Below, one piece after another: positions 1 through 64,000 of a stretch of DNA of 64,000 nucleotides. This stretch comes from an uncultured Actinomycetes bacterium. GTDB taxonomy: Bacteria > Actinomycetota > Thermoleophilia > Solirubrobacterales > 70-9. Both the position numbers and the translations under genes were made by a program. The stretch's first letter is position 1, and every line of letters starts with the position of its first letter. The notes beneath the pieces were generated by a model. That model was not told the DNA's origin. It did no database searches and saw only the letters and a program-made list of their open reading frames with translations. The stretch lies in assembly GCA_963763265.1 (NCBI GenBank), contig CAVXNN010000001.1, positions 184,949 through 248,948 on the forward strand, written 5' to 3'.

Positions 1-683
1 CCGACCGTCTCGAAGCGCGGGTCGCGCAGGTCCGGGTAGTAGGCGCCGAGCACGTTCGGCGCGCCCATCACCTTGTACACGCAGGTGGTCCCGGAGAAGG
101 AGGGCACGTGGACGCCGAGCCGGCGCTCCAGCTCGAGCAGCAGCTCGAAGACGACCGCGTCGCGGTGCTCGGCATCGGAGACGAGGCCGGCGACCTGCCA
201 GAAGACCGGCTCCTCCTCGCGCGCGGTCGGGCCGAGCGCGGTCGAGTCGACCACGCCCTCGCGCTCGGCGAGCACGCGGAAGCCGCCCGTGGCGAGCAGC
301 TCGCGTGCGTCGTGCTTGATCTTCTCGACGTCCTGGGAGCGCTCGATGAAGACGTGGGCGACGGCGAACGCCTCGTCCAGGGCGAGCGCCGGGTCGTGGC
401 CGCCGACCCGGACCTCCTCGGCCCAGATCTGGCGCGGCAGGTCGAGCATCAGCCCGCAGCCGTCCCCCTCGCCATCGACGTTGCCGGCCCGGTGCAGCAT
501 CTTCTGCAGGGCCGGGATGGCCAACTCGATCGGTTCGTGGCTCGGGGTGGCGTCCTTGCGCACGGACGCGTAGATCGCGCAGGCATCGTTCTCTTCGACG
601 CTCGGCGGTGAAACCAGCGGCCTGTAGGAACGCTCCGGCGAGTAACGCTCGGCCCGACGGGCGTCGGGGTCACGACTGGGCAT
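1..683 (-). CDS. glutamate synthase large-subunit-like protein, N-terminal class-II glutamine amidotransferase part (gene continues past the left edge)
   Basis: Absent from the ORF track because there is no stop in the window. ATG at 683-681 lies 6 nt after GGGAGG (revcomp of 690-695). My translation MPSRDPDARR...NDACAIYASV...GEGDGCGLMLDLP...VPSFSGTTCVYKVMG...YYPDLRDPRFET parallels the GltB N-terminus. High GC3 in this frame. Confidence 0.6.
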   Translation of the reverse strand, partial: MPSRDPDARRAERYSPERSYRPLVSPPSVEENDACAIYASVRKDATPSHEPIELAIPALQKMLHRAGNVDGEGDGCGLMLDLPRQIWAEEVRVGGHDPALALDEAFAVAHVFIERSQDVEKIKHDARELLATGGFRVLAEREGVVDSTALGPTAREEEPVFWQVAGLVSDAEHRDAVVFELLLELERRLGVHVPSFSGTTCVYKVMGAPNVLGAYYPDLRDPRFETV

Positions 684-864
684 ATCTGACCTCCCGGGAT
701 CCGCGCCTTCTCCGAGCGGGCGCGCGACGGGTTTGCGGGTGCCGCCAAGTATAGGGGGGCCCTAAAGGGTCGCTGAGCGCGCCCGCGGAAACCCCGGCTG
801 TGCGGGGAATTCCGCGGGCGCGCGACGCGGCGAGGGGCGGTGCGGCCGGTACCCCGGCCGCGGC

Positions 865-1899
865 TCAGCTACCCCAGGACGGTTCGTAGGCGCCCTTCAC
901 GAGCACCTTCTGCCTGCCGCCCCAGAAGGGGACGGTGACGACCTTCGGGTGCGGATTGCCGCCGAAGCCGAGGCCGGTGGTGCCCAGCACCAGCTTGCCG
1001 TCGGGCGAGAGGGCGGTCCCGATCAGGCCGAACTCGACGTTCTTGGTCAGCGCCTTCTGCGCCCCGGTGACCATGTTGATGGCGACCGCGTAGCCCTGGT
1101 CCTGACCGCCGAACTCGGCGAGCAGCCGCCGCCCGTTTGCCGACCACGCGACCGGGGTCAGGCCCTGGGCGAGCGGGTTGACCTTGGTGTGGGTCACCTG
1201 GCTGATCCGTTCGCCTTCTTCGTTCATCACGTACAGCTCGTTCTTCGGCCCGTACCTGCGGCGCTTGGCGCCGAGCTGGCGGACGAAGACGATCTGGCCC
1301 TTCGGGCCCCAGAGCGGGTAGGCGGAGGCCTTGTTGTGGCTGAGCATCTTGCGGGCGCCGGACTGGATGCTGTAGCGGTAGATGTTGCTCTTCGGGGGGT
1401 AGTTCAGGGAGTGCGCCATCCCGTAGACGATTTCGTCGCCTTCGGGGGAGAAGCTGACGCCGTTGAAGTAGCCCTTCGCCACCTTGATGCGATGGCCGTT
1501 TTCGGCGTCGACGACGAGCAGGTTCTGGGGTCCGTTCAGGCCGCCGGTCGTCGCGGCGAGCATGCTCGAATCCGGAGACCAGGCGAAGACGAAGCTTTCG
1601 GTCCAGTGGTTGAGCAGCCGCCGGCTCTTGTGGGTGCCGACCGAGTAAAGGCGCAGTTCGGCGGCGTTCTTGGTCTGCCGTTCGTAGGCGACCCATTCGC
1701 CGTTCGGCGAGACGTGGGAGTTGCGACCGACCCCGACCTTCCGCGCCTGCTTGCCGTTGTCCTTGGCTATGTAGACCCGTGGCTTCGCGAAGCCCTTGGT
1801 GTAGGTGAGGGTCGCGCTTGCGGCGGCGGGCAGGGCGAGCAGCGCGGCCGCGACGACGATGACGACAGGAATGAGTTTGGACTTCGGCAAGGTTCGCAT
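865..1899 (-). CDS. secreted TolB-like / PD40 beta-propeller repeat protein
   Basis: ORF 865..1947. The likely start is the internal ATG (MRTLPKSKLIPVVIVVAAALLALPAAASA), which gives a signal peptide. Repeated SP(D/E/N)G...(V/I)(A/Y/F) propeller-like repeats (SPNGEWVAY, SPDSSMLA, SPEGDEIVY, SPDGKLVL). Confidence 0.65.
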   Translation of the reverse strand: MRTLPKSKLIPVVIVVAAALLALPAAASATLTYTKGFAKPRVYIAKDNGKQARKVGVGRNSHVSPNGEWVAYERQTKNAAELRLYSVGTHKSRRLLNHWTESFVFAWSPDSSMLAATTGGLNGPQNLLVVDAENGHRIKVAKGYFNGVSFSPEGDEIVYGMAHSLNYPPKSNIYRYSIQSGARKMLSHNKASAYPLWGPKGQIVFVRQLGAKRRRYGPKNELYVMNEEGERISQVTHTKVNPLAQGLTPVAWSANGRRLLAEFGGQDQGYAVAINMVTGAQKALTKNVEFGLIGTALSPDGKLVLGTTGLGFGGNPHPKVVTVPFWGGRQKVLVKGAYEPSWGS

Positions 1900-2128
1900 G
1901 GCGGCGACTCTACCCACGCCCTCGACGACAATCGACCCCCCGGTCATCCAATCATCGTCCGCCCCTCCAAGCCGGCCTTTATGCCGGTTCCGCCTGCGAA
2001 CGGAATCGCTGTGTGGAGGCGCGATCCCGCAGCGGGGATCCCCCGGCGCGTTCGCACTCTCCCGTACTGGCTACGGCAAAGTGCGAACGCGCCCCACGGG
2101 GGCGAGAGCCCGCGGGCGGCGCCCGGAA

Positions 2129-3046
2129 TCAGAGCTCGGGAACGTCGACGCCGAGCGGCTCGAAGGGCAGCCGGCGAACGTCGGCCCAGCCCGCGGCACG
2201 CTCCTTGAGGGCCGCGGCGACGCGCCCCGCGTCGTCCCAGGTCGTCCAGACGAGGACGGTCGGGCCGGCGCCGGAGATCGTCGCCCCCAACGCGCCCAGC
2301 TCGCGGGCCGCGTCGACGATCGCCATCGAGCGCGGGTAGAGCTCGCGGCGGCGCGGCTGGTGGATCCGGTCGCGCAGGCCGCGGCCGACCAGGTCGAGGT
2401 CGGCGCTCCGCAGGCCCAGCACCAGGAGCGCGGCGGCGGAGACGTTGGCGACCGCGTCGGCCAGCGGCAGCTCGGCCGGGATCGCCTCCCGGGCACGCCG
2501 CGTCGAGACCTCCTCCCCCGGGATCACGACGATCCCCTCCAGCCCCTCCGGCGGATCGAAGCGCGCCGCGAACGGCCCGCCCCCCTCGACGCCTGTTACC
2601 CCATCGCTGACAAGCGTCGGGTCGGCGGGGGCGCAGACGACGAAGCCGCCGTAGATCGCGGCGGCCACGTTGTCGGGGTGGCCCTCGATCGCGGTGGCCC
2701 GGGCGAGCATCTCCTCGCGCGAGAGCGCCAGCTCGAAAAGGTGGTCGGCGGCAGCGAGGCCGGCGACGATCGCCGCGGCGCTCGACCCGAGGCCCCGGGC
2801 GAGCGGGATCTCGCTGCGCAGCCGGAAGGCGATCCCGTCGGCGGGGTGCAGCGACTCGAAGGCCCGCACGATCAGGTTGTCGCGCCCGGTCGGCACCTCG
2901 AGGCCGCCGGGGTCGAACGAGTACTCCCCCGCCTCTTCGACCTCCAGCTCCAGGTGGAGCGCCACCGCCGCCGCCATCGCGTCGTACCCCGGCCCGAGGT
3001 TGGCCGAGGAGGCGGGGACGCGGACGAGTCGGTGGCGCGCGGTCAT
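2129..3046 (-). CDS. thrB: homoserine kinase
   Basis: 305 aa with GHMP-kinase motifs VPASSANLGPGYD and GLGSSAAAIVAG. Lies in a thr cluster with thrC and hom. Confidence 0.9.
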   Translation of the reverse strand: MTARHRLVRVPASSANLGPGYDAMAAAVALHLELEVEEAGEYSFDPGGLEVPTGRDNLIVRAFESLHPADGIAFRLRSEIPLARGLGSSAAAIVAGLAAADHLFELALSREEMLARATAIEGHPDNVAAAIYGGFVVCAPADPTLVSDGVTGVEGGGPFAARFDPPEGLEGIVVIPGEEVSTRRAREAIPAELPLADAVANVSAAALLVLGLRSADLDLVGRGLRDRIHQPRRRELYPRSMAIVDAARELGALGATISGAGPTVLVWTTWDDAGRVAAALKERAAGWADVRRLPFEPLGVDVPEL

Positions 3047-4179
3047 CGCAGGAGATCCTCGCCGCCATTGTGTTGCAATTCGACGGCCCAGCGCGCCAAG
3101 AGCGGGTCAACCGGCTGCCAGCCCCCTTCGGCCTTGCGGATCTGTCCGCCCCGGGCCAGCGCTTCGCGCGCGTACCGGGCGCTGCTCTTGGACAGGTTGA
3201 ACCGGGTCAGCGTCCGCGCGGCGAAGAGCCCGGCGCCGCCCACCGCGAGCGCCGCGTAGACGGCCTGTTCTTTGGTCTCCAGGGAGTCCCAGGTCGCCCG
3301 CAGCGCCTCGTCCTGCTCGGCGAAGACCCGGGCGACGGTCCGCTGCCAGCACTCGGCGTCGGCCGTTCGCCCGGCCGGGGTCTGCTCCCAGAGCTGGTGG
3401 GCGAGGAGCATCGCCCGCTGGGGATGCCCGGCGGCCAGGTCGAGGAGCGGGTCGAGGGCCGCGCCCACCGCGCGGCGCGTCCTCTCGAACCGCTCGCCGA
3501 CGTATTCCGCGATGTCGGCGTCGGCGAGCGGCTCCAGCTCGAACGCTCGCGCCTGACCGAAGAAGGGGCGCTCCTGGCGGCCGAAGAACTGTGCCATCAG
3601 GCCGGGATGCGAGCCGGCGAAAACGTAGGAGGCGGCGTTCCCGTGGCGCTGGATGCGGCTGCGGAAGAGGCCATCGATGCCCGGGCCGACGGCGAGCAGC
3701 GCCTGGAACTCGTCGAAGGCCACGAGCGTCCGCCTGCCGGTCCGCTCGAAGAGGCGCAGCGGCAGGTCGAGCAGGCCCATCAGCAGGCGCTGGGCCCGCT
3801 CCTCGACCCGGGGACGCGACTCGACCCGCACCGGGCCGCCGCCGACGCTGAGACCCGGGCGAAGGGCGCGGATCGCCGACCTGGCCAGGTCCCCCGCCCT
3901 CGAGCGCAGGACCGCGTAGCCGTCTTCCAGGCGTTCGGCGACCTCGATCTCCGCGAGGACGCCGTAGAAGTCGACCTCGACGTAGTTGATCCCGATCTTC
4001 TCGGCGTCCCGGCCGATCCGGCGCAGCAGGCTGGTCTTCCCGTAGCGGCGCGGCGCCGAGAGGCGAACCGCGTGACCTCCCTCGGCGAGGTCGAGCAGCC
4101 GGCCGTACTCCGCGTCGCGGTCGATCAGATCCTCGGGCTCGACCGGCCGGGTGAAGACGAACGGATTCAGCGCTTCCAT
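3043..4179 (-). CDS. AAA-type ATP-binding protein (Arch_ATPase/DUF234-like)
   Basis: 378 aa with Walker A SAPRRYGKTSLL and a Walker B-like LVAFDEFQ. Its stop overlaps the thrB start by 4 nt. Confidence 0.65.
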   Translation of the reverse strand: MEALNPFVFTRPVEPEDLIDRDAEYGRLLDLAEGGHAVRLSAPRRYGKTSLLRRIGRDAEKIGINYVEVDFYGVLAEIEVAERLEDGYAVLRSRAGDLARSAIRALRPGLSVGGGPVRVESRPRVEERAQRLLMGLLDLPLRLFERTGRRTLVAFDEFQALLAVGPGIDGLFRSRIQRHGNAASYVFAGSHPGLMAQFFGRQERPFFGQARAFELEPLADADIAEYVGERFERTRRAVGAALDPLLDLAAGHPQRAMLLAHQLWEQTPAGRTADAECWQRTVARVFAEQDEALRATWDSLETKEQAVYAALAVGGAGLFAARTLTRFNLSKSSARYAREALARGGQIRKAEGGWQPVDPLLARWAVELQHNGGEDLLR

Positions 4180-4230
4180 CCCGGTTCAGCTATACCGCAC
4201 CCAAAAGGTGCAGTCAAACTGAACGAAGGT

Positions 4231-5319
4231 TCAGTCGAAGACGGCGCGCTCGACCGCGCTCAGGTCGTTCTCGCAGCTGATCACCGGCGGGGCTTTGCCG
4301 AGCGCCGTATCGGGGTCCTTGAGGCCGTGGCCGGTGAGCACGGCGACGACCGTCTCCGGCTTGCGATCGCCCTCCACGGTCGGCAGGCCATGGGCGAGCA
4401 GGCCCGCCACCGAGGCCGCCGAGGCGGGCTCGCAGAAGACCCCTACCCAGGAGGCGAGCCAGTGGTAGGCGTCGATGATCTGCTCGTCGCTGACCGCGGC
4501 GACCCGGCCCCGCGAGCCGGTGAAGGCGCCCATCGCCTCCTCCCAGCGGGCCGGGTTGCCGATCCGGATCGCCGAGGCGATCGTCTCCGGGCTCTCCACC
4601 CGCTTGCCGGTGACCAGCGGCGCGGCGCCCTCGGCCTGGAAGCCGTAGAGGATCGGCGCCGTGCCCATCTCCTGGAAGCCGCGCCAGTAGGCGGTCACGT
4701 TGCCCGCGTTGCCGACCGGGATCGCCAGCGCGTCGGGCGCCCGGCCGAGCTCGTCGATCAGCTCGAAGGCGCCCGTCTTCTGTCCCTCGATCCGGTAGGG
4801 GTTGACCGAGTTGACGAGCTCGATCGGGTGCTTCTGGGACAGCTCGCGGACGATCCGCAGGGCGTCGTCGAAGTTGCCTTTCAGCGCCACGACCCGCGCC
4901 CCGTGCATCAGCGCCTGGGCGAGCTTGCCGATCGCGATCTTGCCCTCCGGCACGATCACCGCGCCGCGCAGCCCGGCCCGCGCCGCGTAGGCGGCGCAGC
5001 TCGCCGCCGTGTTGCCGGTCGAGGCGCAGATCACCGCCTCCGCCCCGCGCCCCTTGGCGCGCGAGACCGCGACGGTCATGCCGCGGTCCTTGAAGGAGCC
5101 GGTCGGGTTGGCGCCCTCGAACTTCAGCAGCACCTCGGCGCCGACCCGTTCGGAGAGGGCCGGCGAGGGGATCAGCGGGGTCGAGCCCTCCTGCAGGCTC
5201 ACCACCGGGTCGCCCGGCTCGAGGTCGAGCCGCTCGCGATAGCGTTCGATCAGCCCCGGCACCGCGATCCCTCGCTCACCGTGGAGAGAAGCTCGGTCAT
5301 CGGCCGAGTCTCTCTCCAC
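4231..5319 (-). CDS. thrC: threonine synthase
   Basis: 362 aa with the PLP-lysine motif [13 protein letters not shown] and the N-terminal LQEGSTPLI motif. The true start may be a downstream GTG ([10 protein letters not shown]). Confidence 0.9.
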
Positions 5320-5347
5320 GGCAACGTCGACGGCGCCGTGCGGTCAT

Positions 5348-6616
5348 CTAGAAGCTCTCCTCGATCACGTGGATCGAGCGCGGCGGGCCGCGCAGCTCGC
5401 CCAGTTCGTTGAGCGCCTCGATCGCCCGCGCGAAATGCGACTCGAGGCACTCGTGGAGGACCATCACCAGCCGCGCGTCCTCGCCGATGCCGCGCTGGAC
5501 GACGCTCTTCACCGAGACGTCGTGATCGCCGAGCACGGTCGCGATCCGAGCCAGCACGCCGGGCTGGTCGGCGACCTCGAGGTGCAGGTAGAAGGAGCTG
5601 GGGACGTCGGCGACGAGCGGCAGCTCGGTTCGCGTCTCGTGGACCGGCGCGTCGCCGGCGAGGATCGAGACCACGTCGCCGAGCACCGCGCTCGCCGTCT
5701 GCAGCCCGCCCGCGCCGGGCCCCGACAGGGTCACCTCGTTGATCGCCGGCGCCTGGATCATCACCGCGTTGAAGGCGCCCTCGATCGGCGCCAGCGGGTG
5801 ACCGGAGTAGAGGAAGCAGGGGAAGACGCGGACGCTGATCCCGCCGCCGCGCCGTTCGGCCACGCCGAGCAGCTTCAGCGAGAGGCCGAGCTCCTTGGCG
5901 AAGGCGAGGTCGTCGGGCTGGATCGCCTCGATGCCCTCGCAGGGGACCTGGTCGAGCGTCACCGGGCTGTGGAACGCCAGCCGCGCGAGAATCGCCATCT
6001 TCGCCGCCGCGTCGGCCCCGGATACGTCGTCGGTGGGGTCGGCCTCGGCATAGCCGAGCTCCTGGGCGCGGGCGAGGACCTCGTCGTAGCCCGCCCCGCT
6101 CGCCGCCATCTCGCTGAGGATGAAGTTGGTGGTGCCGTTGACGATCCCGTAGACCTTCTCGATCTCGGTAGCCGCGAAACCCTCCTGGATCGTGCGGACG
6201 ATCGGGATCACCGCCGCGACCGCCGCCTCGAAGCGCAGCTGCACTCCCGCCTCGCGGGCGACCGCGAAGAGCTCGTCGCCGTGCTGGGCGAGCAGCTGCT
6301 TGTTGGCGGTGACGAAGGGGCGCCCGGCGCGCATCGCGGCGATCGCGTGCTCGCGGGCGGGCTCGGTGCCGCCCATCAGCTCGACGATCAGGTCGGAGCG
6401 CGCCAGAATCTCCTCGAAGTCGCCCTCGCCGCGGGTCAGCACCCCGGCCAGCTCCGGCCGCCGGCCGGTCGCCGCCTCGACCGCGTCGGCCCGCTCGGCG
6501 AGCAGGTCGGCGAAGGCGGCGCCGACGGTGCCGCGCCCGAGCAGGCCGATGCGCACCGGCTTGGGGCCGTCGACGGCCTCCAGGGCCCCGCCCGCTGCGG
6601 CCACCGCTTCAGACAT
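5348..6616 (-). CDS. hom: homoserine dehydrogenase
   Basis: 422 aa with an N-terminal Rossmann motif IGLLGRGTVG, a central homoserine dehydrogenase region and a C-terminal ACT-like domain (YLHLEVADQPGVLARI). Confidence 0.9.
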   Translation of the reverse strand: MSEAVAAAGGALEAVDGPKPVRIGLLGRGTVGAAFADLLAERADAVEAATGRRPELAGVLTRGEGDFEEILARSDLIVELMGGTEPAREHAIAAMRAGRPFVTANKQLLAQHGDELFAVAREAGVQLRFEAAVAAVIPIVRTIQEGFAATEIEKVYGIVNGTTNFILSEMAASGAGYDEVLARAQELGYAEADPTDDVSGADAAAKMAILARLAFHSPVTLDQVPCEGIEAIQPDDLAFAKELGLSLKLLGVAERRGGGISVRVFPCFLYSGHPLAPIEGAFNAVMIQAPAINEVTLSGPGAGGLQTASAVLGDVVSILAGDAPVHETRTELPLVADVPSSFYLHLEVADQPGVLARIATVLGDHDVSVKSVVQRGIGEDARLVMVLHECLESHFARAIEALNELGELRGPPRSIHVIEESF

Positions 6617-7931
6617 CGCGGGCGGTGAGGTCGTCGAAGGTCTCGCGGCGGACCACCAGGCGAGCCTCGCCGTCGCGGCAGAAGATCACCGGCGGCCGGG
6701 TCACCCCGTTGTAGTTGTTGGCCATCGCGTGGCCGTAGGCGCCGGTCGCCGGGGTGACGAGGACGTCGCCGACCGCGGGCGCCGCCAGCATCGCGTCGCG
6801 GACCAGCACGTCGCCCGACTCGCAGTGCATGCCGGCCACGGTGACCAGGGTGTCGGGCTCGGCGCCGGCCCGGTCGGCGATCAGCGCCTCGTAGCGGGAC
6901 CCGTAGAGCATCGGCCGCAGGTTGTCGGACATGCCGCCGTCGACGGCGACGTAGGTGCGCACGCCGGGGATCTCCTTGACGGTCCCGACCCGATAGGCGG
7001 TGATGCCGGCGTTGGCGACCAGCGAGCGCCCCGGCTCGACCAGGATCCGCACGTCCGGCCCGAAGACCTCGCGCACGCCGCGGACCTTGACGTCGACGTA
7101 GTCGTCGATCGTGGGCGGTCGGTCCTCGGCCGTGTAGGCGACCCCGAGGCCGCCGCCGACGTCGACCACCCGGCACCAGTCGCCGGCCAGGTCGCCGAGC
7201 GCGGCGATCGCCAGGCGGTAGGGCTCGAGCTCGAAGATCTGCGAGCCGATGTGGGCGTGCAGGCCGACCAGGTCGAGCACGTCGGAGGCCAGCGCCCGCT
7301 CGATCGCGGCGGCCGCCTGCCCCTCGCCGTCTCCCATCCCGAAGCCGAACTTCGAGTCCAGCTGGCCGGTGGTGATGAAGTCGTGGGTCGAGGGCTTGAC
7401 CCCCGGGGTCACCCGGATCAGCACCTTGATCGGCGCGTCGAGCAGCCGCTCGCAGCGCTCGATCTCGTCGAAGGAGTCGAGGATCAGGTGCCCGATCCCG
7501 GCGCGCGCCGCCATCAGGATCTCCTCGTCGGTCTTGTTGTTGCCGTGCATGTGGATCCGGGACGGGTCGAAGCCCGCGGCGAGCGCCACGTGCAGCTCGC
7601 CGCCGGAGGCGACGTCGGCCGAGAGCCCCTCCTCGGCGAACAGCCGGTAGGCGGCGGTGGCCGGAAAGGCCTTGCTGGCGAAGAGCACCTCGCCGTCGAC
7701 CTGGCGCCGGGCGAACGCCTCGCGGTAGGCGCGGGCGCGGGCGCGCAGATCGTCCTCGGCGTAGATGTAGGCGGGGGTGCCGTGCGCTTCGGCCACCTCG
7801 ACCACGTCGCAGCCGCCGACCTCGAGCCGGCCGCGCTCGTTGCGCCGAGTGCCGATCGGCAGCACGGACGAGCCCGCGATCGGATCGCCCGCGACTGCCC
7901 CGGCCTGTGCCTGCTCCGCCATCGGCGGCAT
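6609..7931 (-). CDS. lysA: diaminopimelate decarboxylase
   Basis: ORF 6609..8000 with fold-III PLP decarboxylase motifs (DVGGGLGVAY, HCESGDVL). I favour the start at the internal ATG 7931 (MPPMAEQ) because the longest ORF would overlap the upstream gene. Confidence 0.85.
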   Translation of the reverse strand: MPPMAEQAQAGAVAGDPIAGSSVLPIGTRRNERGRLEVGGCDVVEVAEAHGTPAYIYAEDDLRARARAYREAFARRQVDGEVLFASKAFPATAAYRLFAEEGLSADVASGGELHVALAAGFDPSRIHMHGNNKTDEEILMAARAGIGHLILDSFDEIERCERLLDAPIKVLIRVTPGVKPSTHDFITTGQLDSKFGFGMGDGEGQAAAAIERALASDVLDLVGLHAHIGSQIFELEPYRLAIAALGDLAGDWCRVVDVGGGLGVAYTAEDRPPTIDDYVDVKVRGVREVFGPDVRILVEPGRSLVANAGITAYRVGTVKEIPGVRTYVAVDGGMSDNLRPMLYGSRYEALIADRAGAEPDTLVTVAGMHCESGDVLVRDAMLAAPAVGDVLVTPATGAYGHAMANNYNGVTRPPVIFCRDGEARLVVRRETFDDLTARDV

Positions 7932-7956
7932 TGTGACGGTTGGCCGGGGACCTGGC

Positions 7957-8826
7957 TCAGCGACCTGCGCCGAGCAGGCCTTCGACGGCTTCGCCGGCAC
8001 CGTCGACGGTTTTCCCGACGACCGATTCCGGACCCGCGGCGCCTTTGACGGCTTCTTCGGTGAGATGCTTCACGCCGGTTTCTTCGAGCGCGCCGCCGAG
8101 CGCTTCGTCGACCCCGTTGACGGTTTCGTCGACGGTTTCTTCGAGCGCTTCGGAAGGCTTCGTCGAACCGGTCGGGACCGGCGTGGCGGTGCCTTCTTGC
8201 CCGCCGCCGGTCGTCGGTTCGGCGGGTTCTTCGGCGGGCGCGGCGGGGCCCGGCGAGCCGGTGGGGGCGCTCGCGGCGCCTTCCGGGCCGCCCGACGCCG
8301 AGGGGCCGGCGCCGCCCTGGTGGGAGGCGCCCGACGATCCGGAGGTGGCCGAATCCAAGCTGGGCTGCGGGCTCTTCGGCTTCGCCGGCGAGGACGGCTT
8401 CGACGCGTGCGAGCCGCGGTGGCCGCCCGGGGAGGAGCTTTCCGTCCCGGTCCCGACGACGGGCGGCGCGGGATCGCTTTCGACGATTTCGGTCGTGGCG
8501 CTCGCTTCCCGGCCGGGCGGCGGAGCATGATCGTGGGCGGCCGGCGGCGTGCTCTGCGCAGCCCCCGCACCGGTCGCCTGCCCCCGCTTCGGCTTCGGGG
8601 CGGCGACGGCGGCGGTCGCGCCGTTCGCCGCGGCCGCCCGATCGGCGGCGGGGAGCGCCTTCGCGGGGGCCAGGGTGGCCCTGCCGGCGGTTTCCCCGGT
8701 TGCCGCGATCGGCCACTCGTGGAAGACCTGGGCCGAGACGATGACGACGAAGGCCGCGATCGCGATTCCGATCAGCGTCACTCCCGACAACGCCCCGACA
8801 AGATAGCTGTGTGCCTGTCTGATCAC
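7957..8826 (-). CDS. hypothetical membrane-anchored protein with a long Ala/Pro/Gly/Ser-rich low-complexity region
   Basis: 289 aa with one N-terminal TM helix (LVGALSGVTLIGIAIAAFVVIV). The rest is low complexity. The composition is more protein-like than the Arg-rich alternative frames. Confidence 0.45.
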   Translation of the reverse strand: MIRQAHSYLVGALSGVTLIGIAIAAFVVIVSAQVFHEWPIAATGETAGRATLAPAKALPAADRAAAANGATAAVAAPKPKRGQATGAGAAQSTPPAAHDHAPPPGREASATTEIVESDPAPPVVGTGTESSSPGGHRGSHASKPSSPAKPKSPQPSLDSATSGSSGASHQGGAGPSASGGPEGAASAPTGSPGPAAPAEEPAEPTTGGGQEGTATPVPTGSTKPSEALEETVDETVNGVDEALGGALEETGVKHLTEEAVKGAAGPESVVGKTVDGAGEAVEGLLGAGR

Positions 8827-8922
8827 GGTCTACTCAAAACTGTCCGGATGTGGTTCCTCAAACTGGGTAGTCGGCTTTACCGCACGGGATCACCGCCTGG
8901 TCATCTATCGGCCAAGCCACCG

Positions 8923-10119
8923 CTAAAGGTAACCCAACGGGTCGGTCACCTCGCCGTTTATACGAACCTCGAAGTGGACGTGTGGGCCGAGGCAGTAGCC
9001 GGTGCAGCCGGAATAGCCGATCACCTCGCCTTTTTCAACCCGTTGCCCGGGGCTCACGGCAAACGCCGACTGGTGCGCGTAGCAGGTGGAGAGCCCGCCG
9101 CCGTGATCGATGCAGGTGTAGTTCCCGTAGCCGCCGCTTTCGGCCTCCGACTCGGTGAAGGCGACGTTCCCGGCCAGCGCGGCGCGGATCGGCGTGCCTT
9201 CCGGAACCGCGATGTCGATCCCCGGGTGGTACTCGTAGCTACCCCCGATCGTCCGCGGCCCGAACCCCGAGGCGATCGGCCCGTCGACCGGCCAGATCAT
9301 CGCCCCGCTGCCCGGCTTGACCGGGCCCAGCGGCAGCGGCGCCGAGCCGATCGCCGCCAGCTCGGCGGCGATCCTGCCCTGGATCGCCTGCACGTCGCCG
9401 TCGAGCTCGGTTTCGTGGTGGCGCACGCGCGCGAGCACCGCCTCGCGGCTGCCGCGGGCGGCGAGCAGCGCGCCCTGGCGGCCCCGCAGGGCGACCCGGG
9501 TGGCGCTCAGCTCGCGCGCTTCGGCGGCGATCGCGTCGCGGGCATGCTCGATCTCGCCTCTCGCGGCGGCCCGCCGCTCGACCGTCACCGCGACACCGTC
9601 GCGCAGGTCGCGCACCCGCCCCGCCGTCGCGTCGTCGGCGGCGTGGACGCGGTCGAGGTATTCGGCCCGCGCTTCGACGTCGTCCAGGGCGCCTTCGCCG
9701 AGCAGCACGTCGAGCAGTTCCGGGCTGCCCGACTCATAGATCGCGACCAGCCGTTCGCGCAGCGCCGCCAGCGCCACCCGCAGGTGCGCGCGCATCCGGG
9801 CCAGTCGGGCGCGTGCGGCCTCGAGCTCGCGGCTCGCCCGCCGCAGCCGTCGCTGTTCGGCGCCGAGCCGCCGGCGGGTCGTCGCCTCGCGCCCGCGGAT
9901 CGCGACCACGGCGCCGTTCAGACGCGCGATCCGGTGGGTGAAGCGGGTGATGGTCGAGGTGAGGACGCCCTTGTGCCGGCGCGTCTCCTTGAGTTCGGCC
10001 TGCTTGGCTTCGAGTTGGCCCGAGAGGTCGGCGGCGGGCGCCGCGGGGGCCGCGGTGAGCAGGCAGAGGGCCGCCGCGAGGGCGGCGAAGCCGATCGCGA
10101 GGGGGCGGGCGAGGCGCAC
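8923..10119 (-). CDS. M23 family metallopeptidase with N-terminal coiled coil (EnvC-like)
   Basis: 398 aa with a signal peptide and a long coiled-coil region. The C-terminal M23 motifs are YHPGIDIAVPEGTPI and GPHVHFEVR. Confidence 0.85.
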   Translation of the reverse strand: MRLARPLAIGFAALAAALCLLTAAPAAPAADLSGQLEAKQAELKETRRHKGVLTSTITRFTHRIARLNGAVVAIRGREATTRRRLGAEQRRLRRASRELEAARARLARMRAHLRVALAALRERLVAIYESGSPELLDVLLGEGALDDVEARAEYLDRVHAADDATAGRVRDLRDGVAVTVERRAAARGEIEHARDAIAAEARELSATRVALRGRQGALLAARGSREAVLARVRHHETELDGDVQAIQGRIAAELAAIGSAPLPLGPVKPGSGAMIWPVDGPIASGFGPRTIGGSYEYHPGIDIAVPEGTPIRAALAGNVAFTESEAESGGYGNYTCIDHGGGLSTCYAHQSAFAVSPGQRVEKGEVIGYSGCTGYCLGPHVHFEVRINGEVTDPLGYL

Positions 10120-10204
10120 GCCGACGAAGCTAGCCGACCCCCGACGGGCCGTCGGGCGCGCCCGCCCTCCGCAACATTCCTCCCTCCTCCGCGCGCGGCT
10201 CGCC

Positions 10205-11467
10205 TCAGGCGGCGACCGGCTCCTTGCGCGCCTGCGCGGCGGCGGCGGCCTCGGCGGCGAAGCCGAGCCGCTCGGCGTACTCGCGGGCCTGCATCCGCGA
10301 GATGACCATCCGCTGGATCTCCGCCGTACCCTCGAAGAGCTGGTAGATCTTCGCGTCGCGGAACCACTTCTCGAGCGGGTGGTCGGTGTCCCAGGCGGCC
10401 GGGCCGACGAGGTCCATCAGCGTCGTCGTCGCCCACATCGTCACGTCGCCCGCCTTCAGCTTCGACATCGAGCCCTGGCCGCCGGTCATCGGCCGGCCGT
10501 TGCGGCCCATCCAGGCCGCCCGCTGCACCAGCAGGCGGGCCGACTCGATCTCGGTGGCGACGTCGGCAAGGGTCTGCTGGACGCGCTGGGCGCTCAGCAG
10601 CCGCACGCCGCCTTCTTCGCTCCCGTAGAGGTACTCGAGGGTCCACTCGTAGGCCGCCTGGGCGATGCCGAGCGCCGAGGCGCCGACGATCGGCCGGGTG
10701 ATCTCGAAGGTCGCCAGCGCGTCGGCCGAGCGGGACTTCTGGCCGGAGCGCCCGCGCTCCAGCTTGCGCTGCAGCTTCTCCTCGCCGCCCAGCAGGTTCT
10801 CGGCCGGGATGCGGCACTCGTCGAGCACCACCTCGGCGGTGTGGGAGGCGCGGATCCCGAGCTTCGACTCCTTCTTGCCCTGGCTGAGACCCGGCGTCCC
10901 CTTCTCGATCACGAACGACGCCTGGCCGCGGGTGCCGAGCGTCGGGTCGACGGTGGCGACGACCACGTGGACGTCGGCGATGCCGCCGTTGGTGATGAAG
11001 ACCTTGGTGCCATCGAGGACCCACTCGTCGCCGTCGCGGACCGCGGTCGTCTTCAGGCTCTTGACGTCGGAGCCCGCCTGCGGCTCGGTGACCGCATAGG
11101 CGCCGAGCTTCACGTTCTCGGCGTCGCCGAAGCACTCCGGGACCCAGCGGGCGATCTGCTCGGGGGTGCCGGAGGAGGCGATGCCGGCGGCGGCGAGGCC
11201 GGAGCCGCTGATCGCCAGGGCGATGCCGGCACAGCCCCAGTGGAACTGCTCGGCCATGATCACCTGCATCTGGCCCTCGTCGTCTTCGGCGGCCCGCTGC
11301 ATCCCCTCGAGGCCGCCGAAGCCTTGGCGACGCGCCTCCTTGATGACCTCCCACGGCGTGCTCTCCTCGCGGTCGTGCAGAGGCGCCGCCGGGCGGATCA
11401 CCTCGCTCGCGAACTTACGGCACTCCGCCTGGTAGGTCAGCTGCTCGTCGTTGAGTCCGAAATCCAC
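10205..11467 (-). CDS. acyl-CoA dehydrogenase
   Basis: Only the 3' part of the 931-aa track ORF is ACAD-like. A GTG start at 11467 (VDFGLNDEQL) follows GAGAGAGGAAG. The C-terminal motif is YQLFEGTAEIQR. Confidence 0.85.
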   Translation of the reverse strand: MDFGLNDEQLTYQAECRKFASEVIRPAAPLHDREESTPWEVIKEARRQGFGGLEGMQRAAEDDEGQMQVIMAEQFHWGCAGIALAISGSGLAAAGIASSGTPEQIARWVPECFGDAENVKLGAYAVTEPQAGSDVKSLKTTAVRDGDEWVLDGTKVFITNGGIADVHVVVATVDPTLGTRGQASFVIEKGTPGLSQGKKESKLGIRASHTAEVVLDECRIPAENLLGGEEKLQRKLERGRSGQKSRSADALATFEITRPIVGASALGIAQAAYEWTLEYLYGSEEGGVRLLSAQRVQQTLADVATEIESARLLVQRAAWMGRNGRPMTGGQGSMSKLKAGDVTMWATTTLMDLVGPAAWDTDHPLEKWFRDAKIYQLFEGTAEIQRMVISRMQAREYAERLGFAAEAAAAAQARKEPVAA

Positions 11468-11635
11468 TGCGCTTCCTCTCTCTCGGTCCGCGAAGGGGGG
11501 TCGATCCGCGGGGTGACGCTCGATTGACTGGTCAGTCAGCCAGTTCCCGAATCCTAGCCGACCGGGCAGCGCGGGGCGGTCGCTCGGAGAGTCGACGCGT
11601 ACCCACCGGCCGCCGCGCCTGTAGCTTTCGGGCGG

Positions 11636-13096
11636 GTGAGCGCCGACCAGCCGATCAACGCCGAAGTGCAGGCGCCGGAGGACCCTCCGGAGCCCGCCGC
11701 CGAGCCGAAAACCGCCGCCGAGCCGGAGGAGGGGCGGCGAGAGGAGGAGCGGCGGCCCGCGGGACCGGAGGAGAGGCGGCCGGAGGAGGAGCGGCGGCCG
11801 ATCGAGCCGGCGCGGCGCCGGCGGCGGGTTCCCGGCCCGATCAAGCTGGTCACGGCGCTGGTCGTGATCGCGGTCGGCTTCATCGTCCTCGCCGTGGTCG
11901 CGGGCGGCGGCTCCAAGCAGGGCGGCGGCAGCGCGAATCCCGCGCACCCCGGCGGCGCGACCGCCGCGAGCGGCGCCGGCGAATCCGAACCGAGCCCCCC
12001 GGCCGCCGAATCCTCGCCGCCCGAAGCCGCCGCCGAAGCGACCGACGCCGGCCCCGAAGGGCTCGGCTATCCGACCTTCGCGACCAGCAACACGACCCGG
12101 ATCGGCGGCCCCGACCCGGCCGCCGACGCCGCCGCGACCGCGCTCGCCGTCTTCCCCGGCACCAACGAAAAGCAGCGGCCGGTCGCCGTCGCCCTGGTCG
12201 GTGCCGAAGACTGGGGCGGGGCGATCGCCGCCGCCGTGCTGATGGCCGAACCGGTGCGGGCGCCGCTGCTCTACGGCGAACCGGAATCCGTGCCGGGCCC
12301 GACCTCGGCCGCCCTCGACGCGCTGCGGCCGGGCGGCGGCGCGGCCTCCGGAGGCGCCGCGGTCTTCGCGATCGGCGACGTCCAGGTGCCGGACGGGAAG
12401 CGCGCCGACAGGGTCGCCCCCGGCGACGCCGCCTCCGAGGCGGCGGCGATCGCCCGCCTCCGCGACCGCCTCGCCGGCTCGCCGCCACAGGCGATCGTCC
12501 TCGCCTCCAGCAGCGAACCGGCCTTTGCCGCGCCGGCCGCCGCCTACGCCGCCCGGTCCGGCGACCCGGTCCTCTTCACCGAAGCCGCCAAGCTGCCGCC
12601 GCAGACGCGGGCCGCGCTGCACCACTACAAAGGCGTGCCGGTCTACGCGCTCGGCCCCGGCTCGGCGATCTCCGGCAAGGTCCTCAAGGAAGCCGAAGGG
12701 CTCGGCGCCAAGGTGCACCGGGTCAGCGGCGCCAATCCAGTCGACGGCGCGATCGCCTTCGCCCGGTTCCATGAAGGGAAGTTCGGCTGGGACGTCTCCG
12801 ACCCCGGCCACGGCTTCGTCCTCGCCCGCTCCGACGCGCCGCTGGAAGCGGCCGCCGCGGCGCCGCTGTCGGCGTCCGGGACCTGGGGGCCGTTGCTGCT
12901 CACCGACAACGCCGATACGCTGCCCTCCGAATTGCGCGGCTACTTCCTCGACGTCAAGCCCGGCTACACCGACGACCCGACCCGGGCCTTCTACAACCAC
13001 GTCTGGGTGGTCGGCGACGAAGGGCAGATCAGCGTCGGGCAGCAGGCGGAAGTCAATGAAGTCGCCGAATTGGCGAAGATCGGGGCCGAAGAATGA
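11636..13096 (+). CDS. membrane-anchored protein with charged EERRP repeats and putative cell-wall-binding-type repeats
   Basis: 486 aa. The N-terminus is Pro/Glu/Arg-rich with EERRP three times, followed by one TM helix (LVTALVVIAVGFIVLAVVA). The extracellular part has repeated segments resembling CW_binding_2 repeats (TRIGGPDPAADAAATALAVFP). The family call is tentative. Confidence 0.5.
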   Translation: MSADQPINAEVQAPEDPPEPAAEPKTAAEPEEGRREEERRPAGPEERRPEEERRPIEPARRRRRVPGPIKLVTALVVIAVGFIVLAVVAGGGSKQGGGSANPAHPGGATAASGAGESEPSPPAAESSPPEAAAEATDAGPEGLGYPTFATSNTTRIGGPDPAADAAATALAVFPGTNEKQRPVAVALVGAEDWGGAIAAAVLMAEPVRAPLLYGEPESVPGPTSAALDALRPGGGAASGGAAVFAIGDVQVPDGKRADRVAPGDAASEAAAIARLRDRLAGSPPQAIVLASSSEPAFAAPAAAYAARSGDPVLFTEAAKLPPQTRAALHHYKGVPVYALGPGSAISGKVLKEAEGLGAKVHRVSGANPVDGAIAFARFHEGKFGWDVSDPGHGFVLARSDAPLEAAAAAPLSASGTWGPLLLTDNADTLPSELRGYFLDVKPGYTDDPTRAFYNHVWVVGDEGQISVGQQAEVNEVAELAKIGAEE

Positions 13097-13341
13097 GCGA
13101 GGCGGAGAATCCAGAGCTGCTCGGAGTGCCGCAGGGCATCACGGTCGAGGACATCCGCGCCCTCGCCGGCCCCGCCACCCCCCACTTCTCACTGCAGATC
13201 CGCAACCGGATCGCGCGGCTGATCGAGCCCTTCCCGGCCGGCCACCCGGTGCGGCTGGAAGGCGAACGGCAGATCGGCCGGCTCCAGCGGCTCTCCGACA
13301 ACAGCGGCGAGCCGCGCAGGACGCTCGGCATCGAGCACTGA
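13093..13341 (+). CDS. hypothetical protein
   Basis: 82 aa. The ATGA overlap with the upstream stop suggests translational coupling. The stop lies 1 nt before the next gene's start. High GC3. Confidence 0.45.
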   Translation: MSEAENPELLGVPQGITVEDIRALAGPATPHFSLQIRNRIARLIEPFPAGHPVRLEGERQIGRLQRLSDNSGEPRRTLGIEH

Positions 13342-13342
13342 G

Positions 13343-14008
13343 ATGAAGCGCCTGGCGCCGGGGGTGTGGCGCCTCAAGGAGCTGCCCGGGCCGACGATCA
13401 ACGTCTACCTCGCCGAGACCGTGCTGATCGACGCCGGCCGGCGCTGGGACCGACGGCGGATCTTCGCCGAGCTCGAGGGCGTCGAGATCTCCGAAGTCGC
13501 CCTCACCCACGTCCACCCCGACCACCAGGGTTGCGCGAAGGCGGTCTGCGAGGCTCGGGAGGTGCCGCTCGCCTGCCACGCCGACGACGTCGAGGCGATG
13601 GAGGGCAGGCGGCCGGTGCGGGCCGGCGAAGGCCGGCTGTCGCGCCTCTACGACCGGCTCTGGACGGGCCCGCCCCACAAGGTCGACCGGGTGCTCGCCG
13701 AGGGCGACGAGGTGGCCGGCTTCCGCGTCGTCCACGCCCCTGGCCACGCCCCCGGCGAGGTGATCTTCTTCCGCGGCTCCGACCGGGTGGCGATCTGCGG
13801 CGACGTGGTGCGCAACATGAGCTACCTGACCGGCCTGCCGGGGGTCCGCCAGCCGCCCGACGAGCTGACCCCCGACCCGGTCGAGAACCGCCGCTCGATC
13901 CGCAAGCTGGCGGCGCTCGGGCCGGCCCTGATCCTCCCCGGCCACGGCCCGGCGATCACCGACATGGACCGCTTCGCCGCCTTCGCCGCCGCCCTCCCCG
14001 CCGACTGA
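13343..14008 (+). CDS. MBL-fold metallo-hydrolase
   Basis: 221 aa with the HxHxDH motif THVHPDHQG and a later HAPGHAPGE. Confidence 0.85.
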   Translation: MKRLAPGVWRLKELPGPTINVYLAETVLIDAGRRWDRRRIFAELEGVEISEVALTHVHPDHQGCAKAVCEAREVPLACHADDVEAMEGRRPVRAGEGRLSRLYDRLWTGPPHKVDRVLAEGDEVAGFRVVHAPGHAPGEVIFFRGSDRVAICGDVVRNMSYLTGLPGVRQPPDELTPDPVENRRSIRKLAALGPALILPGHGPAITDMDRFAAFAAALPAD

Positions 14009-14118
14009 CCGCCGCGGAGGCTTCCGAGCGATGAGGGTCCCATGCCCCGGAAAAGTCGGAAACGGTCGGGGGCGCGGGAACGCCGGCGGCGTCGGAACGG
14101 TCGCCGGCGTCGGCGGGC

Positions 14119-15159
14119 CTAGCCCGCGGCGGACGCCGGGCCGAAGGCGTCGATGATGCGGTTCTGGAGCTCGCTCAGCTCCTCCGGCGAGATGAAGTAG
14201 GTCGGCGGCGTCAGAAAGAGGCCGTCGGCGCGCTCGGCGGTCGCCGCGACCCGCTCGCGCACCTTGTCGAGCGGGCCTGCCGCGCAGTAGGTCTCGACCA
14301 TCGCGTCGCCGATCGCCACCGGGACGGCCGCCAGGTCGCCGCGCCGGAAGGCCTCGCCGGCGGCCGCCGCCTCGGCGCCGAAGCCGTGCATCTCCCAAAG
14401 CGGCGCGTAGGTCTTCACCGTCGCGTAGAAGGAGATGGTGCGGCGCGCCAGGTCGAGCGCCCGGCCCTCGTCCGCGTCGATCGCGCAGCAGACGGTCGGC
14501 AGGTAGTCGAAGCCGTCCCGGCCGCGGTGGGAGCGGCGCAGCCCCTCCTCGAAGCCGGGGACGACGACCTCGTCGATCCAGCGCAGGCTCTGGATCGGGT
14601 GCCCGACCAGCCCGTCGGCGACGTCGCCCGCCATCCGCGCCATCCCGGCCTGCACCGCGGCGACGTAGATCGGCGGCGGCTCCTCCCGGGCCGGCGGGTG
14701 CGGCCGCACCCAGCCCTTGACGTCGATGTCGTAGTAGTCGCCCTGGTAGCGGATCGGCTCGCCGGCGCCGGCCTGGCGCATGATCAGCCGGGTCGCCTCG
14801 ATCGCCTCGCGCAGGTGCGGCGCCGGCCGGCCGTACTCGGCGTTGTGCCAGGTTTCGTTCAGCCGCTTCACGCCCGAGCCGAGCCCGAGCCGGAAGCGGC
14901 CGCCCGACATCTCGTCGATGTCGAGCGCGGTGATCGCGTGGACGAAGGGGCTGCGGGTGAAGGCCCAGGTGATCCCGGTTGCGACCCCGATCCGCTCGGT
15001 CTTCGCCGCCAGGTAGGCGGCCTGGGTGTCGGCGGCGCGGAACAGCTCCGGCGCCCAGAGGCACTCGACCCCCGCCGCCTCGGCGCGCCGCGCCTCGGCC
15101 ACGAGGTCGGCGACCGTCGTCCCGATCGCCGCGACCGAGATCCGCTTGAGCGCGCTCAC
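14119..15159 (-). CDS. LLM-class (luciferase-like) flavin/F420-dependent oxidoreductase
   Basis: This is the 3' part of track ORF 14119..16308. The GTG start at 15159 (VSALKRISVAAIG) overlaps the upstream ACAD stop as GTGA. The sequence is luciferase-like (LWAPELFR, GRFRLGLGSG). Confidence 0.75.
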   Translation of the reverse strand: MSALKRISVAAIGTTVADLVAEARRAEAAGVECLWAPELFRAADTQAAYLAAKTERIGVATGITWAFTRSPFVHAITALDIDEMSGGRFRLGLGSGVKRLNETWHNAEYGRPAPHLREAIEATRLIMRQAGAGEPIRYQGDYYDIDVKGWVRPHPPAREEPPPIYVAAVQAGMARMAGDVADGLVGHPIQSLRWIDEVVVPGFEEGLRRSHRGRDGFDYLPTVCCAIDADEGRALDLARRTISFYATVKTYAPLWEMHGFGAEAAAAGEAFRRGDLAAVPVAIGDAMVETYCAAGPLDKVRERVAATAERADGLFLTPPTYFISPEELSELQNRIIDAFGPASAAG

Positions 15160-16265
15160 GCGGCGGCCGCGAGGACCCGCTCGGCGACCCGCTCGCGGTG
15201 CCAGCGGGCGTCGCCGTACATCGAGGCGTTGGCGCGGCCGCGCTTGAGGAAGAAGTGGAGGTCGTGCTCCCAGGTGAAGCCGATCCCGCCGTGCACCTGG
15301 ATCGAGGCGTCGGGGACCCGCCAGCCGGCGTCGGAGGCGTAGGCCTTGGCCATCGAGGCGGCGAGCGGCAGTCCGTCGGGATCGGCGTCGGCCGCCCAGG
15401 CGGCGCCGTAGACGGCGGAGCGCGAGTTCTCGGTCTCCAGCAGCATCTGCGCGCAGCGGTGGGAGACCGCCTGGTAGGCGCCGATCGGCCGGCCGAACTG
15501 TTCGCGGTCCTTGGCGTAGGCGACGGCCATGTCGAGGGCGCGCTGGGCGACTCCGGTCGACTCGGCGGCGAGCGCCACCGCGCCGCGCAGGAAGACCGCC
15601 TCGAGATCGGCGCCGTGGCCGGGCAGCGTCTGCTCGGCGGGGACGCGGACGCCGTCGAGGCTCACGGTCGAGAGCCGGCGGGTGGTGTCGATCGAGATCT
15701 GCGGCGAGACGCTCAGCCCATCGGCGTCGGCGGGGACGATGTGGCGGCGCCCATCGGCGGTGGCGACGAGGAAGAACGCGGCCCCGGCCGCGTCGGCGAC
15801 CAGCTCCTTCCTGCCGTTCAGCACCACGCCGTCGCCGTCGGCCTCGGCCTGCATCGGGTGCGCGCCCGGCGTCCCGGTCGAGCCGGCGTCGACCATCGCC
15901 TGGGTGCCGCGCGCGGTGCCCTCGGCGAGGGGGCGCAGCCAGCGCTCCTTCTGCGCGTCGGAGCCGGCGGTGGCCAGCGCCAGGCCGACCACCGTGTTGG
16001 AGAAGAGCGGCGAGGGCGCGAGCGCGTAGCCCATCTCCTCGAAGAGGACCGCGAGGTCGACGATCCCGAGCCCCTGGCCGCCCCACTCCTCGGGCAGCGC
16101 CAGGCCGGGCCAGCCGAGCTCCGACATCTCCTTCCAGCCGGCCTCGTCGGTGCCGTCCTCGGACCCGGCGATCTCCCGCATCCGCTCCGATTTGAAGCGC
16201 GAGGCGAGGAGGTCGCGGGCGGTCGAGCGGATCGCTTCCTGCTCGTCGGTGAGGTCGAAGTACAT
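15156..16265 (-). CDS. acyl-CoA dehydrogenase family protein (catalytic Glu apparently absent)
   Basis: 369 aa with an ACAD fold. The position of the usual Y-E-G-T catalytic motif reads MYGDARW. Confidence 0.8.
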   Translation of the reverse strand: MYFDLTDEQEAIRSTARDLLASRFKSERMREIAGSEDGTDEAGWKEMSELGWPGLALPEEWGGQGLGIVDLAVLFEEMGYALAPSPLFSNTVVGLALATAGSDAQKERWLRPLAEGTARGTQAMVDAGSTGTPGAHPMQAEADGDGVVLNGRKELVADAAGAAFFLVATADGRRHIVPADADGLSVSPQISIDTTRRLSTVSLDGVRVPAEQTLPGHGADLEAVFLRGAVALAAESTGVAQRALDMAVAYAKDREQFGRPIGAYQAVSHRCAQMLLETENSRSAVYGAAWAADADPDGLPLAASMAKAYASDAGWRVPDASIQVHGGIGFTWEHDLHFFLKRGRANASMYGDARWHRERVAERVLAAAA

Positions 16266-16371
16266 CAGTGTCCGCCCGCGTGCTCGGCTGCCGCAAGGAC
16301 GCGCTCATGATGACCGGCGATCTCGCGTCCTTGCTCCCGCGTCCGCCGCGGGCGGGTTTGGCGCAGCTGCC

Positions 16372-17553
16372 TCATCGCATCCGGGGCAGGCCGAGCACCC
16401 GCTCGGCGATGATGTTCTTGAGGATGTCGGTGGTCCCGCCCTCGATCGAGTTGGCCCGCGAGCGCAGGAAGCCGTACTGCCAGGCGCCGCCCGCGACGGC
16501 ACCCTCGGAGCCGCGCGCCAGGGTCGCCCACGCCCCCTCGATCTCCAGCGCCAGCTCGGTCACGCCCTGGTTGATGTCGGCCCACTGCCACTTGCCCAGC
16601 GAGCCCTCGGGGCCGGGGATCCCCGACTCCATCGTCTTGGTCAGCCCGCGGTAGGCGTTGAGGCGCATCGTCTCGGCCTCGATGAAGAGCTGGGCGATCC
16701 GCTGGCGGAACCAGGCGTCCTCGGCGGCGGTGGCGCCCCCCTCCTCGCGCACCTCGCCCGCCAGCGCCGCCAGCCGCGCGAGGCTTTTGTGGATCTGGGC
16801 GATCGCCCCGAAGGCGAGCCCGGCGCGCTCGTTCATCAGCGTGGTGATCGCCACCGTCCAGCCGTTGCCGACCCCGCCGACGACGTTCTCCTCGGGGATC
16901 CGCGCCTCGTTCATGAAGACCTCGTTGAACTCGCCCTCGCCGGTGATCTGGACCAGCGGCTTGGCTTCCACCCCCTCCTGCTCCATGTCCATCAGGAAGT
17001 AGGTGAGGCCCTGGTGCTTGGGCGCGTCGGGGTCGGTGCGGGCGACCAGCATGCACCACTTCGCGTACTGGGCGAGGGTCGTCCAGACCTTCTGTCCGCT
17101 GACCACCCATTCGTCGCCGTCCTTCACCGCCCGCGTCTTCAGCGAGGCGAGGTCCGAGCCGGACTCGGGCTCCGAGAAGCCCTGGCACCAGATCTCCTCG
17201 CCGGTCAGGATCGGCTCCAGGTAGCGCTCCTTCTGGGCCTCGGTGCCGTGCGCGATCACCACCGGCCCGCCCATCGCGAGGCCGAGCACGTTGGCCGGGC
17301 TGGGCGCTTCCGCGGCGGCCGCCTCGCCGGTGAAGATCGCCTGCTCGATCATCGTCGCGCCGCGGCCGCCGTAGGCCTGCGGCCAGGCGATCCCGGCCCA
17401 ACCGGCCTCGTGCAGGCTGCGCTGCCACTCGCGGCGGAACGCGATGACCTCGTCGAGCGATCCTTCCGGCTCCGGACCCGGGTTGTTCTCGCGCAGCCAG
17501 GTCGCGACCTCGTCGCGAAAGCTCTCCTCCGATGGCGACAGCGTCAGGTCCAT
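16372..17553 (-). CDS. acyl-CoA dehydrogenase
   Basis: 393 aa with an ACAD fold and a C-terminal SIEGGTTDILKNIIAERVLG motif that retains the Glu. Confidence 0.85.
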   Translation of the reverse strand: MDLTLSPSEESFRDEVATWLRENNPGPEPEGSLDEVIAFRREWQRSLHEAGWAGIAWPQAYGGRGATMIEQAIFTGEAAAAEAPSPANVLGLAMGGPVVIAHGTEAQKERYLEPILTGEEIWCQGFSEPESGSDLASLKTRAVKDGDEWVVSGQKVWTTLAQYAKWCMLVARTDPDAPKHQGLTYFLMDMEQEGVEAKPLVQITGEGEFNEVFMNEARIPEENVVGGVGNGWTVAITTLMNERAGLAFGAIAQIHKSLARLAALAGEVREEGGATAAEDAWFRQRIAQLFIEAETMRLNAYRGLTKTMESGIPGPEGSLGKWQWADINQGVTELALEIEGAWATLARGSEGAVAGGAWQYGFLRSRANSIEGGTTDILKNIIAERVLGLPRMR

Positions 17554-17668
17554 CGAGCGCCCAGCCTACACGCCCGAGGCCGCGCGGAGGTCGAACGCCC
17601 CCGGCCTTGACTGACCCGTCGGTCAGCCGCACGGCGCGGCGGCGAAAAGCTTGATAGGAACCCGGCCG

Positions 17669-18493
17669 ATGAGCGAGAGCACGGGTTACGAAAGTCCGGG
17701 GATCGCGGGGAGTGGGGCCATCGCCACCGGCCTCGCCGCGGTCTCGACCACTACCGCGGAGACCATCCTCCTGGCGCGCTCGGAGGCCTCGGCCTGGCGC
17801 GCGGAGGAGAAGGTCGTCGCCGCCTGCGCGAAGATCGAGGGAGCCGATCCGTCGCGGCTGCGGGTCACCACCGATCCGCAGGACCTGGCCGACTGCGACG
17901 TCGTCGTCGAGGCGATCGTCGAGCAGCTCGACGCCAAGGCCGAGCTGCTCCGGACGCTCGACGCGAGCGTCGGCTCGGGGACCGACCTGGCGACCACCAC
18001 CTCCTCGCTCGGGATCGGCGACATCGCCGGCAAGGCGGGCGTCCCGCGCCTCTGGGGCCTCCACGTCTTCAACCCGGTGCCGCGGATGGCGCTGGTCGAG
18101 GTCTGCATCCCCGACGGCGCCGCGCCGGCGCGCGAGCGGGCGATGGCCTGGTGCGCGGCGCTCGGCAAGACCGCGGTCGAGGTCCCCGACCAGGCGGGCT
18201 TCGTCGTCAATCGCCTCCTCTTCCCCTATCTCTTCGACGGCGTCCGGATGCTCGAGCGGACCGGCATGGAGCCCGGCGAGGTCGACACCTGCATGAAACT
18301 CGGGGCGGGACACCCGATGGGCCCGCTGGCGCTGCTCGACTTCGTCGGCCTCGACGTCGCCGAGGCGATCGGCGACGCCCTGTTCGCCGACTCCGGCGAT
18401 CAGGCCCACAAACCGCCGGGCCTGATCGTCGAGATGATCGGCGAAGAGAAGCTGGGCCGGAAGTCGGGCGCGGGCTTCTACACCTACGACTGA
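17669..18493 (+). CDS. 3-hydroxyacyl-CoA (3-hydroxybutyryl-CoA) dehydrogenase
   Basis: ORF 17651..18493; an ATG at 17669 is preferred. Rossmann motif IAGSGAIATGLA, HVFNPVPRMALVEV motif and a C-terminal GRKSGAGFYTY. Confidence 0.85.
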   Translation: MSESTGYESPGIAGSGAIATGLAAVSTTTAETILLARSEASAWRAEEKVVAACAKIEGADPSRLRVTTDPQDLADCDVVVEAIVEQLDAKAELLRTLDASVGSGTDLATTTSSLGIGDIAGKAGVPRLWGLHVFNPVPRMALVEVCIPDGAAPARERAMAWCAALGKTAVEVPDQAGFVVNRLLFPYLFDGVRMLERTGMEPGEVDTCMKLGAGHPMGPLALLDFVGLDVAEAIGDALFADSGDQAHKPPGLIVEMIGEEKLGRKSGAGFYTYD

Positions 18494-18497
18494 GGCC

Positions 18498-18600
18498 CGA
18501 GGCGCCTGCAAACCGGCGCAATATCGGCGTCCTCGGTCGCTCGCGTGCCGAGGCGCCTGCAAACCGGCGCATCTCTGCGTCCTCGGTCGCTCGCGTGCCG
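18498..18600. repeat. two tandem copies of a 51-bp unit forming hairpins across the unit junctions
   Basis: The unit CGAGGCGCCTGCAAACCGGCGCA-N6-GCGTCCTCGGTCGCTCGCGTGC occurs at 18498-18548 and 18549-18599, with 5 mismatches confined to a 6-nt block. A degenerate third copy follows. It lies between convergent genes. Confidence 0.8.
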
Positions 18601-18724
18601 AGCACGCTTCGCTCCCTGCGTCCTTGATCTGCTTGGTTTTCGGCGCCTCGGAGGACTCGGGCGGTCCCGGTGGCTCGAGCGGTCTCGGTCGCTCGAGCGC
18701 TCCCGATTCCGGGGGCGGTCGCGA

Positions 18725-18970
18725 TTACTCCGCCGGGGCGGTCTTCCCCTTGCCGGAGAGGTCCCAGATCACGTCGGCCTCGGAGATGTTCTGGCGGCGG
18801 GCGACGATTTCGACCTCCTCCCAGGGCAGCTCGGCCTCCGGGAGCTCGTCCCACCGGGCCAGGTCGAGGGCCTCGATCGAGCCTCGCAGCGCCGGGCCGA
18901 GATGCTCCTCGGAGCGCAGCAGCGCCCTCAACACCTCAAGCTGCTTGTCGGTCAGGCGAACAACCCACAT
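18725..18970 (-). CDS. hypothetical protein
   Basis: 81 aa with high GC3 and balanced composition. No motif recognised. Confidence 0.4.
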   Translation of the reverse strand: MWVVRLTDKQLEVLRALLRSEEHLGPALRGSIEALDLARWDELPEAELPWEEVEIVARRQNISEADVIWDLSGKGKTAPAE

Positions 18971-19014
18971 AGTGCACCTCCAGCTTTGAGCGGATCGCGG
19001 GTTGCTCGAAGAAA

Positions 19015-20316
19015 TTAGGCGTCCGAACGGACGGAACCGCTGATCCGCACCGCCTCGATCCGGTTCTCGCGCACCGCCTCGACCCGCAGCGTGTAGCCGT
19101 CGACGCTGATCGAGTCGCCCCGTTTGGGCAGCCGCCCGAGCTCGCCGAAGACGTAGCCGCCGACCGAGTTGTAGGTGTCGGAGTCGGCGGGCAGCTGGAT
19201 GCCCGCGTCCTCGAGGTCGCCGAGGCTGACGTGCCCGCGCACGAACCAGTCGCCGTTGGTGAGCCGCCGCACCGCCGCGGCGCGCGGGTCGGTCTCGTCC
19301 TCGATCTCCCCCACCACCTCCTCGAGGATGTCCTCGACGGTGACGATCCCGACCGTGCGGCCGTACTCGTCGACCACCACCGAGAGCGAGGTCCGCTGCA
19401 CCTGCAGGTCGTGCAGGAGGTCGTCGAGCGGCCGCGTCTCGGGGACGATCAGGGCGTCGCGGATCACCGTCTCGATCGTCGCCTCCGGCCCGTCGCTCAT
19501 ATAGAGGCGGGCGAGGCTGTTGTTGTGGACGACGCCCTTGACCCGGTCGGGGTTGTCGTCCTCGATCACCACCAGCCGCGTGTGGCCGGAGGTGACGCAG
19601 CGCCGCAGGGCCGCCTCGACCGTCTCGTCGGCGTCGACCGTGACGACCGCGGGGATCGGCGTCATCACCTCGCGCGCCTCCTGCTCGTGGAGGTGGAAGA
19701 CGCCGCCCAGCATCCCCGCCTCGCCGGGGTCGAGGCCGCCCTGCTTGGCACCCCGGGCGATGATCAGGCGCAGCTCCTCCGGCGAGGTCTCCTCGACGTC
19801 CTCGGTGCTGAGCCGCAGCACCCGCTGCACGAGGAAGTTGGCGGGCGCGTTGGTGGCGACGATCAGCGGGTGCAGCATCCGACCGGTGAACACCAGCGGC
19901 CCGGTGACCTTGATCAGGACGCTCTCGGGGCGACCGATCGCGATCATCTTCGGCGACTGCTCGCCGAGGATCACGTGCAGGAAGGTGACGATGACGAAGG
20001 CGAGCGCGATCGCCAGGCCCAACGCCACCGCGTGGGCGGCGAAGCCGGTGAAGAGCGGTTCCAGCAGCTCGGCGAGGGCCGGCTCGCCGAGGAAGCCGAT
20101 GCCGAGCGAGGCGAGCGTGATCCCGACCTGGCTGGTGGCGACGAACTCGTCGACCCGGTCGATCTGCTCGAGCGCCCGCCCGGCGCCCCGCACGCCACCA
20201 TCGCGCATCTGCTCGAGCCGCGAGCGGCGGGAACGCACCACGGCGAACTCGGCCGCGACGTAGAAGCCGTTGACCGCGATCAGCAGCAGAAGGAAGACGA
20301 GCAGGAGGATGCTCAT
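19015..20316 (-). CDS. hemolysin-family / CNNM (DUF21-CBS-CorC_HlyC) transporter-associated protein
   Basis: 433 aa with an N-terminal 4-TM DUF21, a CBS pair and a C-terminal CorC/HlyC domain (DGYTLRVEAVRENRI). Confidence 0.85.
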   Translation of the reverse strand: MSILLLVFLLLLIAVNGFYVAAEFAVVRSRRSRLEQMRDGGVRGAGRALEQIDRVDEFVATSQVGITLASLGIGFLGEPALAELLEPLFTGFAAHAVALGLAIALAFVIVTFLHVILGEQSPKMIAIGRPESVLIKVTGPLVFTGRMLHPLIVATNAPANFLVQRVLRLSTEDVEETSPEELRLIIARGAKQGGLDPGEAGMLGGVFHLHEQEAREVMTPIPAVVTVDADETVEAALRRCVTSGHTRLVVIEDDNPDRVKGVVHNNSLARLYMSDGPEATIETVIRDALIVPETRPLDDLLHDLQVQRTSLSVVVDEYGRTVGIVTVEDILEEVVGEIEDETDPRAAAVRRLTNGDWFVRGHVSLGDLEDAGIQLPADSDTYNSVGGYVFGELGRLPKRGDSISVDGYTLRVEAVRENRIEAVRISGSVRSDA

Positions 20317-20424
20317 CGGCTATGCGGCCCGATACTTCGGGCTGGAACGTCCTCGGCCATTCGGCAATTCCAATATAGCCGGCTTTCCCGCGGATCCTCG
20401 CGGAGGCTGCATACTGCGGGACAG

Positions 20425-20994
20425 ATGATGAAGGTCGCGACCCTCACCGAGATGCTCGAAGAGGTCGTCCGCCTGGGCGAAACGACCGATACCGGCGAGC
20501 AGGCCCACGAGCTGCGCGGCGAACTGGAGGGCCGCCTGGCGACCGTGCGAGCGGCCGTGGCCGGTGCCACCGTGCCCCGCGTGGTGGTGCTCGAGCGGCT
20601 GGTCGAGCCGCCCCGCGTCGCGGGCCTCTGGGTGCCGGAGATGATCGCGATCGCGGGCGGCGAGGACGTCGCCGGCGATCCCGGCCTGGCGCCGGCCGAG
20701 GTTTCCTGGGGCGAGCTCGCGGGCCTCTGCCCCGACGTCGTGATCGTGATGGTCGACGGCTACCTGGAGGACGTCCAGGCGCAGGCGATGGAGGTCTGGG
20801 AGCACATCGAGAGCCTCGGCGCCGGGCGCGTCTTCGCGGTCGCCGCCCAGGGCGCCTTCGCCGATCCCGGCCCGCGCCTGATCGACGGTGTCGAGCTGGT
20901 CGCCCACCTCCTCCACCCGGACCTGATGGACGCGCCCGGCAACACGCCCTACGTCCGCCTTCGCTCGCCGGCCCCGCGGCCCGCCCAGGCGTAG
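20425..20994 (+). CDS. BtuF/FhuD-type periplasmic-binding-protein-like protein, C-terminal lobe only
   Basis: The ATG at 20425 lies within track ORF 19231..20994. GLWVPEMIAIAGGEDV...VSWGEL...PDVVIVM...GRVFAV...DPGPRLIDGVELVAHLLHP matches the C-lobe of cobalamin/siderophore binding proteins. No signal peptide or N-lobe is present. Confidence 0.55.
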   Translation: MMKVATLTEMLEEVVRLGETTDTGEQAHELRGELEGRLATVRAAVAGATVPRVVVLERLVEPPRVAGLWVPEMIAIAGGEDVAGDPGLAPAEVSWGELAGLCPDVVIVMVDGYLEDVQAQAMEVWEHIESLGAGRVFAVAAQGAFADPGPRLIDGVELVAHLLHPDLMDAPGNTPYVRLRSPAPRPAQA

Positions 20995-21045
20995 CGGCGG
21001 CCCCCCACGGCGAGCTCGCGCTGATCGACGATATCGGCCACCGCC

Positions 21046-21888
21046 TCAGGCGACGGCGAGCGCCAGCACGAAGCTGAGCACGCCGATCGCGCCCATCGCG
21101 ACGACCTCGATCGCGAGGCGGTCGCGGCGGCTGCCGTGCCCGAACTGTCCGCGCTCGCCGGCGACCACGATCAGGCCGCAGATCACCCCGGAGACCAGCC
21201 CGCCGACATGGGCGCCGATGCTGATCCCCGCCTGGGCGAAGGTGAAGATCAGGTTGAAGATGATCAGGAAGCCGATCTGGCCGGCGATCTGGTCGAGGTT
21301 GCGGCCGCGGGCGATGATGAAGGTCGCCCCGAGCAGGCCGAAGATCGCCCCGGAGGCGCCGGCGCTGACCGCGTCGGGGCTGAACCAGAGGGCGACGAAG
21401 GAGCCCGCGACGAGGGTCACGAAATAGAGGACGACGAAGCGCGCCGTCCCGATCGCCGGCTCCAGCAGCCGGCCGATGATGAACAGCAGCAGCATGTTGA
21501 AGCCGATGTGCATGATGCTGACGTGCACGAAGCCGCTGGTGAAGATCCGCCACCAGTCGCCCAGCTCGCTCACCGCGGGCCCGAACAGGCCGCCCATTTC
21601 GTAGATGTCGACGGTGCTGAGGCCGCCGAGCCCGCCCGCGCTGCGGGCGATCTCGACCAGGAAGACGACCACGTTGATCGCGATCAGCACGATCGTCCCC
21701 GGATAGGCGCCGAAGCCGCTAACCGTCCCGGTCGGGTTGCGGACCACGCGGGTGCGCTGGCTCGCGCACTCCGGGCAGCGCATGCCGACCGGGGTCGGGG
21801 TCATGCAGTCGGGGCAGATGGGCCGCCCACAGGAGGAGCAGGAGACGTTGGTCTCCCGGTTCGGATGCCGGTAACAGGTTTGGGCCAC
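21046..21888 (-). CDS. rhomboid family intramembrane serine protease with N-terminal zinc ribbon
   Basis: 280 aa with CYRHPNRETNVSCSSCGRPICPDC, the rhomboid motifs GASGAIFG and GAHVGG, and 6 TM helices. Confidence 0.85.
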   Translation of the reverse strand: MAQTCYRHPNRETNVSCSSCGRPICPDCMTPTPVGMRCPECASQRTRVVRNPTGTVSGFGAYPGTIVLIAINVVVFLVEIARSAGGLGGLSTVDIYEMGGLFGPAVSELGDWWRIFTSGFVHVSIMHIGFNMLLLFIIGRLLEPAIGTARFVVLYFVTLVAGSFVALWFSPDAVSAGASGAIFGLLGATFIIARGRNLDQIAGQIGFLIIFNLIFTFAQAGISIGAHVGGLVSGVICGLIVVAGERGQFGHGSRRDRLAIEVVAMGAIGVLSFVLALAVA

Positions 21889-21915
21889 GGGGAGAGCAGC
21901 CTACAATCGCGCCCG

Positions 21916-22350
21916 ATGGAGCCCCCCGGCCCCGCCCGCCTCTACGCGACCGCGACCGGCGCGCTGCTCGTCCTGCTCGGCATCGTCGGCTACTTCTACG
22001 GCTCCTCGTTCGGCTCGCCGGGCACCCTCGACCACACGCTCGGCGCCCTGCGCACCAACGGCTGGGGCAACCTGCTCTGGATCGTCCTCGGCGCGCTCGG
22101 CCTGCTGCTCGCCGGGACCGCCTCGCGCGCCTACGCGCTCGGCGCGGGACTGCTGCTGACCGTGCTCGCCGTCTGGGGCCTCGTCCTCGACCCCGGCGCG
22201 GCGATCCTCGGCTTCCTCCCCGCCGCCGGCGCCGACGAATCCCTCAACCTGACCCTTGGCATCCTCGGCCTCCTGGCGGCCGCCGGAACTCCTCGCGCGG
22301 CCCGTCGGACGTTCGTGGGACCCCCGAGCGAACCTCCCCGCAGTTCGTGA
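21916..22350 (+). CDS. DUF4383-like small membrane protein
   Basis: The ATG at 21916 lies within track ORF 21136..22350. 144 aa with four hydrophobic helices. The TNGWGNLLWIVLGALGL segment resembles DUF4383. Confidence 0.5.
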   Translation: MEPPGPARLYATATGALLVLLGIVGYFYGSSFGSPGTLDHTLGALRTNGWGNLLWIVLGALGLLLAGTASRAYALGAGLLLTVLAVWGLVLDPGAAILGFLPAAGADESLNLTLGILGLLAAAGTPRAARRTFVGPPSEPPRSS

Positions 22351-22390
22351 GCGAGGGGGTCCCACGAACGTCCCGCCCCTCCCCCCGGGA

Positions 22391-22732
22391 TTAGAACCGG
22401 TCCCGCACCCCGGCGGCAAGCCCCTTGATGCCGCTCGCCTGCCTGCCCCGCCGCCGCAGCTCGAAGAGCACCAGAGCCCCGGTCGCCACGCCGCCGACCC
22501 CGACCGCGACCACCGGCCGCACCCAGTTGCGCGGGTCGCGCAGCGCCCGCAGCTCCGACTCGGAGAGCTCCCCGGCCCAATCCGACAACTCGCTCGCCGC
22601 CGCCGCCGAGAGCGCGGTGAAGGTGTTCTCGATCCGCCCCGAGACTCGCTCCGGTGGCTCGATCGGCCGCAGCGCGTCGCCCAGCAGCGCCTCGACGTCC
22701 CAGGTCGCCTCCCCCTGCTCATCCCTGCTCAT
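22391..22732 (-). CDS. putative membrane-anchored anti-sigma factor
   Basis: 113 aa. It overlaps the stop of the upstream ECF sigma gene. Acidic N-terminus and one TM helix (VVAVGVGGVATGALVLF). Confidence 0.45.
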   Translation of the reverse strand: MSRDEQGEATWDVEALLGDALRPIEPPERVSGRIENTFTALSAAAASELSDWAGELSESELRALRDPRNWVRPVVAVGVGGVATGALVLFELRRRGRQASGIKGLAAGVRDRF

Positions 22733-23285
22733 CGCCCATCTCCTCCTGCAGCTGCTTGATCGCGCGATGTATCAACACCTTCGTGGCGCCGTCGGACCGA
22801 CCGAGCGCCCGCGCGATCTCGCGGTTGTCCATCCCCAGCGCGAAGCGCATGATCAGCGCCTCGCGGCGGTCGTCGGAGAGGTTGTCGAGGTTGGCCATCA
22901 CCTGGCGCAGCTCCTCGCGCCCGGCGACCAGCGCCTCGGTGTCGTGGCGCGTCGCGATCGGGTCGGCGCTGTCGAGCGGCGTCTGCGGGCGGCGTGAGCG
23001 GTCCCGGTAGTAGTTGGAGGCCAGGTTGTGGGCGATCCGGATCAGCCACGGCCGCAGCGGCCGGCCGTCGGACTCGCGCCGCGCCCGGTCGAAGTGCCGG
23101 TAGGCCTGCAGGAACGCCTGCTCGGTGAGGTCCTCGGCGTCGTGGTGGTTGCCCACCCGGTAGTAGGCGTAGGAGTAGACGTCGCGCAGGTGGGCCCGGT
23201 AGAAGTCCTCGAAGGCGCGGTCGAGCTCCGCCTTCGCCGCCGGGGACAACTGCGCGGGCTCGACGTTCTCCTCGGGGCCGCTCAC
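22719..23285 (-). CDS. ECF-type RNA polymerase sigma-70 family factor
   Basis: 188 aa with region 2 (DAEDLTEQAFLQAYRHF, WLIRIAHNLASNYYR) and a region 4 HTH (REIARALGRSDGATKVLIHRAIKQL). Confidence 0.85.
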   Translation of the reverse strand: MSGPEENVEPAQLSPAAKAELDRAFEDFYRAHLRDVYSYAYYRVGNHHDAEDLTEQAFLQAYRHFDRARRESDGRPLRPWLIRIAHNLASNYYRDRSRRPQTPLDSADPIATRHDTEALVAGREELRQVMANLDNLSDDRREALIMRFALGMDNREIARALGRSDGATKVLIHRAIKQLQEEMGDEQG

Positions 23286-23345
23286 CGCCCAAGCCTAGAT
23301 GAGGGGTCGAGCCTCGCGGCCCGGTGATCGCCGCGCCGGGCGCCA

Positions 23346-25034
23346 TCATGCCGCCTGCCTGGCGCGCTCCGCCTTGCGCAGCCCGGCCACCCAGTCCTGC
23401 GGCGCTACCTCGCCGCGGATCAGCTTCGCGAGGCCCTCGAGCGCCTCGCCGCGCACCCCCGAGCCGGCGACCGCGTCGGCCAGCAGCGGCGTCGTGTCGA
23501 GCCCCTCGGAGGCCTGGCCGATCAGCGCCGGGATCTCGTCGGCCGGGGTGCCGGTGCCGAGCAGCTCCCCCGCCCGCCGGTTGCGCCCGGTCGGCGCCAG
23601 CATCGAGGCGGTCAGGTCTCCGACCCCGGCGAGCCCGCTGAAGGTCTCCCGCTCGGCGCCGCGCGCCAGCCCGCAGGCGATGCACTCGCGCCAGATCTCG
23701 GCGACCGCGATCCCCGCCGCGTTCATCCCGTGCGGCTCGGCGGCAGCGGCGGCCAGCGCGGCGGCGTTCTTGGCGGCGCCCGCCATCTCCACCCCGACCA
23801 CGTCGGGGGAGCGCTCGCAGAAGAGGCCGGCCCGGTCGAAGACCTCGCCCAGCTGGGCGCGCAGGTCGGGGTCGGCGGAGCCGAGCACCAGAGCCGCCGA
23901 CCCGGAGACCGCCTCGGCCGCGTGCGCCGGGCCGCCCAGGCAGGCGATCGCCCGGGCCAGCACCCGTTCGCCGACGTACTCGGAGGGCAACTGCCCCTGC
24001 GGCGCGATCAGGCCCTTGGTGAGCAGCAGGATCGAGGAGCGGCTGCCGGCCCGGTCGGCGATCGCGCCGACCGCGGTGGGCAGCGATTTGGAGGGGATCG
24101 CGAGGATGATCAGGTCGAGGCCGGCCAGCTCGATGTTGGCCGCCGCGCGGACGTCGATCGCGTCGGGCAGCGGCACGCCCGGCAGGTAGCGGCGGTTTTC
24201 GCCGTCCTCGATCAGCTCCGCGGTGCGGGCCGCGGTGCGGGCGCCGAGCTGCACCTCCAGGCCGCCGCGGGCGAGCAGCACGGCGATCGCCGTCCCCCAG
24301 CTGCCGGCGCCGATCACCGCCGCCCGCCGCATCGGCGGCAGCCCTCCCAGGTCTTCCCACTGCAGGAGCACGTTCGGCCAGATCCGCGCGGTGACCGTTT
24401 CGGCCAGCTGCTGTGAGGGCTCCTCGGACTGCGGGAAGGTCATCGCCTTGCCCACCCGGACCCTCACCTTGCGCGGCCGGATCCGCCAGCCGCGACGCAC
24501 GTGTTCGGTGCCGAGCACCGCGGTCGGCAGGACCGGAGCGCCGGTCTGCAGGGCCAGACGACCGACCCCGCGGCGCGGGTTGGCGAGGCTGCCGCTGCGG
24601 ATCCGGGTCCCCTCCGGGAAGATGCAGAGCGTGCCGCCCCGCTCGACGATCAGGCGGGCGGTCTCCATCGAGTCGGCGTCGGACTCCCCGCGGCGGATCG
24701 GGAAGGCGCCGAGCCGCGAGAGGAACCAGGCCTGCAGCGGGTTGCCGAACAGCTCGACCTTGGCGACGTAGTTCATCGGCCGCCGCCAGGGCAGGCAGGC
24801 GCCGACCACGAAGGGGTCGAGGAAGCTGCGGTGGTTGGCGGCGACGATCAGCCCGCCCTTGACGCTGCGGGCGTGCGCGCGGCCGGTCCGCGAGAGCCGG
24901 AAGTAGACGAGGAAGAAGGGGACGAAGAGCAGCCGGACGGCTACGTAGAGCGGCCAGTTGACGCTGTGCTTGCGGGTATAGGCGTGCAGCGCTGCGAGGC
25001 GCTCGTCGGGGATCACGCCATCGGCTACACGCAT
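23346..25034 (-). CDS. fusion protein: 1-acyl-sn-glycerol-3-phosphate acyltransferase (PlsC-like) plus NAD(P)H-dependent glycerol-3-phosphate dehydrogenase (GpsA)
   Basis: A single 562-aa frame. The N-terminal part has the acyltransferase motifs NHRSFLD and FPEGTR. The C-terminal part starts with AVIGAGSWGTAIAVLLA and runs through GpsA-like sequence (GVEMAGAAKN, GLAGVGDL). Confidence 0.8.
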   Translation of the reverse strand: MRVADGVIPDERLAALHAYTRKHSVNWPLYVAVRLLFVPFFLVYFRLSRTGRAHARSVKGGLIVAANHRSFLDPFVVGACLPWRRPMNYVAKVELFGNPLQAWFLSRLGAFPIRRGESDADSMETARLIVERGGTLCIFPEGTRIRSGSLANPRRGVGRLALQTGAPVLPTAVLGTEHVRRGWRIRPRKVRVRVGKAMTFPQSEEPSQQLAETVTARIWPNVLLQWEDLGGLPPMRRAAVIGAGSWGTAIAVLLARGGLEVQLGARTAARTAELIEDGENRRYLPGVPLPDAIDVRAAANIELAGLDLIILAIPSKSLPTAVGAIADRAGSRSSILLLTKGLIAPQGQLPSEYVGERVLARAIACLGGPAHAAEAVSGSAALVLGSADPDLRAQLGEVFDRAGLFCERSPDVVGVEMAGAAKNAAALAAAAAEPHGMNAAGIAVAEIWRECIACGLARGAERETFSGLAGVGDLTASMLAPTGRNRRAGELLGTGTPADEIPALIGQASEGLDTTPLLADAVAGSGVRGEALEGLAKLIRGEVAPQDWVAGLRKAERARQAA

Positions 25035-25123
25035 CCCGGCGCCCGGTTACTGCCTGCGCCGGGCTGTGCCTCGGGCCGGCAGGCCGGCGACCGGTGACGC
25101 GGGACGGTCCGGCGGCGTCGGGC

Positions 25124-26038
25124 TCAGGACGGCGCGGCGCGCGGGTTGACGACCGGGCGCAGGCGCGGCTCGACCTCCTCGCGCAGGTGCTCGAAGTCGG
25201 GCGGCAGGGAGAGCCGCTCGCCGAGGTGCTCGAGCGGCTCGTCGACCGTGAAGCCGGGGCCGATCGTGGCGATCTCGAACAGCACCCCGCTCGGCTCGCG
25301 GAAGTAGATGGACTTGAAGTAGAAGCGGTCGATCTCCTCGGTGGGATGGGCGCCCGCGGTGACCGCCCGGTCGCGCCAGGCCAGGTGCTCGGCGGGGGCC
25401 GCGGCCCAGGCGACGTGGTGGACGGAGCCGGCGCCCTGCACCCCCGGCGCGGCCGGCGGCGGGTCGAAGATGTAGAGGCCGCCGCGCTCGGCGCCGCGCG
25501 CCTCCCAGCCCGCCGCGGTCGGCTCGAACTCGAGCGCCTCGAGCAGCTCGCTGCTCTCCTCCGGCGCGGCAGCGTAGGCGCGCACCGCGTGAAAGCCCTG
25601 CAGGGCCAGCTCGCGGGGGACCTCGGGGTGGTCGGCGAGCAGCGGCGCGTCGGGAACGTCGGCGACCAGCAGCTCGTGGTCGAGGCCCTCGGGATCGGCG
25701 AAGCCCAGCGCGTCGCCCTCGCGGCGGGTCTCGATCCCGTGGGCGCCGAGCCGCCCGGCCCAGAAGTCGAGCGCCTCCGGCGTCGCGACCCGCCAGACGA
25801 TCCGGTGCACCATCCCCGCTCCCGGCCGGCCGCGCTCGGTCCCCGGGTGCTCGAAGAAGGTCAGGTCGGAGCCGGGGTCGCCCGCCTCGTCGGCGAAGAA
25901 CAGGTGGTAGACGGTCGGCCTGTCCTGGTTCACCGTCTTCTTCACCAGCCGCAGGCCCATCACCCCCGCGTAGAAGTCGACGTTGCGCTGCGCGTCCGCG
26001 GTGATCGCGGTGATGTGGTGGATCCCCTCCAGCTTCAT
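25124..26038 (-). CDS. VOC-family ring-cleaving dioxygenase-like protein
   Basis: 304 aa. The N-terminus is MKLEGIHHITAITADAQRNVDFYAGVMGLRLVKKTVNQD, with two glyoxalase/VOC modules. Confidence 0.75.
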   Translation of the reverse strand: MKLEGIHHITAITADAQRNVDFYAGVMGLRLVKKTVNQDRPTVYHLFFADEAGDPGSDLTFFEHPGTERGRPGAGMVHRIVWRVATPEALDFWAGRLGAHGIETRREGDALGFADPEGLDHELLVADVPDAPLLADHPEVPRELALQGFHAVRAYAAAPEESSELLEALEFEPTAAGWEARGAERGGLYIFDPPPAAPGVQGAGSVHHVAWAAAPAEHLAWRDRAVTAGAHPTEEIDRFYFKSIYFREPSGVLFEIATIGPGFTVDEPLEHLGERLSLPPDFEHLREEVEPRLRPVVNPRAAPS

Positions 26039-26061
26039 CGGCCACGTATACCATCCAGCCG

Positions 26062-27522
26062 ATGAAGCCCTGGCGACGGCGGACGGTCAAAGGGCTCCTT
26101 GCGCTCGGTGCCCTGCTCGCCTTCCTCAGCGTGTTCTCGATCTGGGTCGAGCGGCAGGCCCTCGACACCAACGAGTGGGTCACCACCTCGGGTCGGCTGA
26201 TCCAGAATCCGCAGATCCGCAGCGCGCTCGGCGAGTACCTGGTCGAACAGCTGTACGAAAACGTCGACGTCAAGCGGGAACTGGAAGACATCCTGCCCGG
26301 GCAGATCAAGGAACTGGCCGGGCCGGCGGCGGGCGGGCTGCGCCAGGTCGCGGGCACGGCGGCGGAAAAGGTGCTGGAAACCGGGGCGGCGCAGACCGCC
26401 TGGGAAACCGCGAACCGCACCGCGCACCAGCAGTTGCTGGCGGTGCTGGAAAACAAGAAAGAAGGCGTCTCCACCGCCAACGGGGAAGTCACCCTCAACC
26501 TCGGCACGCTGCTGACGAACCTGGCGGGCGAAGTGGGCATCGGCCAGTCGCTGGCCGAAAAGCTGCCGCCGGAAGCGGGCAAGATCACGATCCTGCAGTC
26601 CGAACAGCTGAAGACGGCGCAGGACATCGTGATCGCGATCAAGGGGCTGGCCCTGATCCTCTCGATCCTCACCTTCCTCGTCTTCGCCCTGGCGATCTAC
26701 CTCACCCAGGGCGGCCGCTGGGTCACCGTGCTGTTCAGCGGCGTGTCCCTGATCGTCGCCGGCCTGCTGGTGCTGGTGCTGCGGCACGTCGCGGGCGGCA
26801 TCGTCGTCGATCAGCTGGTGAGCCAGCAGAACATCAAGCCGGCGGCCGAAGCGGCCTGGTCGATCGGCACCTCGCTGATGGTCTCGATCGCGACCACGGT
26901 GCTGGTCGTCGGCGTGCTCTTCGCGGCGGCCGGCTGGCTCTCCTCGCCGACCGGCTCGGCGCGCGGCACCCGGCGCGTGCTGGCCCCGGCGCTCAGCCGC
27001 TACCTCCCCTACTGCTACGGCGCGCTGGCGGCGATCCTCGCCGTCTACCTGCTGTCGGCCTCGGGGGTCGGGCTGCGGATCTTCCTCACCGTGGTGGTGA
27101 TCGGCGGGATGGCCGCCTTCGGGCTCCACGAGCTGAGCAAGCAGACCGGCGAGGAATTCCCGGGCCTCACCTACGGCGAGGTCTTCGGGCCGACCCGCAG
27201 ACGGATCGCGACCGCGGTGTCGGACGCCAACATCGGCGAGCGCGCCTCGAAGATCAAGTTGCCGGAGATGCGACGGCCGAGCGGCATGAGCCTGCCGGAC
27301 GTGCGCCGCGGCGGCGATCGCGGCGGCCGGGCCGGTGGCGGGCCGCCGCCCGCCGCGCCGCCGGCCGAGGGGCCCGCCGCGGTGCCGACCGAGGCGCCGA
27401 CCGAGATCCTCGGCGACGAGGACGCCCGCTTGGCGCGTCTCGAACGGCTCGGCGCGCTGCACCAGAAGGGCGTGCTCAGCGACGAGGAGTTCGCGGCCGA
27501 GAAGGCCCGCCTGCTCAAGTAG
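26062..27522 (+). CDS. multi-pass membrane protein with C-terminal SHOCT domain
   Basis: 486 aa with an N-terminal TM helix, an extracytoplasmic helical region and 5-6 central TM helices. The C-terminal LERLGALHQKGVLSDEEFAAEKARLL is a SHOCT signature. Confidence 0.7.
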   Translation: MKPWRRRTVKGLLALGALLAFLSVFSIWVERQALDTNEWVTTSGRLIQNPQIRSALGEYLVEQLYENVDVKRELEDILPGQIKELAGPAAGGLRQVAGTAAEKVLETGAAQTAWETANRTAHQQLLAVLENKKEGVSTANGEVTLNLGTLLTNLAGEVGIGQSLAEKLPPEAGKITILQSEQLKTAQDIVIAIKGLALILSILTFLVFALAIYLTQGGRWVTVLFSGVSLIVAGLLVLVLRHVAGGIVVDQLVSQQNIKPAAEAAWSIGTSLMVSIATTVLVVGVLFAAAGWLSSPTGSARGTRRVLAPALSRYLPYCYGALAAILAVYLLSASGVGLRIFLTVVVIGGMAAFGLHELSKQTGEEFPGLTYGEVFGPTRRRIATAVSDANIGERASKIKLPEMRRPSGMSLPDVRRGGDRGGRAGGGPPPAAPPAEGPAAVPTEAPTEILGDEDARLARLERLGALHQKGVLSDEEFAAEKARLLK

Positions 27523-27613
27523 GCCGGCGTGCGCCTCTCCTCCTCCCTGAACGAGACCGCCCGGGGGGTGCGCGTCGGCGGGCCGGACGGGGACCTCCCC
27601 TAGGGTCCGCACG

Positions 27614-28057
27614 ATGCGCAGGCGGCTCATCCCTGTCCTCCTCGCGGCGTTCGCGCTCGCCGTCGCCCTCGCCTCCTGCGGCGGGGGCTCGTCGACGACC
27701 GGGGGGAAGACGACGACGGGCAAGGCCCCTCCGAAGCCGGGGCGAACCCTGCTGCCCGCCGTGACCGGCGACCGCCACTTCGTCGAGCCGGTCGCCTACC
27801 GCCTCACCGCCGAAGGCGAGCTGATCGCCAAGGGGCTCGAGTGGCACGGCTGGGGAGAAGCGAAGGCGACCGCGGTCGGAAAGCTCGTCGAGCGGCCGGC
27901 CTCCGGCCTCGTCGACACCTTCTCCGGCAGCGTCACCGCCTCGGCGCCACGCACCTGCCACGGCGCTCGCTACTACACCGAGGTCTTCGCCCACCTGCCC
28001 AAGCAGGCCCCCTTCGTCCCGACCGAGCCGACGAAGCTGACGACGCCCTGCGGCTGA
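27614..28057 (+). CDS. hypothetical lipoprotein
   Basis: 147 aa with a signal peptide and lipobox (LAVALASCGGG). Confidence 0.6.
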   Translation: MRRRLIPVLLAAFALAVALASCGGGSSTTGGKTTTGKAPPKPGRTLLPAVTGDRHFVEPVAYRLTAEGELIAKGLEWHGWGEAKATAVGKLVERPASGLVDTFSGSVTASAPRTCHGARYYTEVFAHLPKQAPFVPTEPTKLTTPCG

Positions 28058-28152
28058 GCGGCGCGGCGCGAGCCTTCCGGGGTTCGGAACTCCGCTATGG
28101 CGCAAGTTTCGAACACCGCGGCGCTCCCCGCCGGGCGATAGGGTTGACACCG

Positions 28153-28578
28153 ATGTCGGACCCCAACGTGACAACCGCCGCGATCAAGCCCGGGGAGGAA
28201 TTCCAGAAACTCCGCCGCGAACTGGGCGTCGAGAGCTTCGGGATCAACGCGATCACGCTCCGCCCGGGCCAGCGCAACCGGGTCCACATCCACACCGGTC
28301 AGGAAGAGGTCTACCTGGTGATCGACGGCGAGCTCACCCTCGTCGTCGAGGGCGAGCCGCTGAAGCTGACCGCCGGACAGCTGGCCCGCGTCGCCCCCTC
28401 GGTCCGCCGCCAGATCACCAACACGAGCGCCGCGCCGACCACCGTCGTCGCCCTCGGCGGCGCCGGCGAGCACGAATCCCGCGACGCCCTCGCCTGGACG
28501 TCCTGGGACGAAGGCGGCAAGGGCCGCTCCCCCGCCGACGTGCCGCTCCCCGGGGACCTCCCGGCCTCGGGCGCCTGA
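28153..28578 (+). CDS. cupin domain protein
   Basis: The ATG at 28153 lies within track ORF 27841..28578. Cupin motif NRVHIHTGQEEVYLVIDGE. Confidence 0.7.
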   Translation: MSDPNVTTAAIKPGEEFQKLRRELGVESFGINAITLRPGQRNRVHIHTGQEEVYLVIDGELTLVVEGEPLKLTAGQLARVAPSVRRQITNTSAAPTTVVALGGAGEHESRDALAWTSWDEGGKGRSPADVPLPGDLPASGA

Positions 28579-28641
28579 GCCCGGGCCGCGAGGCCCACCG
28601 CAGAAGCCGACCGGCGAGGCGCACGGCGGCGCATCGCGCCG

Positions 28642-28679
28642 AAAGCCCGCCGCCGGGATCGAACCGGCAACCTCCTGAT
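28642..28679. repeat. distal att site: displaced 3' fragment of tRNA-Thr (direct repeat copy 1)
   Basis: The exact 38-nt string AAAGCCCGCCGCCGGGATCGAACCGGCAACCTCCTGAT is also present at 41030-41067. No matching 5' tRNA half follows here. Confidence 0.85.
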
Positions 28680-28919
28680 GAGTCGGAGGCTTGCGGCTGA
28701 TTTCGGTCGTCTGCGTTTTCCCTGCTAATCGGCACTTTCAGTCAGATCCGAAGCCGGTTCATTTGCGGCTTTCGCCGAACCGCCTGTTGCCTTTTTGTTG
28801 CCCCGAAGCCCTCACCGAAGCCTAGGGCGGGGCCTTGCCCTGCGACGAGCGTGCTCACGACGCCCGCACCTACTTTCCGATAGCCGTCGCATGGGGCCCC
28901 AGGTCACGCATTCCGACAG

Positions 28920-29177
28920 GTGGAGCCGACAGCGAGCATCGAGTACTCCAAGCAGCTGGTTTGCGGTCCTGACGATCCGGAGGCTGTCTCCTACCCCGAA
29001 GCCTCCATCAGCCGGTTCTCGAAGGACGCCAGCCTCCGGATGCTGGTGGCCGACGCTGCCGGGTGTCACGACCTGACCGCGGCGCGTCGGAAGCCAAGAG
29101 GGCCGCTGAACTGGGTCCGACGGACCTTGCTCTCCAGGTCTACCCAGGCTGGTGATTGGTCCATCATGGCGAGCTAG
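28920..29177 (+). CDS. hypothetical protein (weak call)
   Basis: 85 aa with a GTG start. By my hand count about 80 percent of codons end in G or C, in a region that is otherwise A/T-richer. There is no clear SD and no motif was recognised. Confidence 0.3.
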   Translation: MEPTASIEYSKQLVCGPDDPEAVSYPEASISRFSKDASLRMLVADAAGCHDLTAARRKPRGPLNWVRRTLLSRSTQAGDWSIMAS

Positions 29178-29417
29178 GACGGATCGGCGAAACTCGCAGG
29201 CTCAATAGCCATGCGGGTTCGCAGGGTCGGTGAGTTCACGGATACCTCGCTTTTCGGGGCTGAGCTACCCCAGCCACATCATCAGCGTCACGATTGTCAA
29301 CGCGTTGAGGAGCCGCAGAGCGCAATCCTGCGCGGCGGCGACGGCAGGATTTGATCTCCGTCCGGGCTTTGTCGGGCCTTTCAACGCCTTTCAGCGCTTT
29401 GTCCCCGTCTGGGTGGA

Positions 29418-29437
29418 CCGGCAGATCTGCCGGTTTT
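29418..29437 (+). terminator. candidate intrinsic terminator
   Basis: Perfect 16-nt palindrome CCGGCAGATCTGCCGG (29418-29433) followed by TTTT. Confidence 0.45.
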
Positions 29438-29718
29438 GCCGGGAGAGGCACTGGTACGGTGGCCTCGTTCGGCGTTCGTCTTCTCTGCGGAACGCTTCGC
29501 CAAGACCTCCGGCGGGACCCGGGGGTCTTGGCATGTCCGTAAACGCGTCCGGCGCCGCTGGTAACTGTTTCTGCGTTACGCAGAGACCACCCGCTGTCCC
29601 GAATCCCGTGCGGGTGAATGAAGATGGAACGAACGCCAGACATCTTGCCCCTTAACGTGCGGCCCGTATTCGGGTTGAAGCCGTGCGGGGGAGTACCGGC
29701 GTAGAAAGGAGGAGGCGT

Positions 29719-29898
29719 ATGGCTAAGACCATCTACCGCCCCGGGCAGCGCGTCCCGATCAGCGGCCAGTATGGCGTGGTCAACCGTCTCGGCACCTACC
29801 TCGGTACCGAACGGACGTGCGTTCGGGGGGAGCCATTCCCCCCGATCAACACGCCCGGCGGGCATGGCTACGTCCTGCGGGACGCAACCAAGCACTGA
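29719..29898 (+). CDS. YjzC-like small protein
   Basis: The ATG at 29719 follows AAAGGAGGAGG. The 59-aa MAKTIYRPGQRVPISGQYGVV...VRGEPFPP...GHGYVL matches the YjzC family pattern (PGQ.aP.sG.Y...G..FP). Confidence 0.6.
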   Translation: MAKTIYRPGQRVPISGQYGVVNRLGTYLGTERTCVRGEPFPPINTPGGHGYVLRDATKH

Positions 29899-29954
29899 TT
29901 CCTGACTAGGGAATTACTTCTGATTGACCGGGTGGTGCGGGACTACCCAGTTGG

Positions 29955-30215
29955 TCAGGACTCTAGACCCCCATCGACTTCGGCGAAGGTCACCTCGACC
30001 CAATTCTCGTCCAGATCTACAGCTCGAACATGCCGATCAGTTGCTTCCCCGAGCCGCAGCATCATCTCCGAGTTGCTCGCATGCACGGTCTCGACTACGA
30101 CGTCCTCGGTCACCCGGAGAAGCGCCCATAGTCGCCCAGCCTCGAAGCCTCGGACGAACTCGGGGTCGTCGGTGTCGAACGGGAGCAGACAGGTATGGCC
30201 GGTCGGGTCGTTCAC
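29955..30215 (-). CDS. hypothetical small protein
   Basis: Track ORF 29955..30371. The favoured start is GTG at 30215, 4 nt after GAAAGGAAC. The 86-aa product is acidic (VNDPTGHTCLLPFDTDDPEFVRGFEAGRLWALL...). Confidence 0.45.
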   Translation of the reverse strand: MNDPTGHTCLLPFDTDDPEFVRGFEAGRLWALLRVTEDVVVETVHASNSEMMLRLGEATDRHVRAVDLDENWVEVTFAEVDGGLES

Positions 30216-30627
30216 GGCGGTTCCTTTCGCATTGACTTCTCGACTCCTTCCCCATCGCTGGGGTTTTTCGGCCAGCGGGACAGTCCCGTAGGCAGTGCTC
30301 AAACCGGGACCACTGCGCCTTTCGGAGCGGATTTTCCGTCCGCTCGACCCGGTGGTTTTTCGCTCTAGCAAGCGACAAACCGACCTCCCCGCGAGGTTGG
30401 CGCTTTCCGGGGGTCAGGCCAGACGAGGTGTAGCTCGCGTGGCAGTTCCCAAGGTAGCGCCTTCCAGGGTGTCTCAGTTGTCGTAGCTGCTCGAATCGCC
30501 GGAGATCCCGCGGTTGAGCGCCGAGCGGCATTCGTCGATGAGCAGGCCGGGTCGATCCTGCCGGCCGAGCGCTGTCAGCCCCACTGCCTCTCCCTGCTCT
30601 TTAACGGCGCCCGCCCAGCTCGGAGGG

Positions 30628-31815
30628 TCACTCAATCGGACCCCCTTGCGGACCTGCCGTTGCCTGCGCGCTGTCGCCAAGCGCATCATCGAAGAACTCG
30701 GCGCCCCCGATCCCCTCGTCGAGCAGGTGGATGTAGGTCGAGAGGGTGAAGGACGGATCGGCGTGGCCCAGCCACTCCGAGACCTGCTTTACGTTGCGGC
30801 CGTTCTCGAAGAGGAGCGATGCGCAGGTGTGCCGGAAGGTATGGAAGCTGACCCAGGGCGTCTCGACGCCATCTCGGTCGACCACCAAGCCTGCCGCCTT
30901 GGCGGCGGGGGCAACCACGCGGTTGGCGACGTTCGAGCGACGCAGTCCCTCGCCGGTCGCCGTGGTGAAAACCGGGCTCTTCTCCTCGGTGAAGTGGTCG
31001 CGCCGATGAACGCGGAGCCGATCGGCGAGGCTCGGCGACAACGGCAGATTGCGGCGGCCGCTCCTGGACTTGAGGCGCTGTCGCTTGCCTTCGTAGACCT
31101 GTTCGCGGACCAGGAGCCGCGGCGTGCGCCCGAGGTCGAGGTGCTCCCAGTTGACGCCGCAAGCCTCGCTGATCCGTAGACCGGTCTGGGTCAGGAATAG
31201 GAAGAAGAGTTCCCAGTCCTCGCCTACAGCCGACAGGAAGAGGCGCAGCTCCTCCTTGGTCAGCGCCTTGGCGGGCTCGTCCGTCTCGTCGGCTCTCGGT
31301 GCCGCCGGGATACGGACACCCGCGATCGGACTCGATCGCAATATGCCGTCCTCGACCGCCGTCGCGAACATCGCCGAGGTCGCCGCGCGTACCAGCCGAA
31401 GGACCGACGTCGAGATTCCGGCCTCGCGCAGCTTGCCGTAGAGGCGGCGGACATCGACGGGTTCGACCTCTCCGAGGCGCCAGGTCCCCCACTCAGGGAT
31501 CACCCGCTCCGAGATCGCCCGGCGGTAGAGACTGCGAGAACGGTCCGATAGCCCCTGCGAGGTCCGGCCCGCGTAGGTCTCGATCCACTCGGAGAAGTAG
31601 GCGTCGACCGTCACCTTCGACGCCGGCGGTCCATCGCCCGCGCGACGCTTGCCCTGCGCCTCTCGCGCCTCGGCGAGCGTCCTGAAGGTTTCCTTGTGCT
31701 GCTTGCCGCGGTGACGCCAGACGACCACGTAGGCGCAATCGCATCTGCCGCCCCCGCACTCCTTCGTGTGACGCCGGAAGATCCCCGGCGTCGAAGTCTT
31801 GGTCAGCTTCGCCAT
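30628..31815 (-). CDS. tyrosine-type site-specific recombinase/integrase
   Basis: Track ORF 30628..31839. The ATG at 31815 follows GAGGAGGG. It has an N-terminal SAM-like arm domain and a C-terminal catalytic region with TGLRISEA, HTFRHTCASLL and WLGHADPSFTLSTYIHLL (R...HxxR...Y). Confidence 0.9.
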   Translation of the reverse strand: MAKLTKTSTPGIFRRHTKECGGGRCDCAYVVVWRHRGKQHKETFRTLAEAREAQGKRRAGDGPPASKVTVDAYFSEWIETYAGRTSQGLSDRSRSLYRRAISERVIPEWGTWRLGEVEPVDVRRLYGKLREAGISTSVLRLVRAATSAMFATAVEDGILRSSPIAGVRIPAAPRADETDEPAKALTKEELRLFLSAVGEDWELFFLFLTQTGLRISEACGVNWEHLDLGRTPRLLVREQVYEGKRQRLKSRSGRRNLPLSPSLADRLRVHRRDHFTEEKSPVFTTATGEGLRRSNVANRVVAPAAKAAGLVVDRDGVETPWVSFHTFRHTCASLLFENGRNVKQVSEWLGHADPSFTLSTYIHLLDEGIGGAEFFDDALGDSAQATAGPQGGPIE

Positions 31816-32064
31816 GTCCTCATCCCTCCTCTTGATCATCGTCTACTTGCTGGCGGTTTCGAACGGAGCCCGATTCCCCACCCGCCCGACCGCGGCTTTG
31901 ACAACCGCAGAACCGCGCCCCCCGCAGCGGCCGGAACCCGAGCCGCAGGCGAGGGCCGTAAGGAGCCCCGGCGCGGCCGGGGCTTGAAGGCCGCGAGGAC
32001 GGCGCCACCATCGCGGGCGCCAAAGCCGCCTGCCACCGGGCTTGCGCAACCCGCGAAGCGCCTG

Positions 32065-32340
32065 TCAGGTCCGGATCCCGCCACCCTGCACCAGCCAACG
32101 GTCAAGCTCCGAGCGCCGGGCGATCAGCGCCGATCCGTCGTGGTGGACCGGGATGCGGCGAGCCGAGACGAGCGCGTAGACCCGCGAGCGCGGCGCGTCG
32201 ATGTAGGCGGCGATCTTGTCGGCGCCCCGCAGCCAGCCATCCGCCTCCTTGCGCTCGGCCCGCTCGCCGATCAGCTCGGCCGCGCGCTCGGCGATCTGCT
32301 CGATCAGCTCCTCGCCGATCTCCACGCGAAGCCCGGCCAT
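32065..32340 (-). CDS. excisionase-type HTH (HTH_17/MerR-like) DNA-binding protein
   Basis: 91 aa. DKIAAYIDAPRSRVYALVSARRIPVHHDGSALIARRSELDRWL fits the excisionase HTH pattern. It lies between the relaxase and the integrase. Confidence 0.7.
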   Translation of the reverse strand: MAGLRVEIGEELIEQIAERAAELIGERAERKEADGWLRGADKIAAYIDAPRSRVYALVSARRIPVHHDGSALIARRSELDRWLVQGGGIRT

Positions 32341-32354
32341 TCAGGGCCACCCCC

Positions 32355-35300
32355 TCACAACTCGATCTCCATCGCCCGCTCCCGCTCGATCCTCTGCACC
32401 CGTTCGATCCCGAGTTCCTGCCGCGCCCGCCTGACCGCCTGCTGCGCCCTCTCGCGCTCCTGCCGCGCCGCATGGTCGGTCGGCTCGGGTCCGAATGCGT
32501 GGCCCCGGTCCCGGATCCCGTGCCGCTGTCGGAAGTTCTCGACGTCGCGCACCGCGCCATCCCAGGCAGCCCGCTTCAGCCCCGCGTCGGGCCTGGGACC
32601 CAGCTCGGCGGCGATGTAGTCGGGCGCCGACACCCGCGCGGCGGCGAGCGCCAGATCACGGCGGCGGTCGAGGACGGTGTCGATCGCCGCAACCTCGGCG
32701 CGCGCGTCGTGGCTCACCGCGGGCAGCTCGGAGCGCTCGACCTCCTGGCGCCCGAGCTCCCGCAGGTTGCTCCGTTCGCGCCTCTCGATCCCGTCGAGGG
32801 CGTCCCGATATTCGCGTCTCGCCCGACCCCAGCGAGGTTCCCTGCCGAGCGCCTGACGCTCGGCCTCGACCTGGTCGAGGGCGAATTCGGCGGCCGCCGT
32901 CCGATGGTCGAGCGACTCGCGCCTACGTTCGGCCGTGCCCTCTGCGTTGGCCTCCGATGCGATCTCGGAGCGCAGCCTCACCAGCTCGGGCGAGGAAAGC
33001 GCGTCCAGGCGCGTGCGGAGCGCCTGGTCGTGGGCTGAGATCTGGGCGCCGTCGCGTTCGGCCGCCGCGGCGATGTGGGAGAGGTCTCCCCGGACGCCGG
33101 GGACCGGCGCGAACTCGGCCCGCTCGAGGTCGATCTCGGGCGTCGCGTAGAACCACGTCTCCCGACGGCTGCGCGAGGCCGCGACGTAGAGCTCCTGGCG
33201 GTCCATCGAGGGGTCGGCCATCACGTAGGCGCGGTCGACGGTGGAACCCTGCGCCTGGTAGGTGGTCGCGGCGTAGGCGTGCTGGAGCGCCGGCGATCCG
33301 TCGTTGGGGTTCTGCCGCGCGAGATAGTCGCCATCGACCACCACCCGCCTTTCTGAGTCGACGCCGACGAGCCCGACGCCGCGGCCCTCGGCGTCGATCG
33401 CCTCGACCCGCCAACGCTCGCGGTTGTGGACCTCCGCCCCGTGGTCGTTGACCCGGGTGATCACCTGATCGCCGACCGCGAAGCGGGCGTCGCCGACCTT
33501 GAACTCGACATCACCGAGCCGGCCTTCGGCCTTCATCACCTCGCGCGCCAGGGCATTCAGCCGCGCGACCTCGGCGTTGCGCTTCGCGATCATCAGCGCG
33601 TCCTCGCCTTCTGAGTAGGAGCGCCACCAGTCGCGCACCATCTCCTCGCGGCGGACCTCGGGATCGGGCGAGACCACCACGCGACCCTGGGAGCGATAGG
33701 CCTCGATCGCCTCGGCGCCCCTGCCCTCGCGGATCCGCCTCGCTCCCTCGCGGTCGAGGTCATGTTCGTGACGGATCACCTCGTCGAGGAAGACCGGATC
33801 GGTGCGGGCGACGAGCGAGCCGAAGAGGCCACCCGCCTCGATCTCGCCGAGCTGGGCCGGGTCGCCGATCAGGACCAGCTTGGCCTCGGCCTCGCGGGCA
33901 TGGTCGATCAGCCGCGCCAGCGTCGCCGAGTCGAGCATCCCGGCCTCGTCGACGATCAGGACCGAGCCATGCCTGAGCGGGCGGCCACGGCCGTCGAGCC
34001 GGGCCAGGAGCCGGGCGACGCTCACCGCGTCGAGGCCCTCCGAGCCTAGGACGTTGGCGGCGCGCCAGGTCGGTGCCGCCACCCGCAGGTCGACCCTGGA
34101 GGCGGCCCATGCCTCGGCTGCCGCGACGGTGGCGAAGGTCTTGCCGGTCCCCGCCTCGCCGACCACGAGGACGAGCTGCTCGCCGCCGCGGGTCAGCCAC
34201 TCGACCATCGCGCGCTGATCTGCCTTGATCGTCGAGCGGCTCGCGAGGACGCGGGAGACGACGATCGGGTCGGCGACCGCGAAGGCGCCGCTCGCGGCCA
34301 TCTCCTCCGCCGCCGCCAGCGCCCGACGCTCCAGCTCCCAGATCCGCTCGGTGGTGAAGCGGGGACCACGTGGAGTCTCGGCGATCCGGATCACCGAGGC
34401 CGAGGCGAGGAACTCGTCGGCGAGCCGCTCGACCTCGGCGGCGGGGGCGCCGTGGGGCAGGTTGTCGGCGACGGCGCGGATCGCGTCGCGACGGTCGAAG
34501 TGGGAGACGTGCTCGGTGACCGAGCGCTCGACCCTCTGCGCGCTGAGGACCGAGCGGCCGGGCCGCTCGTGGCCGAGACGCCGGGTGATCCTCTCGCGGT
34601 CGAGCCCGACTTCCTCGGCTTTTGCCCGCCATCCCTCGCGGAGGCTCTCCTCGGTCAGGTCGCGGTCCTTGGCCCTGCGCGTCTCCAGGGCGGCGACCTG
34701 CATCGCGCGGGCGGAGGCGCCCTCGCCGACCGCGGCGAGGATCTCGGCGCGGCGGGTGGAGAACTTCCGCAGCTCCTCGGAGGAGAAGCCGCGGATGTCG
34801 GCGATGCCCTTGACGACCGGCTCCCACTCGACGCCGAGGCGGATCGTCAGCTCGTGGCGAAGGTGGGCCTCGTAGAGGTAGCTCGCGGTCTTCGCGTGCT
34901 CGTAGATCGCCGGGTGGTAGAGCCGCGACCAACGGCCGTCGGGACCGAGGGTCGCGTTGGCGACGAGGACGTGGGTGTGGAGCTGGGGATCCCCGGTGCG
35001 GGAGGAGCGATGGACATAGGCGGCGGCGAGGAAGCCGTTGCCCGGCACGAAGGTTCTCCCGCCCTTGCCCCGTCGCGCCCAGCAGGCGGAGCGCTCCATG
35101 TAGGAGAGGGCGGCCTCAACGGCGGCGCGGTGGGCCTCCATCACCTGGCCGGAGATCGGGTGGCCGGCGAGCGCCCAAGTCAGCGATACCGACTTGGGCG
35201 CCGAGAAGGTGAGGTCGAAGCCGGGGACCGGCTCGCGCCCCGGTGCCGACCTGAGGCCGAGCGGCTCGCCCGTGGCCGGGTTGCGGCCGGTCAGCATCGC

Positions 35301-35471
35301 GGTCAGCGCGTCGGGCTCGACCTGGCCGGCAAGTCCGAGTTCGGCAGACGCGGAGCCGATCCACCGGCCCTCGGCCTCGCCACGGCCCGAGTAGTAGTCC
35401 TCGGCGCCTTCGGCGACCTTCTCGGTGTAGTAGCGCTCCTGGCCGGCGCCGAGCTTGCCGATCGAGAGCAT
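32355..35471 (-). CDS. MobF/TrwC-type relaxase fused to TraA-like helicase
   Basis: Track ORF 32355..35705. The relaxase fold begins at ATG 35471 (MLSIGKLGAGQERYYTEKVAEGAEDYY). His motif HRSSRTGDPQLHTHVLV and helicase Walker A VVGEAGTGKT are present. The C-terminal ~250 aa are a charged coiled coil. Confidence 0.9.
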   Translation of the reverse strand: MLSIGKLGAGQERYYTEKVAEGAEDYYSGRGEAEGRWIGSASAELGLAGQVEPDALTAMLTGRNPATGEPLGLRSAPGREPVPGFDLTFSAPKSVSLTWALAGHPISGQVMEAHRAAVEAALSYMERSACWARRGKGGRTFVPGNGFLAAAYVHRSSRTGDPQLHTHVLVANATLGPDGRWSRLYHPAIYEHAKTASYLYEAHLRHELTIRLGVEWEPVVKGIADIRGFSSEELRKFSTRRAEILAAVGEGASARAMQVAALETRRAKDRDLTEESLREGWRAKAEEVGLDRERITRRLGHERPGRSVLSAQRVERSVTEHVSHFDRRDAIRAVADNLPHGAPAAEVERLADEFLASASVIRIAETPRGPRFTTERIWELERRALAAAEEMAASGAFAVADPIVVSRVLASRSTIKADQRAMVEWLTRGGEQLVLVVGEAGTGKTFATVAAAEAWAASRVDLRVAAPTWRAANVLGSEGLDAVSVARLLARLDGRGRPLRHGSVLIVDEAGMLDSATLARLIDHAREAEAKLVLIGDPAQLGEIEAGGLFGSLVARTDPVFLDEVIRHEHDLDREGARRIREGRGAEAIEAYRSQGRVVVSPDPEVRREEMVRDWWRSYSEGEDALMIAKRNAEVARLNALAREVMKAEGRLGDVEFKVGDARFAVGDQVITRVNDHGAEVHNRERWRVEAIDAEGRGVGLVGVDSERRVVVDGDYLARQNPNDGSPALQHAYAATTYQAQGSTVDRAYVMADPSMDRQELYVAASRSRRETWFYATPEIDLERAEFAPVPGVRGDLSHIAAAAERDGAQISAHDQALRTRLDALSSPELVRLRSEIASEANAEGTAERRRESLDHRTAAAEFALDQVEAERQALGREPRWGRARREYRDALDGIERRERSNLRELGRQEVERSELPAVSHDARAEVAAIDTVLDRRRDLALAAARVSAPDYIAAELGPRPDAGLKRAAWDGAVRDVENFRQRHGIRDRGHAFGPEPTDHAARQERERAQQAVRRARQELGIERVQRIERERAMEIEL

Positions 35472-35862
35472 CAGCGGGGACGTCCGCCGGGAACGCTTGA
35501 TCCGTCGTGGGTCGGGGTCATGGGTCCACTGGCCTGCGAGCGGGGCTGTTGCACCGGGTGCATGGCGCCATTGGCCCGCGGGCGGGCCGTTTGCACCGGG
35601 TCGGCGGGAATTGCCACGGGCGGCGTGTTCGGCGGGGCCGGCCGGTGCATCCGCGGGCTTTCGTGGATGCGGATCGGCAGCCGGTTCCGTCGAGGGGATC
35701 ACCATCCGGTGATACGGCGTGAGGGGTTCTGCTGTTGTCGTTATGTGGGTGGTGGCTGTTGGCTTGGCTTGGTAGCTGTGGTCTGCTGGCTGGGCTTGCT
35801 GGCTGGCTTCTCGTTGCCTGCGACTTGGCTTGCCTGTTCGGCTCTCGCCTCTGCCTGTCTGG

Positions 35863-36180
35863 CTACTGGCTGCCTGCCTTTCTGAATCGATGTCTGGATG
35901 GCCTTGAGTTGAAGGTGAAGACCCCTTCGGTCTCGGGTGCCGGGACCCAGGCGATCCCGTCGAGCAGCTCTTCCGGCCGGACCGCCATCGCCCCGGACAG
36001 TCGGATCAACGTGTCGATCCGACAGGTCCGGCCGGAGCGCTCAAGGAGGCCGACCTCGGTGCGGTGCAGCCCGGCCCGTCCCGCGAGCTGGTCCTGGGAA
36101 AGCCCTTCCCGGCGGCGCACCCGACGAAGGTTCTCGGCGAATCGATCGGCGACGTCCTCGGAGGGCTGCCCCCTACCCAT
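35863..36180 (-). CDS. XRE-family HTH regulator, paralogue C
   Basis: 105 aa with LRRVRRREGLSQDQLAGRAGLHRTEVGLLERSGR...LLDGIAW. Its start overlaps the stop of paralogue B by 8 nt. Confidence 0.75.
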   Translation of the reverse strand: MGRGQPSEDVADRFAENLRRVRRREGLSQDQLAGRAGLHRTEVGLLERSGRTCRIDTLIRLSGAMAVRPEELLDGIAWVPAPETEGVFTFNSRPSRHRFRKAGSQ

Positions 36181-36460
36181 CGCGTCCGTTCTCCGGGGCG
36201 GTCACGACGAGGCCGCCGCCGAGCCACACGATCGGCTCCCAGACGATCCCGTCGAGGAGGTCGTCGGGGGTGGTGCCGAGGGCTCCCGCCAGACGGACGA
36301 GGGTGAGGACCCGCGGCATCCGCCCGCCGCCCTCCAGCAGGCTCACCTGGGTGCGGTGGATGGCCGCCCGGAAGGCGAGCTCTTCCTGGGTCAGGCCCGC
36401 GTCCGCACGCAGCCGGCGGAGGTTGGCGGCGAAGCGCCGCGACGGCCCGGGGGATCTCAA
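36173..36460 (-). CDS. XRE-family HTH regulator, paralogue B
   Basis: 95 aa with LRRLRADAGLTQEELAFRAAIHRTQVSLLEGGGR...LLDGIVW. There is a 4-nt overlap with paralogue A. Confidence 0.75.
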   Translation of the reverse strand: MRSPGPSRRFAANLRRLRADAGLTQEELAFRAAIHRTQVSLLEGGGRMPRVLTLVRLAGALGTTPDDLLDGIVWEPIVWLGGGLVVTAPENGRDG

Positions 36461-36744
36461 CCATCCGCGTCCCGCCCGGCCTCGACGATCCGGCCCGGCC
36501 TCCTGTCGCCCACCTCCCAGGCGATCCCGTCGAGGAGGACGCAGGGCAAGGCGCCGAGGCCGCCGGCGATCTTGATCACGGTGTCGATCCGCGGCAGCCG
36601 TTCGCCGTGCTCGATCAGGCTGACCTGGGTGCGGTGGATCTCGGCGTTGTGGGCGAGCGCCTCCTGGCTCATGTCGAGGCCGCGACGGATGCGCCTGATC
36701 CGCGGGCCGAGGATGCCGGCGACCTGCCTTGCCGAGGCGTCCAT
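36457..36744 (-). CDS. XRE-family HTH regulator, paralogue A
   Basis: 95 aa with IRRIRRGLDMSQEALAHNAEIHRTQVSLIEHGER...LLDGIAW. Its start overlaps the upstream stop as TGATG. Confidence 0.75.
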   Translation of the reverse strand: MDASARQVAGILGPRIRRIRRGLDMSQEALAHNAEIHRTQVSLIEHGERLPRIDTVIKIAGGLGALPCVLLDGIAWEVGDRRPGRIVEAGRDADG

Positions 36745-37079
36745 CAGCCGAGGATGAAGCCGAGCCCGACCATCTGGCGGGCCGGGCGGCTCGGGATGAG
36801 CAACTCGCCCTGGCGGACCACGAGCCCCGAGGCCATGAGCCCGTGGACGGCGCCGGAGAAGCGGTCGGCCTCGCCGAAGTCCTCGGGGTCCCCGGCCCTC
36901 GCGGTCAGCGCCTCGCGCCAGGTGAGGATGCCGGGGAACTCGGCGAGGAGCAGGTCGAGCAGGCCGCGCTGGTCCGCCTCGTAGACCTCCTGGGGGTCGC
37001 GCTCATGGCGGGAAGGGGGCGCGCCGGCGCCTCCCGAACTACATTGCGGGTGCATGGGAGCGAATACCTCCTGTGCCAT
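36744..37079 (-). CDS. hypothetical protein, first gene of the four-gene regulatory operon
   Basis: 111 aa. An alternative ATG at 37055 follows AGGAGG. The C-terminal AVHGLMASGLVVRQGELLIPSRPA looks like a small winged-helix-type recognition segment, but this is tentative. Confidence 0.5.
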   Translation of the reverse strand: MAQEVFAPMHPQCSSGGAGAPPSRHERDPQEVYEADQRGLLDLLLAEFPGILTWREALTARAGDPEDFGEADRFSGAVHGLMASGLVVRQGELLIPSRPARQMVGLGFILG

Positions 37080-37144
37080 GCCCCCGGCTGTTTGCGCAGC
37101 GCGGGGGCGCTTTTTGTCTGTAGATGGAAGGTAGCAGAGCTACA

Positions 37145-37166
37145 AGCCGACTTTTAGAAGTCGGCT
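37145..37166. promoter_or_regulatory. candidate operator palindrome in the divergent intergenic region
   Basis: AGCCGACTT-ttag-AAGTCGGCT has perfect 9-bp arms and is flanked by GCTACA at 37139-37144 and 37164-37169. It lies about 40 nt upstream of the plus-strand XRE gene. Confidence 0.35.
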
Positions 37167-37206
37167 ACATGGACGATCCACCAACAAGTTGAGAACTTAA
37201 AGTCTG

Positions 37207-37434
37207 ATGCCACCCTCGAATACCACTCCGCCGAGCCTCGGCAAGGCGATTCGGCAGCTTCGCGAGCGGGGCGGCATGACCCAAGAAGGACTTGCGCATG
37301 CTGCCGGGTCGACCGCCGCCACGATCAGCGCCATCGAGCGGGGAGTCTCGAATCCAAGTTGGGGAACGGTCGAAGCGATCGCCGGAGCGCTCGGAGTGAC
37401 GATGGTCGAGGTTGCTCGACTTGCCTCGCGTTGA
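37207..37434 (+). CDS. XRE-family HTH regulator (divergent from the four-gene operon)
   Basis: 75 aa with LGKAIRQLRERGGMTQEGLAHAAGSTAATISAIERGVSNPSWGTVEAIAGALG. Confidence 0.75.
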   Translation: MPPSNTTPPSLGKAIRQLRERGGMTQEGLAHAAGSTAATISAIERGVSNPSWGTVEAIAGALGVTMVEVARLASR

Positions 37435-37734
37435 CAAAACCACCCAGCTCCTCGCTGAGGGCAGGACGGTCGCCGGAGATTCTCGACGTCCCATGGCGGT
37501 GTAGGCGCCGCCTGAAAACTGACCCCCCCTCGCCGGTCGAAAACTGGGGTCTTGCTGAAAGAACGGGGATGAGGCCCGGATAGAGACATCCGCCGCCCCC
37601 CGAGGCTCTGCGTAGTTCGAAGAACGCGGAGCAAGGAGAACAGCGGATGCACGATCAAGTTAGCCGCGGGCGGCGGCGAGGAGCCACTCCTCGCCGGGAA
37701 CCCGCAGCGCTTGTTGTAGCGAGCCACGGGATGA

Positions 37735-39024
37735 TCAGGTCCCTCGGCCGGCAAGGTCATGGGGCCAGTGCCAAGGCTCCGGCTCCTCCCTGATTTGCTC
37801 GAGAAAACGTCGCGACCTCCGCGGCACGACGCCACACTTCTTTAACCCGGCTTCGCCCAATCGAGCGAATACGGTTCGCGGGTAGTCCGTTCTCTTGCGT
37901 CGCAGACACTTCTCAAGGTGGTCCCGAAGGGCCCAATACCCCTCCTGGGCCCCTTCGGCCTCGACCGTATGTGGTTCGTAGCCAGCATGCACGACCAAGT
38001 TCCGGACCCGGTAGAGGCTCTCCCAGTACTTGTTGACCGGGGTGCCCTTCGCCTTCACATCCCAGCGTCCACCGAGCTTCTGCGGCATGGTGGTGATCAA
38101 CAGCGACTTGAACGACCGCTCTCGCCCGAGCTCAACCGAGATATCGGAAGAGCAGCGCCCCTCATCGACCAAGATCATGCGGTAGGTGTCGAAGAGCAGG
38201 CTCTCCGCCGCAATCTGGAAGCTGATGATTGCGTCGGAGGCATCCCCTTCTTGGCGGAGCGCACGTTGCGCCCTTAACCTCCAGAGTTTGGACCCCAGAT
38301 AGGGCTGGTTGGTCTCGACCGCATAGATCCCGTCCTGCAACTGCTTCTCGGTGATCGGACCATGTGAGGAGGGCAACTCATCCGGTTCGGCCTCGGGATG
38401 CATGAGCATCGTGTTCAGAAAGTCCCAGGACCCATCACGCCTGCGAACCCCTAGCACCACGACCGGCCGCAGATCGTGCGAGCTGACGGGCCGGATGCGG
38501 ACGTCTTGAGTTGCCGCTTGTACGGCCCGGAGAAAGATGTTGAAGGCCATGAGACAACGGTGGAACGCGAACGCCGGATCGTCCCACTGAAGCTCTCCCT
38601 TGGTGGGAGCGGATGGAGTCTCCAAGGTCACCCACTGGTGATGGGTAGCAAGCTCCCCCTCGCCATATCGATCCTCAGGGTTACCGATGAAGTCGTGACC
38701 ATAGAAGTGAGCAAGTGCAGCGTGGGTGCCCGGCGGCCACATCGGCAGTCCGTCTTCCTCGAACGTGAAGACCCTGATGTCGATGGTCGGGAGCGGCCCA
38801 AACAGATCTTCATCCGCCGGATCGGCGAACGAGTCGTGGATGGCGATGGTATGGCCGAGCTTGTCCGGGATGCCAAGAGGGAACGACAATGCGGCAGTAA
38901 AAGTGTAGATACCGGGCTCCCCCAACTCGTCGGCGAACTGATCGCTCGGATGCCACATAGCGGGAAGGATAGGCAGGGGACCGGGCAAGATCAGCATCCT
39001 TCTGGTCGGATCGCCAAACCGCAT
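37735..39024 (-). CDS. hypothetical protein with C-terminal HEPN-like domain (Rx4H)
   Basis: 429 aa. The C-terminal helical region is DASDAIISFQIAAESLLFDTY ... YWESLYRVRNLVVHAGYEP, with R341-x4-H346 encoded at 38004-37987. No motif was recognised in the N-terminal ~250 aa. Codon usage is A/T-richer than in the core genes. Confidence 0.6.
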   Translation of the reverse strand: MRFGDPTRRMLILPGPLPILPAMWHPSDQFADELGEPGIYTFTAALSFPLGIPDKLGHTIAIHDSFADPADEDLFGPLPTIDIRVFTFEEDGLPMWPPGTHAALAHFYGHDFIGNPEDRYGEGELATHHQWVTLETPSAPTKGELQWDDPAFAFHRCLMAFNIFLRAVQAATQDVRIRPVSSHDLRPVVVLGVRRRDGSWDFLNTMLMHPEAEPDELPSSHGPITEKQLQDGIYAVETNQPYLGSKLWRLRAQRALRQEGDASDAIISFQIAAESLLFDTYRMILVDEGRCSSDISVELGRERSFKSLLITTMPQKLGGRWDVKAKGTPVNKYWESLYRVRNLVVHAGYEPHTVEAEGAQEGYWALRDHLEKCLRRKRTDYPRTVFARLGEAGLKKCGVVPRRSRRFLEQIREEPEPWHWPHDLAGRGT

Positions 39025-39086
39025 AGGTTTTTGCCGGTCAAGTTCAATGTCTCGGGTTCGATGACGCCCGTAGGCGGGAGGAACGC

Positions 39087-39845
39087 GTGAACTGCATGAA
39101 CGTTCTGCTGGCCGGAGCCCGCGTGGGCGATGCGGGCATCTCAGTGACCGAAGTCGTGACGCTTTTGGTGGCCTTGGCGGCGCTCGTTGTCGCCTTGACC
39201 TCGCTTTGGATCACCGCCCTCCGCCCCGCTCGGTTCAACCTGACCTTCATGCGCGAGCACACGAAGATAGGCACCAGCGGCAAGAACGAAGTGCCCAATA
39301 TCTGCTCCATCCGGGCGTTCATGGCCCTGACGAATTCGGGTGCAAGGGCGGGACTCCTGGAGCGAGTGGGCTGGGGTAGCCACTTCAAGGTGGAGGCCGA
39401 GGCAGCACTGATGTTCGCGGTCGGTCCCGTGCCCCCGGAGAATGGGACCCATGAGGAGATGGTACGGCTCGACGGCAAGGTGCTGAACTGGCCGATCACG
39501 ATCCAGGCGGGAGACGTGCGGGCGCTGGAACTCGACTTCGAGATGGGCGGCGAGCTCCGGCGAGCCAGAGACGGGGCGCGGAAGGACTTGAAGCCGATCG
39601 CTGAGCTGGTGGCGAAGCTTGAGCGCGTCTCGATCGATGTCCACCTGATCTACCGATCGGGCAGTGCATCGCCTCGTTGGCTCGGCTACTTCTTCCGTCA
39701 GCGGACGGAGATCGGCAACTTCTATATCTACGGCGCAGAACTTAGGCGGACGGCGTCGGGGTATTGGTCGAGCATCGGTCGTGAGGACCTAGCCAAGATC
39801 GTCGACGATAGTTTCACCGGTCGTGACATCGACAAGATGTTTTAG
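39087..39845 (+). CDS. hypothetical single-pass membrane protein
   Basis: 252 aa. The GTG at 39087 lies 5 nt after GGGAGGAA; an alternative ATG is at 39096. One TM helix (VVTLLVALAALVVALTSLWITAL) and no recognised domain. It is divergent from the HEPN-like gene across 62 bp. Confidence 0.55.
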   Translation: MNCMNVLLAGARVGDAGISVTEVVTLLVALAALVVALTSLWITALRPARFNLTFMREHTKIGTSGKNEVPNICSIRAFMALTNSGARAGLLERVGWGSHFKVEAEAALMFAVGPVPPENGTHEEMVRLDGKVLNWPITIQAGDVRALELDFEMGGELRRARDGARKDLKPIAELVAKLERVSIDVHLIYRSGSASPRWLGYFFRQRTEIGNFYIYGAELRRTASGYWSSIGREDLAKIVDDSFTGRDIDKMF

Positions 39846-40014
39846 GCGAGGGACCACGAGACAGCGACGAAATGGGAGACCGACGGTCGATGGATGTCCT
39901 CACGCGCGTCTCTCGATCGGCCGGGTCTGAAGAATCCCACTGATCTGAGTCGTCCGTCTCGTCGCGAATGACTGCCATCGGCGGCTCAAATTACGCCTCA
40001 CAACGGTCGGCTCC

Positions 40015-40047
40015 GGGCCTCTCGACGTAGGCAACGTCGAGAGGCCC
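40015..40047. terminator. strong hairpin (possible terminator) in a noncoding gap
   Basis: GGGCCTCTCGACGT-aggca-ACGTCGAGAGGCCC has a perfect 14-bp stem. There is no U-tract on either strand. Confidence 0.35.
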
Positions 40048-40338
40048 TGGAGTCGGCAGTACGATCGCCACATGGTCCGCGCTAACAGATCCGCCCAGTC
40101 CGAGGTAGAGCGACGGCGAAAATCTGCCGAACGGACTTGAGGAATGTTCGCCCACCTGCACCGGGCAGAAATCTCTCCGATGAGTTGGTCGCTGACCGAC
40201 GCGACCGAAGCAGAGGCCGAGGCGCAGGAGGCGGCTGAGGAAGCCCAGCGCTTGCATGACAGGCGCTGAATCGCGTCATCCGATCCTCGATGTCTCCGCC
40301 CTGCACAGGTAGGACTGGACTAGAAATCGAGCCACGCA

Positions 40339-40626
40339 ATGCCTAACGCGCGACTCATCCGCGATCCACAGGGAAGGGACGTCTTGCTGGACGTCGAGCG
40401 CTGGGGGCACATCGTCGACGGGCATCCGGAGTTGGGCCACATGCAGGAGGAGGTCCTGCGCGCCGTGGAATCGCCGACCGAGGTCATGGCGGGGCGAATG
40501 TCCGATGAAGAGTGGTTCTACCTGGAGGGAGCCGGTCCGAGTCGCTGGCTCAAGGTCGTCGTGGTCTTCGACCGGAAAGGCAGCGGGCGTATCATCACTG
40601 CATTCGGACGACGAAGGAAGCCATGA
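40339..40626 (+). CDS. small toxin-like protein, partner of the DUF2283 gene
   Basis: 95 aa with ERWGHIVDGHPELGHMQEEVL...WLKVVVVFDRKGSGRIITAFGRRRKP. The stop overlaps the next start as ATGA. The family assignment (DUF4258-like) is not certain. Confidence 0.55.
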   Translation: MPNARLIRDPQGRDVLLDVERWGHIVDGHPELGHMQEEVLRAVESPTEVMAGRMSDEEWFYLEGAGPSRWLKVVVVFDRKGSGRIITAFGRRRKP

Positions 40627-40898
40627 GCGTGACGATCGCCGACATCACCTTTGATCGCGTCGAGTACGACTCCGATGCGGACGTCCTCTACCTCCACGTC
40701 GGCGATCCCTCGACCGCGGTCGAATTCGACGAGACGCCCGAGGGTCATGCACTCCGCTTCGACGCCACGGGCAATCTCGTCGGCATCACGCTGGTCCGCC
40801 CCAAGCATCTCCTCGATGAGAGCGGCGGACTGCGCATCACCTTGCCGGTTCCGAGCGACGTTTCCGCTCGCGAGTTGACCCCGGCTCTGAGCGCATAG
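40623..40898 (+). CDS. DUF2283 domain protein (putative antitoxin)
   Basis: The ATG at 40623 lies within track ORF 40512..40898. The 91-aa YDSDADVLYLHVGDP...FDATGNLVGITL fits the DUF2283 pattern. Confidence 0.65.
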   Translation: MSVTIADITFDRVEYDSDADVLYLHVGDPSTAVEFDETPEGHALRFDATGNLVGITLVRPKHLLDESGGLRITLPVPSDVSARELTPALSA

Positions 40899-41029
40899 CG
40901 CGTATTTGCGGCCGTCGACTCGGCGGCGCGCTTCCCCGTATCTCTGCGCCCTGTTGCCCTGGGCGTTGCCCCAGCAGATGAGAGCCCGCCACCTTTGCAG
41001 ATGATTTGGCTCTGTGACGCCACTTCGCA

Positions 41030-41067
41030 AAGCCCGCCGCCGGGATCGAACCGGCAACCTCCTGATT
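41030..41067. repeat. proximal att site within tRNA-Thr (direct repeat copy 2)
   Basis: Identical 38 nt to 28642-28679. It covers the tRNA from anticodon-loop position 38 to the 3' end, plus 2 nt. Confidence 0.85.
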
Positions 41068-41105
41068 ACAAGTCAGGTGCTCTCCCAGGTTGAGCTAGGC
41101 GGGCG
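41032..41105 (-). tRNA. tRNA-Thr (anticodon UGU)
   Basis: Hand-folded cloverleaf: GCCCGCC TA GCTC AACCTGGGA GAGC A CCTGA CTTGTAA TCAGG AGGTT GCCGG TTCGATC CCGGC GGCGGGC T. It is 74 nt long and no CCA is encoded. Confidence 0.9.
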
Positions 41106-41126
41106 CAGTGCCGACAATGGGGCTAG

Positions 41127-42122
41127 ATGGATGTCACGTTCCGATTCCTCGCCCCGGATGAGGGTGGCGTCCTGACCGCGGCGATAGAAGCAGCTTACGG
41201 CACGACCTACGACGTCCGGTGGGTCTACGACCCGGCGGAGGTCGCCGCCCGGCTGGCCGACGGGCGCTACGTGTCGTGCGTGGCGGAGACGGTGGGCGGG
41301 GAGCTGCTCTGCCACGAGGGGATGAGCCTGGCGGCGGCGGGCGACGCGGTCGCCCACTCCGGGCAGGCGGTGACGCTGGAGGCGGCGCGCGGGCAGCACC
41401 TCTTCACGCGGACCAAGCAGGCGCTGATGGACTGGGGCCAGAAGCGGGGGCTGGCCGGCATGTACAGCGAGGCGACCGCCGCCCATCCCTACAGCCAGAA
41501 GGCCAATCTCGACCTCGGCGCCCACGAGACCGGCTTCCTGCTGGGCTGGATCCCGGCCTCGGTCGAGAACGACGCGGCGGGCACGGGGCGGCGGCGCAAC
41601 TCGGCGGCGCTCTTCTACACGAAGCTGAACGACGGCCACGATCGGCGGGTCTTCGCCCCCGAGCGCCACCACGAGATCGTCGGCCAGACCCTCGCCCTAT
41701 GCGAGCTGCGCGGCACGTTGGCACACCCGCCGGCGGACTTCGAGCTGCCGGCGCGGACCGAGATGCACGTCGAGGTCGACGCCGACCACAACCTGGCGCT
41801 GCTCACGGTGACCGTGCCGGGCGCCGATCTCGACACGGTCGTCCACGCCGAGCGCCGGCGTCTCTTCCACCGCGCGAGGCTCGACGCGGTCTACGTCGAC
41901 CTGCCGCTCGACACGCCGGCGACCGCCCTGGTCGCCGACCACCTCGAGCGGCTCGGCGTCTCCTACGCGGGGATCTTCCCCAATCACAGGGCCGACGGCG
42001 ACGTCCTGCGCATGCAGTCGCTGCACCGGGTCCGAGTCAAGGCCGACGACGTTGCCGTCGCCTCGGACCACGGGCGCGAACTGCTCGAGTACGTGCTGGC
42101 GGACCTGGAGCGGCGCGACTAG
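41127..42122 (+). CDS. GNAT-family N-acetyltransferase-like protein
   Basis: 331 aa. The N-terminal half has a GNAT-like core (GGELLCHEGMSL...GQAVTLEAARGQHLFTRTKQALMDWGQKRGLAGMYSEA). Confidence 0.55.
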   Translation: MDVTFRFLAPDEGGVLTAAIEAAYGTTYDVRWVYDPAEVAARLADGRYVSCVAETVGGELLCHEGMSLAAAGDAVAHSGQAVTLEAARGQHLFTRTKQALMDWGQKRGLAGMYSEATAAHPYSQKANLDLGAHETGFLLGWIPASVENDAAGTGRRRNSAALFYTKLNDGHDRRVFAPERHHEIVGQTLALCELRGTLAHPPADFELPARTEMHVEVDADHNLALLTVTVPGADLDTVVHAERRRLFHRARLDAVYVDLPLDTPATALVADHLERLGVSYAGIFPNHRADGDVLRMQSLHRVRVKADDVAVASDHGRELLEYVLADLERRD

Positions 42123-42136
42123 CGCCGGCGAGGCGG

Positions 42137-42844
42137 CTAGACGGCGACCTCCCGCGAGGCGAGGTGGGTGCCCACCTTGCGCTTCACCCGCTGCAGGGCG
42201 TTGTCGACGGTCTTCGTGTCGCACTCGAGGCGCTCGGCGACCTGCTCGTAGGAGTAGCCGTCGAGGTACAGCGAGAGCACCCGGCTCTCCAGGTCCGACA
42301 GCACCCCGGACACCCCGGAGAGGCAGGAGACGAGGCTCTCCAGCTCTTCGGTCGCGATCACCTGGTTGACCGGGTCGTGGACGCTCGGCCCGGGCAGGAT
42401 CTCGTCGAGGGTCGTGTCCGAGTCGCCGCTCGCGGCCGGGGTCTGGCTGAAGGAGACGTACTGGTTGAGCGGCGTGTGCTTGTTGCGGGTCGCGGTCTTC
42501 ACCGCGGTGATGATCTGGCGGGTGATGCAGAGCTCGGCGAAGTTGCGAAAGCTCGACTCGCGGTCGGAGCGGTAGTCGCGGATCGCCTTGTAGAGGCCGA
42601 GCAGGCCCTCCTGGATCAGATCTTCGGAGTCCCCGCCGAGCAGGAAGTACGAGGAGGCCTTGAGGCGCACGAAGCCGCGGTAGCGGCGGACGATCGTGTC
42701 GTAGGCATCGGTCCTGCCGTCCTTGGCCAAGGCGACCAGGTAGTGATCATCAAGCTCTACTTGAGGGTTAGCTCGGGTGGAATGCGCGTTTCCGCGCGCG
42801 GCCGCCGTGTGCCGCATTTCCTGCTTAGGCGTCGAAAGTGCCAC
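42137..42844 (-). CDS. sigH: SigH/Spo0H-type RNA polymerase sigma factor
   Basis: 235 aa. YRGFVRLKASSYFLLGGDSEDLIQEGLLGLYKAIRDY...FRNFAELCITRQIITAVKTATRNKHTPLN...LSDLESRVLSLYLDGYSYEQVAERL...VDNALQRVKRKV closely parallels Bacillus SigH. It sits downstream of cysS-rlmB as in Bacillus. Confidence 0.8.
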   Translation of the reverse strand: MALSTPKQEMRHTAAARGNAHSTRANPQVELDDHYLVALAKDGRTDAYDTIVRRYRGFVRLKASSYFLLGGDSEDLIQEGLLGLYKAIRDYRSDRESSFRNFAELCITRQIITAVKTATRNKHTPLNQYVSFSQTPAASGDSDTTLDEILPGPSVHDPVNQVIATEELESLVSCLSGVSGVLSDLESRVLSLYLDGYSYEQVAERLECDTKTVDNALQRVKRKVGTHLASREVAV

Positions 42845-42959
42845 AGATCCTTCTCCTTGCTGAAGGGTCGTGGCGCCACTTACCTCCCCCGAGGCGCCCT
42901 ACTTATCCGGTGGGCTCCTCCTCAGACTCAAGCTGAGGTTCACCCTTTATTGCGCGCCA

Positions 42960-42987
42960 GCTTTACGCATGCGCGGAGTTCTGTCAA
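42960..42987 (-). promoter_or_regulatory. candidate promoter for the sigH-like gene
   Basis: On the minus strand a perfect TTGACA (42987-42982) is followed by a 16-nt spacer and TAAAGC (42965-42960). The -10 element is weak. Confidence 0.25.
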
Positions 42988-43035
42988 CCCAATTTGCGAA
43001 TTTCTGCAACCGCCGTTGCATTTGCAGGAGTCCGC

Positions 43036-43689
43036 TCAGGAGCGCTGGCGGACCGACTCGAAGAGGACGGCGGTCGCGGCGGCGGAGACGTTCAGCGACT
43101 CGACCCGGCCGTGGCGGGGCAGGGACACGAGGCCGTCGCAGCTCGCGGCGACCCGCGGCCGAAGCCCCTTCCCCTCCCCGCCGAGCACGATCACGGTCGG
43201 GCCGGTGAGGTCGACGCCCCAGGGCGGCTGCGGCCCGCCGGCGTCCGCCCCCCAGATCCAGAAGCCCGCCTCCTTCGCTCTCGCCAGCCAGTCGGCGAGG
43301 TTGCGAACGTGGGCCACGTCGAGGTGCTCGACCGCGCCCGCCGAGGCCTTGCAGGCCACCGGCGTGACCCCCGCCGCCCGCCGCTCGGGGATCACCACCC
43401 CCGCCGCCCCGGCCGACTCGGCCGAGCGACAGACCGCGCCGAGGTTGCGCGGATCCTGCACCTGGTCGAGCGCCACGATCAGCGCGTCGTGCCGTCGCAG
43501 CATCGCCTCGGGGTCACCGTACGGATACGGATCGACCTCGGCGACGACGCCCTGGTGGTCGGGCGACCCGCACAGCCGCTCCAGCTCCGCCGCCGGCGTC
43601 TCCGGCGCCCGCCAGACCCCGTGCACCCGCCGCCGTCCTCGCTCGGCCTCCTGGACCGGCTGGACGCCGTAGACGAACTGGGACGCCAC
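43036..43689 (-). CDS. rlmB: SpoU/TrmH-family 23S rRNA 2'-O-methyltransferase
   Basis: 217 aa with SpoU motifs (LDQVQDPRNLGAVCRSAE, VIVLGGEGKGLR, ESLNVSAA). It lies immediately downstream of cysS. Confidence 0.8.
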   Translation of the reverse strand: MASQFVYGVQPVQEAERGRRRVHGVWRAPETPAAELERLCGSPDHQGVVAEVDPYPYGDPEAMLRRHDALIVALDQVQDPRNLGAVCRSAESAGAAGVVIPERRAAGVTPVACKASAGAVEHLDVAHVRNLADWLARAKEAGFWIWGADAGGPQPPWGVDLTGPTVIVLGGEGKGLRPRVAASCDGLVSLPRHGRVESLNVSAAATAVLFESVRQRS

Positions 43690-43691
43690 GA

Positions 43692-45146
43692 CTACTGCTT
43701 CGGCACGAGCCGCGGCCCGTCGGCCGAGTCGCGCACCTCGAAGCCGATCGCCGCCAGCTGGTCGCGGATCTGGTCAGCCCGCTCGTAGTCTTTGTCGGCC
43801 CGCGCCCGCTCTCGCTCGGCCAGCAACGCTTCCGCGTCGACGAACTCCATCGCGGCCTCACCGGTGCTGACGCTCGCACCGACGGGCCGCTCGTCAAATA
43901 TCTGCCGCTCCTCGGTGACCGTGCCAAGCCCGACGAGCCCCAGCATCTCCGCCACGGCCTCGGCCGCCCCCGGCACCTCGTCCCGGTTCGCCTCCGCCAC
44001 CAGCTCGAACACCTCAGCCATCGCCCGGGGAGTGTTGAAGTCGTCGGCCAGCGCCTCGCGAAACGCCTCGAGCCGCTCGGCCGCCCGTGAGCGGCCCTCG
44101 GGGAAAGACTCGCCGGAACCTCCATGCTGTTGTTCCGCCGAGGCTTTCCCCGAGGGCCCCCCCGCACCGCCATGCTCCCGGAAGAAGTTCCTGAGCCGCT
44201 CGACCCGGGCGACCGCTTCCTCCATCGGCCGCTCCCCGAACGCCAGCGGCTGCCGATAGTGCCCCGAGACCAGGTAGGCGACGACCGCCTCCCGCCCGTA
44301 GCGATCGAGCGCCGCCTTCAGCTGGAAGATGTTGCCCTCCGATTTCGACATCTTCGCCGTCCCGACGTCGACCATCCCGTTGTGCATCCAGGCGTGGGCG
44401 AACGGCCGGCCGGCCGCCTCGGACTGGGCGATCTCGTTCTCGTGGTGGGGGAAGACCAGGTCGGAGCCGCCGCCGTGGACGGCGAAGGAGGCGCCCAGCT
44501 CCCGCTCGGCCATCACCGAGCACTCGATGTGCCAGGCGGGCCGTCCCGGGCCCCAGGGCGAATCCCAGCTGGTGTCCTCGCCCTCCTTGGTCGCCTTCCA
44601 GAGAGCGAAGTCGAGCCGCTCCTCCTTGAGGCCCGCCGAGCCCGCCTCCTCGCCCTGGTCCATGTCCTCGGGCCGGCGGTTGGAGAGCTTGCCGTAGGCG
44701 GTGAAGCTGCGCACCCGGAAGTAGACGTCGCCGCCCGACTCATAGGCATGGCCACCCGCGATCAGGTCGGCGATCAGCTCGATGATCCCGTCGATCGTTT
44801 CGGTCGCCTTCGGCTCGGCGTCGGGCCGGCCGAGTCCGAGCCGGTCGGTGTCCTCGATGTAGGCGGCGGTCATCTCCGCGGCGAAGGCCGCCGATCCCCG
44901 CCCCGCCTCCGCGGCGGCGGCGTAGATCTTGTCGTTGACGTCGGTGACGTTGATGACCAGGCGCGCCCGGTAGCCCTCGGAGCGCAGGAAGCGGGCGAAG
45001 AGGGAGAAGATGACGAAGGGCCGCGCATTGCCGATGTGAATGCGGCTGTAGACGGTCGGGCCGCAGGCGTAGATCCCCACCTCGTGGTCGGGGTCGAGCG
45101 CCTGCAGCGCCCCGCTCAGCGTGTCCCTGATCCGCACCTCCCGCAT
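43692..45146 (-). CDS. cysS: cysteine--tRNA ligase
   Basis: 484 aa with the HIGH-type HIGNARPF and KMSKSEGN motifs. Confidence 0.92.
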   Translation of the reverse strand: MREVRIRDTLSGALQALDPDHEVGIYACGPTVYSRIHIGNARPFVIFSLFARFLRSEGYRARLVINVTDVNDKIYAAAAEAGRGSAAFAAEMTAAYIEDTDRLGLGRPDAEPKATETIDGIIELIADLIAGGHAYESGGDVYFRVRSFTAYGKLSNRRPEDMDQGEEAGSAGLKEERLDFALWKATKEGEDTSWDSPWGPGRPAWHIECSVMAERELGASFAVHGGGSDLVFPHHENEIAQSEAAGRPFAHAWMHNGMVDVGTAKMSKSEGNIFQLKAALDRYGREAVVAYLVSGHYRQPLAFGERPMEEAVARVERLRNFFREHGGAGGPSGKASAEQQHGGSGESFPEGRSRAAERLEAFREALADDFNTPRAMAEVFELVAEANRDEVPGAAEAVAEMLGLVGLGTVTEERQIFDERPVGASVSTGEAAMEFVDAEALLAERERARADKDYERADQIRDQLAAIGFEVRDSADGPRLVPKQ

Positions 45147-45174
45147 CGTGCGGCCGAGGTTAACCGGCCGGGGG

Positions 45175-46080
45175 CTAGTAGGTGCGGTAGCCGGCCGGCG
45201 ACTCCGGCTTCGGCTCGCTGTGCAGCCAGGTCGGCCCGCCCTGCTCGGCGGCGGCCTGGACCTCGCGCCGGGCCCGGCTGACGCTGGCGCGGACCTCTTC
45301 CTCGGTCGCGGCCCGCGCCCGCTCCTCGCGCCGCTGGGCCTGCTGCTTGATCCGGTCGGACTCGGCCTGCAACTGGTCCTCGGCGCGGGCGCGGGCGCTC
45401 TCCTCGGCCTCGCGCTCGACCCGCTCGACCAGCCTGCGGACGCTCTCCTCGGCTTCGCGGCGGACCTCCTCGGTCCCCTCCATCACCCGCTTCTCGATCT
45501 CGGTCTCGAGCCGGACCGCGGTCTCGTGCGCGGCCTCCGCGGCCGCCTCGGATTCGGCCGCCCGCTGCTCGGCCGCGGCGACGCGCTTGTCGGACTCGGC
45601 CTGGATGCGGCGGCGCGCCTCCTCCACCCGGCGATCGATCTCCTCGCGGACGCTCGCCTGCGCCTGCTCGACTTCCGCGTTCGCCCGCTTCTCGACCGCC
45701 TCGATCCGCGCCTCGGCGTCGCCCTCGGCCTCGGAGGCCTTGGCGAGGACCCGCTCGCGCTCCGCCTCGGAGGCGCGGCGCAGCTCCTCGAAGGACTTCT
45801 CCGCCCGCTCGCGCGCCGCCTCGGCGGCGGCCAGCTTCGACTCGGCGGCTTCCCGCCCGGCCTTGGCGGCCTCGATCTGCCGGCGCGCCTGCTCGGACAT
45901 CTCGCGGAGCGTCTTCAGCGCCCGCTCCCTGAGCTCGGCGCGAACCCTCTCACCGGCACCCTCCGCGGCCGCCACCCGCGCCTCGGAGACCTTGACCCAC
46001 TCCAGGGCCTGGGCGGCCACCGCGTGCATGTCGCGGTTCGCGTCGCGGACCGCCTTCAGCTGCGTCGCCGGTTCGCTCAT
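45175..46080 (-). CDS. hypothetical Glu/Ala/Arg-rich coiled-coil protein
   Basis: 301 aa, almost entirely a charged heptad-like helix. No catalytic motif. Confidence 0.5.
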   Translation of the reverse strand: MSEPATQLKAVRDANRDMHAVAAQALEWVKVSEARVAAAEGAGERVRAELRERALKTLREMSEQARRQIEAAKAGREAAESKLAAAEAARERAEKSFEELRRASEAERERVLAKASEAEGDAEARIEAVEKRANAEVEQAQASVREEIDRRVEEARRRIQAESDKRVAAAEQRAAESEAAAEAAHETAVRLETEIEKRVMEGTEEVRREAEESVRRLVERVEREAEESARARAEDQLQAESDRIKQQAQRREERARAATEEEVRASVSRARREVQAAAEQGGPTWLHSEPKPESPAGYRTY

Positions 46081-46091
46081 GCGGTCGAAGC

Positions 46092-47747
46092 CTACTGGGC
46101 GCCCCGGCCGCTCGCCTCGCGAGCGTGGAGTTCGCGCTTCAGCACCTTGCCGGTCGCGTTGCGCGGCAGCTCGGCGAGGAACTCGATCTCCCGCGGCACC
46201 TTGAAGGCGGCGAGATTGGCCTTGACGTGGGCGCCCAGCTCCTCGGCCGACAGCGCGGCGCCGGCCTCGAGCACCACGAACGCCTTCAACCGCTGCCCGA
46301 ACGTCTGGTCCTCGACCCCGATGATCGCCACCTCGGAGATCCCTTCGACGTCGGCGAGCAGGTCCTCGACCTCGCGCGGGAAGACGTTCTCGCCGCCGGA
46401 GACGATCATCTCGTCGTCGCGGCCGTCGACGAAGAGGCGGCCGTCGGCGTCGAAGTGGCCGACGTCGCCGCTCGACAGCAGGCCGTCGATCGACTCCTTG
46501 TGGCCGCCGCCGGTGTAGCCCTCCATCTTCATGTCGTTGCCGACGAAGATCCGTCCGATCTCCCCGGGCGGCACCTCGTTGCCCGCCTCGTCGAAGAGCC
46601 GGACCACGGTGCCGCGCGGCGGCCGCCCGGCGGTGCCCGGCGCGGCGCGCAGGTCGGTCGGCGTGGCGATCGTCGCGAAGGACACCTCCGTCGACCCGTA
46701 CAGGTTGTAGATGTTGTCGCCGAAGCGGTCCATCCAGTCGATCGCCAGCTCGCCGGGCAGCGCCGAGCCGGAGAGCGCCGTGATCTTCAGCGACGGCATC
46801 GCGTAGCGGCCGAGCACCTCGTCGGGCATGCCGAGGATCCGCTGCACCATCACCGGCACGGCGGCGAGGACGTCGGCGCGGGTCCGCTCGACCGTGGCCA
46901 GCGTGTCCTCGGGGTCGAAGCGCCGGCGCAGCACCATCGTCGAGGTGGTCGGCAGGGCGATCACGAAGTGCAGGAAGCCCCAGGAGTGGAAGAGCGGCGC
47001 CGCGATCATCATCGTCGAGCCCCGCCGGTAGGGGATCATGTCGAGCAGCGAGGCGATCGTCATCAGGCCGTCCGGGCTGGTGCGCTGCGCCCCCTTCGGC
47101 GTCCCCGTGGTGCCCGAGGTGAGGATCACGAAGCGGGCCTTGTCGGGGGGCGGCTCGAGGTCGTCCTCGGCTCCCGCCGCGATCAGCTGCTCGACCGTCG
47201 TCGCGCCGGCGGGCGGCGCGCCGTCGTGCCAGGCGACGATCCGCCGCACCGCGGGGTCGACGTCGGCCAGCAGGTCGCCGAACTCCTCGTCGTGGACGAG
47301 CGCCTTCGGCCCCTCCCGGCGCATCACCTCGACCAGCTGCGGGCCGGCGAACATCGTGTTGAGGTAGAGCGCCGCGGCACCGAGCTTGGCTGCCGCCAGG
47401 GTCGTCTCGAGGAAGCCGCGGTGGTTGCGCGCCATCACCCCGATGCCGTCGCCAGGGCCGATCCCGAGCGCCGCCAAGGAGTTGGCCAGCGCGTTGGAGC
47501 GGCGGTGCAGCCGCTGCCAGGTCAGCGAGCCGCGTTCGTCGAGGATCGCGATCTCGTGCGGGTGCTCGATCGCGGCGACCGCGGCGCCGGTCGCCGGCGA
47601 GGCGCCCCAGCGCAGGAAGGTCGAGCCGACCCGCAGCGCCTTGTCGGGCCGCATCGCGCCGACGATGCCCGCGTTGCGCAGCACCCGTGCCTCGAAGAGG
47701 AGGTCGGAGACGGCCCCCCGCACGTCGGTTTCAGCCGTGCCTGCCAT
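46092..47747 (-). CDS. AMP-dependent synthetase/ligase (acyl-CoA synthetase family)
   Basis: Track ORF 46092..47927. The start is favoured at ATG 47747 (MAGTAETD). AMP-binding motif LTSGTTGTPKGA, plus later YGSTE and GDVGHFDADGRLFVDGRDD. Confidence 0.85.
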   Translation of the reverse strand: MAGTAETDVRGAVSDLLFEARVLRNAGIVGAMRPDKALRVGSTFLRWGASPATGAAVAAIEHPHEIAILDERGSLTWQRLHRRSNALANSLAALGIGPGDGIGVMARNHRGFLETTLAAAKLGAAALYLNTMFAGPQLVEVMRREGPKALVHDEEFGDLLADVDPAVRRIVAWHDGAPPAGATTVEQLIAAGAEDDLEPPPDKARFVILTSGTTGTPKGAQRTSPDGLMTIASLLDMIPYRRGSTMMIAAPLFHSWGFLHFVIALPTTSTMVLRRRFDPEDTLATVERTRADVLAAVPVMVQRILGMPDEVLGRYAMPSLKITALSGSALPGELAIDWMDRFGDNIYNLYGSTEVSFATIATPTDLRAAPGTAGRPPRGTVVRLFDEAGNEVPPGEIGRIFVGNDMKMEGYTGGGHKESIDGLLSSGDVGHFDADGRLFVDGRDDEMIVSGGENVFPREVEDLLADVEGISEVAIIGVEDQTFGQRLKAFVVLEAGAALSAEELGAHVKANLAAFKVPREIEFLAELPRNATGKVLKRELHAREASGRGAQ

Positions 47748-47939
47748 CGATCCGTGAAGACTATTGGCCGAGCGGCCGGCAGGCCATCCCGCCTCGCCTC
47801 CATGCCTGAGGCGGCGTGGGCCAGCCTCGCCAGGACGCAGGAAGCAGGGGGGGAGGGGAGGGGAGGGGAGCGCACTTCGGTGCGTGACCCGAGCCGAGCG
47901 ACCGAGGACACCGCGAGGCGCCCCCACGCCGCCTCAGCG

Positions 47940-48392
47940 TCAGTCGTCCGCGACTTGGGCGACGGCGATGCAGGCGATGCCCTCGCCGCGGCCGATCCAC
48001 CCCATGCCCTCGTTGCTGGTCGCCTTGACCGTCACCCGGGCCGAGGTCGCCTCGGAGAGGACCTGCTCCATTTCGCGCTTGTGGTCGCCGAGCCGCGGCG
48101 CCTCGCAGATCACCGTCACGTCGACGTTGACGACCATGCCGGCGATCGTGCCGATCGCGGTGCGCAGCAGGTCGATCGAGTCGGCGTCGCGCCACCGCTC
48201 CTCCTCGGGCGGGAAGAGCGTGCCGATGTCGCCGCCTCCCGCGGCGCCGAGGATCGCGTCAATCACCGCGTGGGTGACCGCGTCGGCGTCGGAGTGGCCC
48301 TCTAGGCCCTGCGGGTGGTCGATCTCCACCCCGCCGAGCACCAGCCGGCGGCCGACGGCGAAGCGATGCGAGTCGTATCCGATCCCGACCAT
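47940..48392 (-). CDS. ispF: 2-C-methyl-D-erythritol 2,4-cyclodiphosphate synthase
   Basis: Track ORF 47940..48404. The ATG at 48392 gives MVGIGYDSHRF, with HSDADAVTHA. Confidence 0.9.
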   Translation of the reverse strand: MVGIGYDSHRFAVGRRLVLGGVEIDHPQGLEGHSDADAVTHAVIDAILGAAGGGDIGTLFPPEEERWRDADSIDLLRTAIGTIAGMVVNVDVTVICEAPRLGDHKREMEQVLSEATSARVTVKATSNEGMGWIGRGEGIACIAVAQVADD

Positions 48393-48400
48393 ACCGCCCC

Positions 48401-49243
48401 TCAACCGACCCGGGCGCCGAGCGGCTCGAGCCGCCGGCGGCGCCCCTCGAAGACCGCGATCTCCTCGACCCCGAGCTCGTCGAGGAAGGCGACCGCGTCC
48501 TCATAGCGGAAGCCGATCTGCTCGGGCAGGTGGGCATCGGAGGAGAGCGCGAACGGCACCCCGGCCTCGACCACCAGCTCGGCGAAGGCACGCGCCGGGT
48601 AGAGCTCGCCGACCGGCTTGCGCAGCCCCGCGGTGGAGAGCTCGACCGCCGAGCCACCCGCCACGATCGCTTCCACGGCGGGCTCGAAGAAGCGCCGCAG
48701 GTCGCCCTCCGGCCGCGGCCTGCCCCGTCCCCAGACCTTCACCAGGTCGGGGTGGGCCAGGATGTCGAAGAGGCCGGAGCGCGCGCAGCGGCCGAAGTGG
48801 TCGAAGTACCGCGCCCAGATCTCCTCGGCGTCGTCGCCGCCCTCCCAGACGTCGAAGCCGTCGTGGTCGACCGCCGCGTCGCCGTCGCCGACGAAATGGA
48901 CGGAGCCGACCACGTAGTCGAAGTCGCGCGACTCCAGCATCGCCGCGGTGCGCCCTTCGGCGCCGGGGACGAAGTCGCACTCGACGCCCAATCGCAGCGG
49001 GGTCGCGCGGACGAACTCGCAGTAGGCGTCGAGGTCGTCTTCGGCGTTCTCCAGCCAGAGCGGGTGGCGCCAGAGGTCGAGGGCCTGGCGGAAGCGGTAG
49101 ACGTGCTCGGCCACACCCAGCTCCTCGATCCCGGCCGCCGCCGCGGCGGCGCGGTAACGCTCGACGTTCTCGGCGGTGAAGTAGCGCTCGAACGTGGTCT
49201 CGGGCTCGTCGGGGCGGAGGTGGACGTGGTAATCGGTGAGCAT
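48401..49243 (-). CDS. PHP-domain histidinol-phosphatase (HisJ family)
   Basis: 280 aa. The N-terminal MLTDYHVHLRP and later GSVHFV and LAHPDL are PHP motifs. Confidence 0.75.
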   Translation of the reverse strand: MLTDYHVHLRPDEPETTFERYFTAENVERYRAAAAAAGIEELGVAEHVYRFRQALDLWRHPLWLENAEDDLDAYCEFVRATPLRLGVECDFVPGAEGRTAAMLESRDFDYVVGSVHFVGDGDAAVDHDGFDVWEGGDDAEEIWARYFDHFGRCARSGLFDILAHPDLVKVWGRGRPRPEGDLRRFFEPAVEAIVAGGSAVELSTAGLRKPVGELYPARAFAELVVEAGVPFALSSDAHLPEQIGFRYEDAVAFLDELGVEEIAVFEGRRRRLEPLGARVG

Positions 49244-49265
49244 GGGACAAGCCTAGACTCAGGCG

Positions 49266-49457
49266 GTGATGGGTCGTCAGCTTCTCCTTCTCGCCGGCGC
49301 CTTCTTCGTCGGCGTCTTCGCCGCCCTGGCGCTCGGGGCGATCAACCTCGGCACCGCGCTCGGCGTCGGCCAGGTCACCTTCGCGGCGATGCTCGTCTAC
49401 GTGCTGTTGAGCAGCCGCGGCGGCCGCGCGTCCGGGGACCGGCCGAAGCGCGACTGA
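49266..49457 (+). CDS. hypothetical small membrane protein
   Basis: 63 aa with two hydrophobic helices. It is the only plus-strand ORF in this gap. Confidence 0.35.
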   Translation: MMGRQLLLLAGAFFVGVFAALALGAINLGTALGVGQVTFAAMLVYVLLSSRGGRASGDRPKRD

Positions 49458-49458
49458 C

Positions 49459-50127
49459 TCAGGGCGGCCCTGGCCGCCGCCGCGGATCCCGGGCGCGCTC
49501 CTCGCCGCGCTCGGCGAGCAGCAGCTCGGCGACCCGCAGGTCGAGCGGCGTCGTCACCTTGAGGTTGACCGTGCCCGGGTCGTGGACGAGCACCGTCCCC
49601 CCCGCCGCCTCGATCAGCATCGCCTCGTCGGTGGCGGCGTCGCGGGCCGCCTCGTCGACCTCGAGCGCGGCGCGCAGCGCCGCGGTCCGGAAGACCTGCG
49701 GCGTCTGCGCCCCCCAGAGCTCCGACCGATCGAGCGTCTCGCCGACGACGCGGCGCGGGCTTCGGGTCTCTGGGACCCGGAATATTCCTCGGACCTTCTT
49801 GACCGTGTCGGTGAGCGGGGCGGCGGCGATCACCGCGTCCGCCGCCGGGTCGGCGGCGAGCGCCGCGACGAGGTCGTCGAGCAGCCCCGCGGTGAGCAGC
49901 GGCCGCGCCGCGTCGTGGATCGCCACCAGCTCGGTCTCGACCTCGACCAGAGCGTTGGCGACGGACGCGGCCCGGGTCGCGCCGCCGTCGACGGTCACGA
50001 CCCGCTCCCTCCCGTCCAGCCCGTGGGCGTGGCCGGCGGGCACGGCGACGACGACCTCCGCCACCGACCGACAGGCCAGACAGGCGTCGAGCGACCAGGC
50101 GATCATCGGCCGCCCGCCGAGCGGCAC
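49459..50127 (-). CDS. ispD: 2-C-methyl-D-erythritol 4-phosphate cytidylyltransferase (minimal extent; the true start is probably upstream, near 50199)
   Basis: The 222-aa ORF is IspD-like. The conserved N-terminal signature (VTAVIAAAGSGERLGAGGPKAF) is encoded in frame upstream of the first canonical start. See the finding on 49459-50212. Confidence 0.85.
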   Translation of the reverse strand: MPLGGRPMIAWSLDACLACRSVAEVVVAVPAGHAHGLDGRERVVTVDGGATRAASVANALVEVETELVAIHDAARPLLTAGLLDDLVAALAADPAADAVIAAAPLTDTVKKVRGIFRVPETRSPRRVVGETLDRSELWGAQTPQVFRTAALRAALEVDEAARDAATDEAMLIEAAGGTVLVHDPGTVNLKVTTPLDLRVAELLLAERGEERARDPRRRPGPP

Positions 50128-50209
50128 GAAGGCCTTCGGACCGCCGGCCCCGAGACGCTCCCCGGAGCCGGCGGCCGCGATGACCGCGGTTACCTCGATC
50201 TTGCCGTCC

Positions 50210-50749
50210 TCAGGCGGAGACGGTGGCGGCGAAGCGCTCCTCCAGCAGGCCGTCGAGGTATTCCTCGGCGCCGTCCTCGTCCTTGTCGAGCGCGTACATG
50301 AACTCCGAGGCGAGGATTTTCTTCGCCCGCGTGTACATCTGCTTCTCGCCGGTGGAGAGGCCCTTTTCCATCTCGCGGATCGCGAGGTTGCGGACGACCT
50401 CGGCCAGCTCGAACACGTCGCCGGTCTTGATCTTCTCGCGGTTGTACTTGAAGCGCCGGTTCCAGTTTTTCGGCATCTCGGAGACGTCGTCGGTGAGGAC
50501 GGCGGTCACCTTTTTGATTTCTTCCTCGTCGATCACCCGCCGCAGACCGGCCTTGCCGGCGTTTTCGCAGGGCACCATGACGGTGAGCTCGTTGTGGAGG
50601 ATTTTGATCGTCAGATATTCGCGCTCGCTGCCCATCAGCTCCCGCGTGTCCTTGGCCATGACCAAGCCTGCCCCATGGTGCGGGTAGACGACCTTGTCGC
50701 CTTGCTCGAAGTCGCAGACGTACGCGACCTCCTCGAAGACCTCTTCCAC
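50210..50749 (-). CDS. carD: CarD-family transcriptional regulator
   Basis: 179 aa with the N-terminal FEQGDKVVYPHHGAGLV (CarD_CdnL_TRCF domain). Confidence 0.9.
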   Translation of the reverse strand: MEEVFEEVAYVCDFEQGDKVVYPHHGAGLVMAKDTRELMGSEREYLTIKILHNELTVMVPCENAGKAGLRRVIDEEEIKKVTAVLTDDVSEMPKNWNRRFKYNREKIKTGDVFELAEVVRNLAIREMEKGLSTGEKQMYTRAKKILASEFMYALDKDEDGAEEYLDGLLEERFAATVSA

Positions 50750-50811
50750 GGTCGCCTCATCTAGCTCGGAAATCGGTGGCTCCTTTCTTCGTGCGACGGC
50801 GCCTGTCGCCG

Positions 50812-51924
50812 TCAGCTCTGTAAGTACCGGTCCACGAGATCGACCTCCTGCAGCCGGCGCAGACCCTCGCGGATGTCCTTGGCCCGGCTCGGGCCGACTC
50901 CGTCGACGGCTGCGAGGTCGGCGTCGGAGGCCGCCAGGACCTCCTCCAACCCGCCCAGCTCATGGGTGATCTTCTGGACGACAAGCTTGGGGATCCGCGG
51001 CACCCGGCCGAGCACCCGGTAGCCGCGCGGCGCGACCGGGAAGTCGACGGTGTTGATCTTGCGGTCGTAGCCGAGCAGCTCGGCGAGCCGCCCGAAGTCG
51101 AGCACGTCCTGGTGGGGCAGGCGACCGAGCGCCTGCAGCATCGCGGCGAGGCCTTCCTCGGAGTCCTCGACGGCGTAGTCGCGCAGCAGCGCGGTCTTGT
51201 CGGCGGCGACGCCGACCATCGTCTCCTCGAGCTGCATCTCGATCAACCGGCCCTCGGTGCCGAGCTCGACGATGTAGCGCTCGACCTCGACCGCCATCCG
51301 GGTCACCAGCTCGGCGCGCTGCACGACGGCGAGCGCGTCGTGGAGGACGGTGCGGCCCTCGAATTCGAGCGCGGTCAGCCGGCTGGAAACCTCGTCGAGC
51401 CGCTGCCGGTACTTCTCCAGCGTCGCCAGGCCCTGGTTGGCCTTGGCGAGCACCGCGGGGATGTCCTGAAGGATGTACTTGGCGCCCTCGACGTAGAGCG
51501 AGACCACCTCGCGCCGCTGCGAGACGGCGATCACCAGCGCGTCGGTCTGCTTGGAGACGCGCTCGGCGGTGCGGTGGCGGGTGCCGGTCTCCGAGGAGAG
51601 GATGGTCGGGTCCGGCATCAGCTGGACGTTCGCCCAGGCGATCTTGGTGGCCTCGGTGTTGAGGACGATCGCGCCGTCCATCTTCGCCACCTGGTAGAGC
51701 ATCGCGGGCGTGTAGTCGATGTCGAGGCGGATTCCCCCCGACAGCAGGTGGCTGATCTCGTCGAGCTCGCCGACCACGATCAGGCCGCCGGTGCGGGCGT
51801 GGACGATGTTGTCGATGCCCTCCCGGAGGGCGCCTCCGGGCGCAACTACATCGAGCGCTCGGAGTAGCCGGGGATCCTGACGTTCCGACAGCTCATGAAG
51901 CGCATCCCCTGACAAAGAGGCCAT
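50812..51924 (-). CDS. disA: DNA integrity scanning protein / diadenylate cyclase
   Basis: Track ORF 50812..52305. The ATG at 51924 follows AGGTGG. DAC-domain motifs (GALREGIDNIVHARTGGLIVVG, DGAIVL, GTRHRTAERVS) and a C-terminal HhH (VDGVGPSRAKDIREGL). Confidence 0.88.
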   Translation of the reverse strand: MASLSGDALHELSERQDPRLLRALDVVAPGGALREGIDNIVHARTGGLIVVGELDEISHLLSGGIRLDIDYTPAMLYQVAKMDGAIVLNTEATKIAWANVQLMPDPTILSSETGTRHRTAERVSKQTDALVIAVSQRREVVSLYVEGAKYILQDIPAVLAKANQGLATLEKYRQRLDEVSSRLTALEFEGRTVLHDALAVVQRAELVTRMAVEVERYIVELGTEGRLIEMQLEETMVGVAADKTALLRDYAVEDSEEGLAAMLQALGRLPHQDVLDFGRLAELLGYDRKINTVDFPVAPRGYRVLGRVPRIPKLVVQKITHELGGLEEVLAASDADLAAVDGVGPSRAKDIREGLRRLQEVDLVDRYLQS

Positions 51925-51992
51925 CCACCTAATTATGGCAAAAACGGCTCTGGAATGCGGTTCCGTCGCCCGGCCAAGACGCCGGCCCCGGC

Positions 51993-53126
51993 TCAGGCGG
52001 CGGGGACGAGGTCGTGCTCGGGGTCGATCCCCCAGCGGCCGCCGACCTCGACCAGCTCCGGGCTGAGCGCCCAGACGTCGGGCTGCTCCTCGCCCTCGAA
52101 GCCGGGGTTGGCGCCCTTCAGCGCCATGCAGCCGGTGTTGTCGCCGATCTCCCGGATCGCCGCGACATCCTCGTCGGAGAGTCGCATGCCGGCCGGGATC
52201 GCGGCCAGCTCCTCGCGCTGGGACTCGATCGTCCGCGCCTGCGGCCCGACCTCCTGGATCAGGGTCGGGGCGACGCACTCGACCGCCGGATGGGCGAGGT
52301 TCCACTGGCAGGCGAGGCCGATCGGGCTGAGTCCGGCGCGCTCGGCGAAGGGCCGCAGCAGCGCCAGCTTCTCGAGGCCCGCCTCGATCCAGCCCGCCGG
52401 GCGGAAGCCGCGGTGGTCGCCCCGGGCAAGCTCCATCCCGGGCCGCAGGTCGTCCCAGAAGAGGCCGCCGTAGTCGACCACGCGGGTGATCACCTTGACC
52501 TCATGGCGCGCCGCCGCGTCGAGCACCAGCTCGCCGGGCCAGGGCTCCAGCGGGTTGAGGATGATCATCGCCCAGTCGATCCGCTCGCCGAAGCACTCCA
52601 GGCAGGAGATCAGGTCGAGGGTGAAGCCGTTGGCGGGGCCCGGCGCGACCCCGATCCGGTCGGCGAGGCCCGCCTCGCGGAGCGCCGCCATCCCGTCCCA
52701 GACGACCTCCGAGGTGTAGCCGATGCGGTCCGGGTTGTGGAGCAGCAGCAGGTCGAAGCGCGAGGCGCCGACCCGCTCGAGGCTCGCCTCGGTCGCCATC
52801 CGCAGGTAGGAGGCGTAATCGCCCGGCCCGCGCAGCGAGGGGTCGGTGAAGCGCGGGAAGCCCTTCGGGCCGTTGCGCTCCCCGTCGTAGAAGTCGTGGC
52901 CGACGGCGCCGACCAGCGAGAAACCCTCGCGGGGCACGCCGGCGACGGCACGGCCGAGCACCCGGTCGGCCTCCCCCTGTCCGTAGACGTCGGCGGTGAT
53001 GACCGTGTCGACGTCCTCGGCCGGCCGCAGCAGTGCGGCGAGGCGATCCTCCTCGATCGCCTCGCCGAAGTGAAGGAAGCGGCCGCCGCTCCAGGTGCCG
53101 ATCGCGCTGCGGCCGGGTTCCCTCAT
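51993..53126 (-). CDS. aldo/keto reductase
   Basis: 377 aa with an AKR-like TIM barrel (DTVITADVYGQGEAD, FDLLLLHNPD). Confidence 0.75.
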   Translation of the reverse strand: MREPGRSAIGTWSGGRFLHFGEAIEEDRLAALLRPAEDVDTVITADVYGQGEADRVLGRAVAGVPREGFSLVGAVGHDFYDGERNGPKGFPRFTDPSLRGPGDYASYLRMATEASLERVGASRFDLLLLHNPDRIGYTSEVVWDGMAALREAGLADRIGVAPGPANGFTLDLISCLECFGERIDWAMIILNPLEPWPGELVLDAAARHEVKVITRVVDYGGLFWDDLRPGMELARGDHRGFRPAGWIEAGLEKLALLRPFAERAGLSPIGLACQWNLAHPAVECVAPTLIQEVGPQARTIESQREELAAIPAGMRLSDEDVAAIREIGDNTGCMALKGANPGFEGEEQPDVWALSPELVEVGGRWGIDPEHDLVPAA

Positions 53127-53139
53127 CCTGCTTTTCCGC

Positions 53140-55716
<2,577 letters not shown>

Positions 55717-55965
55717 ATGAAAAACCTCTTCTTGGTCGCACCCGGGGAGGACCCCGGATTGAAGACGGCGACGCCTAGTCCTTCATCGGATGACGCCGTT
55801 TCGTCCCCTTACTCTACCGGGGTCGCCGACTCGGCTTCGTGTGCATCTCGCACGCTTGTTGCGAGCTTTCTGAGAGAAAGCGACAGAAAGCCGGCACAAA
55901 TTCTCCAAAGTGGTCGGCCGGGAGCCCCCGCGGCGGGTCGCCAGGCGGGATGACCGGCCTGGCGC

Positions 55966-57483
55966 TCAGGTCCGCATCGCCGGAAAGAGCAGCACTTCGC
56001 GCAGGCTCTGGGCGCCGGTGAGCATCATCACCAGGCGGTCGATACCGAGCCCCACGCCGCCGGTCGGCGGCATCCCCTGTTCGAGCGCCTCGACGAACGC
56101 CTCGTCGTAGGGCTGGGCCTCGTCGTCGCCGCGGGCGATCTCGGCCGCCTGCTGCTCGAAGCGCCGGCGCTGCTCGTCGGGGTCGTTCAGCTCGGTGAAG
56201 GAGTTGGCGATCTCCACCCCCCCTACGAAGGCCTCCCAGCGCTCGACCAGGCCTGGCTCGGAGCGGTGCGCCTTGGCGAACGGAGACAGCTCGACCGGGT
56301 AGTCGAGGATGAAGGTCGGCTGGATCAGCCCCGGCTCGACGTCGCGCGAGAGCAGGCCGTCGACCAGCTTGCCCCACCCCTCGTTCGGGTCGGGCTCGGT
56401 GCCCATCGCCCGGGCCAGCGCCTCGCGGGTCGGGTGCTCGGCGATGTCGATCCCGGAGCGCTCGAGGATCGCCTGGCGCAGGGTTATCCGCCGCCAGGGC
56501 GGGGCGAGGTCGATCTTCGTCTCGCCGCGCTCGACCACCGTCGTCCCCAGCGTCCGCTCGGCCACTTCGGCGACCAGCCGCTCGAGGTCATGGGCGGTCT
56601 TCTCGTAGTCGGCGTAGGCCTCGTACCACTCGAGCATCGTGAACTCGGGGTTGTGCTTGTGGGAGACGCCCTCGTTGCGGAAGTCCTTGCCGAGCTCGTA
56701 GACCCGGTCGATGCCGCCGACGACCAGCCGCTTCAGGTAGAGCTCGGTGGCGATCCGCAGGTAGAGGTCGCGGTCGAGGGCGTTGTGATGGGTGGTGAAG
56801 GGGCGGGCCAGGGCGCCGCCGTAGAGCGGCTGCAGCACCGGCGTCTCGACCTCGACGAACCCCAGCTCGTCGAGCCGCCGGCGAACCTCGGTGATCGTCC
56901 GGGCGCGGATCGCGAAGAGCCGCCGGCTCTCCTCGTTGGCGATCAGGTCGAGCTCGCGGCGGCGGAAGCGGGTCTCGGTGTCCTCGAGCCCGTGGAACTT
57001 GTCCGGCGGCGGGCGCAGGCTCTTGGCGAGCAGCCGCCAGTGGTCGATCGCCAGGGAGAGCTCTCCCCCGCGCCGGGTCGCCATCGCGGTCCCCTCGACG
57101 CCGATGATGTCACCGATGTCGAGGTCGACCAGCAGCGCGTAGGCCTCCGGCCCGAGCAGGTCCTCGCGGGCGTGCAGCTGGATCCGGCCGCTGCCGTCGC
57201 GGAGATCGAGGAAGCAGGCCTTGCCGTGCCCGCGCCGGGCGGCGATCCGCCCCGCCACCCGGTGCCTGGACTCGGTTTCCGCGCCCGCCGCCAGCCCCTC
57301 GTGCTCGGCCCGAACCTCGCCGATCTCCTCCCGATCGGAAAACTCGTGCGGAAACGGCTCGATCCCCGCCTCCCGAATCCGCCCCAGCTTCTCCCGGCGG
57401 TCCTTGAGGACCGCGGACAGCTCGACCTGATCGGCGGCGGGGTTAGCTTTCTCGGTCAACGTTCTGAGAGGGTCTAGAGACAA
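55966..57483 (-). CDS. lysS: lysine--tRNA ligase (class II)
   Basis: 505 aa with an OB anticodon-binding N-domain and class II motifs (FRNEGVSHKHNPEFTMLE, GGVGLGIDRLVM). Confidence 0.92.
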   Translation of the reverse strand: MSLDPLRTLTEKANPAADQVELSAVLKDRREKLGRIREAGIEPFPHEFSDREEIGEVRAEHEGLAAGAETESRHRVAGRIAARRGHGKACFLDLRDGSGRIQLHAREDLLGPEAYALLVDLDIGDIIGVEGTAMATRRGGELSLAIDHWRLLAKSLRPPPDKFHGLEDTETRFRRRELDLIANEESRRLFAIRARTITEVRRRLDELGFVEVETPVLQPLYGGALARPFTTHHNALDRDLYLRIATELYLKRLVVGGIDRVYELGKDFRNEGVSHKHNPEFTMLEWYEAYADYEKTAHDLERLVAEVAERTLGTTVVERGETKIDLAPPWRRITLRQAILERSGIDIAEHPTREALARAMGTEPDPNEGWGKLVDGLLSRDVEPGLIQPTFILDYPVELSPFAKAHRSEPGLVERWEAFVGGVEIANSFTELNDPDEQRRRFEQQAAEIARGDDEAQPYDEAFVEALEQGMPPTGGVGLGIDRLVMMLTGAQSLREVLLFPAMRT

Positions 57484-57586
57484 GCAGTTCGGGGGATGCA
57501 GGCCGGAGCCGCAAGCGAGCGTACCCCAGTACGTGAGCGCCGCGGCGAGGACCGAAGACCCCGAAATGCGCCGTCTATAGGCCCTC

Positions 57587-58075
57587 TCAGGGTTGCTCGA
57601 TTTTCGTGATTTTGAGCTTTTTCTTCGCCCCGCGCGGCGGTTCGACGGTGACGATGTCGTTGCGCTTCCTGCCGATCAGCGCCTTGCCGATCGGGGACTC
57701 GTTGGAGAGCTTGTGCTCGCTCGGGTTCGCCTCGGTGGAGCCGACGATCTGGAATTTCTGCGAGTCGCCGGATTTCTGGTCTTTGACGTGGACGATCGAG
57801 CCGAAGCCGACTTCGTCGGTGGCGATCGCGTCCTCGTCGATCACCTTGGTGCGGCGCAGGCGCTCTTCCAGCTGGACGATCCGGTTCTCGAGCAGAGCCT
57901 GTTCGTTCTTCGCGTCGTCATATTCGGCGTTCTCCGAGATATCGCCGAATTCTCGAGCCTCCTTGATCCGCGCGGCGACCTCGCGGCGTTTGGTGGTCGT
58001 GAGGAACTCGATCTCCTCTTTCAGCTTTTCGAGCCCCTCGGAGGTGATGACTGCCTGGCGACTCACTTGAACCAA
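57587..58075 (-). CDS. greA: transcription elongation factor GreA
   Basis: 162 aa with the coiled-coil N-domain (ITSEGLEKLKEEIEFL...AREFGDISENAEYDDAK) and a C-terminal FKBP-like domain. Confidence 0.9.
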   Translation of the reverse strand: MVQVSRQAVITSEGLEKLKEEIEFLTTTKRREVAARIKEAREFGDISENAEYDDAKNEQALLENRIVQLEERLRRTKVIDEDAIATDEVGFGSIVHVKDQKSGDSQKFQIVGSTEANPSEHKLSNESPIGKALIGRKRNDIVTVEPPRGAKKKLKITKIEQP

Positions 58076-58217
58076 CCTCGCTTTGCGTGAAAAGAGCCCC
58101 CCGCAAGGGACTCTGAGACCAAGAAAACCCCGGAAACGACACGTCCTGCCACCGCTGCGCCCGGATCTAGGGAGCGCGCAAGTATAGCGAGGCGTTTTCG
58201 GCGGGCCGGACGGCCGT

Positions 58218-59213
58218 TCAGACGACCGATTCCGGGGTCCGAGCGGCCTCGATCAACTCCCTGGCGCGGGCCAGATCGGCGCTGCGCAACAGCTCCTCGG
58301 CAACCGCCTTCGAAGCGCCGATACCATCAGAGTACCAAGGGTAAAATTTCCTCAGGTATCGCTCGGCGCGCTCGCGGCCGAGGTGCTCTTCGGCCCGGTC
58401 GAGCACCCAGAGGAGCTCACCGACCACCTCCTCGCGGGTCGGCGGCCCGCTGCGCCGCCCGGTCAGCTCCTCGAAGACCCACGGGTTGCCGAGGCTGCCG
58501 CGGGCGATCATCACCGCGTCGGCGCCCGACTCCTCGTAGGCACGGCGGGCGGCGGCGGCGCTGGAGAGGCCGCCGGAGACGATCAGCGGGACCTCCAGCC
58601 GTTCGGCCAGCTCGCGGGTGAGCGCGTAGTCGGGCTGCCCCTTGTGGCCTTTGGTGGCGGGGCGCGGGTGGAAGCCGACCGCCGCCACGCCCGCCTCCTC
58701 GGCGAGGCGCAGCGCCAGGTCGAAGCCGGAGCGGTCGCCCGCCTCGACCCCGGAGCGCAGCTTTACCGTGACCGGCAGCCCGCTCCCCTCGCGGGCGGCG
58801 CGGGCGAGGTCCAGGGCCAGCTCCGGGTCGCGCAGCAGCTGCACCCCGGCGCCGGTCTTGCGCACCTTCGGCACCGGGCAGCCCATGTTGATGTCGATCA
58901 GGTCGGCGCCCGCGCCGGCGGCGATCGCGGCGCCCGAGCGCATCACCTCGGCGTCGTGGCCGAACAGCTGGATCGAGACGGGGTGCTCGTCCGGGTGGAG
59001 GACGAGCAGGTCACGCAGGGTGCGCTCGTTGCGGTAGTGGAGGGCGAAGCTCGAGATCATCTCCGAGACCGCCAGCCCGGCGCCGTGGCGTTTGGCCTGC
59101 AGACGGACGAACCAGTTGCCGATCCCGGCCAGCGGCGCGAGCAGCACCCGGTTGGCGATCGGCACGCCGCCGATCTCGAACGGGTCGGTGAGGTCAGGTC
59201 GCGTTGCGCTCAT
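58218..59213 (-). CDS. dusB: tRNA-dihydrouridine synthase
   Basis: 331 aa with LAPLAGIGN, DINMGCPVPKV and a TIM-barrel Dus pattern. Confidence 0.88.
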   Translation of the reverse strand: MSATRPDLTDPFEIGGVPIANRVLLAPLAGIGNWFVRLQAKRHGAGLAVSEMISSFALHYRNERTLRDLLVLHPDEHPVSIQLFGHDAEVMRSGAAIAAGAGADLIDINMGCPVPKVRKTGAGVQLLRDPELALDLARAAREGSGLPVTVKLRSGVEAGDRSGFDLALRLAEEAGVAAVGFHPRPATKGHKGQPDYALTRELAERLEVPLIVSGGLSSAAAARRAYEESGADAVMIARGSLGNPWVFEELTGRRSGPPTREEVVGELLWVLDRAEEHLGRERAERYLRKFYPWYSDGIGASKAVAEELLRSADLARARELIEAARTPESVV

Positions 59214-59964
59214 GGAGGAGGCGGAGGCCCTTCAAGGTGAGCAGGTCGTCGACCTCCTCGATCGTCTCGCTGAAGGGGACGATCGCCGGGGCCAGGCCGC
59301 CGGTCGCCAGCAACCGCGGCTGCGGCAGTTCGGCTTCGATCCGCCGCACGATCCCGTCGATCATCCCGGCGAAGCCGAAGATGAAGCCGGAGTTGATCGC
59401 GGCGCGGCTGGAGCGGCCGATCGCCGACTCCGGCTCGTCGAGGTCGATGCGGGTGATCCGCGCGGCACGGTCGATCAGCGCGGTCAGCGAGATCTCCAGG
59501 CCGGGGCCGATCGCGCCGCCGAGGTAGGCGCCGTCGGCGGAGACGGCGTCGATGTTGATCCCGGTGCCGAAGTCGACGACCACGCAGGCCGCGCCGAAGC
59601 GCTCGTAGGCGGCGATCGCGTTGACGAGGCGGTCGGCGCCGACCTCGAGCGGGTTCTCGATCCGGATCGGCATGCCGCTCTTGACGCCGGGGCCGACCGT
59701 CAGGCAGTCGGCCTCCAGGTAGCGCTCGGTCATCCGCTCGAACTGGGTGCCGAGCGGCGGCACCACCGAGGAGACGACGACCGAGTCGACGTCGCCGAAA
59801 TTCAGCTCGCTGAGGTTGAAGAAACCGGCGATCCGCTCCCCCAGCTCGTCGCCGGTCGCGCCGGAGCGGGTCTGGAAGCGCCAGTGCTCGATCAACTCCT
59901 CGCCTTCGAAGGCGCCGAGGTGGGTCTGCGTGTTTCCGATGTCGACGGCGAGCAACATGCGCAT
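59194..59964 (-). CDS. coaX: type III pantothenate kinase
   Basis: 256 aa with MLLAVDIGNTQTHLG, VDFGTG and the C-terminal TGGLA. Confidence 0.9.
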   Translation of the reverse strand: MRMLLAVDIGNTQTHLGAFEGEELIEHWRFQTRSGATGDELGERIAGFFNLSELNFGDVDSVVVSSVVPPLGTQFERMTERYLEADCLTVGPGVKSGMPIRIENPLEVGADRLVNAIAAYERFGAACVVVDFGTGINIDAVSADGAYLGGAIGPGLEISLTALIDRAARITRIDLDEPESAIGRSSRAAINSGFIFGFAGMIDGIVRRIEAELPQPRLLATGGLAPAIVPFSETIEEVDDLLTLKGLRLLHERNAT

Positions 59965-59975
59965 AGGATCGTCTC

Positions 59976-60719
59976 ATGGCGGCACGCCTCTTCGTCATCC
60001 CGGCCTCCCATCCCGCGACCACCGCGGCGCTGATGCTGGACTTCAAGGGCATCGCCTACAAGCGCACCGACCTGATGCCGGTGATCTCCAAGGGCGTCCT
60101 GCGGGCGGCGGGCTTCCCGGGCACGACCGTGCCGGCGCTGAAGCTCGGCGACGAGCGGGTGCAGGGCTCGCGGGAGATCGCCCGCGCCCTCGACCGCATC
60201 CAGCCCGACCCGCCCCTCCTCCCCGCCGACCCCGACCGCCGCGCCGCGGTCGAGGACGCCGAGCGCTTCGGCGACGAGGAGCTGCAGCACCCGATCCGCC
60301 AGCTCCTCTGGTGGGGGTTCAAGCACGACAAGGAGAACCTGCGCTCCTACACGCAGGGCGCCCGCCTCGGCATCCCGATCGGCCTCGCGGTGAAGACCGG
60401 CGGCCCGCTCGTCGCCGTCTCGGCCCGCCTCAACGAAGCCGACGACGCCCACGCCCGCGCCGCCCTGATCGCCTTCCCCGACCTCCTCGACCGCGTCGAC
60501 GCCTACATCGCCGACGGCACGATCGGCGGCGAGCAGCCGAACGCCGCCGACTTCCAGATCGCCACCTCGATCGGGCTCGGTCTCACCCTCGACGACCTGA
60601 AGCCGCTGATCGAGCCCCGCCCGGCCGCCGCCCTGGCCCGCCGGTTCGTCCCGAACTACCCCGGCCACATGCCGCCGGTCTTCCCCCCGGCCTGGCTGCC
60701 GGCGCCGCCGGCGAGTTAG
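59976..60719 (+). CDS. glutathione S-transferase-family (thioredoxin-fold N-domain) protein
   Basis: 247 aa. TVPALKLGDERVQGSREIARALD is a GST N-domain pattern. Confidence 0.6.
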   Translation: MAARLFVIPASHPATTAALMLDFKGIAYKRTDLMPVISKGVLRAAGFPGTTVPALKLGDERVQGSREIARALDRIQPDPPLLPADPDRRAAVEDAERFGDEELQHPIRQLLWWGFKHDKENLRSYTQGARLGIPIGLAVKTGGPLVAVSARLNEADDAHARAALIAFPDLLDRVDAYIADGTIGGEQPNAADFQIATSIGLGLTLDDLKPLIEPRPAAALARRFVPNYPGHMPPVFPPAWLPAPPAS

Positions 60720-60742
60720 GCGATCGAGCCCACCGCGCCGCG

Positions 60743-60779
60743 GTGTTCCTTACTTGCATATAGCGCAAGTAAGGAACAC
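60743..60779. terminator. bidirectional terminator-like perfect hairpin
   Basis: GTGTTCCTTACTTGC-atatagc-GCAAGTAAGGAACAC has a perfect 15-bp stem. It is A/T-rich and lies between a convergent gene pair. Confidence 0.6.
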
Positions 60780-60859
60780 TGCTGCCCCGGGCGCTTGTGT
60801 CGTACCTCGCGCGTCGCGCCTCTCCCGACTCGGACGGGCGGCGGGCGGGGACCGATGCG

Positions 60860-61363
60860 CTACGCGAGCGGGGCGCGGCGCTCGGCGCGCTGCTCGTCGT
60901 CCGGGAGGGCGGCGAGGGAGGCGGCGAGGGAGGTGCCGTCGGGGAGCGTCAGGTCGGGGTCCAGCTCGAGCAGCGGGGCGAGGACGAAGCGGCGGTTGCG
61001 GACCTGGGGGTGCGGCAGGGTGAGGCGGTCGGTCGCCAGCTCGAGGTCGCCGAGCAGGAGCAGGTCGACGTCGAGCGGGCGGGGGCTGTGGCGGGGCAGG
61101 TCGAACCGGCGGCCGCGCTCGGCCTCGACCGCCTTGCAGGCGTCGAGGAGCCCCTCCGGCCCGAGCTCGGTGCGGACCCGCACCGCGGCGTTGAGGAAGT
61201 CCGGCTGGTCGAGGATCTCGCCGACCGGCTCGGTGACGTAGGTCGAGGAGACGGCGAGCACGAAGACGCCCTGGGTGGGGAGTAGCCGCAGGGCGGCACG
61301 CAGGTGGCCCGCGGAGTCGCCGACGTTGGAGCCGAGCCCCAGGTAACCGACCAGCTCGGACAC
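60860..61363 (-). CDS. folK: 2-amino-4-hydroxy-6-hydroxymethyldihydropteridine diphosphokinase
   Basis: 167 aa. GLGSNVGD, RPLDVDLL and LTLPHPQVRNRRFVLAPL are HPPK motifs. Confidence 0.9.
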   Translation of the reverse strand: MSELVGYLGLGSNVGDSAGHLRAALRLLPTQGVFVLAVSSTYVTEPVGEILDQPDFLNAAVRVRTELGPEGLLDACKAVEAERGRRFDLPRHSPRPLDVDLLLLGDLELATDRLTLPHPQVRNRRFVLAPLLELDPDLTLPDGTSLAASLAALPDDEQRAERRAPLA

Positions 61364-61375
61364 CGGGCCGCTCCG

Positions 61376-61834
61376 TCAGTCCTCGGAGGGGTCCTCGTCG
61401 ACCGCGCGCTCCTGGGTGATCTCGACCCCCACCTCCTGGATCGCCAGCGGCAGCGGCGGCTCCGGCTTGGCGGCGCGGACGCGGACCGACTCGCAGCCGT
61501 AGCGCTCGATCAGCCGCTCGCCGACCACGTGGGCGAGACGCTCCAGGGTGCGGTAGCTGCGCTCGGTGGCGACGAAGGCGACGATGTCGCAGACCTCGGC
61601 GTAGTCGACGGTGTCCTCGAGCCGATCGGTGAACATCGCGTCGCAATCGGGCACGTCGAAGGAGATGTCGAACTCGAGCCGCTGGCCGACCTCCTGCTCG
61701 GCTTCGCTCACCCCGTGGTGGGTGTAGATCGAGAGGCCGCGCAGCTCGACTTCGGCGCTCGACTCGACGCCGCCGTTGCCGGCGTCGGGGTTCATGTTCG
61801 GCTCCGGGTCTGACACAGGTGGGAACCTACCCAA
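61376..61834 (-). CDS. folB: dihydroneopterin aldolase
   Basis: 152-aa ORF with the FolB core VELRGLSIYTHHGVSEAEQEVGQRLEFDISF. The start may be the internal ATG at 61795. Confidence 0.85.
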   Translation of the reverse strand: MGRFPPVSDPEPNMNPDAGNGGVESSAEVELRGLSIYTHHGVSEAEQEVGQRLEFDISFDVPDCDAMFTDRLEDTVDYAEVCDIVAFVATERSYRTLERLAHVVGERLIERYGCESVRVRAAKPEPPLPLAIQEVGVEITQERAVDEDPSED

Positions 61835-62648
61835 GCGCCTGGCCCGGCGCCGGATCGAGCACCGCGCCCGCCACCGTGAGCGCCTGCGCCATCTCGCGCA
61901 CGTCGTGGACGCGGAGGACGGCGGCGCCGGCCGCCGCGGCGAGGATCGAGGTGGCGATCGTTCCCCCCAACCGCTCGTCGGTCGGCGAGCCGTCGGCGCG
62001 GCCGATGAAGCTCTTGCGCGAGGTGCCGACCAGGACCGGCCGCCCGAGCGCGGTCAGCTCGCCGAGCCCGCGCAGCAGTTCGAAGTTGTGCCGGTCGGTC
62101 TTGCCGAAGCCGATCCCGGGATCGAGCCAGATCCGCGACTCGTCGATCCCCGCCGCCGTGGCCGCCGCCAGGCGCTCGGCGAGGAAGTCGCGGACCTCGG
62201 CGACGACGTCGCCGTAGGCGGGGCTCGCCTGCATCGTCCGCGGGTCGCCCGCCATGTGCATGAGGACGACGCCGGCGCCGCGGTCCGCGCAGAGCGCCGC
62301 CATCTCGGGGTCGCCCCGCAGCGCGGTGACGTCGTTGACGATCGCCGCGCCGGCATCGAGCGCCGCCTCGGCGACCGCCGCCTTGGACGTGTCGACGGAG
62401 ATCACCGCCGCCCCGCCGGCCAGGCCGGCGACCACCGGCCCGACCCGCCGCAGCTCCTCGTCGGCGGCGACCGGCGCCGCGCCGGGCCGCGTCGACTCGC
62501 CTCCCACGTCAAGGATCTCCGCCCCCTCCGCCGCAAGTGCCTTGCCATGCGCGACCGCCGCCCCCGGATCGAGGTACATCCCGCCATCGGAGAACGAGTC
62601 CGGGGTGACGTTCACCACCCCCATGATCTTGGCTTTCATGTGGGGCAT
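61827..62648 (-). CDS. folP: dihydropteroate synthase
   Basis: 273 aa with IMGVVNVTPDSFSDGG, DVGGESTRPG and DPGIGFGK. Confidence 0.92.
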   Translation of the reverse strand: MPHMKAKIMGVVNVTPDSFSDGGMYLDPGAAVAHGKALAAEGAEILDVGGESTRPGAAPVAADEELRRVGPVVAGLAGGAAVISVDTSKAAVAEAALDAGAAIVNDVTALRGDPEMAALCADRGAGVVLMHMAGDPRTMQASPAYGDVVAEVRDFLAERLAAATAAGIDESRIWLDPGIGFGKTDRHNFELLRGLGELTALGRPVLVGTSRKSFIGRADGSPTDERLGGTIATSILAAAAGAAVLRVHDVREMAQALTVAGAVLDPAPGQALG

Positions 62649-62789
62649 CGTGAAGCATGTCCGGCGCCCCTTCCCCGCGGGTGGCGCCGTAGGGGGACCA
62701 TGTCCGAGGAAGCTTCAGCTACCACAGGACATGGGGGTTCCTGCGGCCACAGGACCCGCGGGCCGGGGCGCCAGGTCCTTCAGCGGTCC

Positions 62790-64000
62790 CTAACCCGCGT
62801 CCCCACCCGCAAAGCCCGGTCGCGGGCGCGGAAGAGGACGAGCACCCTCGCGAGCGGCCCGCTCGGGTTCCGGCGCCGGCTCCGCCGGCGGGGTCGACTC
62901 CTCGTCGTCGTGGAAGACCTCGTCCACCGGCTTGCCTTCGAGCAGGGCGACGAACTCCTTGGCCTCGATCGTCTCCCGCTCGAGCAGCAGCTTGCTGATC
63001 CGCTCGAGCTGCTCGAACTTGTCGTTCAGCAGATCCTTGGCGGTCTGGTGGGCGCTCTCGACGATGCGGCGGATCTCGTCGTCGATCTCGCGGGCGATCT
63101 CGTCGGAGTAGTCGGGCTCGGAGGAGAACTCGCGGCCGAGGAACGGCTGGCCGCGATCGTGGCCGAAGACGCGCGGGCCGAGTCGCTCGCTCATCCCGAA
63201 GCGCATCACCATCTGCTTCGCCGACTCGGTGACCTTTTCGAGGTCGTTGGAGGCGCCGGTGGTGATTTCGCCGAAGACGATCTCCTCGGCGGCGCGGCCG
63301 CCCAGGGTCATCGCCATCGTGTCGGTCAGCTCGGCGCGGGTGGTGAGGAACTTGTCCTCGGTCGGCAGGCTGATCGTGTAGCCAAGGGCCTGGCCGCGGC
63401 TGATGATGGAGATCTTGTGGACCGGGTCGGTGTGCTCGAGCAGCTGCCCGACGATCGCGTGGCCGACCTCGTGGTAGGCGGTGACGAGCCGCTCCTTCTC
63501 GCTCATCACCCGGGTCTTCTTCTCGGGGCCGGCGATCACCCGCATGATCCCCTCCTCGAGCTCCTTCATCGAGATCTCGCGGCTGCCCGAGCGGGCGGTC
63601 AGCAGCGCGGCCTCGTTGATCAGGTTGGCGAGGTCGGCGCCGGTGAAGCCGGGCGTCTGGCCGGCCAGCGTGTCGAGGTCGATGTGGCGGGCGAGCGGCT
63701 TGCCGCGGGTGTGGACCTCGAGGATGTGCTTGCGGCCCTTGCGGTCGGGGCGGTCGACGACCACCTGGCGGTCGAAGCGACCGGGCCGCAGCAGCGCCGG
63801 ATCGAGGATGTCCGGGCGGTTGGTGGCGGCGATCAAGATGATGTTGTCCTTCATTTCGAAGCCGTCCATCTCGACCAGCAGCTGGTTGAGCGTCTGCTCG
63901 CGCTCGTCGTGACCGCCGCCCATGCCGGCGCCGCGGTGGCGGCCGACGGCGTCGATCTCGTCCATGAAGATGATGCAGGGCGAGTTCTGCTTCGCCTGCT
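62790..64000 (-). CDS. ftsH: ATP-dependent zinc metalloprotease FtsH (C-terminal part; gene continues past the right edge)
   Basis: The frame stays open to position 64000 (…[20 protein letters not shown]). It has the AAA second region of homology and the HEVGHAIVG zinc motif. Confidence 0.92.

Follow-up and report, generated by a model that had tools for sequence, protein, structure and literature searches.

The 12,387-bp island in the 3' half of a tRNA-Thr(UGU) gene of a Solirubrobacterales-like actinobacterium is probably an integrative mobilizable element with its own relaxase (iMOB), which would depend on a helper for transfer. It was analyzed in a 64,000-nt stretch of DNA, here called the window. 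The host is described as an uncultured soil actinobacterium. Both the integrase and the relaxase-helicase of the element have intact catalytic residues, and the element belongs to a large family of relaxase elements in Solirubrobacterales MAGs. A mobilizable, helper-dependent element had been proposed in a first-pass annotation. This reading fits every feature examined; the helper dependence is what we infer.

Insertion into the tRNA-Thr gene

The element is delimited by an exact 38-bp direct repeat, AAAGCCCGCCGCCGGGATCGAACCGGCAACCTCCTGAT, which is present in two copies in the window (38-mer match in 0/100 shuffles). The following features mark its ends:

28642-28679: distal att copy, displaced 3' fragment of tRNA-Thr, with the original chromosomal flank on its left
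28761-28806, + strand: candidate arm-type integrase-binding repeats of the reconstructed attP (ATTTGCGGC, then CCTGTTGCC-N6-GTTGCCCC)
40904-40975, + strand: candidate arm-type repeats of the other attP arm (ATTTGCGGC, then CCTGTTGCC-N6-GTTGCCCC)
41029-41066: tRNA-proximal att copy, 3' part of the functional tRNA
41031-41104, - strand: intact tRNA-Thr(UGU), the integration target (ARAGORN, TGT; Rfam tRNA, 65.7 bits)

The existence and orientation of the repeat and the position of its left copy stand as first annotated; the right copy, previously placed at 41030-41067, was 1 nt off. The repeat spans tRNA nucleotides 39-74, starting immediately 3' of the anticodon and reaching the discriminator base, and extends 2 nt further. 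In line with the earlier view, the tRNA-Thr gene called by ARAGORN and Rfam is intact and has the right copy as its 3' part. As also described before, a tRNA 5' half is missing after the left copy, and the sequences flanking the two copies differ on both sides. An intact tRNA is found at one end of the element only.

An empty tRNA-Thr site in relatives, which had been suggested as a test, was found in the relative L083 and in two further relatives. With ~94% nucleotide identity across both flanks, L083 contains a cupin gene, the tRNA-Thr gene, a gene for a 331-aa protein, and one copy of the 38-mer, while the insert is absent. The left flank of the distal att copy matches the flank of this empty site, and L083 joins the sequence left of the left repeat copy to that right of the right copy. 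In L084 and L085 (~85% identity), the site is likewise empty, and all three relatives have the same tRNA-Thr gene in the same context. Because the flanking genes of the ~94%-identical relative are the same, with a single 38-mer and no insert between them, the island is a precise insertion of 12,387 bp relative to close relatives, which supports the earlier reading of an integrated element. The GC content is 0.61-0.65 in parts of the element versus ~0.72 outside, and a copy of 99.92% identity is present in another assembly, pointing to recency. Two exact-match att-junction scans of JGI metagenome contigs revealed neither an excised circle nor a repaired site of the same strain. The arm-type motifs form the same set in the same orientation on both attP arms, which is suggestive of integrase-binding repeats. 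The "GNAT" label given to the 331-aa protein of the right flank is unconfirmed, since this protein is without a Pfam match; the names of its JGI homologues are inconsistent (RsbW or GNAT).

Integrase, relaxase, and the probable oriT

The genes and sites considered for excision and DNA processing are listed here:

30628-31839, - strand: tyrosine integrase (Phage_integrase, E 4e-21; on the contig L001, the gene start was called at 31815, giving 395 aa)
32065-32340, - strand: 91-aa HTH protein encoded between the genes for relaxase and integrase, candidate excisionase (recombination directionality factor)
32355-35471 (also given as 32355-35705), - strand: MOBF relaxase fused to a RecD-like SF1B helicase, 1038 aa (TrwC, AAA_30, MobF)
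35513-35596: pair of imperfect 42-bp tandem repeats with 76% identity, placed between the relaxase start and the oriT-like site
35698-35740, + strand: probable oriT core (hairpin ATCACC-atcc-GGTGAT at 35698-35713; invariant GCGTGAGG at 35717-35724; then GGTTCTGCTGTTG)
35725-35890, + strand: G/T-rich tract, nearly A-free on the + strand (A/C-rich on the relaxase strand)

The tyrosine integrase, already recognized in the first-pass annotation, matches Phage_integrase and retains the catalytic residues R222, H333, R336, H359, and Y369. Its nearest solved structure is Tn1549 Int (6EN0, E 1e-9). The reported distance of about 2 kb to the distal att copy holds (the stop codon is 1,949 bp from the distal repeat). 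This remote placement is repeated in the closest relative, L002, and both integrase placements occur within the family. Of the proposed HTH_17-type excisionase, the HTH protein was retained, while the excisionase call is weak (HTH_17, E 4e-4; TIGR01764 "excise," E 1.7e-4; both scores below the curated cut-offs). An 87% identical counterpart is located at the same position in L002, and a weak HTH_17 gene at the matching position in L092.

The previously named TrwC/MobF relaxase-helicase is supported by Pfam (TrwC, 1.3e-84; AAA_30, 1.6e-47) and passed the NCBIfam cut-off for MobF (NF041492; 256 bits, cut-off 100). Residues 20-291 align residue-for-residue with TrwC (1OMH, E 1.6e-33), and the tyrosine pairs (YY14/15 and YY26/27), D86, and the His triad (H154, H165, and H167) are kept. 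In the helicase part, Walker A is found at 438 and DEAGM at 508.

Upstream of the family relaxases, GCGTGAGG was the most enriched 8-mer (32/47 loci), and it sits on the relaxase-sense strand in every case. A motif-anchored hairpin of at least 5 bp was detected at 26 of these 32 loci versus 1.6 in shuffles, and the observed value was reached in 0/1000 shuffles. The stem sequences covary among the family loci, and the hairpin is accompanied by a conserved CCTCACGC; part of the family also shows a degree of conservation on the hairpin's opposite side. MOBF nic sites have the same layout (PMC4176350), and 14/20 positions are identical between the F nic region (PMC3074121) and the oriT-like site. 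Based on the conserved motif and hairpin and on the analogy with F, we consider this region the probable oriT, with nic predicted near 35727/35728. The 42-bp tandem repeats are possibly a binding site for a regulator or the relaxase. Across the family, the oriT-proximal part of the G/T-rich tract is conserved, reading AACAGCCAACAGCAACCAC on the relaxase strand, and an AT-skew dip is seen at this tract. If nic is placed correctly, a recipient would receive this tract before any other DNA.

Related elements, regulators, and cargo

At 28 related loci, the relaxase gene lies between a tRNA gene and a repeat of the 3' half of that tRNA. The repeats are 18-61 nt long (~42-61 nt in most), the element sizes range from 7.8 to 17.9 kb (median, 12.4 kb), and eight other tRNA genes are targeted: Met (two types), Arg, Leu, Glu, Cys, Gly, and Ser. 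The only conserved genes of the delimited family elements encode the relaxase (29/29), the integrase (28/29), and XRE proteins (at least 21/29); the non-coding motif and hairpin upstream of the relaxase are also kept. The remaining genes of the element are as follows:

29719-29898 (+ strand) and 29955-30215 (- strand): two small ORFs called on L001, low-GC cargo in the interval from the distal att copy to the integrase
35863-36180, 36173-36460, and 36457-36744, - strand: three consecutive overlapping XRE-family HTH genes (HTH_3, E 3.9e-8, 1.4e-11, and 4.8e-11)
36744-37079, - strand: small protein of 103-111 aa without a family match, heading the XRE-relaxase gene string
37735-38997, - strand: 420-aa cargo protein, candidate ApeA-like HEPN nuclease
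39087-39845, + strand: 252-aa cargo protein with a hydrophobic N-terminal segment
40339-40898, + strand: candidate toxin-antitoxin genes, one for a 95-aa BECR-fold-like protein (40339-40626) and one for a DUF2283 protein (ATG at 40623, end at 40898)

Instead of the five XRE regulators counted before, only three are detectable (35863-36744). Homologues of the small protein are encoded just upstream of XRE genes in L002, L003, and L005 (7 loci in all). The two small ORFs, whose calls come from the 99.9% identical L001 contig, had no match in Pfam, PHROG, or PADLOC. The 420-aa protein was without a Pfam or PADLOC match; it has 109 homologues, several of them JGI-named "Apea-like HEPN," with an invariant R332-N333-x3-H337, and its AF2 model (pLDDT 82) had no significant PDB match. 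For the 252-aa protein, Pfam, NCBIfam, PADLOC, and PHROG yielded no match. The candidate toxin and antitoxin genes overlap by ATGA (PBECR2, E 0.0019, below the cut-off; DUF2283, E 2.6e-8).

Proposed helper dependence and alternative explanations

In agreement with the earlier statement that coupling protein, T4SS, FtsK/TraB-type translocase, and replication initiator are missing, domain searches of all element ORFs for T4CP, T4SS, FtsK/TraB, and Rep were empty. The window is without a T4CP gene, and no helper element was seen within these 64 kb. MOBF relaxases are usually accompanied by their own T4CP, and a MOBF relaxase without one speaks against an IME. T4CP genes were absent from loci with a relaxase at least 52% identical to that of the element; VirD4-type T4CP genes adjoin relaxases only 31-43% identical. 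Among the T4CP-bearing loci, one from Baekduia (Solirubrobacterales) adds a VirB4-like AAA_10 ATPase and has a related motif plus hairpin.

The element resembles canonical iMOBs (NBU1, Tn4555, and IMESag-rpsI) in its small size, site-specific integrase, target (often a tRNA 3' end), own relaxase and oriT, lack of a coupling protein and mating pore, and addiction-type cargo (PMC5704250, PMC11389934). It differs in its MOBF relaxase with fused helicase: a 2017 review (PMC5704250) has only MobP, MobQ, MobV, and MobC, and lists no canonical IME with a MobF relaxase. Moreover, its mobilization is predicted, in an uncultured class of Actinomycetota in which conjugation is unstudied in the literature. 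It shares the relaxase fold and catalytic residues with F (TraI) and R388 (TrwC), and also the fusion to an SF1B helicase. Further common points are a hairpin located 5' of a conserved nic region that is single-stranded, and an oriT adjoining a relaxase gene that is transcribed away from it and would transfer last. However, sequence identity is ~30% at most, the element is integrated rather than a plasmid and has neither T4CP nor T4SS, and its hairpin and conserved block are ~5 nt further apart than those of F. AICEs (pSAM2 and SLP1) are similar in their actinobacterial host, size (9-24 kb), tyrosine integrase plus Xis, and insertion in a tRNA 3' half with an identity segment of ~40-60 bp. According to PMC5704250, they move double-stranded DNA by an FtsK-like TraB and replicate by their own Rep, whereas the element has a relaxase and neither of these proteins. 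Among 72,556 sequenced plasmids, the closest relaxases were from MobF plasmids of Corynebacterium, Mycobacterium, and Clavibacter; these have the same domain order but are plasmid-borne and only 29-30% identical.

Transfer without a helper, in which the relaxase-helicase docks on a host translocase (a chromosomal FtsK/SpoIIIE-like pump, an ESX-type or another secretion system), is unlikely. It would agree with the lack of T4CP or MPF genes within 10 kb of any of ~50 close family members, even though the family has spread widely and has intact genes, and with the relaxase having its own helicase; if true, the family would be a minimal self-sufficient conjugative element. However, nothing in the element suggests a docking factor, we know of no precedent for such docking among MOBF relaxases, and ordinary helpers are plausible because T4CP and VirB4-like genes adjoin related relaxases in the same order. 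Rolling-circle replication by the relaxase is a known way in which ICEs maintain the excised circle, and the relaxase-helicase might mainly be the replication initiator of the circle, with intercellular spread being rare or by other routes. The element lacks a Rep gene, and HUH relaxases and rolling-circle initiators are related and have a common nick-site logic (PMC4814116). This explanation is also improbable: it does not account for at least nine tRNA targets, dozens of species, and swapped integrases, the motif is like a conjugative MOBF nic site, and replication and mobilization are not mutually exclusive.

Since distant relaxase relatives sit in T4CP-bearing clusters, the family probably descends from conjugative elements, and an immobile remnant left after the loss of transfer genes could be envisaged. 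The exact repeats, the full-length integrase and relaxase with their intact catalytic residues, the same compact layout in 28 loci at different tRNAs, and the empty site of the 94%-identical relative make such a remnant very improbable. Least probable is a prophage remnant or phage satellite in which the XRE genes and the integrase serve a lysogeny-type switch. Prophages and satellites, too, typically combine an integrase with an excisionase-like HTH protein and XRE repressors at a tRNA gene, but capsid, terminase, and primase domains are absent, the ten element proteins left unassigned by Pfam had no significant PHROG match, and among 2.9 million viral contigs the best-matching relaxase relative is 36% identical.

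For the helper-dependent iMOB, we propose that the XRE proteins repress the long minus-strand string (small protein, three XRE genes, relaxase, HTH, and integrase). Induction would lead the integrase to recombine the two 38-bp cores, probably assisted by the 91-aa HTH protein, so that a circle is released and the tRNA restored. The relaxase would bind the hairpin, nick the + strand a few nucleotides 3' of GCGTGAGG, and stay covalently attached while its helicase domain unwinds the DNA. A conjugative element resident in the same cell would then take over the nucleoprotein with its coupling protein and type IV secretion system. The G/T-rich tract and the XRE genes would lead the transfer and the relaxase gene would come last, which is also the order in F and R388. 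Once in the recipient, the strand would be reclosed by the relaxase, the complement would be synthesized, and the integrase would insert the circle into tRNA-Thr. Both the HEPN-like cargo and the toxin-antitoxin-like pair would help to retain the element. While this kind of element is known, the Solirubrobacterales family to which it belongs seems to be undescribed.

Boundaries of the element and the empty tRNA-Thr site

The 38-mer AAAGCCCGCCGCCGGGATCGAACCGGCAACCTCCTGAT is present in exactly two copies in the window, in the same direction, at 28642-28679 and 41029-41066. No further copy with up to 3 mismatches was found in the whole window, and none in 100 shuffles. The first-pass annotation had described this exact repeat; both copies were found, and its right-hand coordinates proved one base too high. 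The only tRNA that ARAGORN and Rfam detected in the region is a minus-strand tRNA-Thr(TGT) at 41031-41104. Within this tRNA, the right repeat begins at the second nucleotide 3' of the anticodon, runs through the discriminator base and extends 2 bases further. Since this is the 3' part of the tRNA, the tRNA 3' end faces into the element. As also proposed from the first reading, the sequences flanking the two copies differ on both sides, and no tRNA 5' half follows the left copy. The GC content is ~0.72 outside the element and drops to 0.61-0.65 at 29-31 kb and 37-41 kb.

A related uninterrupted locus was found through the right-flank protein, whose homologue at locus L083, on a contig of 1.41 Mb (assembly ERZ25039500), is 95% identical. 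The DNA of this locus is ~94% identical to the window across 19150-28590 and 41026-51963, and its genes are arranged in the order glyoxalase, SHOCT protein, 148-aa protein, cupin, tRNA-Thr(TGT), 331-aa protein, ECF sigma, SpoU and CysS. It contains one copy of the 38-mer and lacks the 12-kb segment. On the left side of the core, it matches the left flank of the left copy in the window (98% over 56 nt, core included); on the right side comes the tRNA 5' half, which also follows the right copy in the window. In two further relatives (L084 and L085, ~85% identity), the tRNA directly adjoins the 331-aa gene and the site is empty as well. Thus, the comparison with relatives that the first-pass annotation had suggested revealed an empty tRNA-Thr site in all three loci. 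Because the empty site joins the outer flanks, the insertion measures 12,387 bp, with the crossover within the 38-bp core. For integration of the element, taken alone, the empty site comes close to proof.

The 331-aa right-flank protein (41127-42122) has no Pfam domain, and its homologues are variously named RsbW kinase or GNAT. The cupin ORF (27841-28578) has 245 aa by the longest-ORF rule in the window; its called homologue in L083 has 141 aa, suggesting that the true start in the window is probably downstream.

The following junctions are predicted.

Predicted recombination junctions
attP: GTGACGCCACTTCGC + 38-mer + GAGTCGGAGGCTTGC
repaired attB: GGCGCATCGCGCCG + 38-mer + TACAAGTCAGGTG

No attB, attP, attL or attR junction was detected in two metagenome scans. 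The scanned collection apparently lacks this strain, and the empty scans are therefore not evidence against excision. In the reconstructed attP, the short motifs ATTTGCGGC and CCTGTTGCC-N6-GTTGCCCC are common to both arms, with thin statistical support; they may be arm-type integrase sites.

Gene content and the oriT-like site

The main genes lie in a minus-strand string that spans 37079 down to 30628, and cargo genes follow toward the tRNA.

Features of the element
30628-31839, minus strand: tyrosine integrase (E 4e-21)
between integrase and relaxase genes, minus strand: 91-aa HTH protein; HTH_17 and 'excise' matches below cut-offs
32355-35471, minus strand: MOBF relaxase fused to a RecD-like helicase, 1038 aa (TrwC E 1.3e-84; AAA_30 E 1.6e-47; NCBIfam MobF, NF041492, 256 bits against a cut-off of 100)
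between relaxase and XRE genes: non-coding gap, 390 bp
35698-35724 and onward, plus strand: oriT-like site, with hairpin ATCACC-atcc-GGTGAT (35698-35713), ACG, GCGTGAGG (35717-35724), GGTTCTGCTGTTG and a G/T-rich tract to ~35890
35863-36744, minus strand: three overlapping XRE-type HTH genes
from 37079, head of the string, minus strand: unknown protein, 103-111 aa
37735-38997: 420-aa protein with invariant R-N-x3-H, HEPN-like, divergent from the 252-aa gene
39087-39845: 252-aa protein with a hydrophobic, membrane-like N-terminal segment
40339-40898, near the tRNA-proximal end: ATGA-overlapping pair of a small BECR-fold-like protein (weak match) and a DUF2283 protein

The relaxase aligns residue for residue with TrwC (1OMH) over positions 20-291 (E 1.6e-33). 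It carries YY14/15, YY26/27, D86 and the H-x10-H-x-H set H154/H165/H167, showing that, as judged by sequence, it is a bona fide MOBF member. Its C-terminal part was confirmed as an SF1B (RecD-like) helicase by Walker A GEAGTGKT at 438, DEAGM at 508 and a match to RecD2 (3E1S, E 1.6e-9). The integrase has the complete catalytic set (R222, H333, R336, H359, Y369), and its nearest solved structure is the Tn1549 integrase. To the left of its gene, ~2 kb contain small unknown ORFs only. The ORFs at 37165-37494 and 39991-40257 were rejected as genes; their composition looks non-coding, and they are uncalled on a near-identical copy of the element (L001). In the first-pass annotation, five XRE regulators and an HTH_17-type excisionase had been listed. 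We detected three XRE genes, and the excisionase match is present at a weak level, below cut-offs. Domain searches agreed with that annotation in finding no coupling protein, type IV secretion system (T4SS), FtsK/TraB-type translocase or replication initiator among the element ORFs, and no phage structural or packaging protein was found there.

The cargo gave no match to PADLOC, PHROGs or NCBIfam. For the 420-aa protein, 109 homologues were found, some of which JGI labels 'Apea-like HEPN'; the R-N-x3-H motif is invariant and lies in a helical C-terminal domain. Neither the protein itself nor 24 of its homologues matched Pfam, and its confident AF2 model (pLDDT 82) had no significant PDB neighbour (best E 0.045; Csm6 HEPN chain E 1.4). 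Without a domain or structure match, the HEPN reading derives solely from the motif and the JGI names, making this protein a candidate HEPN nuclease. It and the 252-aa protein may form a two-gene module for defence or abortive infection. The BECR-fold-like and DUF2283 pair is probably a toxin-antitoxin addiction module.

Enrichment of 8-mers was measured in the 500 nt upstream of the family relaxases at 47 loci. The top 8-mer, CCTCACGC, was found in 32 of them, in every case in the sense direction of the relaxase gene. An A/C-rich tract, conserved in its proximal part (AACAGCCAACAGCAACCAC), precedes the 8-mer; on the 3' side of the 8-mer, after 2-4 nt, (T)ATCA and then a hairpin follow. The hairpin stems vary yet stay complementary (ACC/GGT, ACT/AGT, AATT/AATT, AGTTCGCC/GGCGAACT, ACGT/ACGT, ACCC/GGGT). 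An anchored stem of at least 5 bp is present at 26 of the 32 loci, versus 1.6 expected from shuffles, and the observed value was reached in 0 of 1000 shuffles. Since the 32 loci were picked for bearing the 8-mer, its invariance is partly by construction; the hairpin statistic is unaffected. In MOBF nic regions, an inverted repeat lies 5' of a ~9-nt single-stranded recognition sequence ending at nic (PMC4176350), and the oriT-like site of the element shares this layout. In our own alignment, the family consensus GTGAGGGTG/GTTGCTGTTGG is identical to F GTGGGGTGT/GGTGCTTTTGG (F from PMC3074121) at 14 of 20 positions. The conserved motif and hairpin are thus a probable oriT. A nic near 35727/35728 on the plus strand is predicted, in strand, position and function alike. 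If the plus strand is nicked there, the G/T-rich tract and the XRE genes would go first and the relaxase gene last, and the transferred strand would be antisense to the relaxase gene, as in F.

The tract at 35725-35890 (~165 nt), which separates the last XRE stop from the oriT-like motif, is almost A-free on the plus strand and A/C-rich on the relaxase strand, with CAGCC, AAGCC and AACAGC-like units; the 20-30 nt beside the motif are conserved family-wide. It could be bound by the relaxase or an accessory protein, serve in the leading region as a promoter or for single-strand initiation, or form an unstructured leader of the mRNA. Just upstream of the relaxase start, at 35513-35596, lies a tandem pair of imperfect 42-bp repeats that are 76% identical and both contain CCCGGTGCAA; a third, degenerate copy (CCCGTGGCAA) precedes them.

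A family of tRNA-borne relatives

More than 100 relaxase homologues at 62-89% identity were found, all of ~1040 aa and nearly all from soil metagenomes; the named ones belong to Solirubrobacterales or unclassified Actinobacteria MAGs. A Streptomyces host, considered on account of the 72% GC, was rejected in view of the Solirubrobacterales names. The near-identical copy L001 (ENA ERZ25039483 contig_65855, 11.3 kb, from another assembly) is 99.92% identical to window positions 28795-40136. Both of its ends lie inside the element, one 115 bp from the left att copy and the other just before the toxin-antitoxin-like pair; this could stem from a fork in the assembly graph or from strain differences at the ends of the element. 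The closest distinct relative, L002, shares the gene order and has an 89%-identical relaxase, and its integrase differs (49% identical). Its ends are marked by exact 43-bp copies of the 3' half of tRNA-Met, spaced 11,285 bp apart. A cargo gene separates the L002 integrase from the distal copy, 2.2 kb away, and the integrase placement found odd in the first-pass annotation is thus common to the closest relative.

A family scan with one genome per GTDB species yielded 80 loci, mostly from Solirubrobacterales MAGs. Complete MAG chromosomes with family elements include OY969913.1, OY970268.1, OY969703.1, OY970321.1, OY969794.1 and OY969122.1. At 28 related loci (27 from the scan and L002), a second copy of a tRNA 3' half lies 7.8-17.9 kb from the tRNA, on the far side of the relaxase; 24 of these belong to the 36 close-family loci with full flanks. 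The repeats measure ~42-61 nt in most and 18-32 nt in four. The targets are two tRNA-Met species and tRNAs for Arg, Leu, Glu, Cys, Gly and Ser, and the median size of the related elements, 12.4 kb, is about that of the window element. ORF clustering of 29 delimited elements revealed a relaxase in 29, a tyrosine integrase in 28 and XRE genes in at least 21, the rest being variable. The integrase adjoins the tRNA at many loci and lies at the far end at others. Integrase modules have been swapped, retargeting one mobilization core to at least nine tRNA genes.

At L022 (15560-18990), the main element is followed by two tandem 1.7-kb units that are 99.6% identical, lack an integrase and are each flanked by the 3' half of tRNA-Glu. 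Extra att copies also follow the elements at L004 (430-2170), L041, L043, L034, L080 and L020. Such units look like non-autonomous att-bounded passengers or accretion products. A unit of this kind was considered for the ~2 kb that separate the integrase of the window element from its distal att copy, and rejected; the window contains no third att copy (up to 3 mismatches), and the segment has no similarity to the L022 and L004 units.

Family relaxases (59-61% identical) with the oriT-like motif were also seen in an Ilumatobacteraceae MAG (L021, 777-kb contig) and a Chloroflexota MAG (L028, 6.4-kb contig). Either far taxonomic transfer or mis-binning would account for these bins of another class or phylum. 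A sibling element (L092; JGI 3300062832 Ga0599155_0000002, 95-118 kb), with a 79%-identical relaxase, HTH_17 and an integrase, lies on the same contig as the empty site L085 (275-297 kb). It adjoins a 1889-aa RHS-repeat protein, and no tRNA or direct repeat was found within 10 kb of it.

Classification and transfer route

The element resembles a canonical integrative mobilizable element (IME or iMOB; PMC5704250, PMC11389934) in its own integrase, its own relaxase with a predicted oriT, and the lack of a mating pore. It is a discrete chromosomal insertion between att repeats and encodes its own site-specific recombinase, with a catalytic set intact by sequence. Its relaxase is accompanied by a predicted cognate oriT whose conserved motif and covarying hairpin are like the F nic region, and no T4SS, VirB4 or coupling protein (T4CP) domain is present in its ORFs. 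The IME reading of the first-pass annotation is thus supported by the empty site, the integrase, the relaxase and the absence of mating-pore genes, and we consider it likely with the whole mechanism included. Because VirB4, T4CP and mating-pair-formation genes are missing from the element, it is not a T4SS-type ICE. Actinobacterial AICEs share with it the type of host, the size and the tRNA 3'-half target; lacking TraB and Rep, it is nevertheless not one of them. No FtsK_SpoIIIE, Rep or Prim-Pol domain was found in any element ORF, and the relaxase is the sole Walker-A protein. A prophage or phage satellite, which should carry virion, packaging, phage-replication or hijacking genes, is very unlikely, as the PHROGs search was empty and viral contigs contained no close relative (best relaxase match 36% identical). 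Among 72,556 plasmids, the best relaxase matches were ~30%-identical MobF proteins of Corynebacterium, Mycobacterium and Clavibacter.

Transfer of such an IME would depend on a helper. Every ORF of every locus and of the window was searched by phmmer, using three VirD4/TraG-type coupling proteins encoded beside distant relaxase relatives (PF02534, E 1e-19 to 1e-24) and one VirB4-like AAA_10 ATPase. T4CP homologues were found only where the relaxase is 31-43% identical to that of the window (L050, L059, L062, L063, L066, L068, L074, L078 and L079, mostly Acidimicrobiia), and neither at loci with relaxases at least 52% identical nor in the window. At L050 (9900-9960 and 15905-22377), in a MAG of Baekduia, which belongs to the presumed host's order, a ParB-like gene, a relaxase, a 700-aa VirD4-type T4CP and a VirB4-like AAA_10 ATPase are present. 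Approximately 98 nt upstream of the L050 relaxase lies AGCAGCACCCTCACGG-ttct-GGTGGcccCCACC, a motif-plus-hairpin design like that of the family. A related motif and hairpin are also present at another Baekduia MAG locus (L051 9900-9960); the L050 and L051 relaxases are 39-43% identical. The content of L050 indicates that T4SS-type conjugative modules with related relaxases and putative oriTs exist in Solirubrobacterales. L050 may represent the type of conjugative element that could serve as a helper, and the compact tRNA-borne family appears to be a derivative in which just the DNA-processing half has been kept. The pattern fits a hitcher-helper relationship, as a pattern and not as a demonstration for this genome. 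Since the whole clade never carries a coupling protein, it might instead transfer without a helper mobile element. That this clade (~50 species-level genomes with relaxase-helicase, integrase and XRE genes) moves by docking on a host-encoded DNA translocase seems to us very improbable; if true, it would be a third actinobacterial conjugation route beside T4SS and TraB. Helper-dependent mobilization is the reading we retain.

In a 2017 review, no canonical IME with a MobF or MobH relaxase was then known, and only one IME was known from Actinobacteria (PMC5704250). Later surveys regard relaxase-bearing integrative hitchers as common and report that few of their oriTs are known; in one of them, known oriTs were identifiable in almost none (bioRxiv 10.64898/2026.01.13.699239). 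We found no paper joining Thermoleophilia with the terms conjugative and relaxase. On these grounds, the family is effectively an undescribed one of a known kind, which a specialist would regard as useful and solid and not as surprising. IMEs are common and poorly characterized; this locus offers a cleanly delimited element with a matching empty site and a specific oriT and nic prediction, and the family has dozens of relatives in abundant uncultured soil Solirubrobacterales. The locus also suggests that relaxase-dependent single-strand conjugation operates in Thermoleophilia, a class without reported conjugation biology.

Follow-up and report, generated by a model that had tools for sequence, protein, structure and literature searches.

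The locus studied here, which lies within a 64,000-nt stretch of DNA from an uncultured actinobacterium (hereafter the window), is the control head of an integrative mobilizable element (IME) of about 12.4 kb inserted in a tRNA-Thr gene. It consists of four serially overlapping genes on the minus strand, encoding a small winged-helix protein (ORF103) and three paralogous XRE proteins (XRE-A, XRE-B and XRE-C), and of a divergent XRE gene (XRE-D) upstream of them. The explanation that best accommodates this arrangement, to which we assign a probability just short of even, is a two-layer control in which an XRE-D/palindrome switch would govern a conserved ORF103-A-B-C operon acting on the element. 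In the first, element-specific layer, XRE-D would bind the palindrome that spans the -35 region of the leftward promoter, and would keep the operon off. The second layer would be the conserved operon itself, with its structured leader followed by ORF103 and the position-specific XRE proteins. Derepression would lead to the joint production of four small DNA-binding proteins, which may act as a set on conserved element DNA, as adjacent proteins or joined in a hetero-oligomer; the leader-proximal region and an AGCCAG-rich tract adjoining an oriT-like box are the candidate targets. The set would determine how strongly and when relaxase, xis and int are expressed, much as an autoregulatory controller protein does. 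We infer this mechanism, including the partners in each DNA-binding step, the A/B/C hetero-oligomers and the regulatory output; observed are the anatomy of the locus, its conservation in related elements, the purifying selection on all three XRE types and their positional orthology, the co-variation of regulator and palindrome, and the covariation of base pairs in the leader.

The integrative mobilizable element

The 12.4-kb island is bordered by 38-nt att direct repeats, of which the left one (28642–28679) is an exact copy of positions 41029–41066, the 3′ part of a tRNA-Thr(TGT) gene on the minus strand (41029–41104), as located by ARAGORN and a repeat search. Between these borders, and all on the minus strand, lie genes for a tyrosine integrase (30628–31839; Pfam Phage_integrase, E = 4e-21), a small Xis-like protein with a weak Pfam HTH_17 match (32065–32340) and a TrwC/MOBF relaxase-helicase (32355–35471; Pfam TrwC, E = 1.3e-84, and AAA_30). 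The xis-like gene also adjoins the relaxase gene in two related loci (L001 and L003), with 87–90% identity. Translation of the relaxase begins at MLSIGKL (35471), in line with orthologues that start with MLSIGK, and the 78 codons preceding this point in the open reading frame are considered non-coding because of their GC3 of 0.68 and GC2 of 0.72. No T4SS, coupling-protein, FtsK or TraG-like match was obtained among the ORFs scanned between the att sites, a set from which unannotated small ORFs may escape, and the element thus has its own relaxase and, among those ORFs, no mating-pore or coupling-protein genes. Two proposals of the preliminary description, that the module belongs to an integrative element and that its operon reads toward the relaxase, xis and int genes, are supported.

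Operon anatomy and related loci

All five genes, four on the minus strand and one XRE gene on the plus strand, lie where they had been placed from the sequence, and the overlaps between successive genes are likewise those described: 1 nt (TGATG at 36744), 4 nt (36457–36460) and 8 nt (36173–36180). In a genome of about 70% GC, the high GC3 of the first gene (0.91), XRE-A (0.94), XRE-B (0.93) and XRE-C (0.80) identifies them as real coding sequence; the GC3 of XRE-D is only 0.67. The first gene had been read as ORF111, and this assignment required correction: its true start is Met9 (37055), which yields a protein of 103 aa, the length of most homologues. In L002 and L003 the ATG further upstream does not share the frame of the gene, and it was discarded both as a start codon and as the beginning of a small upstream ORF. 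With the start at Met9, the spacer to XRE-D measures 151 bp instead of the 127 bp first reported.

The A/B junction of the window is atypical, since orthologues have an ATG start with an 8-nt overlap. Here the canonical XRE-B ATG (36464, MVEIPR...) is out of frame by one base within a C5G3 run, and the sole usable start is a TTG at 36460, which reflects either a true frameshift rescued by the TTG or a homopolymer sequencing error. The 8-nt overlaps between XRE genes are kept in relatives, and the overlapping genes probably fix the relative amounts of ORF103 and XRE-A, -B and -C; functional paralogues that are co-expressed through these overlaps are a supported reading. Promoter and terminator predictions were neutral on read-through across the 391-nt gap from XRE-C to the relaxase gene.

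The locus was compared with about 60 related loci, nearly all of them from Solirubrobacterales-type or unclassified actinomycete metagenome-assembled genomes (MAGs). A search for the same gene order, as the preliminary description had advised, recovered ORF103-A-B-C-relaxase-xis-int in seven loci (L001, L013, L016, L063, L065, L067 and L070), while the number of XRE copies in other loci ranges from one to four. A relaxase-free form, found in L061 and L062, comprises the leader, a small protein and one XRE gene, followed by (xis) and int; in L062 the XRE gene overlaps int. This ancestral cassette, together with the overlap in L062, links the XRE protein to the regulation of the genes for integration and excision, and the triplication is a lineage-specific expansion of the single-XRE form. 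No description of this layout was found in the literature or among annotated plasmids and phages, in agreement with the first reading, which had not recognized it as a known one; the literature likewise yielded nothing on tandem XRE arrays or on XRE proteins as relaxosome accessory factors.

The paralogous XRE proteins

XRE-A (36457–36744, minus strand), XRE-B (36173–36460, minus strand) and XRE-C (35863–36180, minus strand) are HTH_3 proteins, and all XRE proteins of the locus pass the Pfam HTH_3 (PF01381) gathering cut-off of 23 bits, with 43 bits for XRE-A, 44.7 for XRE-B, 33.6 for XRE-C and 55.8 for XRE-D. The array proteins had been estimated by eye as roughly half identical, and local pairwise identities of 55% (A/B), 57% (B/C) and 44% (A/C) confirm this, with a DNA identity of about 68%. 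Each carries a C-terminal tail of the form LLDGI.W.P...G.F.

Across loci, arrays of one to four XRE genes are built from position-specific types A, B, D′ and C, type C being last wherever it is present, and the proteins cluster by position: XRE-A, -B and -C fall into the type A, B and C clusters, respectively, with identities of 0.62–0.71 within types and 0.38–0.41 between types. All three types are under purifying selection, with a median dN/dS of 0.36 for A, 0.39 for B and 0.40 for C. Identity within versus between types, together with dN/dS values near 0.4, marks A, B and C as old functional paralogues, and not the recent pseudogenized duplicates that the preliminary description had named as a finding that would overturn its model. 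The recognition helices are constant within a type (HRTQ.S in A and B, HRTE.G in C). A search for a repeated operator with clear dyad symmetry that could serve A, B and C was negative.

ORF103 and the structured 5′ leader

ORF103 (36744–37055, minus strand) is a stand-alone winged-helix protein whose first 20 aa or so form a disordered tail; we collected 65 close and 122 distant homologous representatives of it. An AlphaFold2 model built from a 78-sequence alignment has a pLDDT of 86 and an H-H-H-wing-H topology; it supersedes an earlier, poor model from a shallow alignment (pLDDT 59). Foldseek searches with this model returned solely generic MarR, GntR and IclR winged helices (E >= 0.015), and no sequence match was found in Pfam, NCBIfam or PDB, so that, by its predicted fold, ORF103 is classed as a generic winged-helix protein. 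A scan of metagenome contigs recovered three loci only, and no relative was found in annotated plasmid and phage collections. ORF103 is the only coupled non-XRE partner of the array and has no toxin-family match, and the locus thus departs from type II toxin–antitoxin systems of the HipB, HigA or MqsA type.

The operon opens with a structured 5′ leader (37053–37120, minus strand) that comprises an 11-bp GC hairpin and a second, small hairpin (GGAG/CUCC) that extends as far as the ATG. The leader is nearly invariant across all close loci; a covariance model detects it in 46 loci, with a score of 92.6 bits in the window, and in 13 of its 15 pairs both sides have changed. A search of positions 35300–37700 against Rfam 15 gave no match at E <= 1. 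A weak leader-like match at 30372–30441 (E ~0.002), with no gene after it, was attributed to chance or considered a relic. On the plus strand, the leader reads as a hairpin followed by GCTTTTTGTCT, resembling IR2 and GTCT of R388, and it was considered as the main oriT. This was rejected because in 46 loci, relaxase-free elements among them, the hairpin follows a conserved -10 element and runs up to the start codon of the first gene, and because Box 2 (described below), by contrast, tracks TrwC genes. A role as intrinsic terminator was also discarded, the T-run being on the wrong strand for any gene.

The T-poor tract and the candidate origin of transfer

Downstream of XRE-C lies a T-poor tract (35738–35862, minus strand; A 37%, T 2%) rich in AGCCAG, CAGCCA and CAGGCA, whose composition, and not its sequence, is kept in nine loci. 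There are 15 copies of AGCCAG where 0.8 would be expected (z ~16, from mononucleotide shuffles only), an enrichment that could reflect composition or a role at the RNA level. The tract was rejected as a Rho loading site, C exceeding G in only some loci. It is followed by Box 2, AACAGCAGAACCCCTCACGC (35717–35736, minus strand), the candidate nic region of an oriT, and by an inverted repeat read from the sequence, ATCACC-N4-GGTGAT (35698–35713), a candidate relaxase-binding hairpin. Box 2 is unique in the window and invariant after XRE-C in relatives, and about 28 actinobacterial loci, some of them without an XRE array, have its 18-mer upstream of TrwC genes. Ahead of a relaxase gene the inverted repeat persists, with a loop that varies; it has been lost from loci that have no relaxase or that bear an insertion.

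Read on the plus strand, the inverted repeat precedes Box 2 beside the relaxase gene, which is the layout of a MOBF-type oriT, where IR2 lies 5′ of nic in R388 (PMC4176350). The sequence GGCGTGAGGGGTTCTGCTGTT resembles the nic cores of F and R388 only loosely, with GTGT or GTCT not clearly present (PMC4176350). Neither a meaningful match to the Box 2 region in a plasmid collection nor an actinobacterial MOBF nic sequence in the literature was found. The oriT assignment and the choice of the nicked strand are presented as candidates.

This neighborhood gives rise to the rival that fares best, which we nevertheless regard as unlikely: that the array and ORF103 are architectural accessory proteins, and not transcription factors, that coat the AGCCAG-rich tract beside Box 2, and possibly attP as well, and aid the assembly of the relaxase or of Int/Xis, similar to TrwA or TraY at MOBF origins or to Cox and Apl on arrays of direct repeats. 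The constant final position of XRE-C, which in the clade of the window directly abuts the tract and Box 2, would suit such a role, as would the recurrence of Box 2 and its inverted repeat upstream of TrwC genes, the MOBF-like placing of the repeat 5′ of the box on the strand opposite the relaxase gene (PMC4176350), and an RHH gene at the equivalent place in sister-clade loci. Arrays, however, also occur without a nearby TrwC gene or Box 2 (L011, L012 and L075–L079), the ancestral cassette stands directly before int without any relaxase, and loci with more XRE copies do not have correspondingly more AGCCA-type motifs. Furthermore, the known accessory proteins of MOBF origins are RHH and not XRE proteins.

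The divergent regulator and the promoter palindrome

XRE-D (37207–37434, plus strand; HTH_31 and HTH_3, E = 2e-15) is a divergent repressor candidate and a variable partner of the operon. The operon promoter has a putative -10-like hexamer, TACCTT (TAnnnT; 37128–37133, minus strand), with TA(G/C)(C/T)(C/T)T at the same position in all aligned loci. The perfect 9-4-9 palindrome first described, AGCCGACTT-N4-AAGTCGGCT (37145–37166), is confirmed; it lies over the -35 region and is the probable XRE-D operator. It is unique in the window even when 3 mismatches are allowed. Of 20,000 shuffled versions of the spacer, 78 contained a perfect 9-bp inverted repeat whose loop was <=10 nt; the 64-kb window holds 31 such repeats, so that the position of the palindrome weighs more than its existence. 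The GCTACA direct repeats said to flank it are indeed present, but they are just 6 nt long, one overlaps a palindrome arm, and they are not conserved in relatives.

Homologues of XRE-D are found in L015, L016 and L017, and the divergent layout recurs in an A+C sub-branch (L068, L069, L071, L076 and L079). In L001, L002, L003, L008–L014 and L018–L021, a co-directional gene for a 66-aa HTH protein replaces XRE-D upstream of the same operon. The palindromes found at the equivalent position vary in sequence from locus to locus, and they change together with the upstream regulator: the recognition helix HKSRVGQIIEGK accompanies GCCTAG-N5-CTAGGC, DHSR.RQIIRGE accompanies GTGGAGAA..TTCTCCAC, and H(R/L)SR.GQI.EGK accompanies CTAGA-N3-TCTAG. 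The recognition helices of A, B and C, in turn, are nearly unchanged across loci with quite different palindromes. Because the palindrome tracks the upstream regulator while the A/B/C helices stay constant, XRE-D and the palindrome probably form an element-specific switch and A, B and C act elsewhere; on this comparison, the palindrome most likely belongs to a swappable repressor distinct from A, B and C.

The same observations weigh on the model of the preliminary description, which sees XRE-D and the operon as the two sides of a CI/Cro-type bistable switch, with the paralogues as hetero-oligomeric or hierarchical repressors, or decoys, on the palindrome. XRE proteins commonly form CI/Cro-type switches, and the window does present divergent regulators sharing an operator region (XRE-D on the plus strand, the operon on the minus strand, 151 bp apart, with one perfect palindrome between them), a layout shared by the eight loci named above. 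Most relatives, however, have the co-directional 66-aa HTH gene before an unchanged operon, so that a conserved divergent pair is not found, and the variation of the palindrome, its single copy in the window and the constancy of the A/B/C helices do not fit three paralogues acting on it. In its proposed form the model thus does not agree with the comparison of loci, and we consider it unlikely, somewhat less probable than an architectural role.

Less favored explanations

More doubtful again is a bolder proposal, in which ORF103 and two to four XRE proteins would constitute a hetero-oligomeric multi-HTH machine of fixed stoichiometry, whose copy number would set the length of DNA read and which would organize the AGCCAG tract by a new MOBF-type oriT, with the operon gated by the leader as a structured RNA of a kind not described before; alternatively, they would be leading-region factors that reprogram the recipient upon entering it.

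We see little prospect for the narrower idea that the array consists of leading-region early genes that enter the recipient first and establish the element or misregulate host defense, for example by mimicking a restriction–modification (R-M) controller. If nic were Box 2 on the plus strand, the tract, XRE-C, XRE-B, XRE-A and ORF103 would enter first, with the transferred strand as template. The geometry fits, in that the relaxase gene lies on the inverted-repeat side and the array on the other, transcribed toward the box, and in leading regions the T-strand does serve as template while relaxosome genes are on the lagging side (PMC11541004). Controller-protein models are also the best defined matches of the array, although this likeness is generic. 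Against the proposal, related cassettes occur in elements without relaxase or Box 2, the promoter is an ordinary repressor-controlled one with no Frpo-like structure found, and the oriT and its nicked strand are ones that we infer.

That the triplication has no joint function, as redundant or decaying duplicates or as a toxin–antitoxin-like addiction pair, is very improbable: the disturbed XRE-B start of the window, the copy number of one to four and the frameshifted XRE copies in L003 and L020 speak for it, but dN/dS of ~0.4, positional orthology and conserved 8-nt overlaps apply to all three types, a toxin-like domain is absent, ORF103 being a winged helix, and the frame breaks of L003 suggest sequencing error, since the relaxase gene of that MAG is broken too.

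Significance

To our knowledge, IME regulation has been worked out in a handful of Firmicutes and Proteobacteria models with one or two XRE repressors. In an abundant uncultured lineage of soil actinobacteria, the present locus offers a modular control region that combines an exchangeable repressor/operator pair by which specificity is determined, a conserved structured leader and a conserved, expandable XRE array of fixed order. If the paralogues act as a set, they would provide a natural case in which longer or composite DNA recognition is obtained by adding HTH subunits; if they are ordinary autoregulators, the array would still supply a useful annotation for a widespread element family. 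In addition, the analysis provides a candidate for a new cis-regulatory RNA motif, present in 46 loci, a candidate oriT of a TrwC clade and a new stand-alone winged-helix family.

Comparison with known systems

The locus resembles CI/Cro and ImmR/SetR switches in that a small XRE repressor (XRE-D) faces a transfer/excision operon, with a palindromic operator over the promoter. It differs from them in that a co-directional 66-aa HTH gene can take the place of the divergent partner, and in that the operon opens with a winged-helix protein and one to four XRE proteins that do not track the operator. A Pfam scan of the locus proteins showed neither an ImmA-like protease nor a LexA-like cleavage domain. 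MOBF origins such as that of R388 (IR2 and nic) share with it a hairpin 5′ of a conserved box by a TrwC-family relaxase gene, with genes for small DNA-binding proteins adjoining (PMC4176350). Box 2, in contrast, has no match to known plasmid origins, and its neighbors are XRE and winged-helix rather than RHH proteins.

The controller (C) proteins of R-M systems, which are small XRE proteins, regulate their own synthesis and set the time at which genes are expressed once a new cell has been entered. Their members C.BclI and C.AhdI are the closest defined matches (PDB 2b5a and 1y7y for XRE-B), and XRE-C matches the PADLOC Control_protein model with E = 1.5e-14, while NCBIfam and PDB matches are generic XRE ones below family cut-offs. 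No restriction or methylase domain was found among the tested element ORFs, which therefore lack the gene neighbors of a C protein, and C-box-like tandem dyads were not found upstream. The array also differs in the extra C-terminal tail of its XRE proteins and in having three serial paralogues where C proteins are encoded by one gene.

Two further systems serve as leads. SinR and SlrR of Bacillus subtilis are paralogous XRE proteins that form a hetero-complex with changed specificity; unlike the array, they are not encoded by tandem overlapping genes, and their helical-hook oligomerization domain is unrelated. In P2 Cox and 186 Apl, a small HTH protein doubles as repressor and excisionase; both are produced along with integration functions and recognize short direct repeats that occur in arrays, which makes them a lead for the AGCCAG tract. 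They have no sequence relationship to the array proteins, and the window has a separate HTH_17 xis-like gene.

Genes of the module and their start sites

Five genes make up the module, four in series on the minus strand and a single XRE gene on the plus strand, an arrangement seen both in the ORF list and in the sequence: ORF111 (36744-37079), XRE-A (36457-36744), XRE-B (36173-36460) and XRE-C (35863-36180) on the minus strand, and XRE-D (37207-37434) on the plus strand. The third-position GC contents of the minus-strand genes (0.91, 0.94, 0.93 and 0.80, in that order) are typical of real genes in ~70% GC DNA; that of XRE-D is only 0.67. Each of the four XRE proteins scores above the Pfam HTH_3 threshold, ORF111 has no match in Pfam, and local pairwise identities are 55% (A/B), 57% (B/C) and 44% (A/C). 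The preliminary description was correct in its stop/start overlaps of 1, 4 and 8 nt and in the presence of the first gene, but not in its 111-aa start: since homologues are mostly 103 aa long and the upstream ATG lies in another frame in two related loci (L002 and L003), the start is placed at 37055 (MHPQ...), and the gene is hereafter termed ORF103.

Two further starts require comment. Orthologous XRE-B genes begin with an ATG and overlap the XRE-A stop by 8 nt; in the window this canonical ATG (36464, MVEIPR...) lies one base out of register inside a C5G3 run (36447-36464 region), and the XRE frame is kept open solely by TTG 36460, which would reflect either a rescued frameshift or a homopolymer sequencing error. 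The relaxase ORF as called begins at 35705, its first 78 codons (35472-35705) have a non-coding composition (GC3 0.68, GC2 0.72), and its orthologues start at MLSIGK; the real start is therefore ATG 35471 (MLSIGKL), leaving 391 nt of non-coding DNA after XRE-C.

The integrated element

The 3' 38 nt of a tRNA-Thr(TGT) gene (41031-41104) are duplicated exactly at 28642-28679. The interval between them contains genes for a tyrosine integrase, a xis-like HTH_17 protein and a relaxase-helicase of the TrwC family, together with the XRE module and a few further genes without a family match. No mating-pore or coupling-protein gene was detected there, and the best description is thus a 12.4-kb integrative mobilizable element. 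Cargo genes at 37735-39024 (-), 39087-39845 (+) and 40339-40626 (+) occupy a stretch of lower GC content (0.61); the 429-aa and 252-aa products have no match in Pfam, NCBIfam, PADLOC or PHROGs, and the 95-aa product has a weak PBECR2 nuclease-like match (E = 0.002). With few exceptions, close relatives belong to MAGs of uncultured Solirubrobacterales or unclassified actinomycetes, or to soil metagenomes.

Conservation of the XRE array

Approximately 60 related loci were gathered via ORF103, a DNA scan with Box 2 (a conserved box preceding the relaxase gene) and an XRE-C profile. A recurring gene order starts with ORF103 and the XRE genes, which vary in number, and continues with (relaxase), xis and int. 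One XRE gene is found in a sister clade (L022, L024, L028-L031, L040, L056), two in L009, L015, L020, L068-L071, L076 and L079, three in the window, L001, L008, L013, L016, L063, L065, L067 and L070, and four in L003, L011, L012 and L017, with L070 entered under both two and three genes. The protein clusters track position: type A is first, type B second, a distinct type D' third in four-gene arrays, and type C final in each array possessing one, the single XRE of the sister clade being nearest to type C. Identity is 0.62-0.71 within types against 0.38-0.41 between them, orthologues have median dN/dS values of 0.36 (A), 0.39 (B) and 0.40 (C), and the 8-nt overlaps between XRE genes are conserved. 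Recent pseudogenised duplicates are excluded by these identities, dN/dS values and overlaps, which together with the positional clusters indicate old paralogues, each of them maintained and all co-translated.

Three different related elements, with three (L013), two (L015, without a relaxase) and four (L017) XRE genes, come from one MAG (GCA_037025745.1), where cross-talk or in-trans mobilization between co-resident elements is plausible.

The palindrome and the upstream regulator

The palindrome at 37145-37166 is indeed perfect and occurs once in the window; 78 of 20,000 shuffles of the spacer gave such a palindrome, making its appearance by chance in so short a spacer unlikely. The upstream neighbour of the array varies: a divergent gene of the XRE-D type is present in the window, L015, L016 and L017, and most other loci carry a co-directional 65-66-aa HTH gene in its place. 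In each locus a palindrome lies directly upstream of a conserved -10-like TA(G/C)(C/T)(C/T)T, and its differing sequence co-varies with the upstream regulator's recognition helix: HKSRVGQIIEGK with GCCTAG-N5-CTAGGC, DHSR.RQIIRGE with GTGGAGAA..TTCTCCAC, H(R/L)SR.GQI.EGK with CTAGA-N3-TCTAG, and TV(A/S)HLS.IEGG (XRE-D type, L016 and L017) with an ACTTGT..ACAAGT-like palindrome. Types A and B (HRTQ.S) and type C (HRTE.G), by contrast, have recognition helices that are almost constant across loci with differing palindromes. On this co-variation, the simplest reading is that XRE-D would bind the window palindrome over the -35 region and repress the operon, and that A, B and C would recognise some conserved DNA other than the palindrome.

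ORF103 and its structured leader

An exhaustive profile search with ORF103 gathered 122 diverse small proteins, and no sequence match was found in Pfam, NCBIfam, PADLOC, PHROGs or the PDB. Its AlphaFold2 model is confident (pLDDT 86, from a 78-sequence alignment) and comprises a disordered tail of ~20 residues followed by a helix-helix-helix-wing-helix fold. Foldseek returned only generic winged-helix domains (E at least 0.015, TM ~0.5), namely those of MepR and OhrR, GntR, IclR, RuvB and O-methyltransferases. By the absence of database sequence matches, the generic structural matches and the predicted fold, ORF103 is a new family of stand-alone winged-helix proteins, and it probably binds nucleic acid. 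Distant members belong to this cassette in a relaxase-less form that immediately precedes xis and int: L062 has one winged-helix gene and one XRE gene overlapping int, and L061 has two tandem winged-helix paralogues (97 and 99 aa; 41-630) before a single XRE, xis and int, duplicating the winged-helix gene rather than the XRE gene.

The 68 nt preceding the ORF103 start codon (37053-37120, minus strand, ending at the start codon) are near-invariant across loci. This leader is kept in L004-L006 although the encoded protein is only ~37% identical, and before an unrelated helical protein ('MADQNP...') as first gene in L068, L072, L075 and L076. It folds into an 11-bp GC-rich hairpin and a small GGAG/CUCC hairpin containing the Shine-Dalgarno sequence. 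A covariance-model search located it in 46 loci (the window and 45 related ones); in the resulting alignment, which is model-fitted and leans toward the structure, 13 of 15 base pairs are changed on both sides, and covariation scores 0.285, compared with 0.112 in shuffles and at most 0.065 in slid controls. In an independent MAFFT alignment, pairing was 100% and two pairs were compensated. Because of this covariation and the absence of a match in Rfam, the leader is a candidate new cis-regulatory RNA motif. The first 8 codons of ORF103 (37032-37055), CACCCGCAATGTAGTTCGGGAGG, are near-invariant in nucleotides within the clade yet encode disordered tail, and the leader structure may extend into the coding region. 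A weak leader-like covariance-model match at 30372-30441 (+) (21.7 bits, E ~0.002), which no gene follows, is probably fortuitous or a relic.

Box 2 as a candidate oriT

XRE-C is followed by a T-poor tract of 105-130 nt (T 2-6%, A 35-44%), whose sequence is not conserved, unlike its composition and its motifs AGCCAG, CAGCCA and CAGGCA (z of 10-16). The tract ends in the invariant Box 2, CAACAGCAGAACCCCTCACGC.(C/G)TATCAC(C/T), also written AACAGCAGAACCCCTCAC upstream of TrwC genes in Solirubrobacterales-type genomes; after it comes a short inverted repeat, ATCACC-N4-GGTGAT, the two together spanning 35698-35736. The 18-mer core of Box 2 lies upstream of TrwC genes in ~28 actinobacterial loci (L022-L060), several without a nearby XRE array, and is retained in the relaxase-less relatives L015, L027, L069 and L071. 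The inverted repeat is intact where the relaxase gene comes next and degenerate elsewhere. Along the plus strand the inverted repeat comes first, then Box 2 and then the tract, and the relaxase gene lies on the side of the repeat; this is the canonical MOBF layout of IR2 then nic (PMC4176350). Given this layout and the association with TrwC genes, Box 2 is the best oriT candidate; a nic core is not clearly recognisable in it, and comparison with known plasmids gave no match. An IS110-family insertion sequence occupies exactly the expected site of the Box 2-adjacent hairpin in L024 (~2255-3700) and in L049 (from ~6585), and its end, GGATGAAAGTCAAGTTCTCG, is the same in both, which suggests hairpin-targeted insertion.

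Proposed mechanism and comparison with known systems

The ancestral unit appears to have consisted of a small repressor and its palindrome, followed by the leader, a small protein, a single XRE, and finally (xis) and int; one branch would have gained a relaxase with Box 2 between XRE and xis, and its XRE gene would have expanded to 2-4 ordered paralogues. The molecular role of the three XRE paralogues is inferred, and we tentatively prefer a model of two layers. XRE-D and the palindrome would form an element-specific on/off switch, and the conserved set of ORF103, A, B and C, made together in stoichiometric amounts, would act on conserved DNA of the element and so govern how strongly and when relaxase, xis and int are expressed, in the manner of controller-type XRE proteins.

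An architectural role of the array proteins at oriT or attP is possible but unlikely. The layout given in the preliminary description is well founded, and its interpretation is supported in part. It had proposed a CI/Cro-type switch at a shared operator; its paralogues are indeed maintained and co-translated, but the palindrome tracks the upstream regulator and not the A/B/C helices, which leaves that model slightly less likely again. A reading of the array as leading-region establishment or anti-defence factors, favoured by geometry (PMC11541004), is improbable. Redundant or decaying array copies, considering the type identities and dN/dS values, are scarcely credible.

XRE regulators heading mobile-element operons are commonplace, and the closest defined relatives of the array proteins are R-M controller proteins, to which the similarity is generic. 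Literature searches gave no description of the array layout, as the preliminary description had supposed, and annotated plasmids and phages yielded no relative. Three features are unusual: an array in which up to four old XRE paralogues, conserved, ordered and translationally coupled, follow a winged-helix gene; the exchangeable upstream repressor with its operator; and the undescribed structured leader.

Follow-up and report, generated by a model that had tools for sequence, protein, structure and literature searches.

A probable single-polypeptide HEPN-type ribonuclease carried as accessory cargo by a tRNA-Thr integrative mobilizable element

The 429-aa protein described here is probably a HEPN-type ribonuclease, self-contained in one polypeptide, of a family that is so far undescribed, and its gene is accessory cargo of a tRNA-Thr integrative mobilizable element of the window (i.e. 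the whole stretch of 64,000 nucleotides that was analysed). The unit of interest is the single HEPN-like gene rather than the pair that it forms with the adjoining gene of a membrane protein, which corrects the first reading of this locus: the first-pass annotation had taken the two divergent genes for a candidate two-gene defence or abortive-infection module, whereas the second gene, that of the membrane protein, is almost certainly cargo unrelated to the HEPN-like gene and functionally independent of it.

The two genes and the element that carries them

The relevant features, with coordinates in the window and strand, are the following.

28642-28679, unstranded: distal att site at the far end of the island, a direct repeat of 38 bp that copies the 3′ half of tRNA-Thr
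30628-31839, minus: tyrosine integrase (Phage_integrase, 4e-21)
32355-35705, minus: TrwC (MOBF) relaxase-helicase (TrwC, 1.3e-84; AAA_30, 1.6e-47)
37207-37434, plus: gene of a 75-aa Xre/C-protein-like HTH protein, convergent with the HEPN-like gene (HTH_31, 2e-15)
37735-39024, minus: gene of the HEPN-like protein, 429 aa (ORF call, homologues)
37897-38298, minus: HEPN-like helical core, aa 243-376 (AF2 models)
37987-38004, minus: codons of R341-N-L-V-V-H346, the predicted catalytic Rx4H, within the LYRVRNLVVHAG signature
38350-38937, minus: N-terminal mixed α/β domain, aa 30-225 (AF2 secondary structure)
39087-39845, plus: gene of the membrane protein, 252 aa (GTG start, upstream SD GGGAGG)
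41029-41104, minus: tRNA-Thr(TGT), 41031-41104, with the proximal 38-bp att repeat, 41029-41066 (repeat search)

Both genes lie inside a 12.4-kb element inserted at tRNA-Thr, the edges of which are the 38-bp direct repeat, and the presence of the TrwC relaxase-helicase therefore qualifies the island as an integrative mobilizable element. The two repeats, the integrase and TrwC bear out the earlier proposal that the genes are cargo of an integrative element near its att site. The 75-aa Xre HTH protein, which also matches the PADLOC models Control_protein (3e-11) and capH (2.6e-10), may be a local regulator of the neighbourhood; in a comparison of small neighbours its gene was not kept beside the homologues of the HEPN-like family. 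Several genes of the island encode Xre HTH proteins, and a further small toxin-antitoxin (TA)-like pair is present as well.

Both ORFs, the peptides quoted from them and the placing of R341-N-L-V-V-H346 at nt 38004-37987 were read correctly in the first-pass annotation, and both ORFs are real genes, because each has many conserved homologues (93 for the 429-aa protein and 26 for the 252-aa protein). Identical public copies of the two proteins exist (P0001 and P0094, respectively). P0001 is 420 aa long and starts at M10, and the homologues start at the position equivalent to M23, the likely true start of the HEPN-like gene being either M10 (38997) or M23 (38958). The divergent intergenic region of 62 bp reported earlier is right for the longest ORFs, and it widens to 89-128 bp with a start at M10 or M23. 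A sigma-70 promoter scan of this region found none, the model used being uninformative for a high-GC actinobacterium. As had been noticed, the two genes are A/T-richer than their host, with a GC content of 0.61 (HEPN-like gene) and 0.62 (membrane protein gene) versus 0.71-0.73 in the flanks; their GC3 (0.74 and 0.80, respectively) is lower than that of TrwC and of one of the two backbone ORFs measured (0.89-0.92), the other backbone ORF having a GC3 of 0.66.

Domain organization and HEPN assignment

In the AF2 model (pLDDT 84.7 over the full length), the N-terminal α/β domain is followed by a C-terminal half (aa 226-425) that is all-helical, in agreement with the helical C-terminal region recognized at first reading. 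The isolated C-terminal domain is modelled with a pLDDT of 94.1 and a pTM of 0.89; its predicted core helices span residues 243-259, 262-287 (with FQxAAESLL), 329-347 and 353-376, an insert at 288-328 (with GGxW321) precedes the third, and the Rx4H motif sits on this third, long helix. The protein has no hydrophobic segments.

The Rx4H motif alone is not above chance. It is informative through its conservation only, because it is present in 77% of shuffled versions of the protein, and a second copy is found at residue 178 of the protein itself. R341, N342 and H346 are invariant across 37 homologues (alignment A1), and W321, R341 and H346 are the sole invariant columns among 72 relatives of 17-39% identity (alignment A3), so that the conservation of R341 and H346, on which the first-pass annotation had made its HEPN reading depend, holds in close and divergent relatives alike. 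As no residues of catalytic type other than these two are invariant, R341A/H346A controls are well justified.

Variability within the protein is, instead, highest in the N-terminal domain, which has a column entropy of 2.95 bits versus about 2.3 for the HEPN core; its invariant motifs in the close family (the alignment of 37) are QWVTLETP and FAFHRCL, and a Foldseek search with the whole model gave no fold match for it in PDB or BFVD. This domain is proposed to be a sensor or regulatory domain, because it outvaries the HEPN core and because some family members add TPR arrays.

The window protein has no significant match in Pfam, NCBIfam, PADLOC or PHROGs, with the proviso that the Pfam copy searched also missed genuine ApeA proteins, so that its negative result has weak power. 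Distant members of the family give sub-threshold matches only to HEPN-type models (PF05168, HEPN_Swt1, RiboL-PSP, Csx1/Csm6 and RTasHEPN), the best values, reached in few of these members, being 1.2e-3 for PF05168 and 4e-4 for PADLOC Csx1/Csm6; the Pfam HEPN model PF05168 matches P0208 at the region equivalent to helices 1-2. The top PDB profile matches are Ec2ApeA and Ec4ApeA, aligned on YW..LYxxRNxxxH, none of them significant. No Foldseek E value is lower than 0.17 with the full model or lower than 1 with the domain only. Nine of the 40 best-ranked domain matches (ranks 4-40) are HEPN proteins with a TMt of about 0.5, and similar scores are reached by unrelated, generic bundles of helices (e.g. 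a designed minibinder or a subunit of cytochrome oxidase). The matches of best probability are the sacsin HEPN domain (3o10; TMt 0.53-0.54), HepT (6m6w/6m6u/7bxo/5yep; TMt about 0.5) and Csm6 (6tug/5yjc).

Fold statistics alone are, thus, not conclusive; the HEPN call, made from conserved residues and predicted models, is supported because R341 and H346 are invariant and because all the weak profile and fold matches are HEPN proteins. The earlier reading of the protein as a HEPN-like effector finds its support in the same evidence, together with N342 in the 37 homologues. In the fold and profile searches that it had called for, the weak matches point to HEPN proteins, none with statistical significance. 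Furthermore, the HEPN nature of the family is already recognized in public annotation, as an annotation label only: RefSeq WP_236791860.1 from Amycolatopsis sp. GM8, 50% identical over the full length, is named 'HEPN domain-containing protein', and five homologues are labelled 'Apea-like HEPN' by JGI. The WP_236791860.1 family has no Pfam or NCBIfam family model and no PADLOC system definition.

Relation to ApeA and other HEPN systems

The architecture had not been assigned to any named system at first reading, and the library searches concur, the nearest named system being the single-protein ApeA. ApeA consists of a HEPN domain at the C-terminus plus one orphan N-terminal region, is activated via a pocket to which its N-domain and the HEPN helix, upstream of the catalytic Arg, both contribute (bioRxiv 10.64898/2026.01.26.701840; 10.64898/2026.03.20.713152) and, as recently found, senses deoxydinucleotides or phage RNA structure. 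According to the paper on the system (bioRxiv 10.64898/2026.01.26.701840; Ec2ApeA, PDB 9HXB; Thr1ApeA, 9HXL), it is helical for the most part and has an N and a Mid domain. The 429-aa family resembles ApeA in being a one-gene system with no conserved partner (38 non-redundant loci here) that is found on mobile or defence loci, in having a C-terminal HEPN-type domain with insertions and an N-terminal region without known homologues, and in the signature (R)LYRxRNxxxHxG of the catalytic helix, its Tyr at -3 among the shared residues, and the 'ESLL' motif of helix 1; its conserved residues upstream of Arg on the catalytic helix also fall in the place of the ApeA ligand pocket. LYRVRNLVVH lines up in register with the R502-H507 catalytic motif of Ec2ApeA and likewise with the ApeA homologues of actinobacteria and Bacillus, and the ApeA HMM matches 159 of 240 family members at the catalytic helix versus 8 of 240 shuffled controls, extending over 140 columns in P0140 (E 1.5e-4).

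However, the family differs from ApeA in length (about 410-430 aa versus 540-620 aa) and in carrying a 200-aa mixed α/β N-domain in place of the helical N and Mid domains. With an ApeA profile (A4) built from genuine homologues recovered from Streptomyces and Bacillus plasmids, hhalign gave a probability of 21-24%, covering the HEPN region at most; phmmer gave an E value of 0.5, and BLASTP aligned the 12-aa motif only. ApeA was sought with concatenated fragments in a large protein database and nothing was found, and no ApeA chain is among the Foldseek matches listed (PDB, full model and domain). Full ApeA membership was, therefore, rejected on the grounds of the low hhalign probability, the unrelated N-terminal domain and the lack of whole-protein homology: the protein resembles ApeA but is no demonstrable member of it.

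Two further HEPN systems share features with the protein. HepT (PDB 5YEP, 6M6W and 7BXO) superposes best on the core helices (TMt about 0.5, rmsd 5.4-6.2, about 145 columns; Foldseek E not significant) and carries the Rx4H motif on a core helix, but the 429-aa protein is three times larger and has, besides the extra N-domain, a C-terminal tail and an insert of about 40 aa, and its gene has a membrane protein and an Xre HTH protein as neighbours where HepT has the MNT antitoxin gene. Csm6/Csx1 proteins are also HEPN proteins of the RNxxxH type, Csm6 chains recur among the fold matches of the domain, and distant family members weakly match the PADLOC Csx1/Csm6 and CARF_HEPN models (best 4e-4, under the curated thresholds); the logic of a ligand-activated sensor joined to a HEPN domain is similar as a concept, but the 429-aa protein has neither a CARF domain nor a CRISPR context. 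Dazbog DzbB was considered and rejected, since the match (E 0.049 over 21 residues) covers the Rx4H only and no DzbA/DUF262 is present among the island ORFs.

We infer that the protein would be a ribonuclease that dimerizes, responds to a ligand and may serve an antiviral role. The C-terminal helical domain would dimerize in HEPN fashion, forming a composite Rx4H active site from R341, N342 and H346. The fast-evolving N-terminal domain is assumed to keep the enzyme inactive, an autoinhibition that is needed in this scheme because a lone RNase would be toxic. A cue derived from infection or stress would switch the enzyme on, perhaps by binding at the interface of the N-domain with the G318-G319-x-W321...Y333-W334...Y338 segment, which is conserved and lies directly upstream of the catalytic residues of helix 3. 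The activated enzyme would then cut RNA (tRNA, mRNA or invader RNA), and this cleavage would block the propagation of phages or rival elements, as in ApeA.

A more far-reaching version of this proposal, to be held only tentatively, sees in the protein the founding example of a widespread, so far unrecognized actinobacterial single-protein immune sensor-RNase, in which a new α/β N-domain senses a new infection cue and triggers an ApeA-like HEPN nuclease. If it is an antiviral or anti-plasmid nuclease, it would add a defence family for soil Actinomycetota, which defence catalogues centred on E. coli (e.g. PADLOC-DB v2) cover poorly, and the orphan N-terminal domain could reveal a new trigger of HEPN activation beside those known for ApeA.

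Genomic context and alternative explanations

The HEPN-like family comprises 1,490 clusters at 50% identity and is found in Solirubrobacterales, Acidimicrobiia and Pseudonocardiales. When ORFs were clustered with a minimum of 80 aa or of 45 aa, no neighbour of at least 45 aa was conserved within 2.5 kb of the family gene in 38 non-redundant loci. All seven annotated neighbourhoods carry markers of mobile elements, defence or toxin-antitoxin systems: an integrase with TrwC in the window, an ICE with a methyltransferase, Replic_Relax and TraG (L001), integrases (L003 and L054), a Type I R-M system with PIN (L052), a CAP12-PCTIR TIR protein (L056), and Fic, a KAP NTPase and DUF4145 (L058). Relatives of the family are absent from INPHARED, PLSDB, IMG/VR and PHROGs, for which reason a phage or plasmid origin was rejected. 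In soil actinobacteria, the family moves with mobile DNA, and it does so as a single gene.

This context bears on the idea that the protein serves as toxin in an addiction or toxin-antitoxin module of the HepT-MNT kind, which stabilizes the mobile element together with an unrecognized antitoxin encoded nearby, e.g. by the Xre gene at 37207-37434. The HepT-type toxins are the best fold matches by TM-score, the family rides on mobile elements, and the element itself holds the Xre HTH genes and the TA-like pair mentioned above; against this stand the 38 loci with neither MNT nor any other conserved neighbour, the Xre gene included, and the size of the protein (about 410 aa, 200 of them in an extra domain, compared with about 130 aa for a minimal HepT), which make this explanation unlikely. 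A similarly low probability is given to a C-terminal domain that is a generic, non-catalytic helical bundle, with Arg and His in a structural or ligand-binding role and a function in, e.g., regulation or element transfer. Non-catalytic HEPN domains do exist, as in sacsin, and Foldseek, hhalign and the curated HMM libraries gave no significant HEPN match, while an Rx4H is expected by chance at the frequency seen in the shuffles. However, R341 and H346 are absolutely invariant at 17-39% identity while nearly all else varies, the extended LYRxRNxxxHxG signature is common to the catalytically proven ApeA, and the weak matches converge on HEPN RNases instead of scattering over fold types.

The association with the membrane protein, as sensor, regulator or co-effector of a two-gene defence or abortive-infection module, is judged very improbable. 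It was examined by tblastn with 27 partner queries, by ORF clustering and by HMM searches in both directions. The two genes adjoin divergently in the window, and adjacency in two of six independent partner contexts (the window and L044) is above expectation for so rare a family. Yet BLAST and HMM matches to the partner family are missing from about 45 of 47 loci with a HEPN-family gene, HMM matches to the HEPN family are missing from four of the six partner loci (L005, L006, L043 and L059), and the partner family is tiny, 26 clusters versus 1,490. Homologues of the two genes are, thus, very nearly never adjacent. The one other instance is L044, where 39 bp separate a partner homologue of 83% identity from the gene of a very divergent HEPN-family protein of 396 aa (A3 HMM E 3e-30, RKRAVH at 341-346); there the genes are convergent and not divergent, the HEPN proteins are about 24-34% identical to each other while the partners are 83% identical, and the partner comes third in another string of co-directional genes (176 aa, 600 aa, partner).

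The self-contained HEPN-type ribonuclease is, therefore, preferred, and the membrane protein is best described by itself. It is a single-pass protein, as first annotated, with exactly one hydrophobic segment at about aa 20-48, and the genomic contexts of its family vary between loci. A shared cargo slot in L001 and L044, suggested by the similar sizes of flanking genes, was discarded, as the flanks are not homologous by tblastx. The genes that adjoin the partner's in L005, L006 and L043 were likewise considered as cryptic HEPN-like effectors and rejected, since they have no similarity to each other or to the family; just one of them contains an Rx4-6H motif. With adjacency in two of six contexts, a loose functional affinity of the partner family for HEPN-family genes is a possibility.

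HEPN assignment of the 429-aa product

The HEPN-like gene and the gene of its putative membrane partner are divergent ORFs, with 62 bp between the longest reading frames, as the first-pass annotation had described them, and the catalytic motif is encoded exactly where it had been placed:

37735-39024 (-): HEPN-like gene, ORF of 429 aa
38004-37987 (-): codons of R341-N-L-V-V-H346, within the HEPN-like gene
39087-39845 (+): partner gene, ORF of 252 aa

Both are genuine genes, since homologous clusters are found for each (93 for the HEPN-like protein and 26 for the partner); identical products are present in public protein collections (P0001, of 420 aa with the start at M10, and P0094, respectively). 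The true spacer is probably 89-128 bp, because M23 corresponds to the start of the homologues of the HEPN-like protein and the AlphaFold model shows disorder over residues 1-20.

Of shuffled versions of the HEPN-like protein, 77% contain an Rx4H string by chance; the motif is, therefore, meaningful only through its conservation. All 37 full-length homologues, the most distant at 33% identity, retain R341, N342 and H346, and W321, R341 and H346 are the sole invariant columns among 72 divergent members (17-39% identity); searched with a profile, 1.84 billion representatives yielded 1,490 clusters of the family (E <= 1e-3). In the AlphaFold models (full length: pLDDT 84.7, pTM 0.73; aa 226-429 alone: pLDDT 94.1, pTM 0.89), a mixed alpha/beta N-domain (aa 30-225) precedes a C-domain that is wholly helical and has the motif on its helix 329-347.

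Neither the curated libraries nor Foldseek gave a significant match for the protein or its models, respectively. HEPN proteins account for nine of the 40 best-ranked Foldseek matches of the isolated C-domain (ranks 4-40, none significant), the folds of best probability being sacsin HEPN (TMt 0.54), four HepT chains (TMt ~0.5) and three Csm6 chains. The top two PDB profile matches, both weak, are Ec2ApeA and Ec4ApeA, aligned at the catalytic helix, and distant members give sub-threshold matches to HEPN, HEPN_Swt1 and RiboL-PSP in Pfam and to Csx1/Csm6 and RTasHEPN in PADLOC. Public databases already hint at the HEPN nature of the family, naming a 50%-identical Amycolatopsis homologue 'HEPN domain-containing protein' (RefSeq) and five homologues 'Apea-like HEPN' (JGI). 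All these weak profile, fold and annotation signals agree, and with the invariant R341 and H346 they support the HEPN-like C-terminal region proposed earlier; the 429-aa product is very probably a HEPN protein.

Relation to ApeA

By catalytic motif and logic, the nearest characterised relative is ApeA, a single-protein HEPN antiphage system. The searches also yielded two genuine ApeA homologues, the L045 protein (Thr1ApeA, E 1.5e-89) and the L046 protein (Ec2ApeA and Ec3ApeA, E 1e-24 to 1e-27), and, by alignment and motif match, close relatives of these in L047, L049 and L050:

L045:1645-3267, L047:1145-2767, L049:1148-2767: Streptomyces plasmids
L046:1540-3318, L050:1040-2818: Bacillus thuringiensis plasmids

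In public records the L047 protein is labelled 'class I SAM-dependent methyltransferase' and the other four 'hypothetical protein'. The Pfam copy used gave no match for the L045 and L046 proteins, so that its silence on the HEPN-like protein carries little weight.

ApeA and the HEPN-like family have in common the signature (R)LYRxRNxxxHxG and an 'ESLL' motif in helix 1. The ApeA HMM matches 159 of 240 family members, nearly always at the catalytic helix, versus eight of 240 shuffled controls, its best alignment to one member spanning 140 columns (E 1.5e-4). However, membership of ApeA is unestablished: hhalign gives the two profiles a probability of 21-24%, the HEPN-like proteins are ~150 aa shorter and the N-terminal domains are unrelated, being alpha/beta here, whereas the N and Mid domains of ApeA are predominantly helical (bioRxiv 10.64898/2026.01.26.701840). 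In ApeA, the helix equivalent to that of the catalytic Arg lines a ligand pocket shared with the N-domain (bioRxiv 10.64898/2026.01.26.701840). Conserved positions upstream of this Arg in the HEPN-like family are G318, G319, W321, Y333, W334 and Y338.

A solitary protein or a gene pair

The earlier proposal that the HEPN-like and membrane proteins form a joint module is not borne out. As tblastn queries, the partner and 26 homologues had no match in 40 HEPN-family loci, HMM searches confined the partner family to its own loci, and no conserved neighbour emerged in 38 non-redundant loci (flanking ORFs of >=80 aa within 6 kb and >=45 aa within 2.5 kb), the largest cluster being an integrase in three of them. 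Adjacency did recur, the partner abutting a HEPN-family gene in two of six independent contexts (the window and locus L044); no HEPN-family gene was found in the other four, the window apart from which the settings of the partner homologues are unrelated to one another. L005, L006, L043 and L059 are these four, and the settings are:

L005, L006: beside giant NHL/RHS-repeat proteins
L043: region with resolvase, Replic_Relax and PIN
L059: near PIN and DUF2630 genes
L044: third gene of another co-directional gene string

At L044:6001-7964, an 83%-identical partner homologue is followed after 39 bp, tail-to-tail, by the gene of a 396-aa, very divergent HEPN-family member (HMM of the 72 divergent relatives, E 3e-30; RKRAVH at 341-346). 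Orientation thus differs from that in the window, and identity between the two HEPN proteins is only 24-34%. We take the two adjacencies to mean that two types of island cargo came together in shared niches, although a loose link between the families may exist; a two-gene module, rejected on these grounds, is very unlikely.

With the HEPN assignment supported and the pairing failing, there remains an uncharacterised, fairly large actinobacterial group of HEPN-like proteins that stand alone and have an orphan N-domain, i.e. the ApeA-type single-protein design in a new form and no new kind of system. The best-supported model is a predicted single-chain sensor-HEPN RNase, which would be kept autoinhibited, be activated by infection or invasion and then cleave RNA; we infer its dimerisation, trigger and RNA target alike. 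A non-catalytic helical bundle, to be set against the invariant R341 and H346, is improbable, and equally so is the toxin of a toxin-antitoxin system with an unseen antitoxin, to be set against the lack of a conserved neighbour in the 38 loci.

Within the family, the sequence varies most in the N-domain (2.95 bits/column versus ~2.3 for the HEPN core). Some members (P0124, P0131, P0132, P0133; P0158; P0083, P0089, P0122) have extra parts that are possible alternative sensor modules, either ~350 aa of N-terminal extension, conserved among its carriers and unmatched in Pfam, or TPR arrays at one terminus or the other. Such variability and added arrays or extensions are typical of sensor modules. 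Each of the seven annotated HEPN-family neighbourhoods has, in a range of ~8 kb, markers of mobile elements, defence or toxins:

Window: integrase, TrwC relaxase
L001: ICE with methyltransferase, Replic_Relax, TraG
L003: two integrases
L054: integrase with HTH_17
L052: Type I R-M, PIN toxins
L056: CAP12/PCTIR TIR protein
L058: Fic, KAP NTPase, DUF4145

As to the partner itself, one hydrophobic segment (~aa 20-48) agrees with the single N-terminal TM helix assigned to it before, and a GGGAGG Shine-Dalgarno sequence lies upstream of its GTG start. The giant neighbours of its homologues at L005:1-12819 and L006:69-6690 are polymorphic-toxin-like NHL/RHS/YD-repeat proteins of 1,557-2,142 aa. A DUF2630 neighbour common to L006 and L059 suggests a chromosomal variable spot.

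The mobile island

The A/T-richness ascribed to the pair is seen in GC (0.61-0.62 versus 0.71-0.73 in the flanks) and in GC3, which is 0.74 and 0.80 versus 0.89-0.92 for TrwC and a backbone ORF; a second backbone ORF, the only other one measured, has 0.66. This GC trough is part of a ~12.4-kb island (window 28642-41066):

28642-28679: distal att site, 38-bp direct repeat of the tRNA-Thr(TGT) 3' half
30628-31839: tyrosine integrase
32355-35705: TrwC/MOBF relaxase-helicase
36006-37079 (-): run of small co-directional genes between relaxase and HEPN-like gene
37207-37434 (+): 75-aa Xre / C-protein / CapH-like HTH gene (Pfam HTH_31, 2e-15; PADLOC Control_protein, 3e-11, and capH, 2.6e-10)
40339-40898 (+): overlapping pair of small genes beside the tRNA-proximal att site
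41029-41066: proximal att site, 38-bp direct repeat of the tRNA-Thr(TGT) 3' half

Integrase, relaxase and att repeats make it an integrative mobilizable element; no mating-pair genes are found on its 12.4 kb. A separate assembly of it is the 11.3-kb contig L051 (ERZ25039483), which matches window 28795-40136 at 99.92% identity. The island also carries several Xre regulators and a small PBECR2-like/DUF2283 pair (40339-40898), which looks like a toxin-antitoxin pair, the first gene encoding a 95-aa PBECR2/RelE-like nuclease candidate (weak, E 0.0019) and the second a DUF2283 protein (2.6e-8). The 75-aa HTH protein, the gene of which is convergent with the HEPN-like gene and missing from the public gene calls on L051, could be a regulator of the cargo region. 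At least three genes of the 36006-37079 run encode Xre-type HTH proteins (95, 95 and 105 aa in the L051 gene calls), a regulator density unusual for a 12-kb element.
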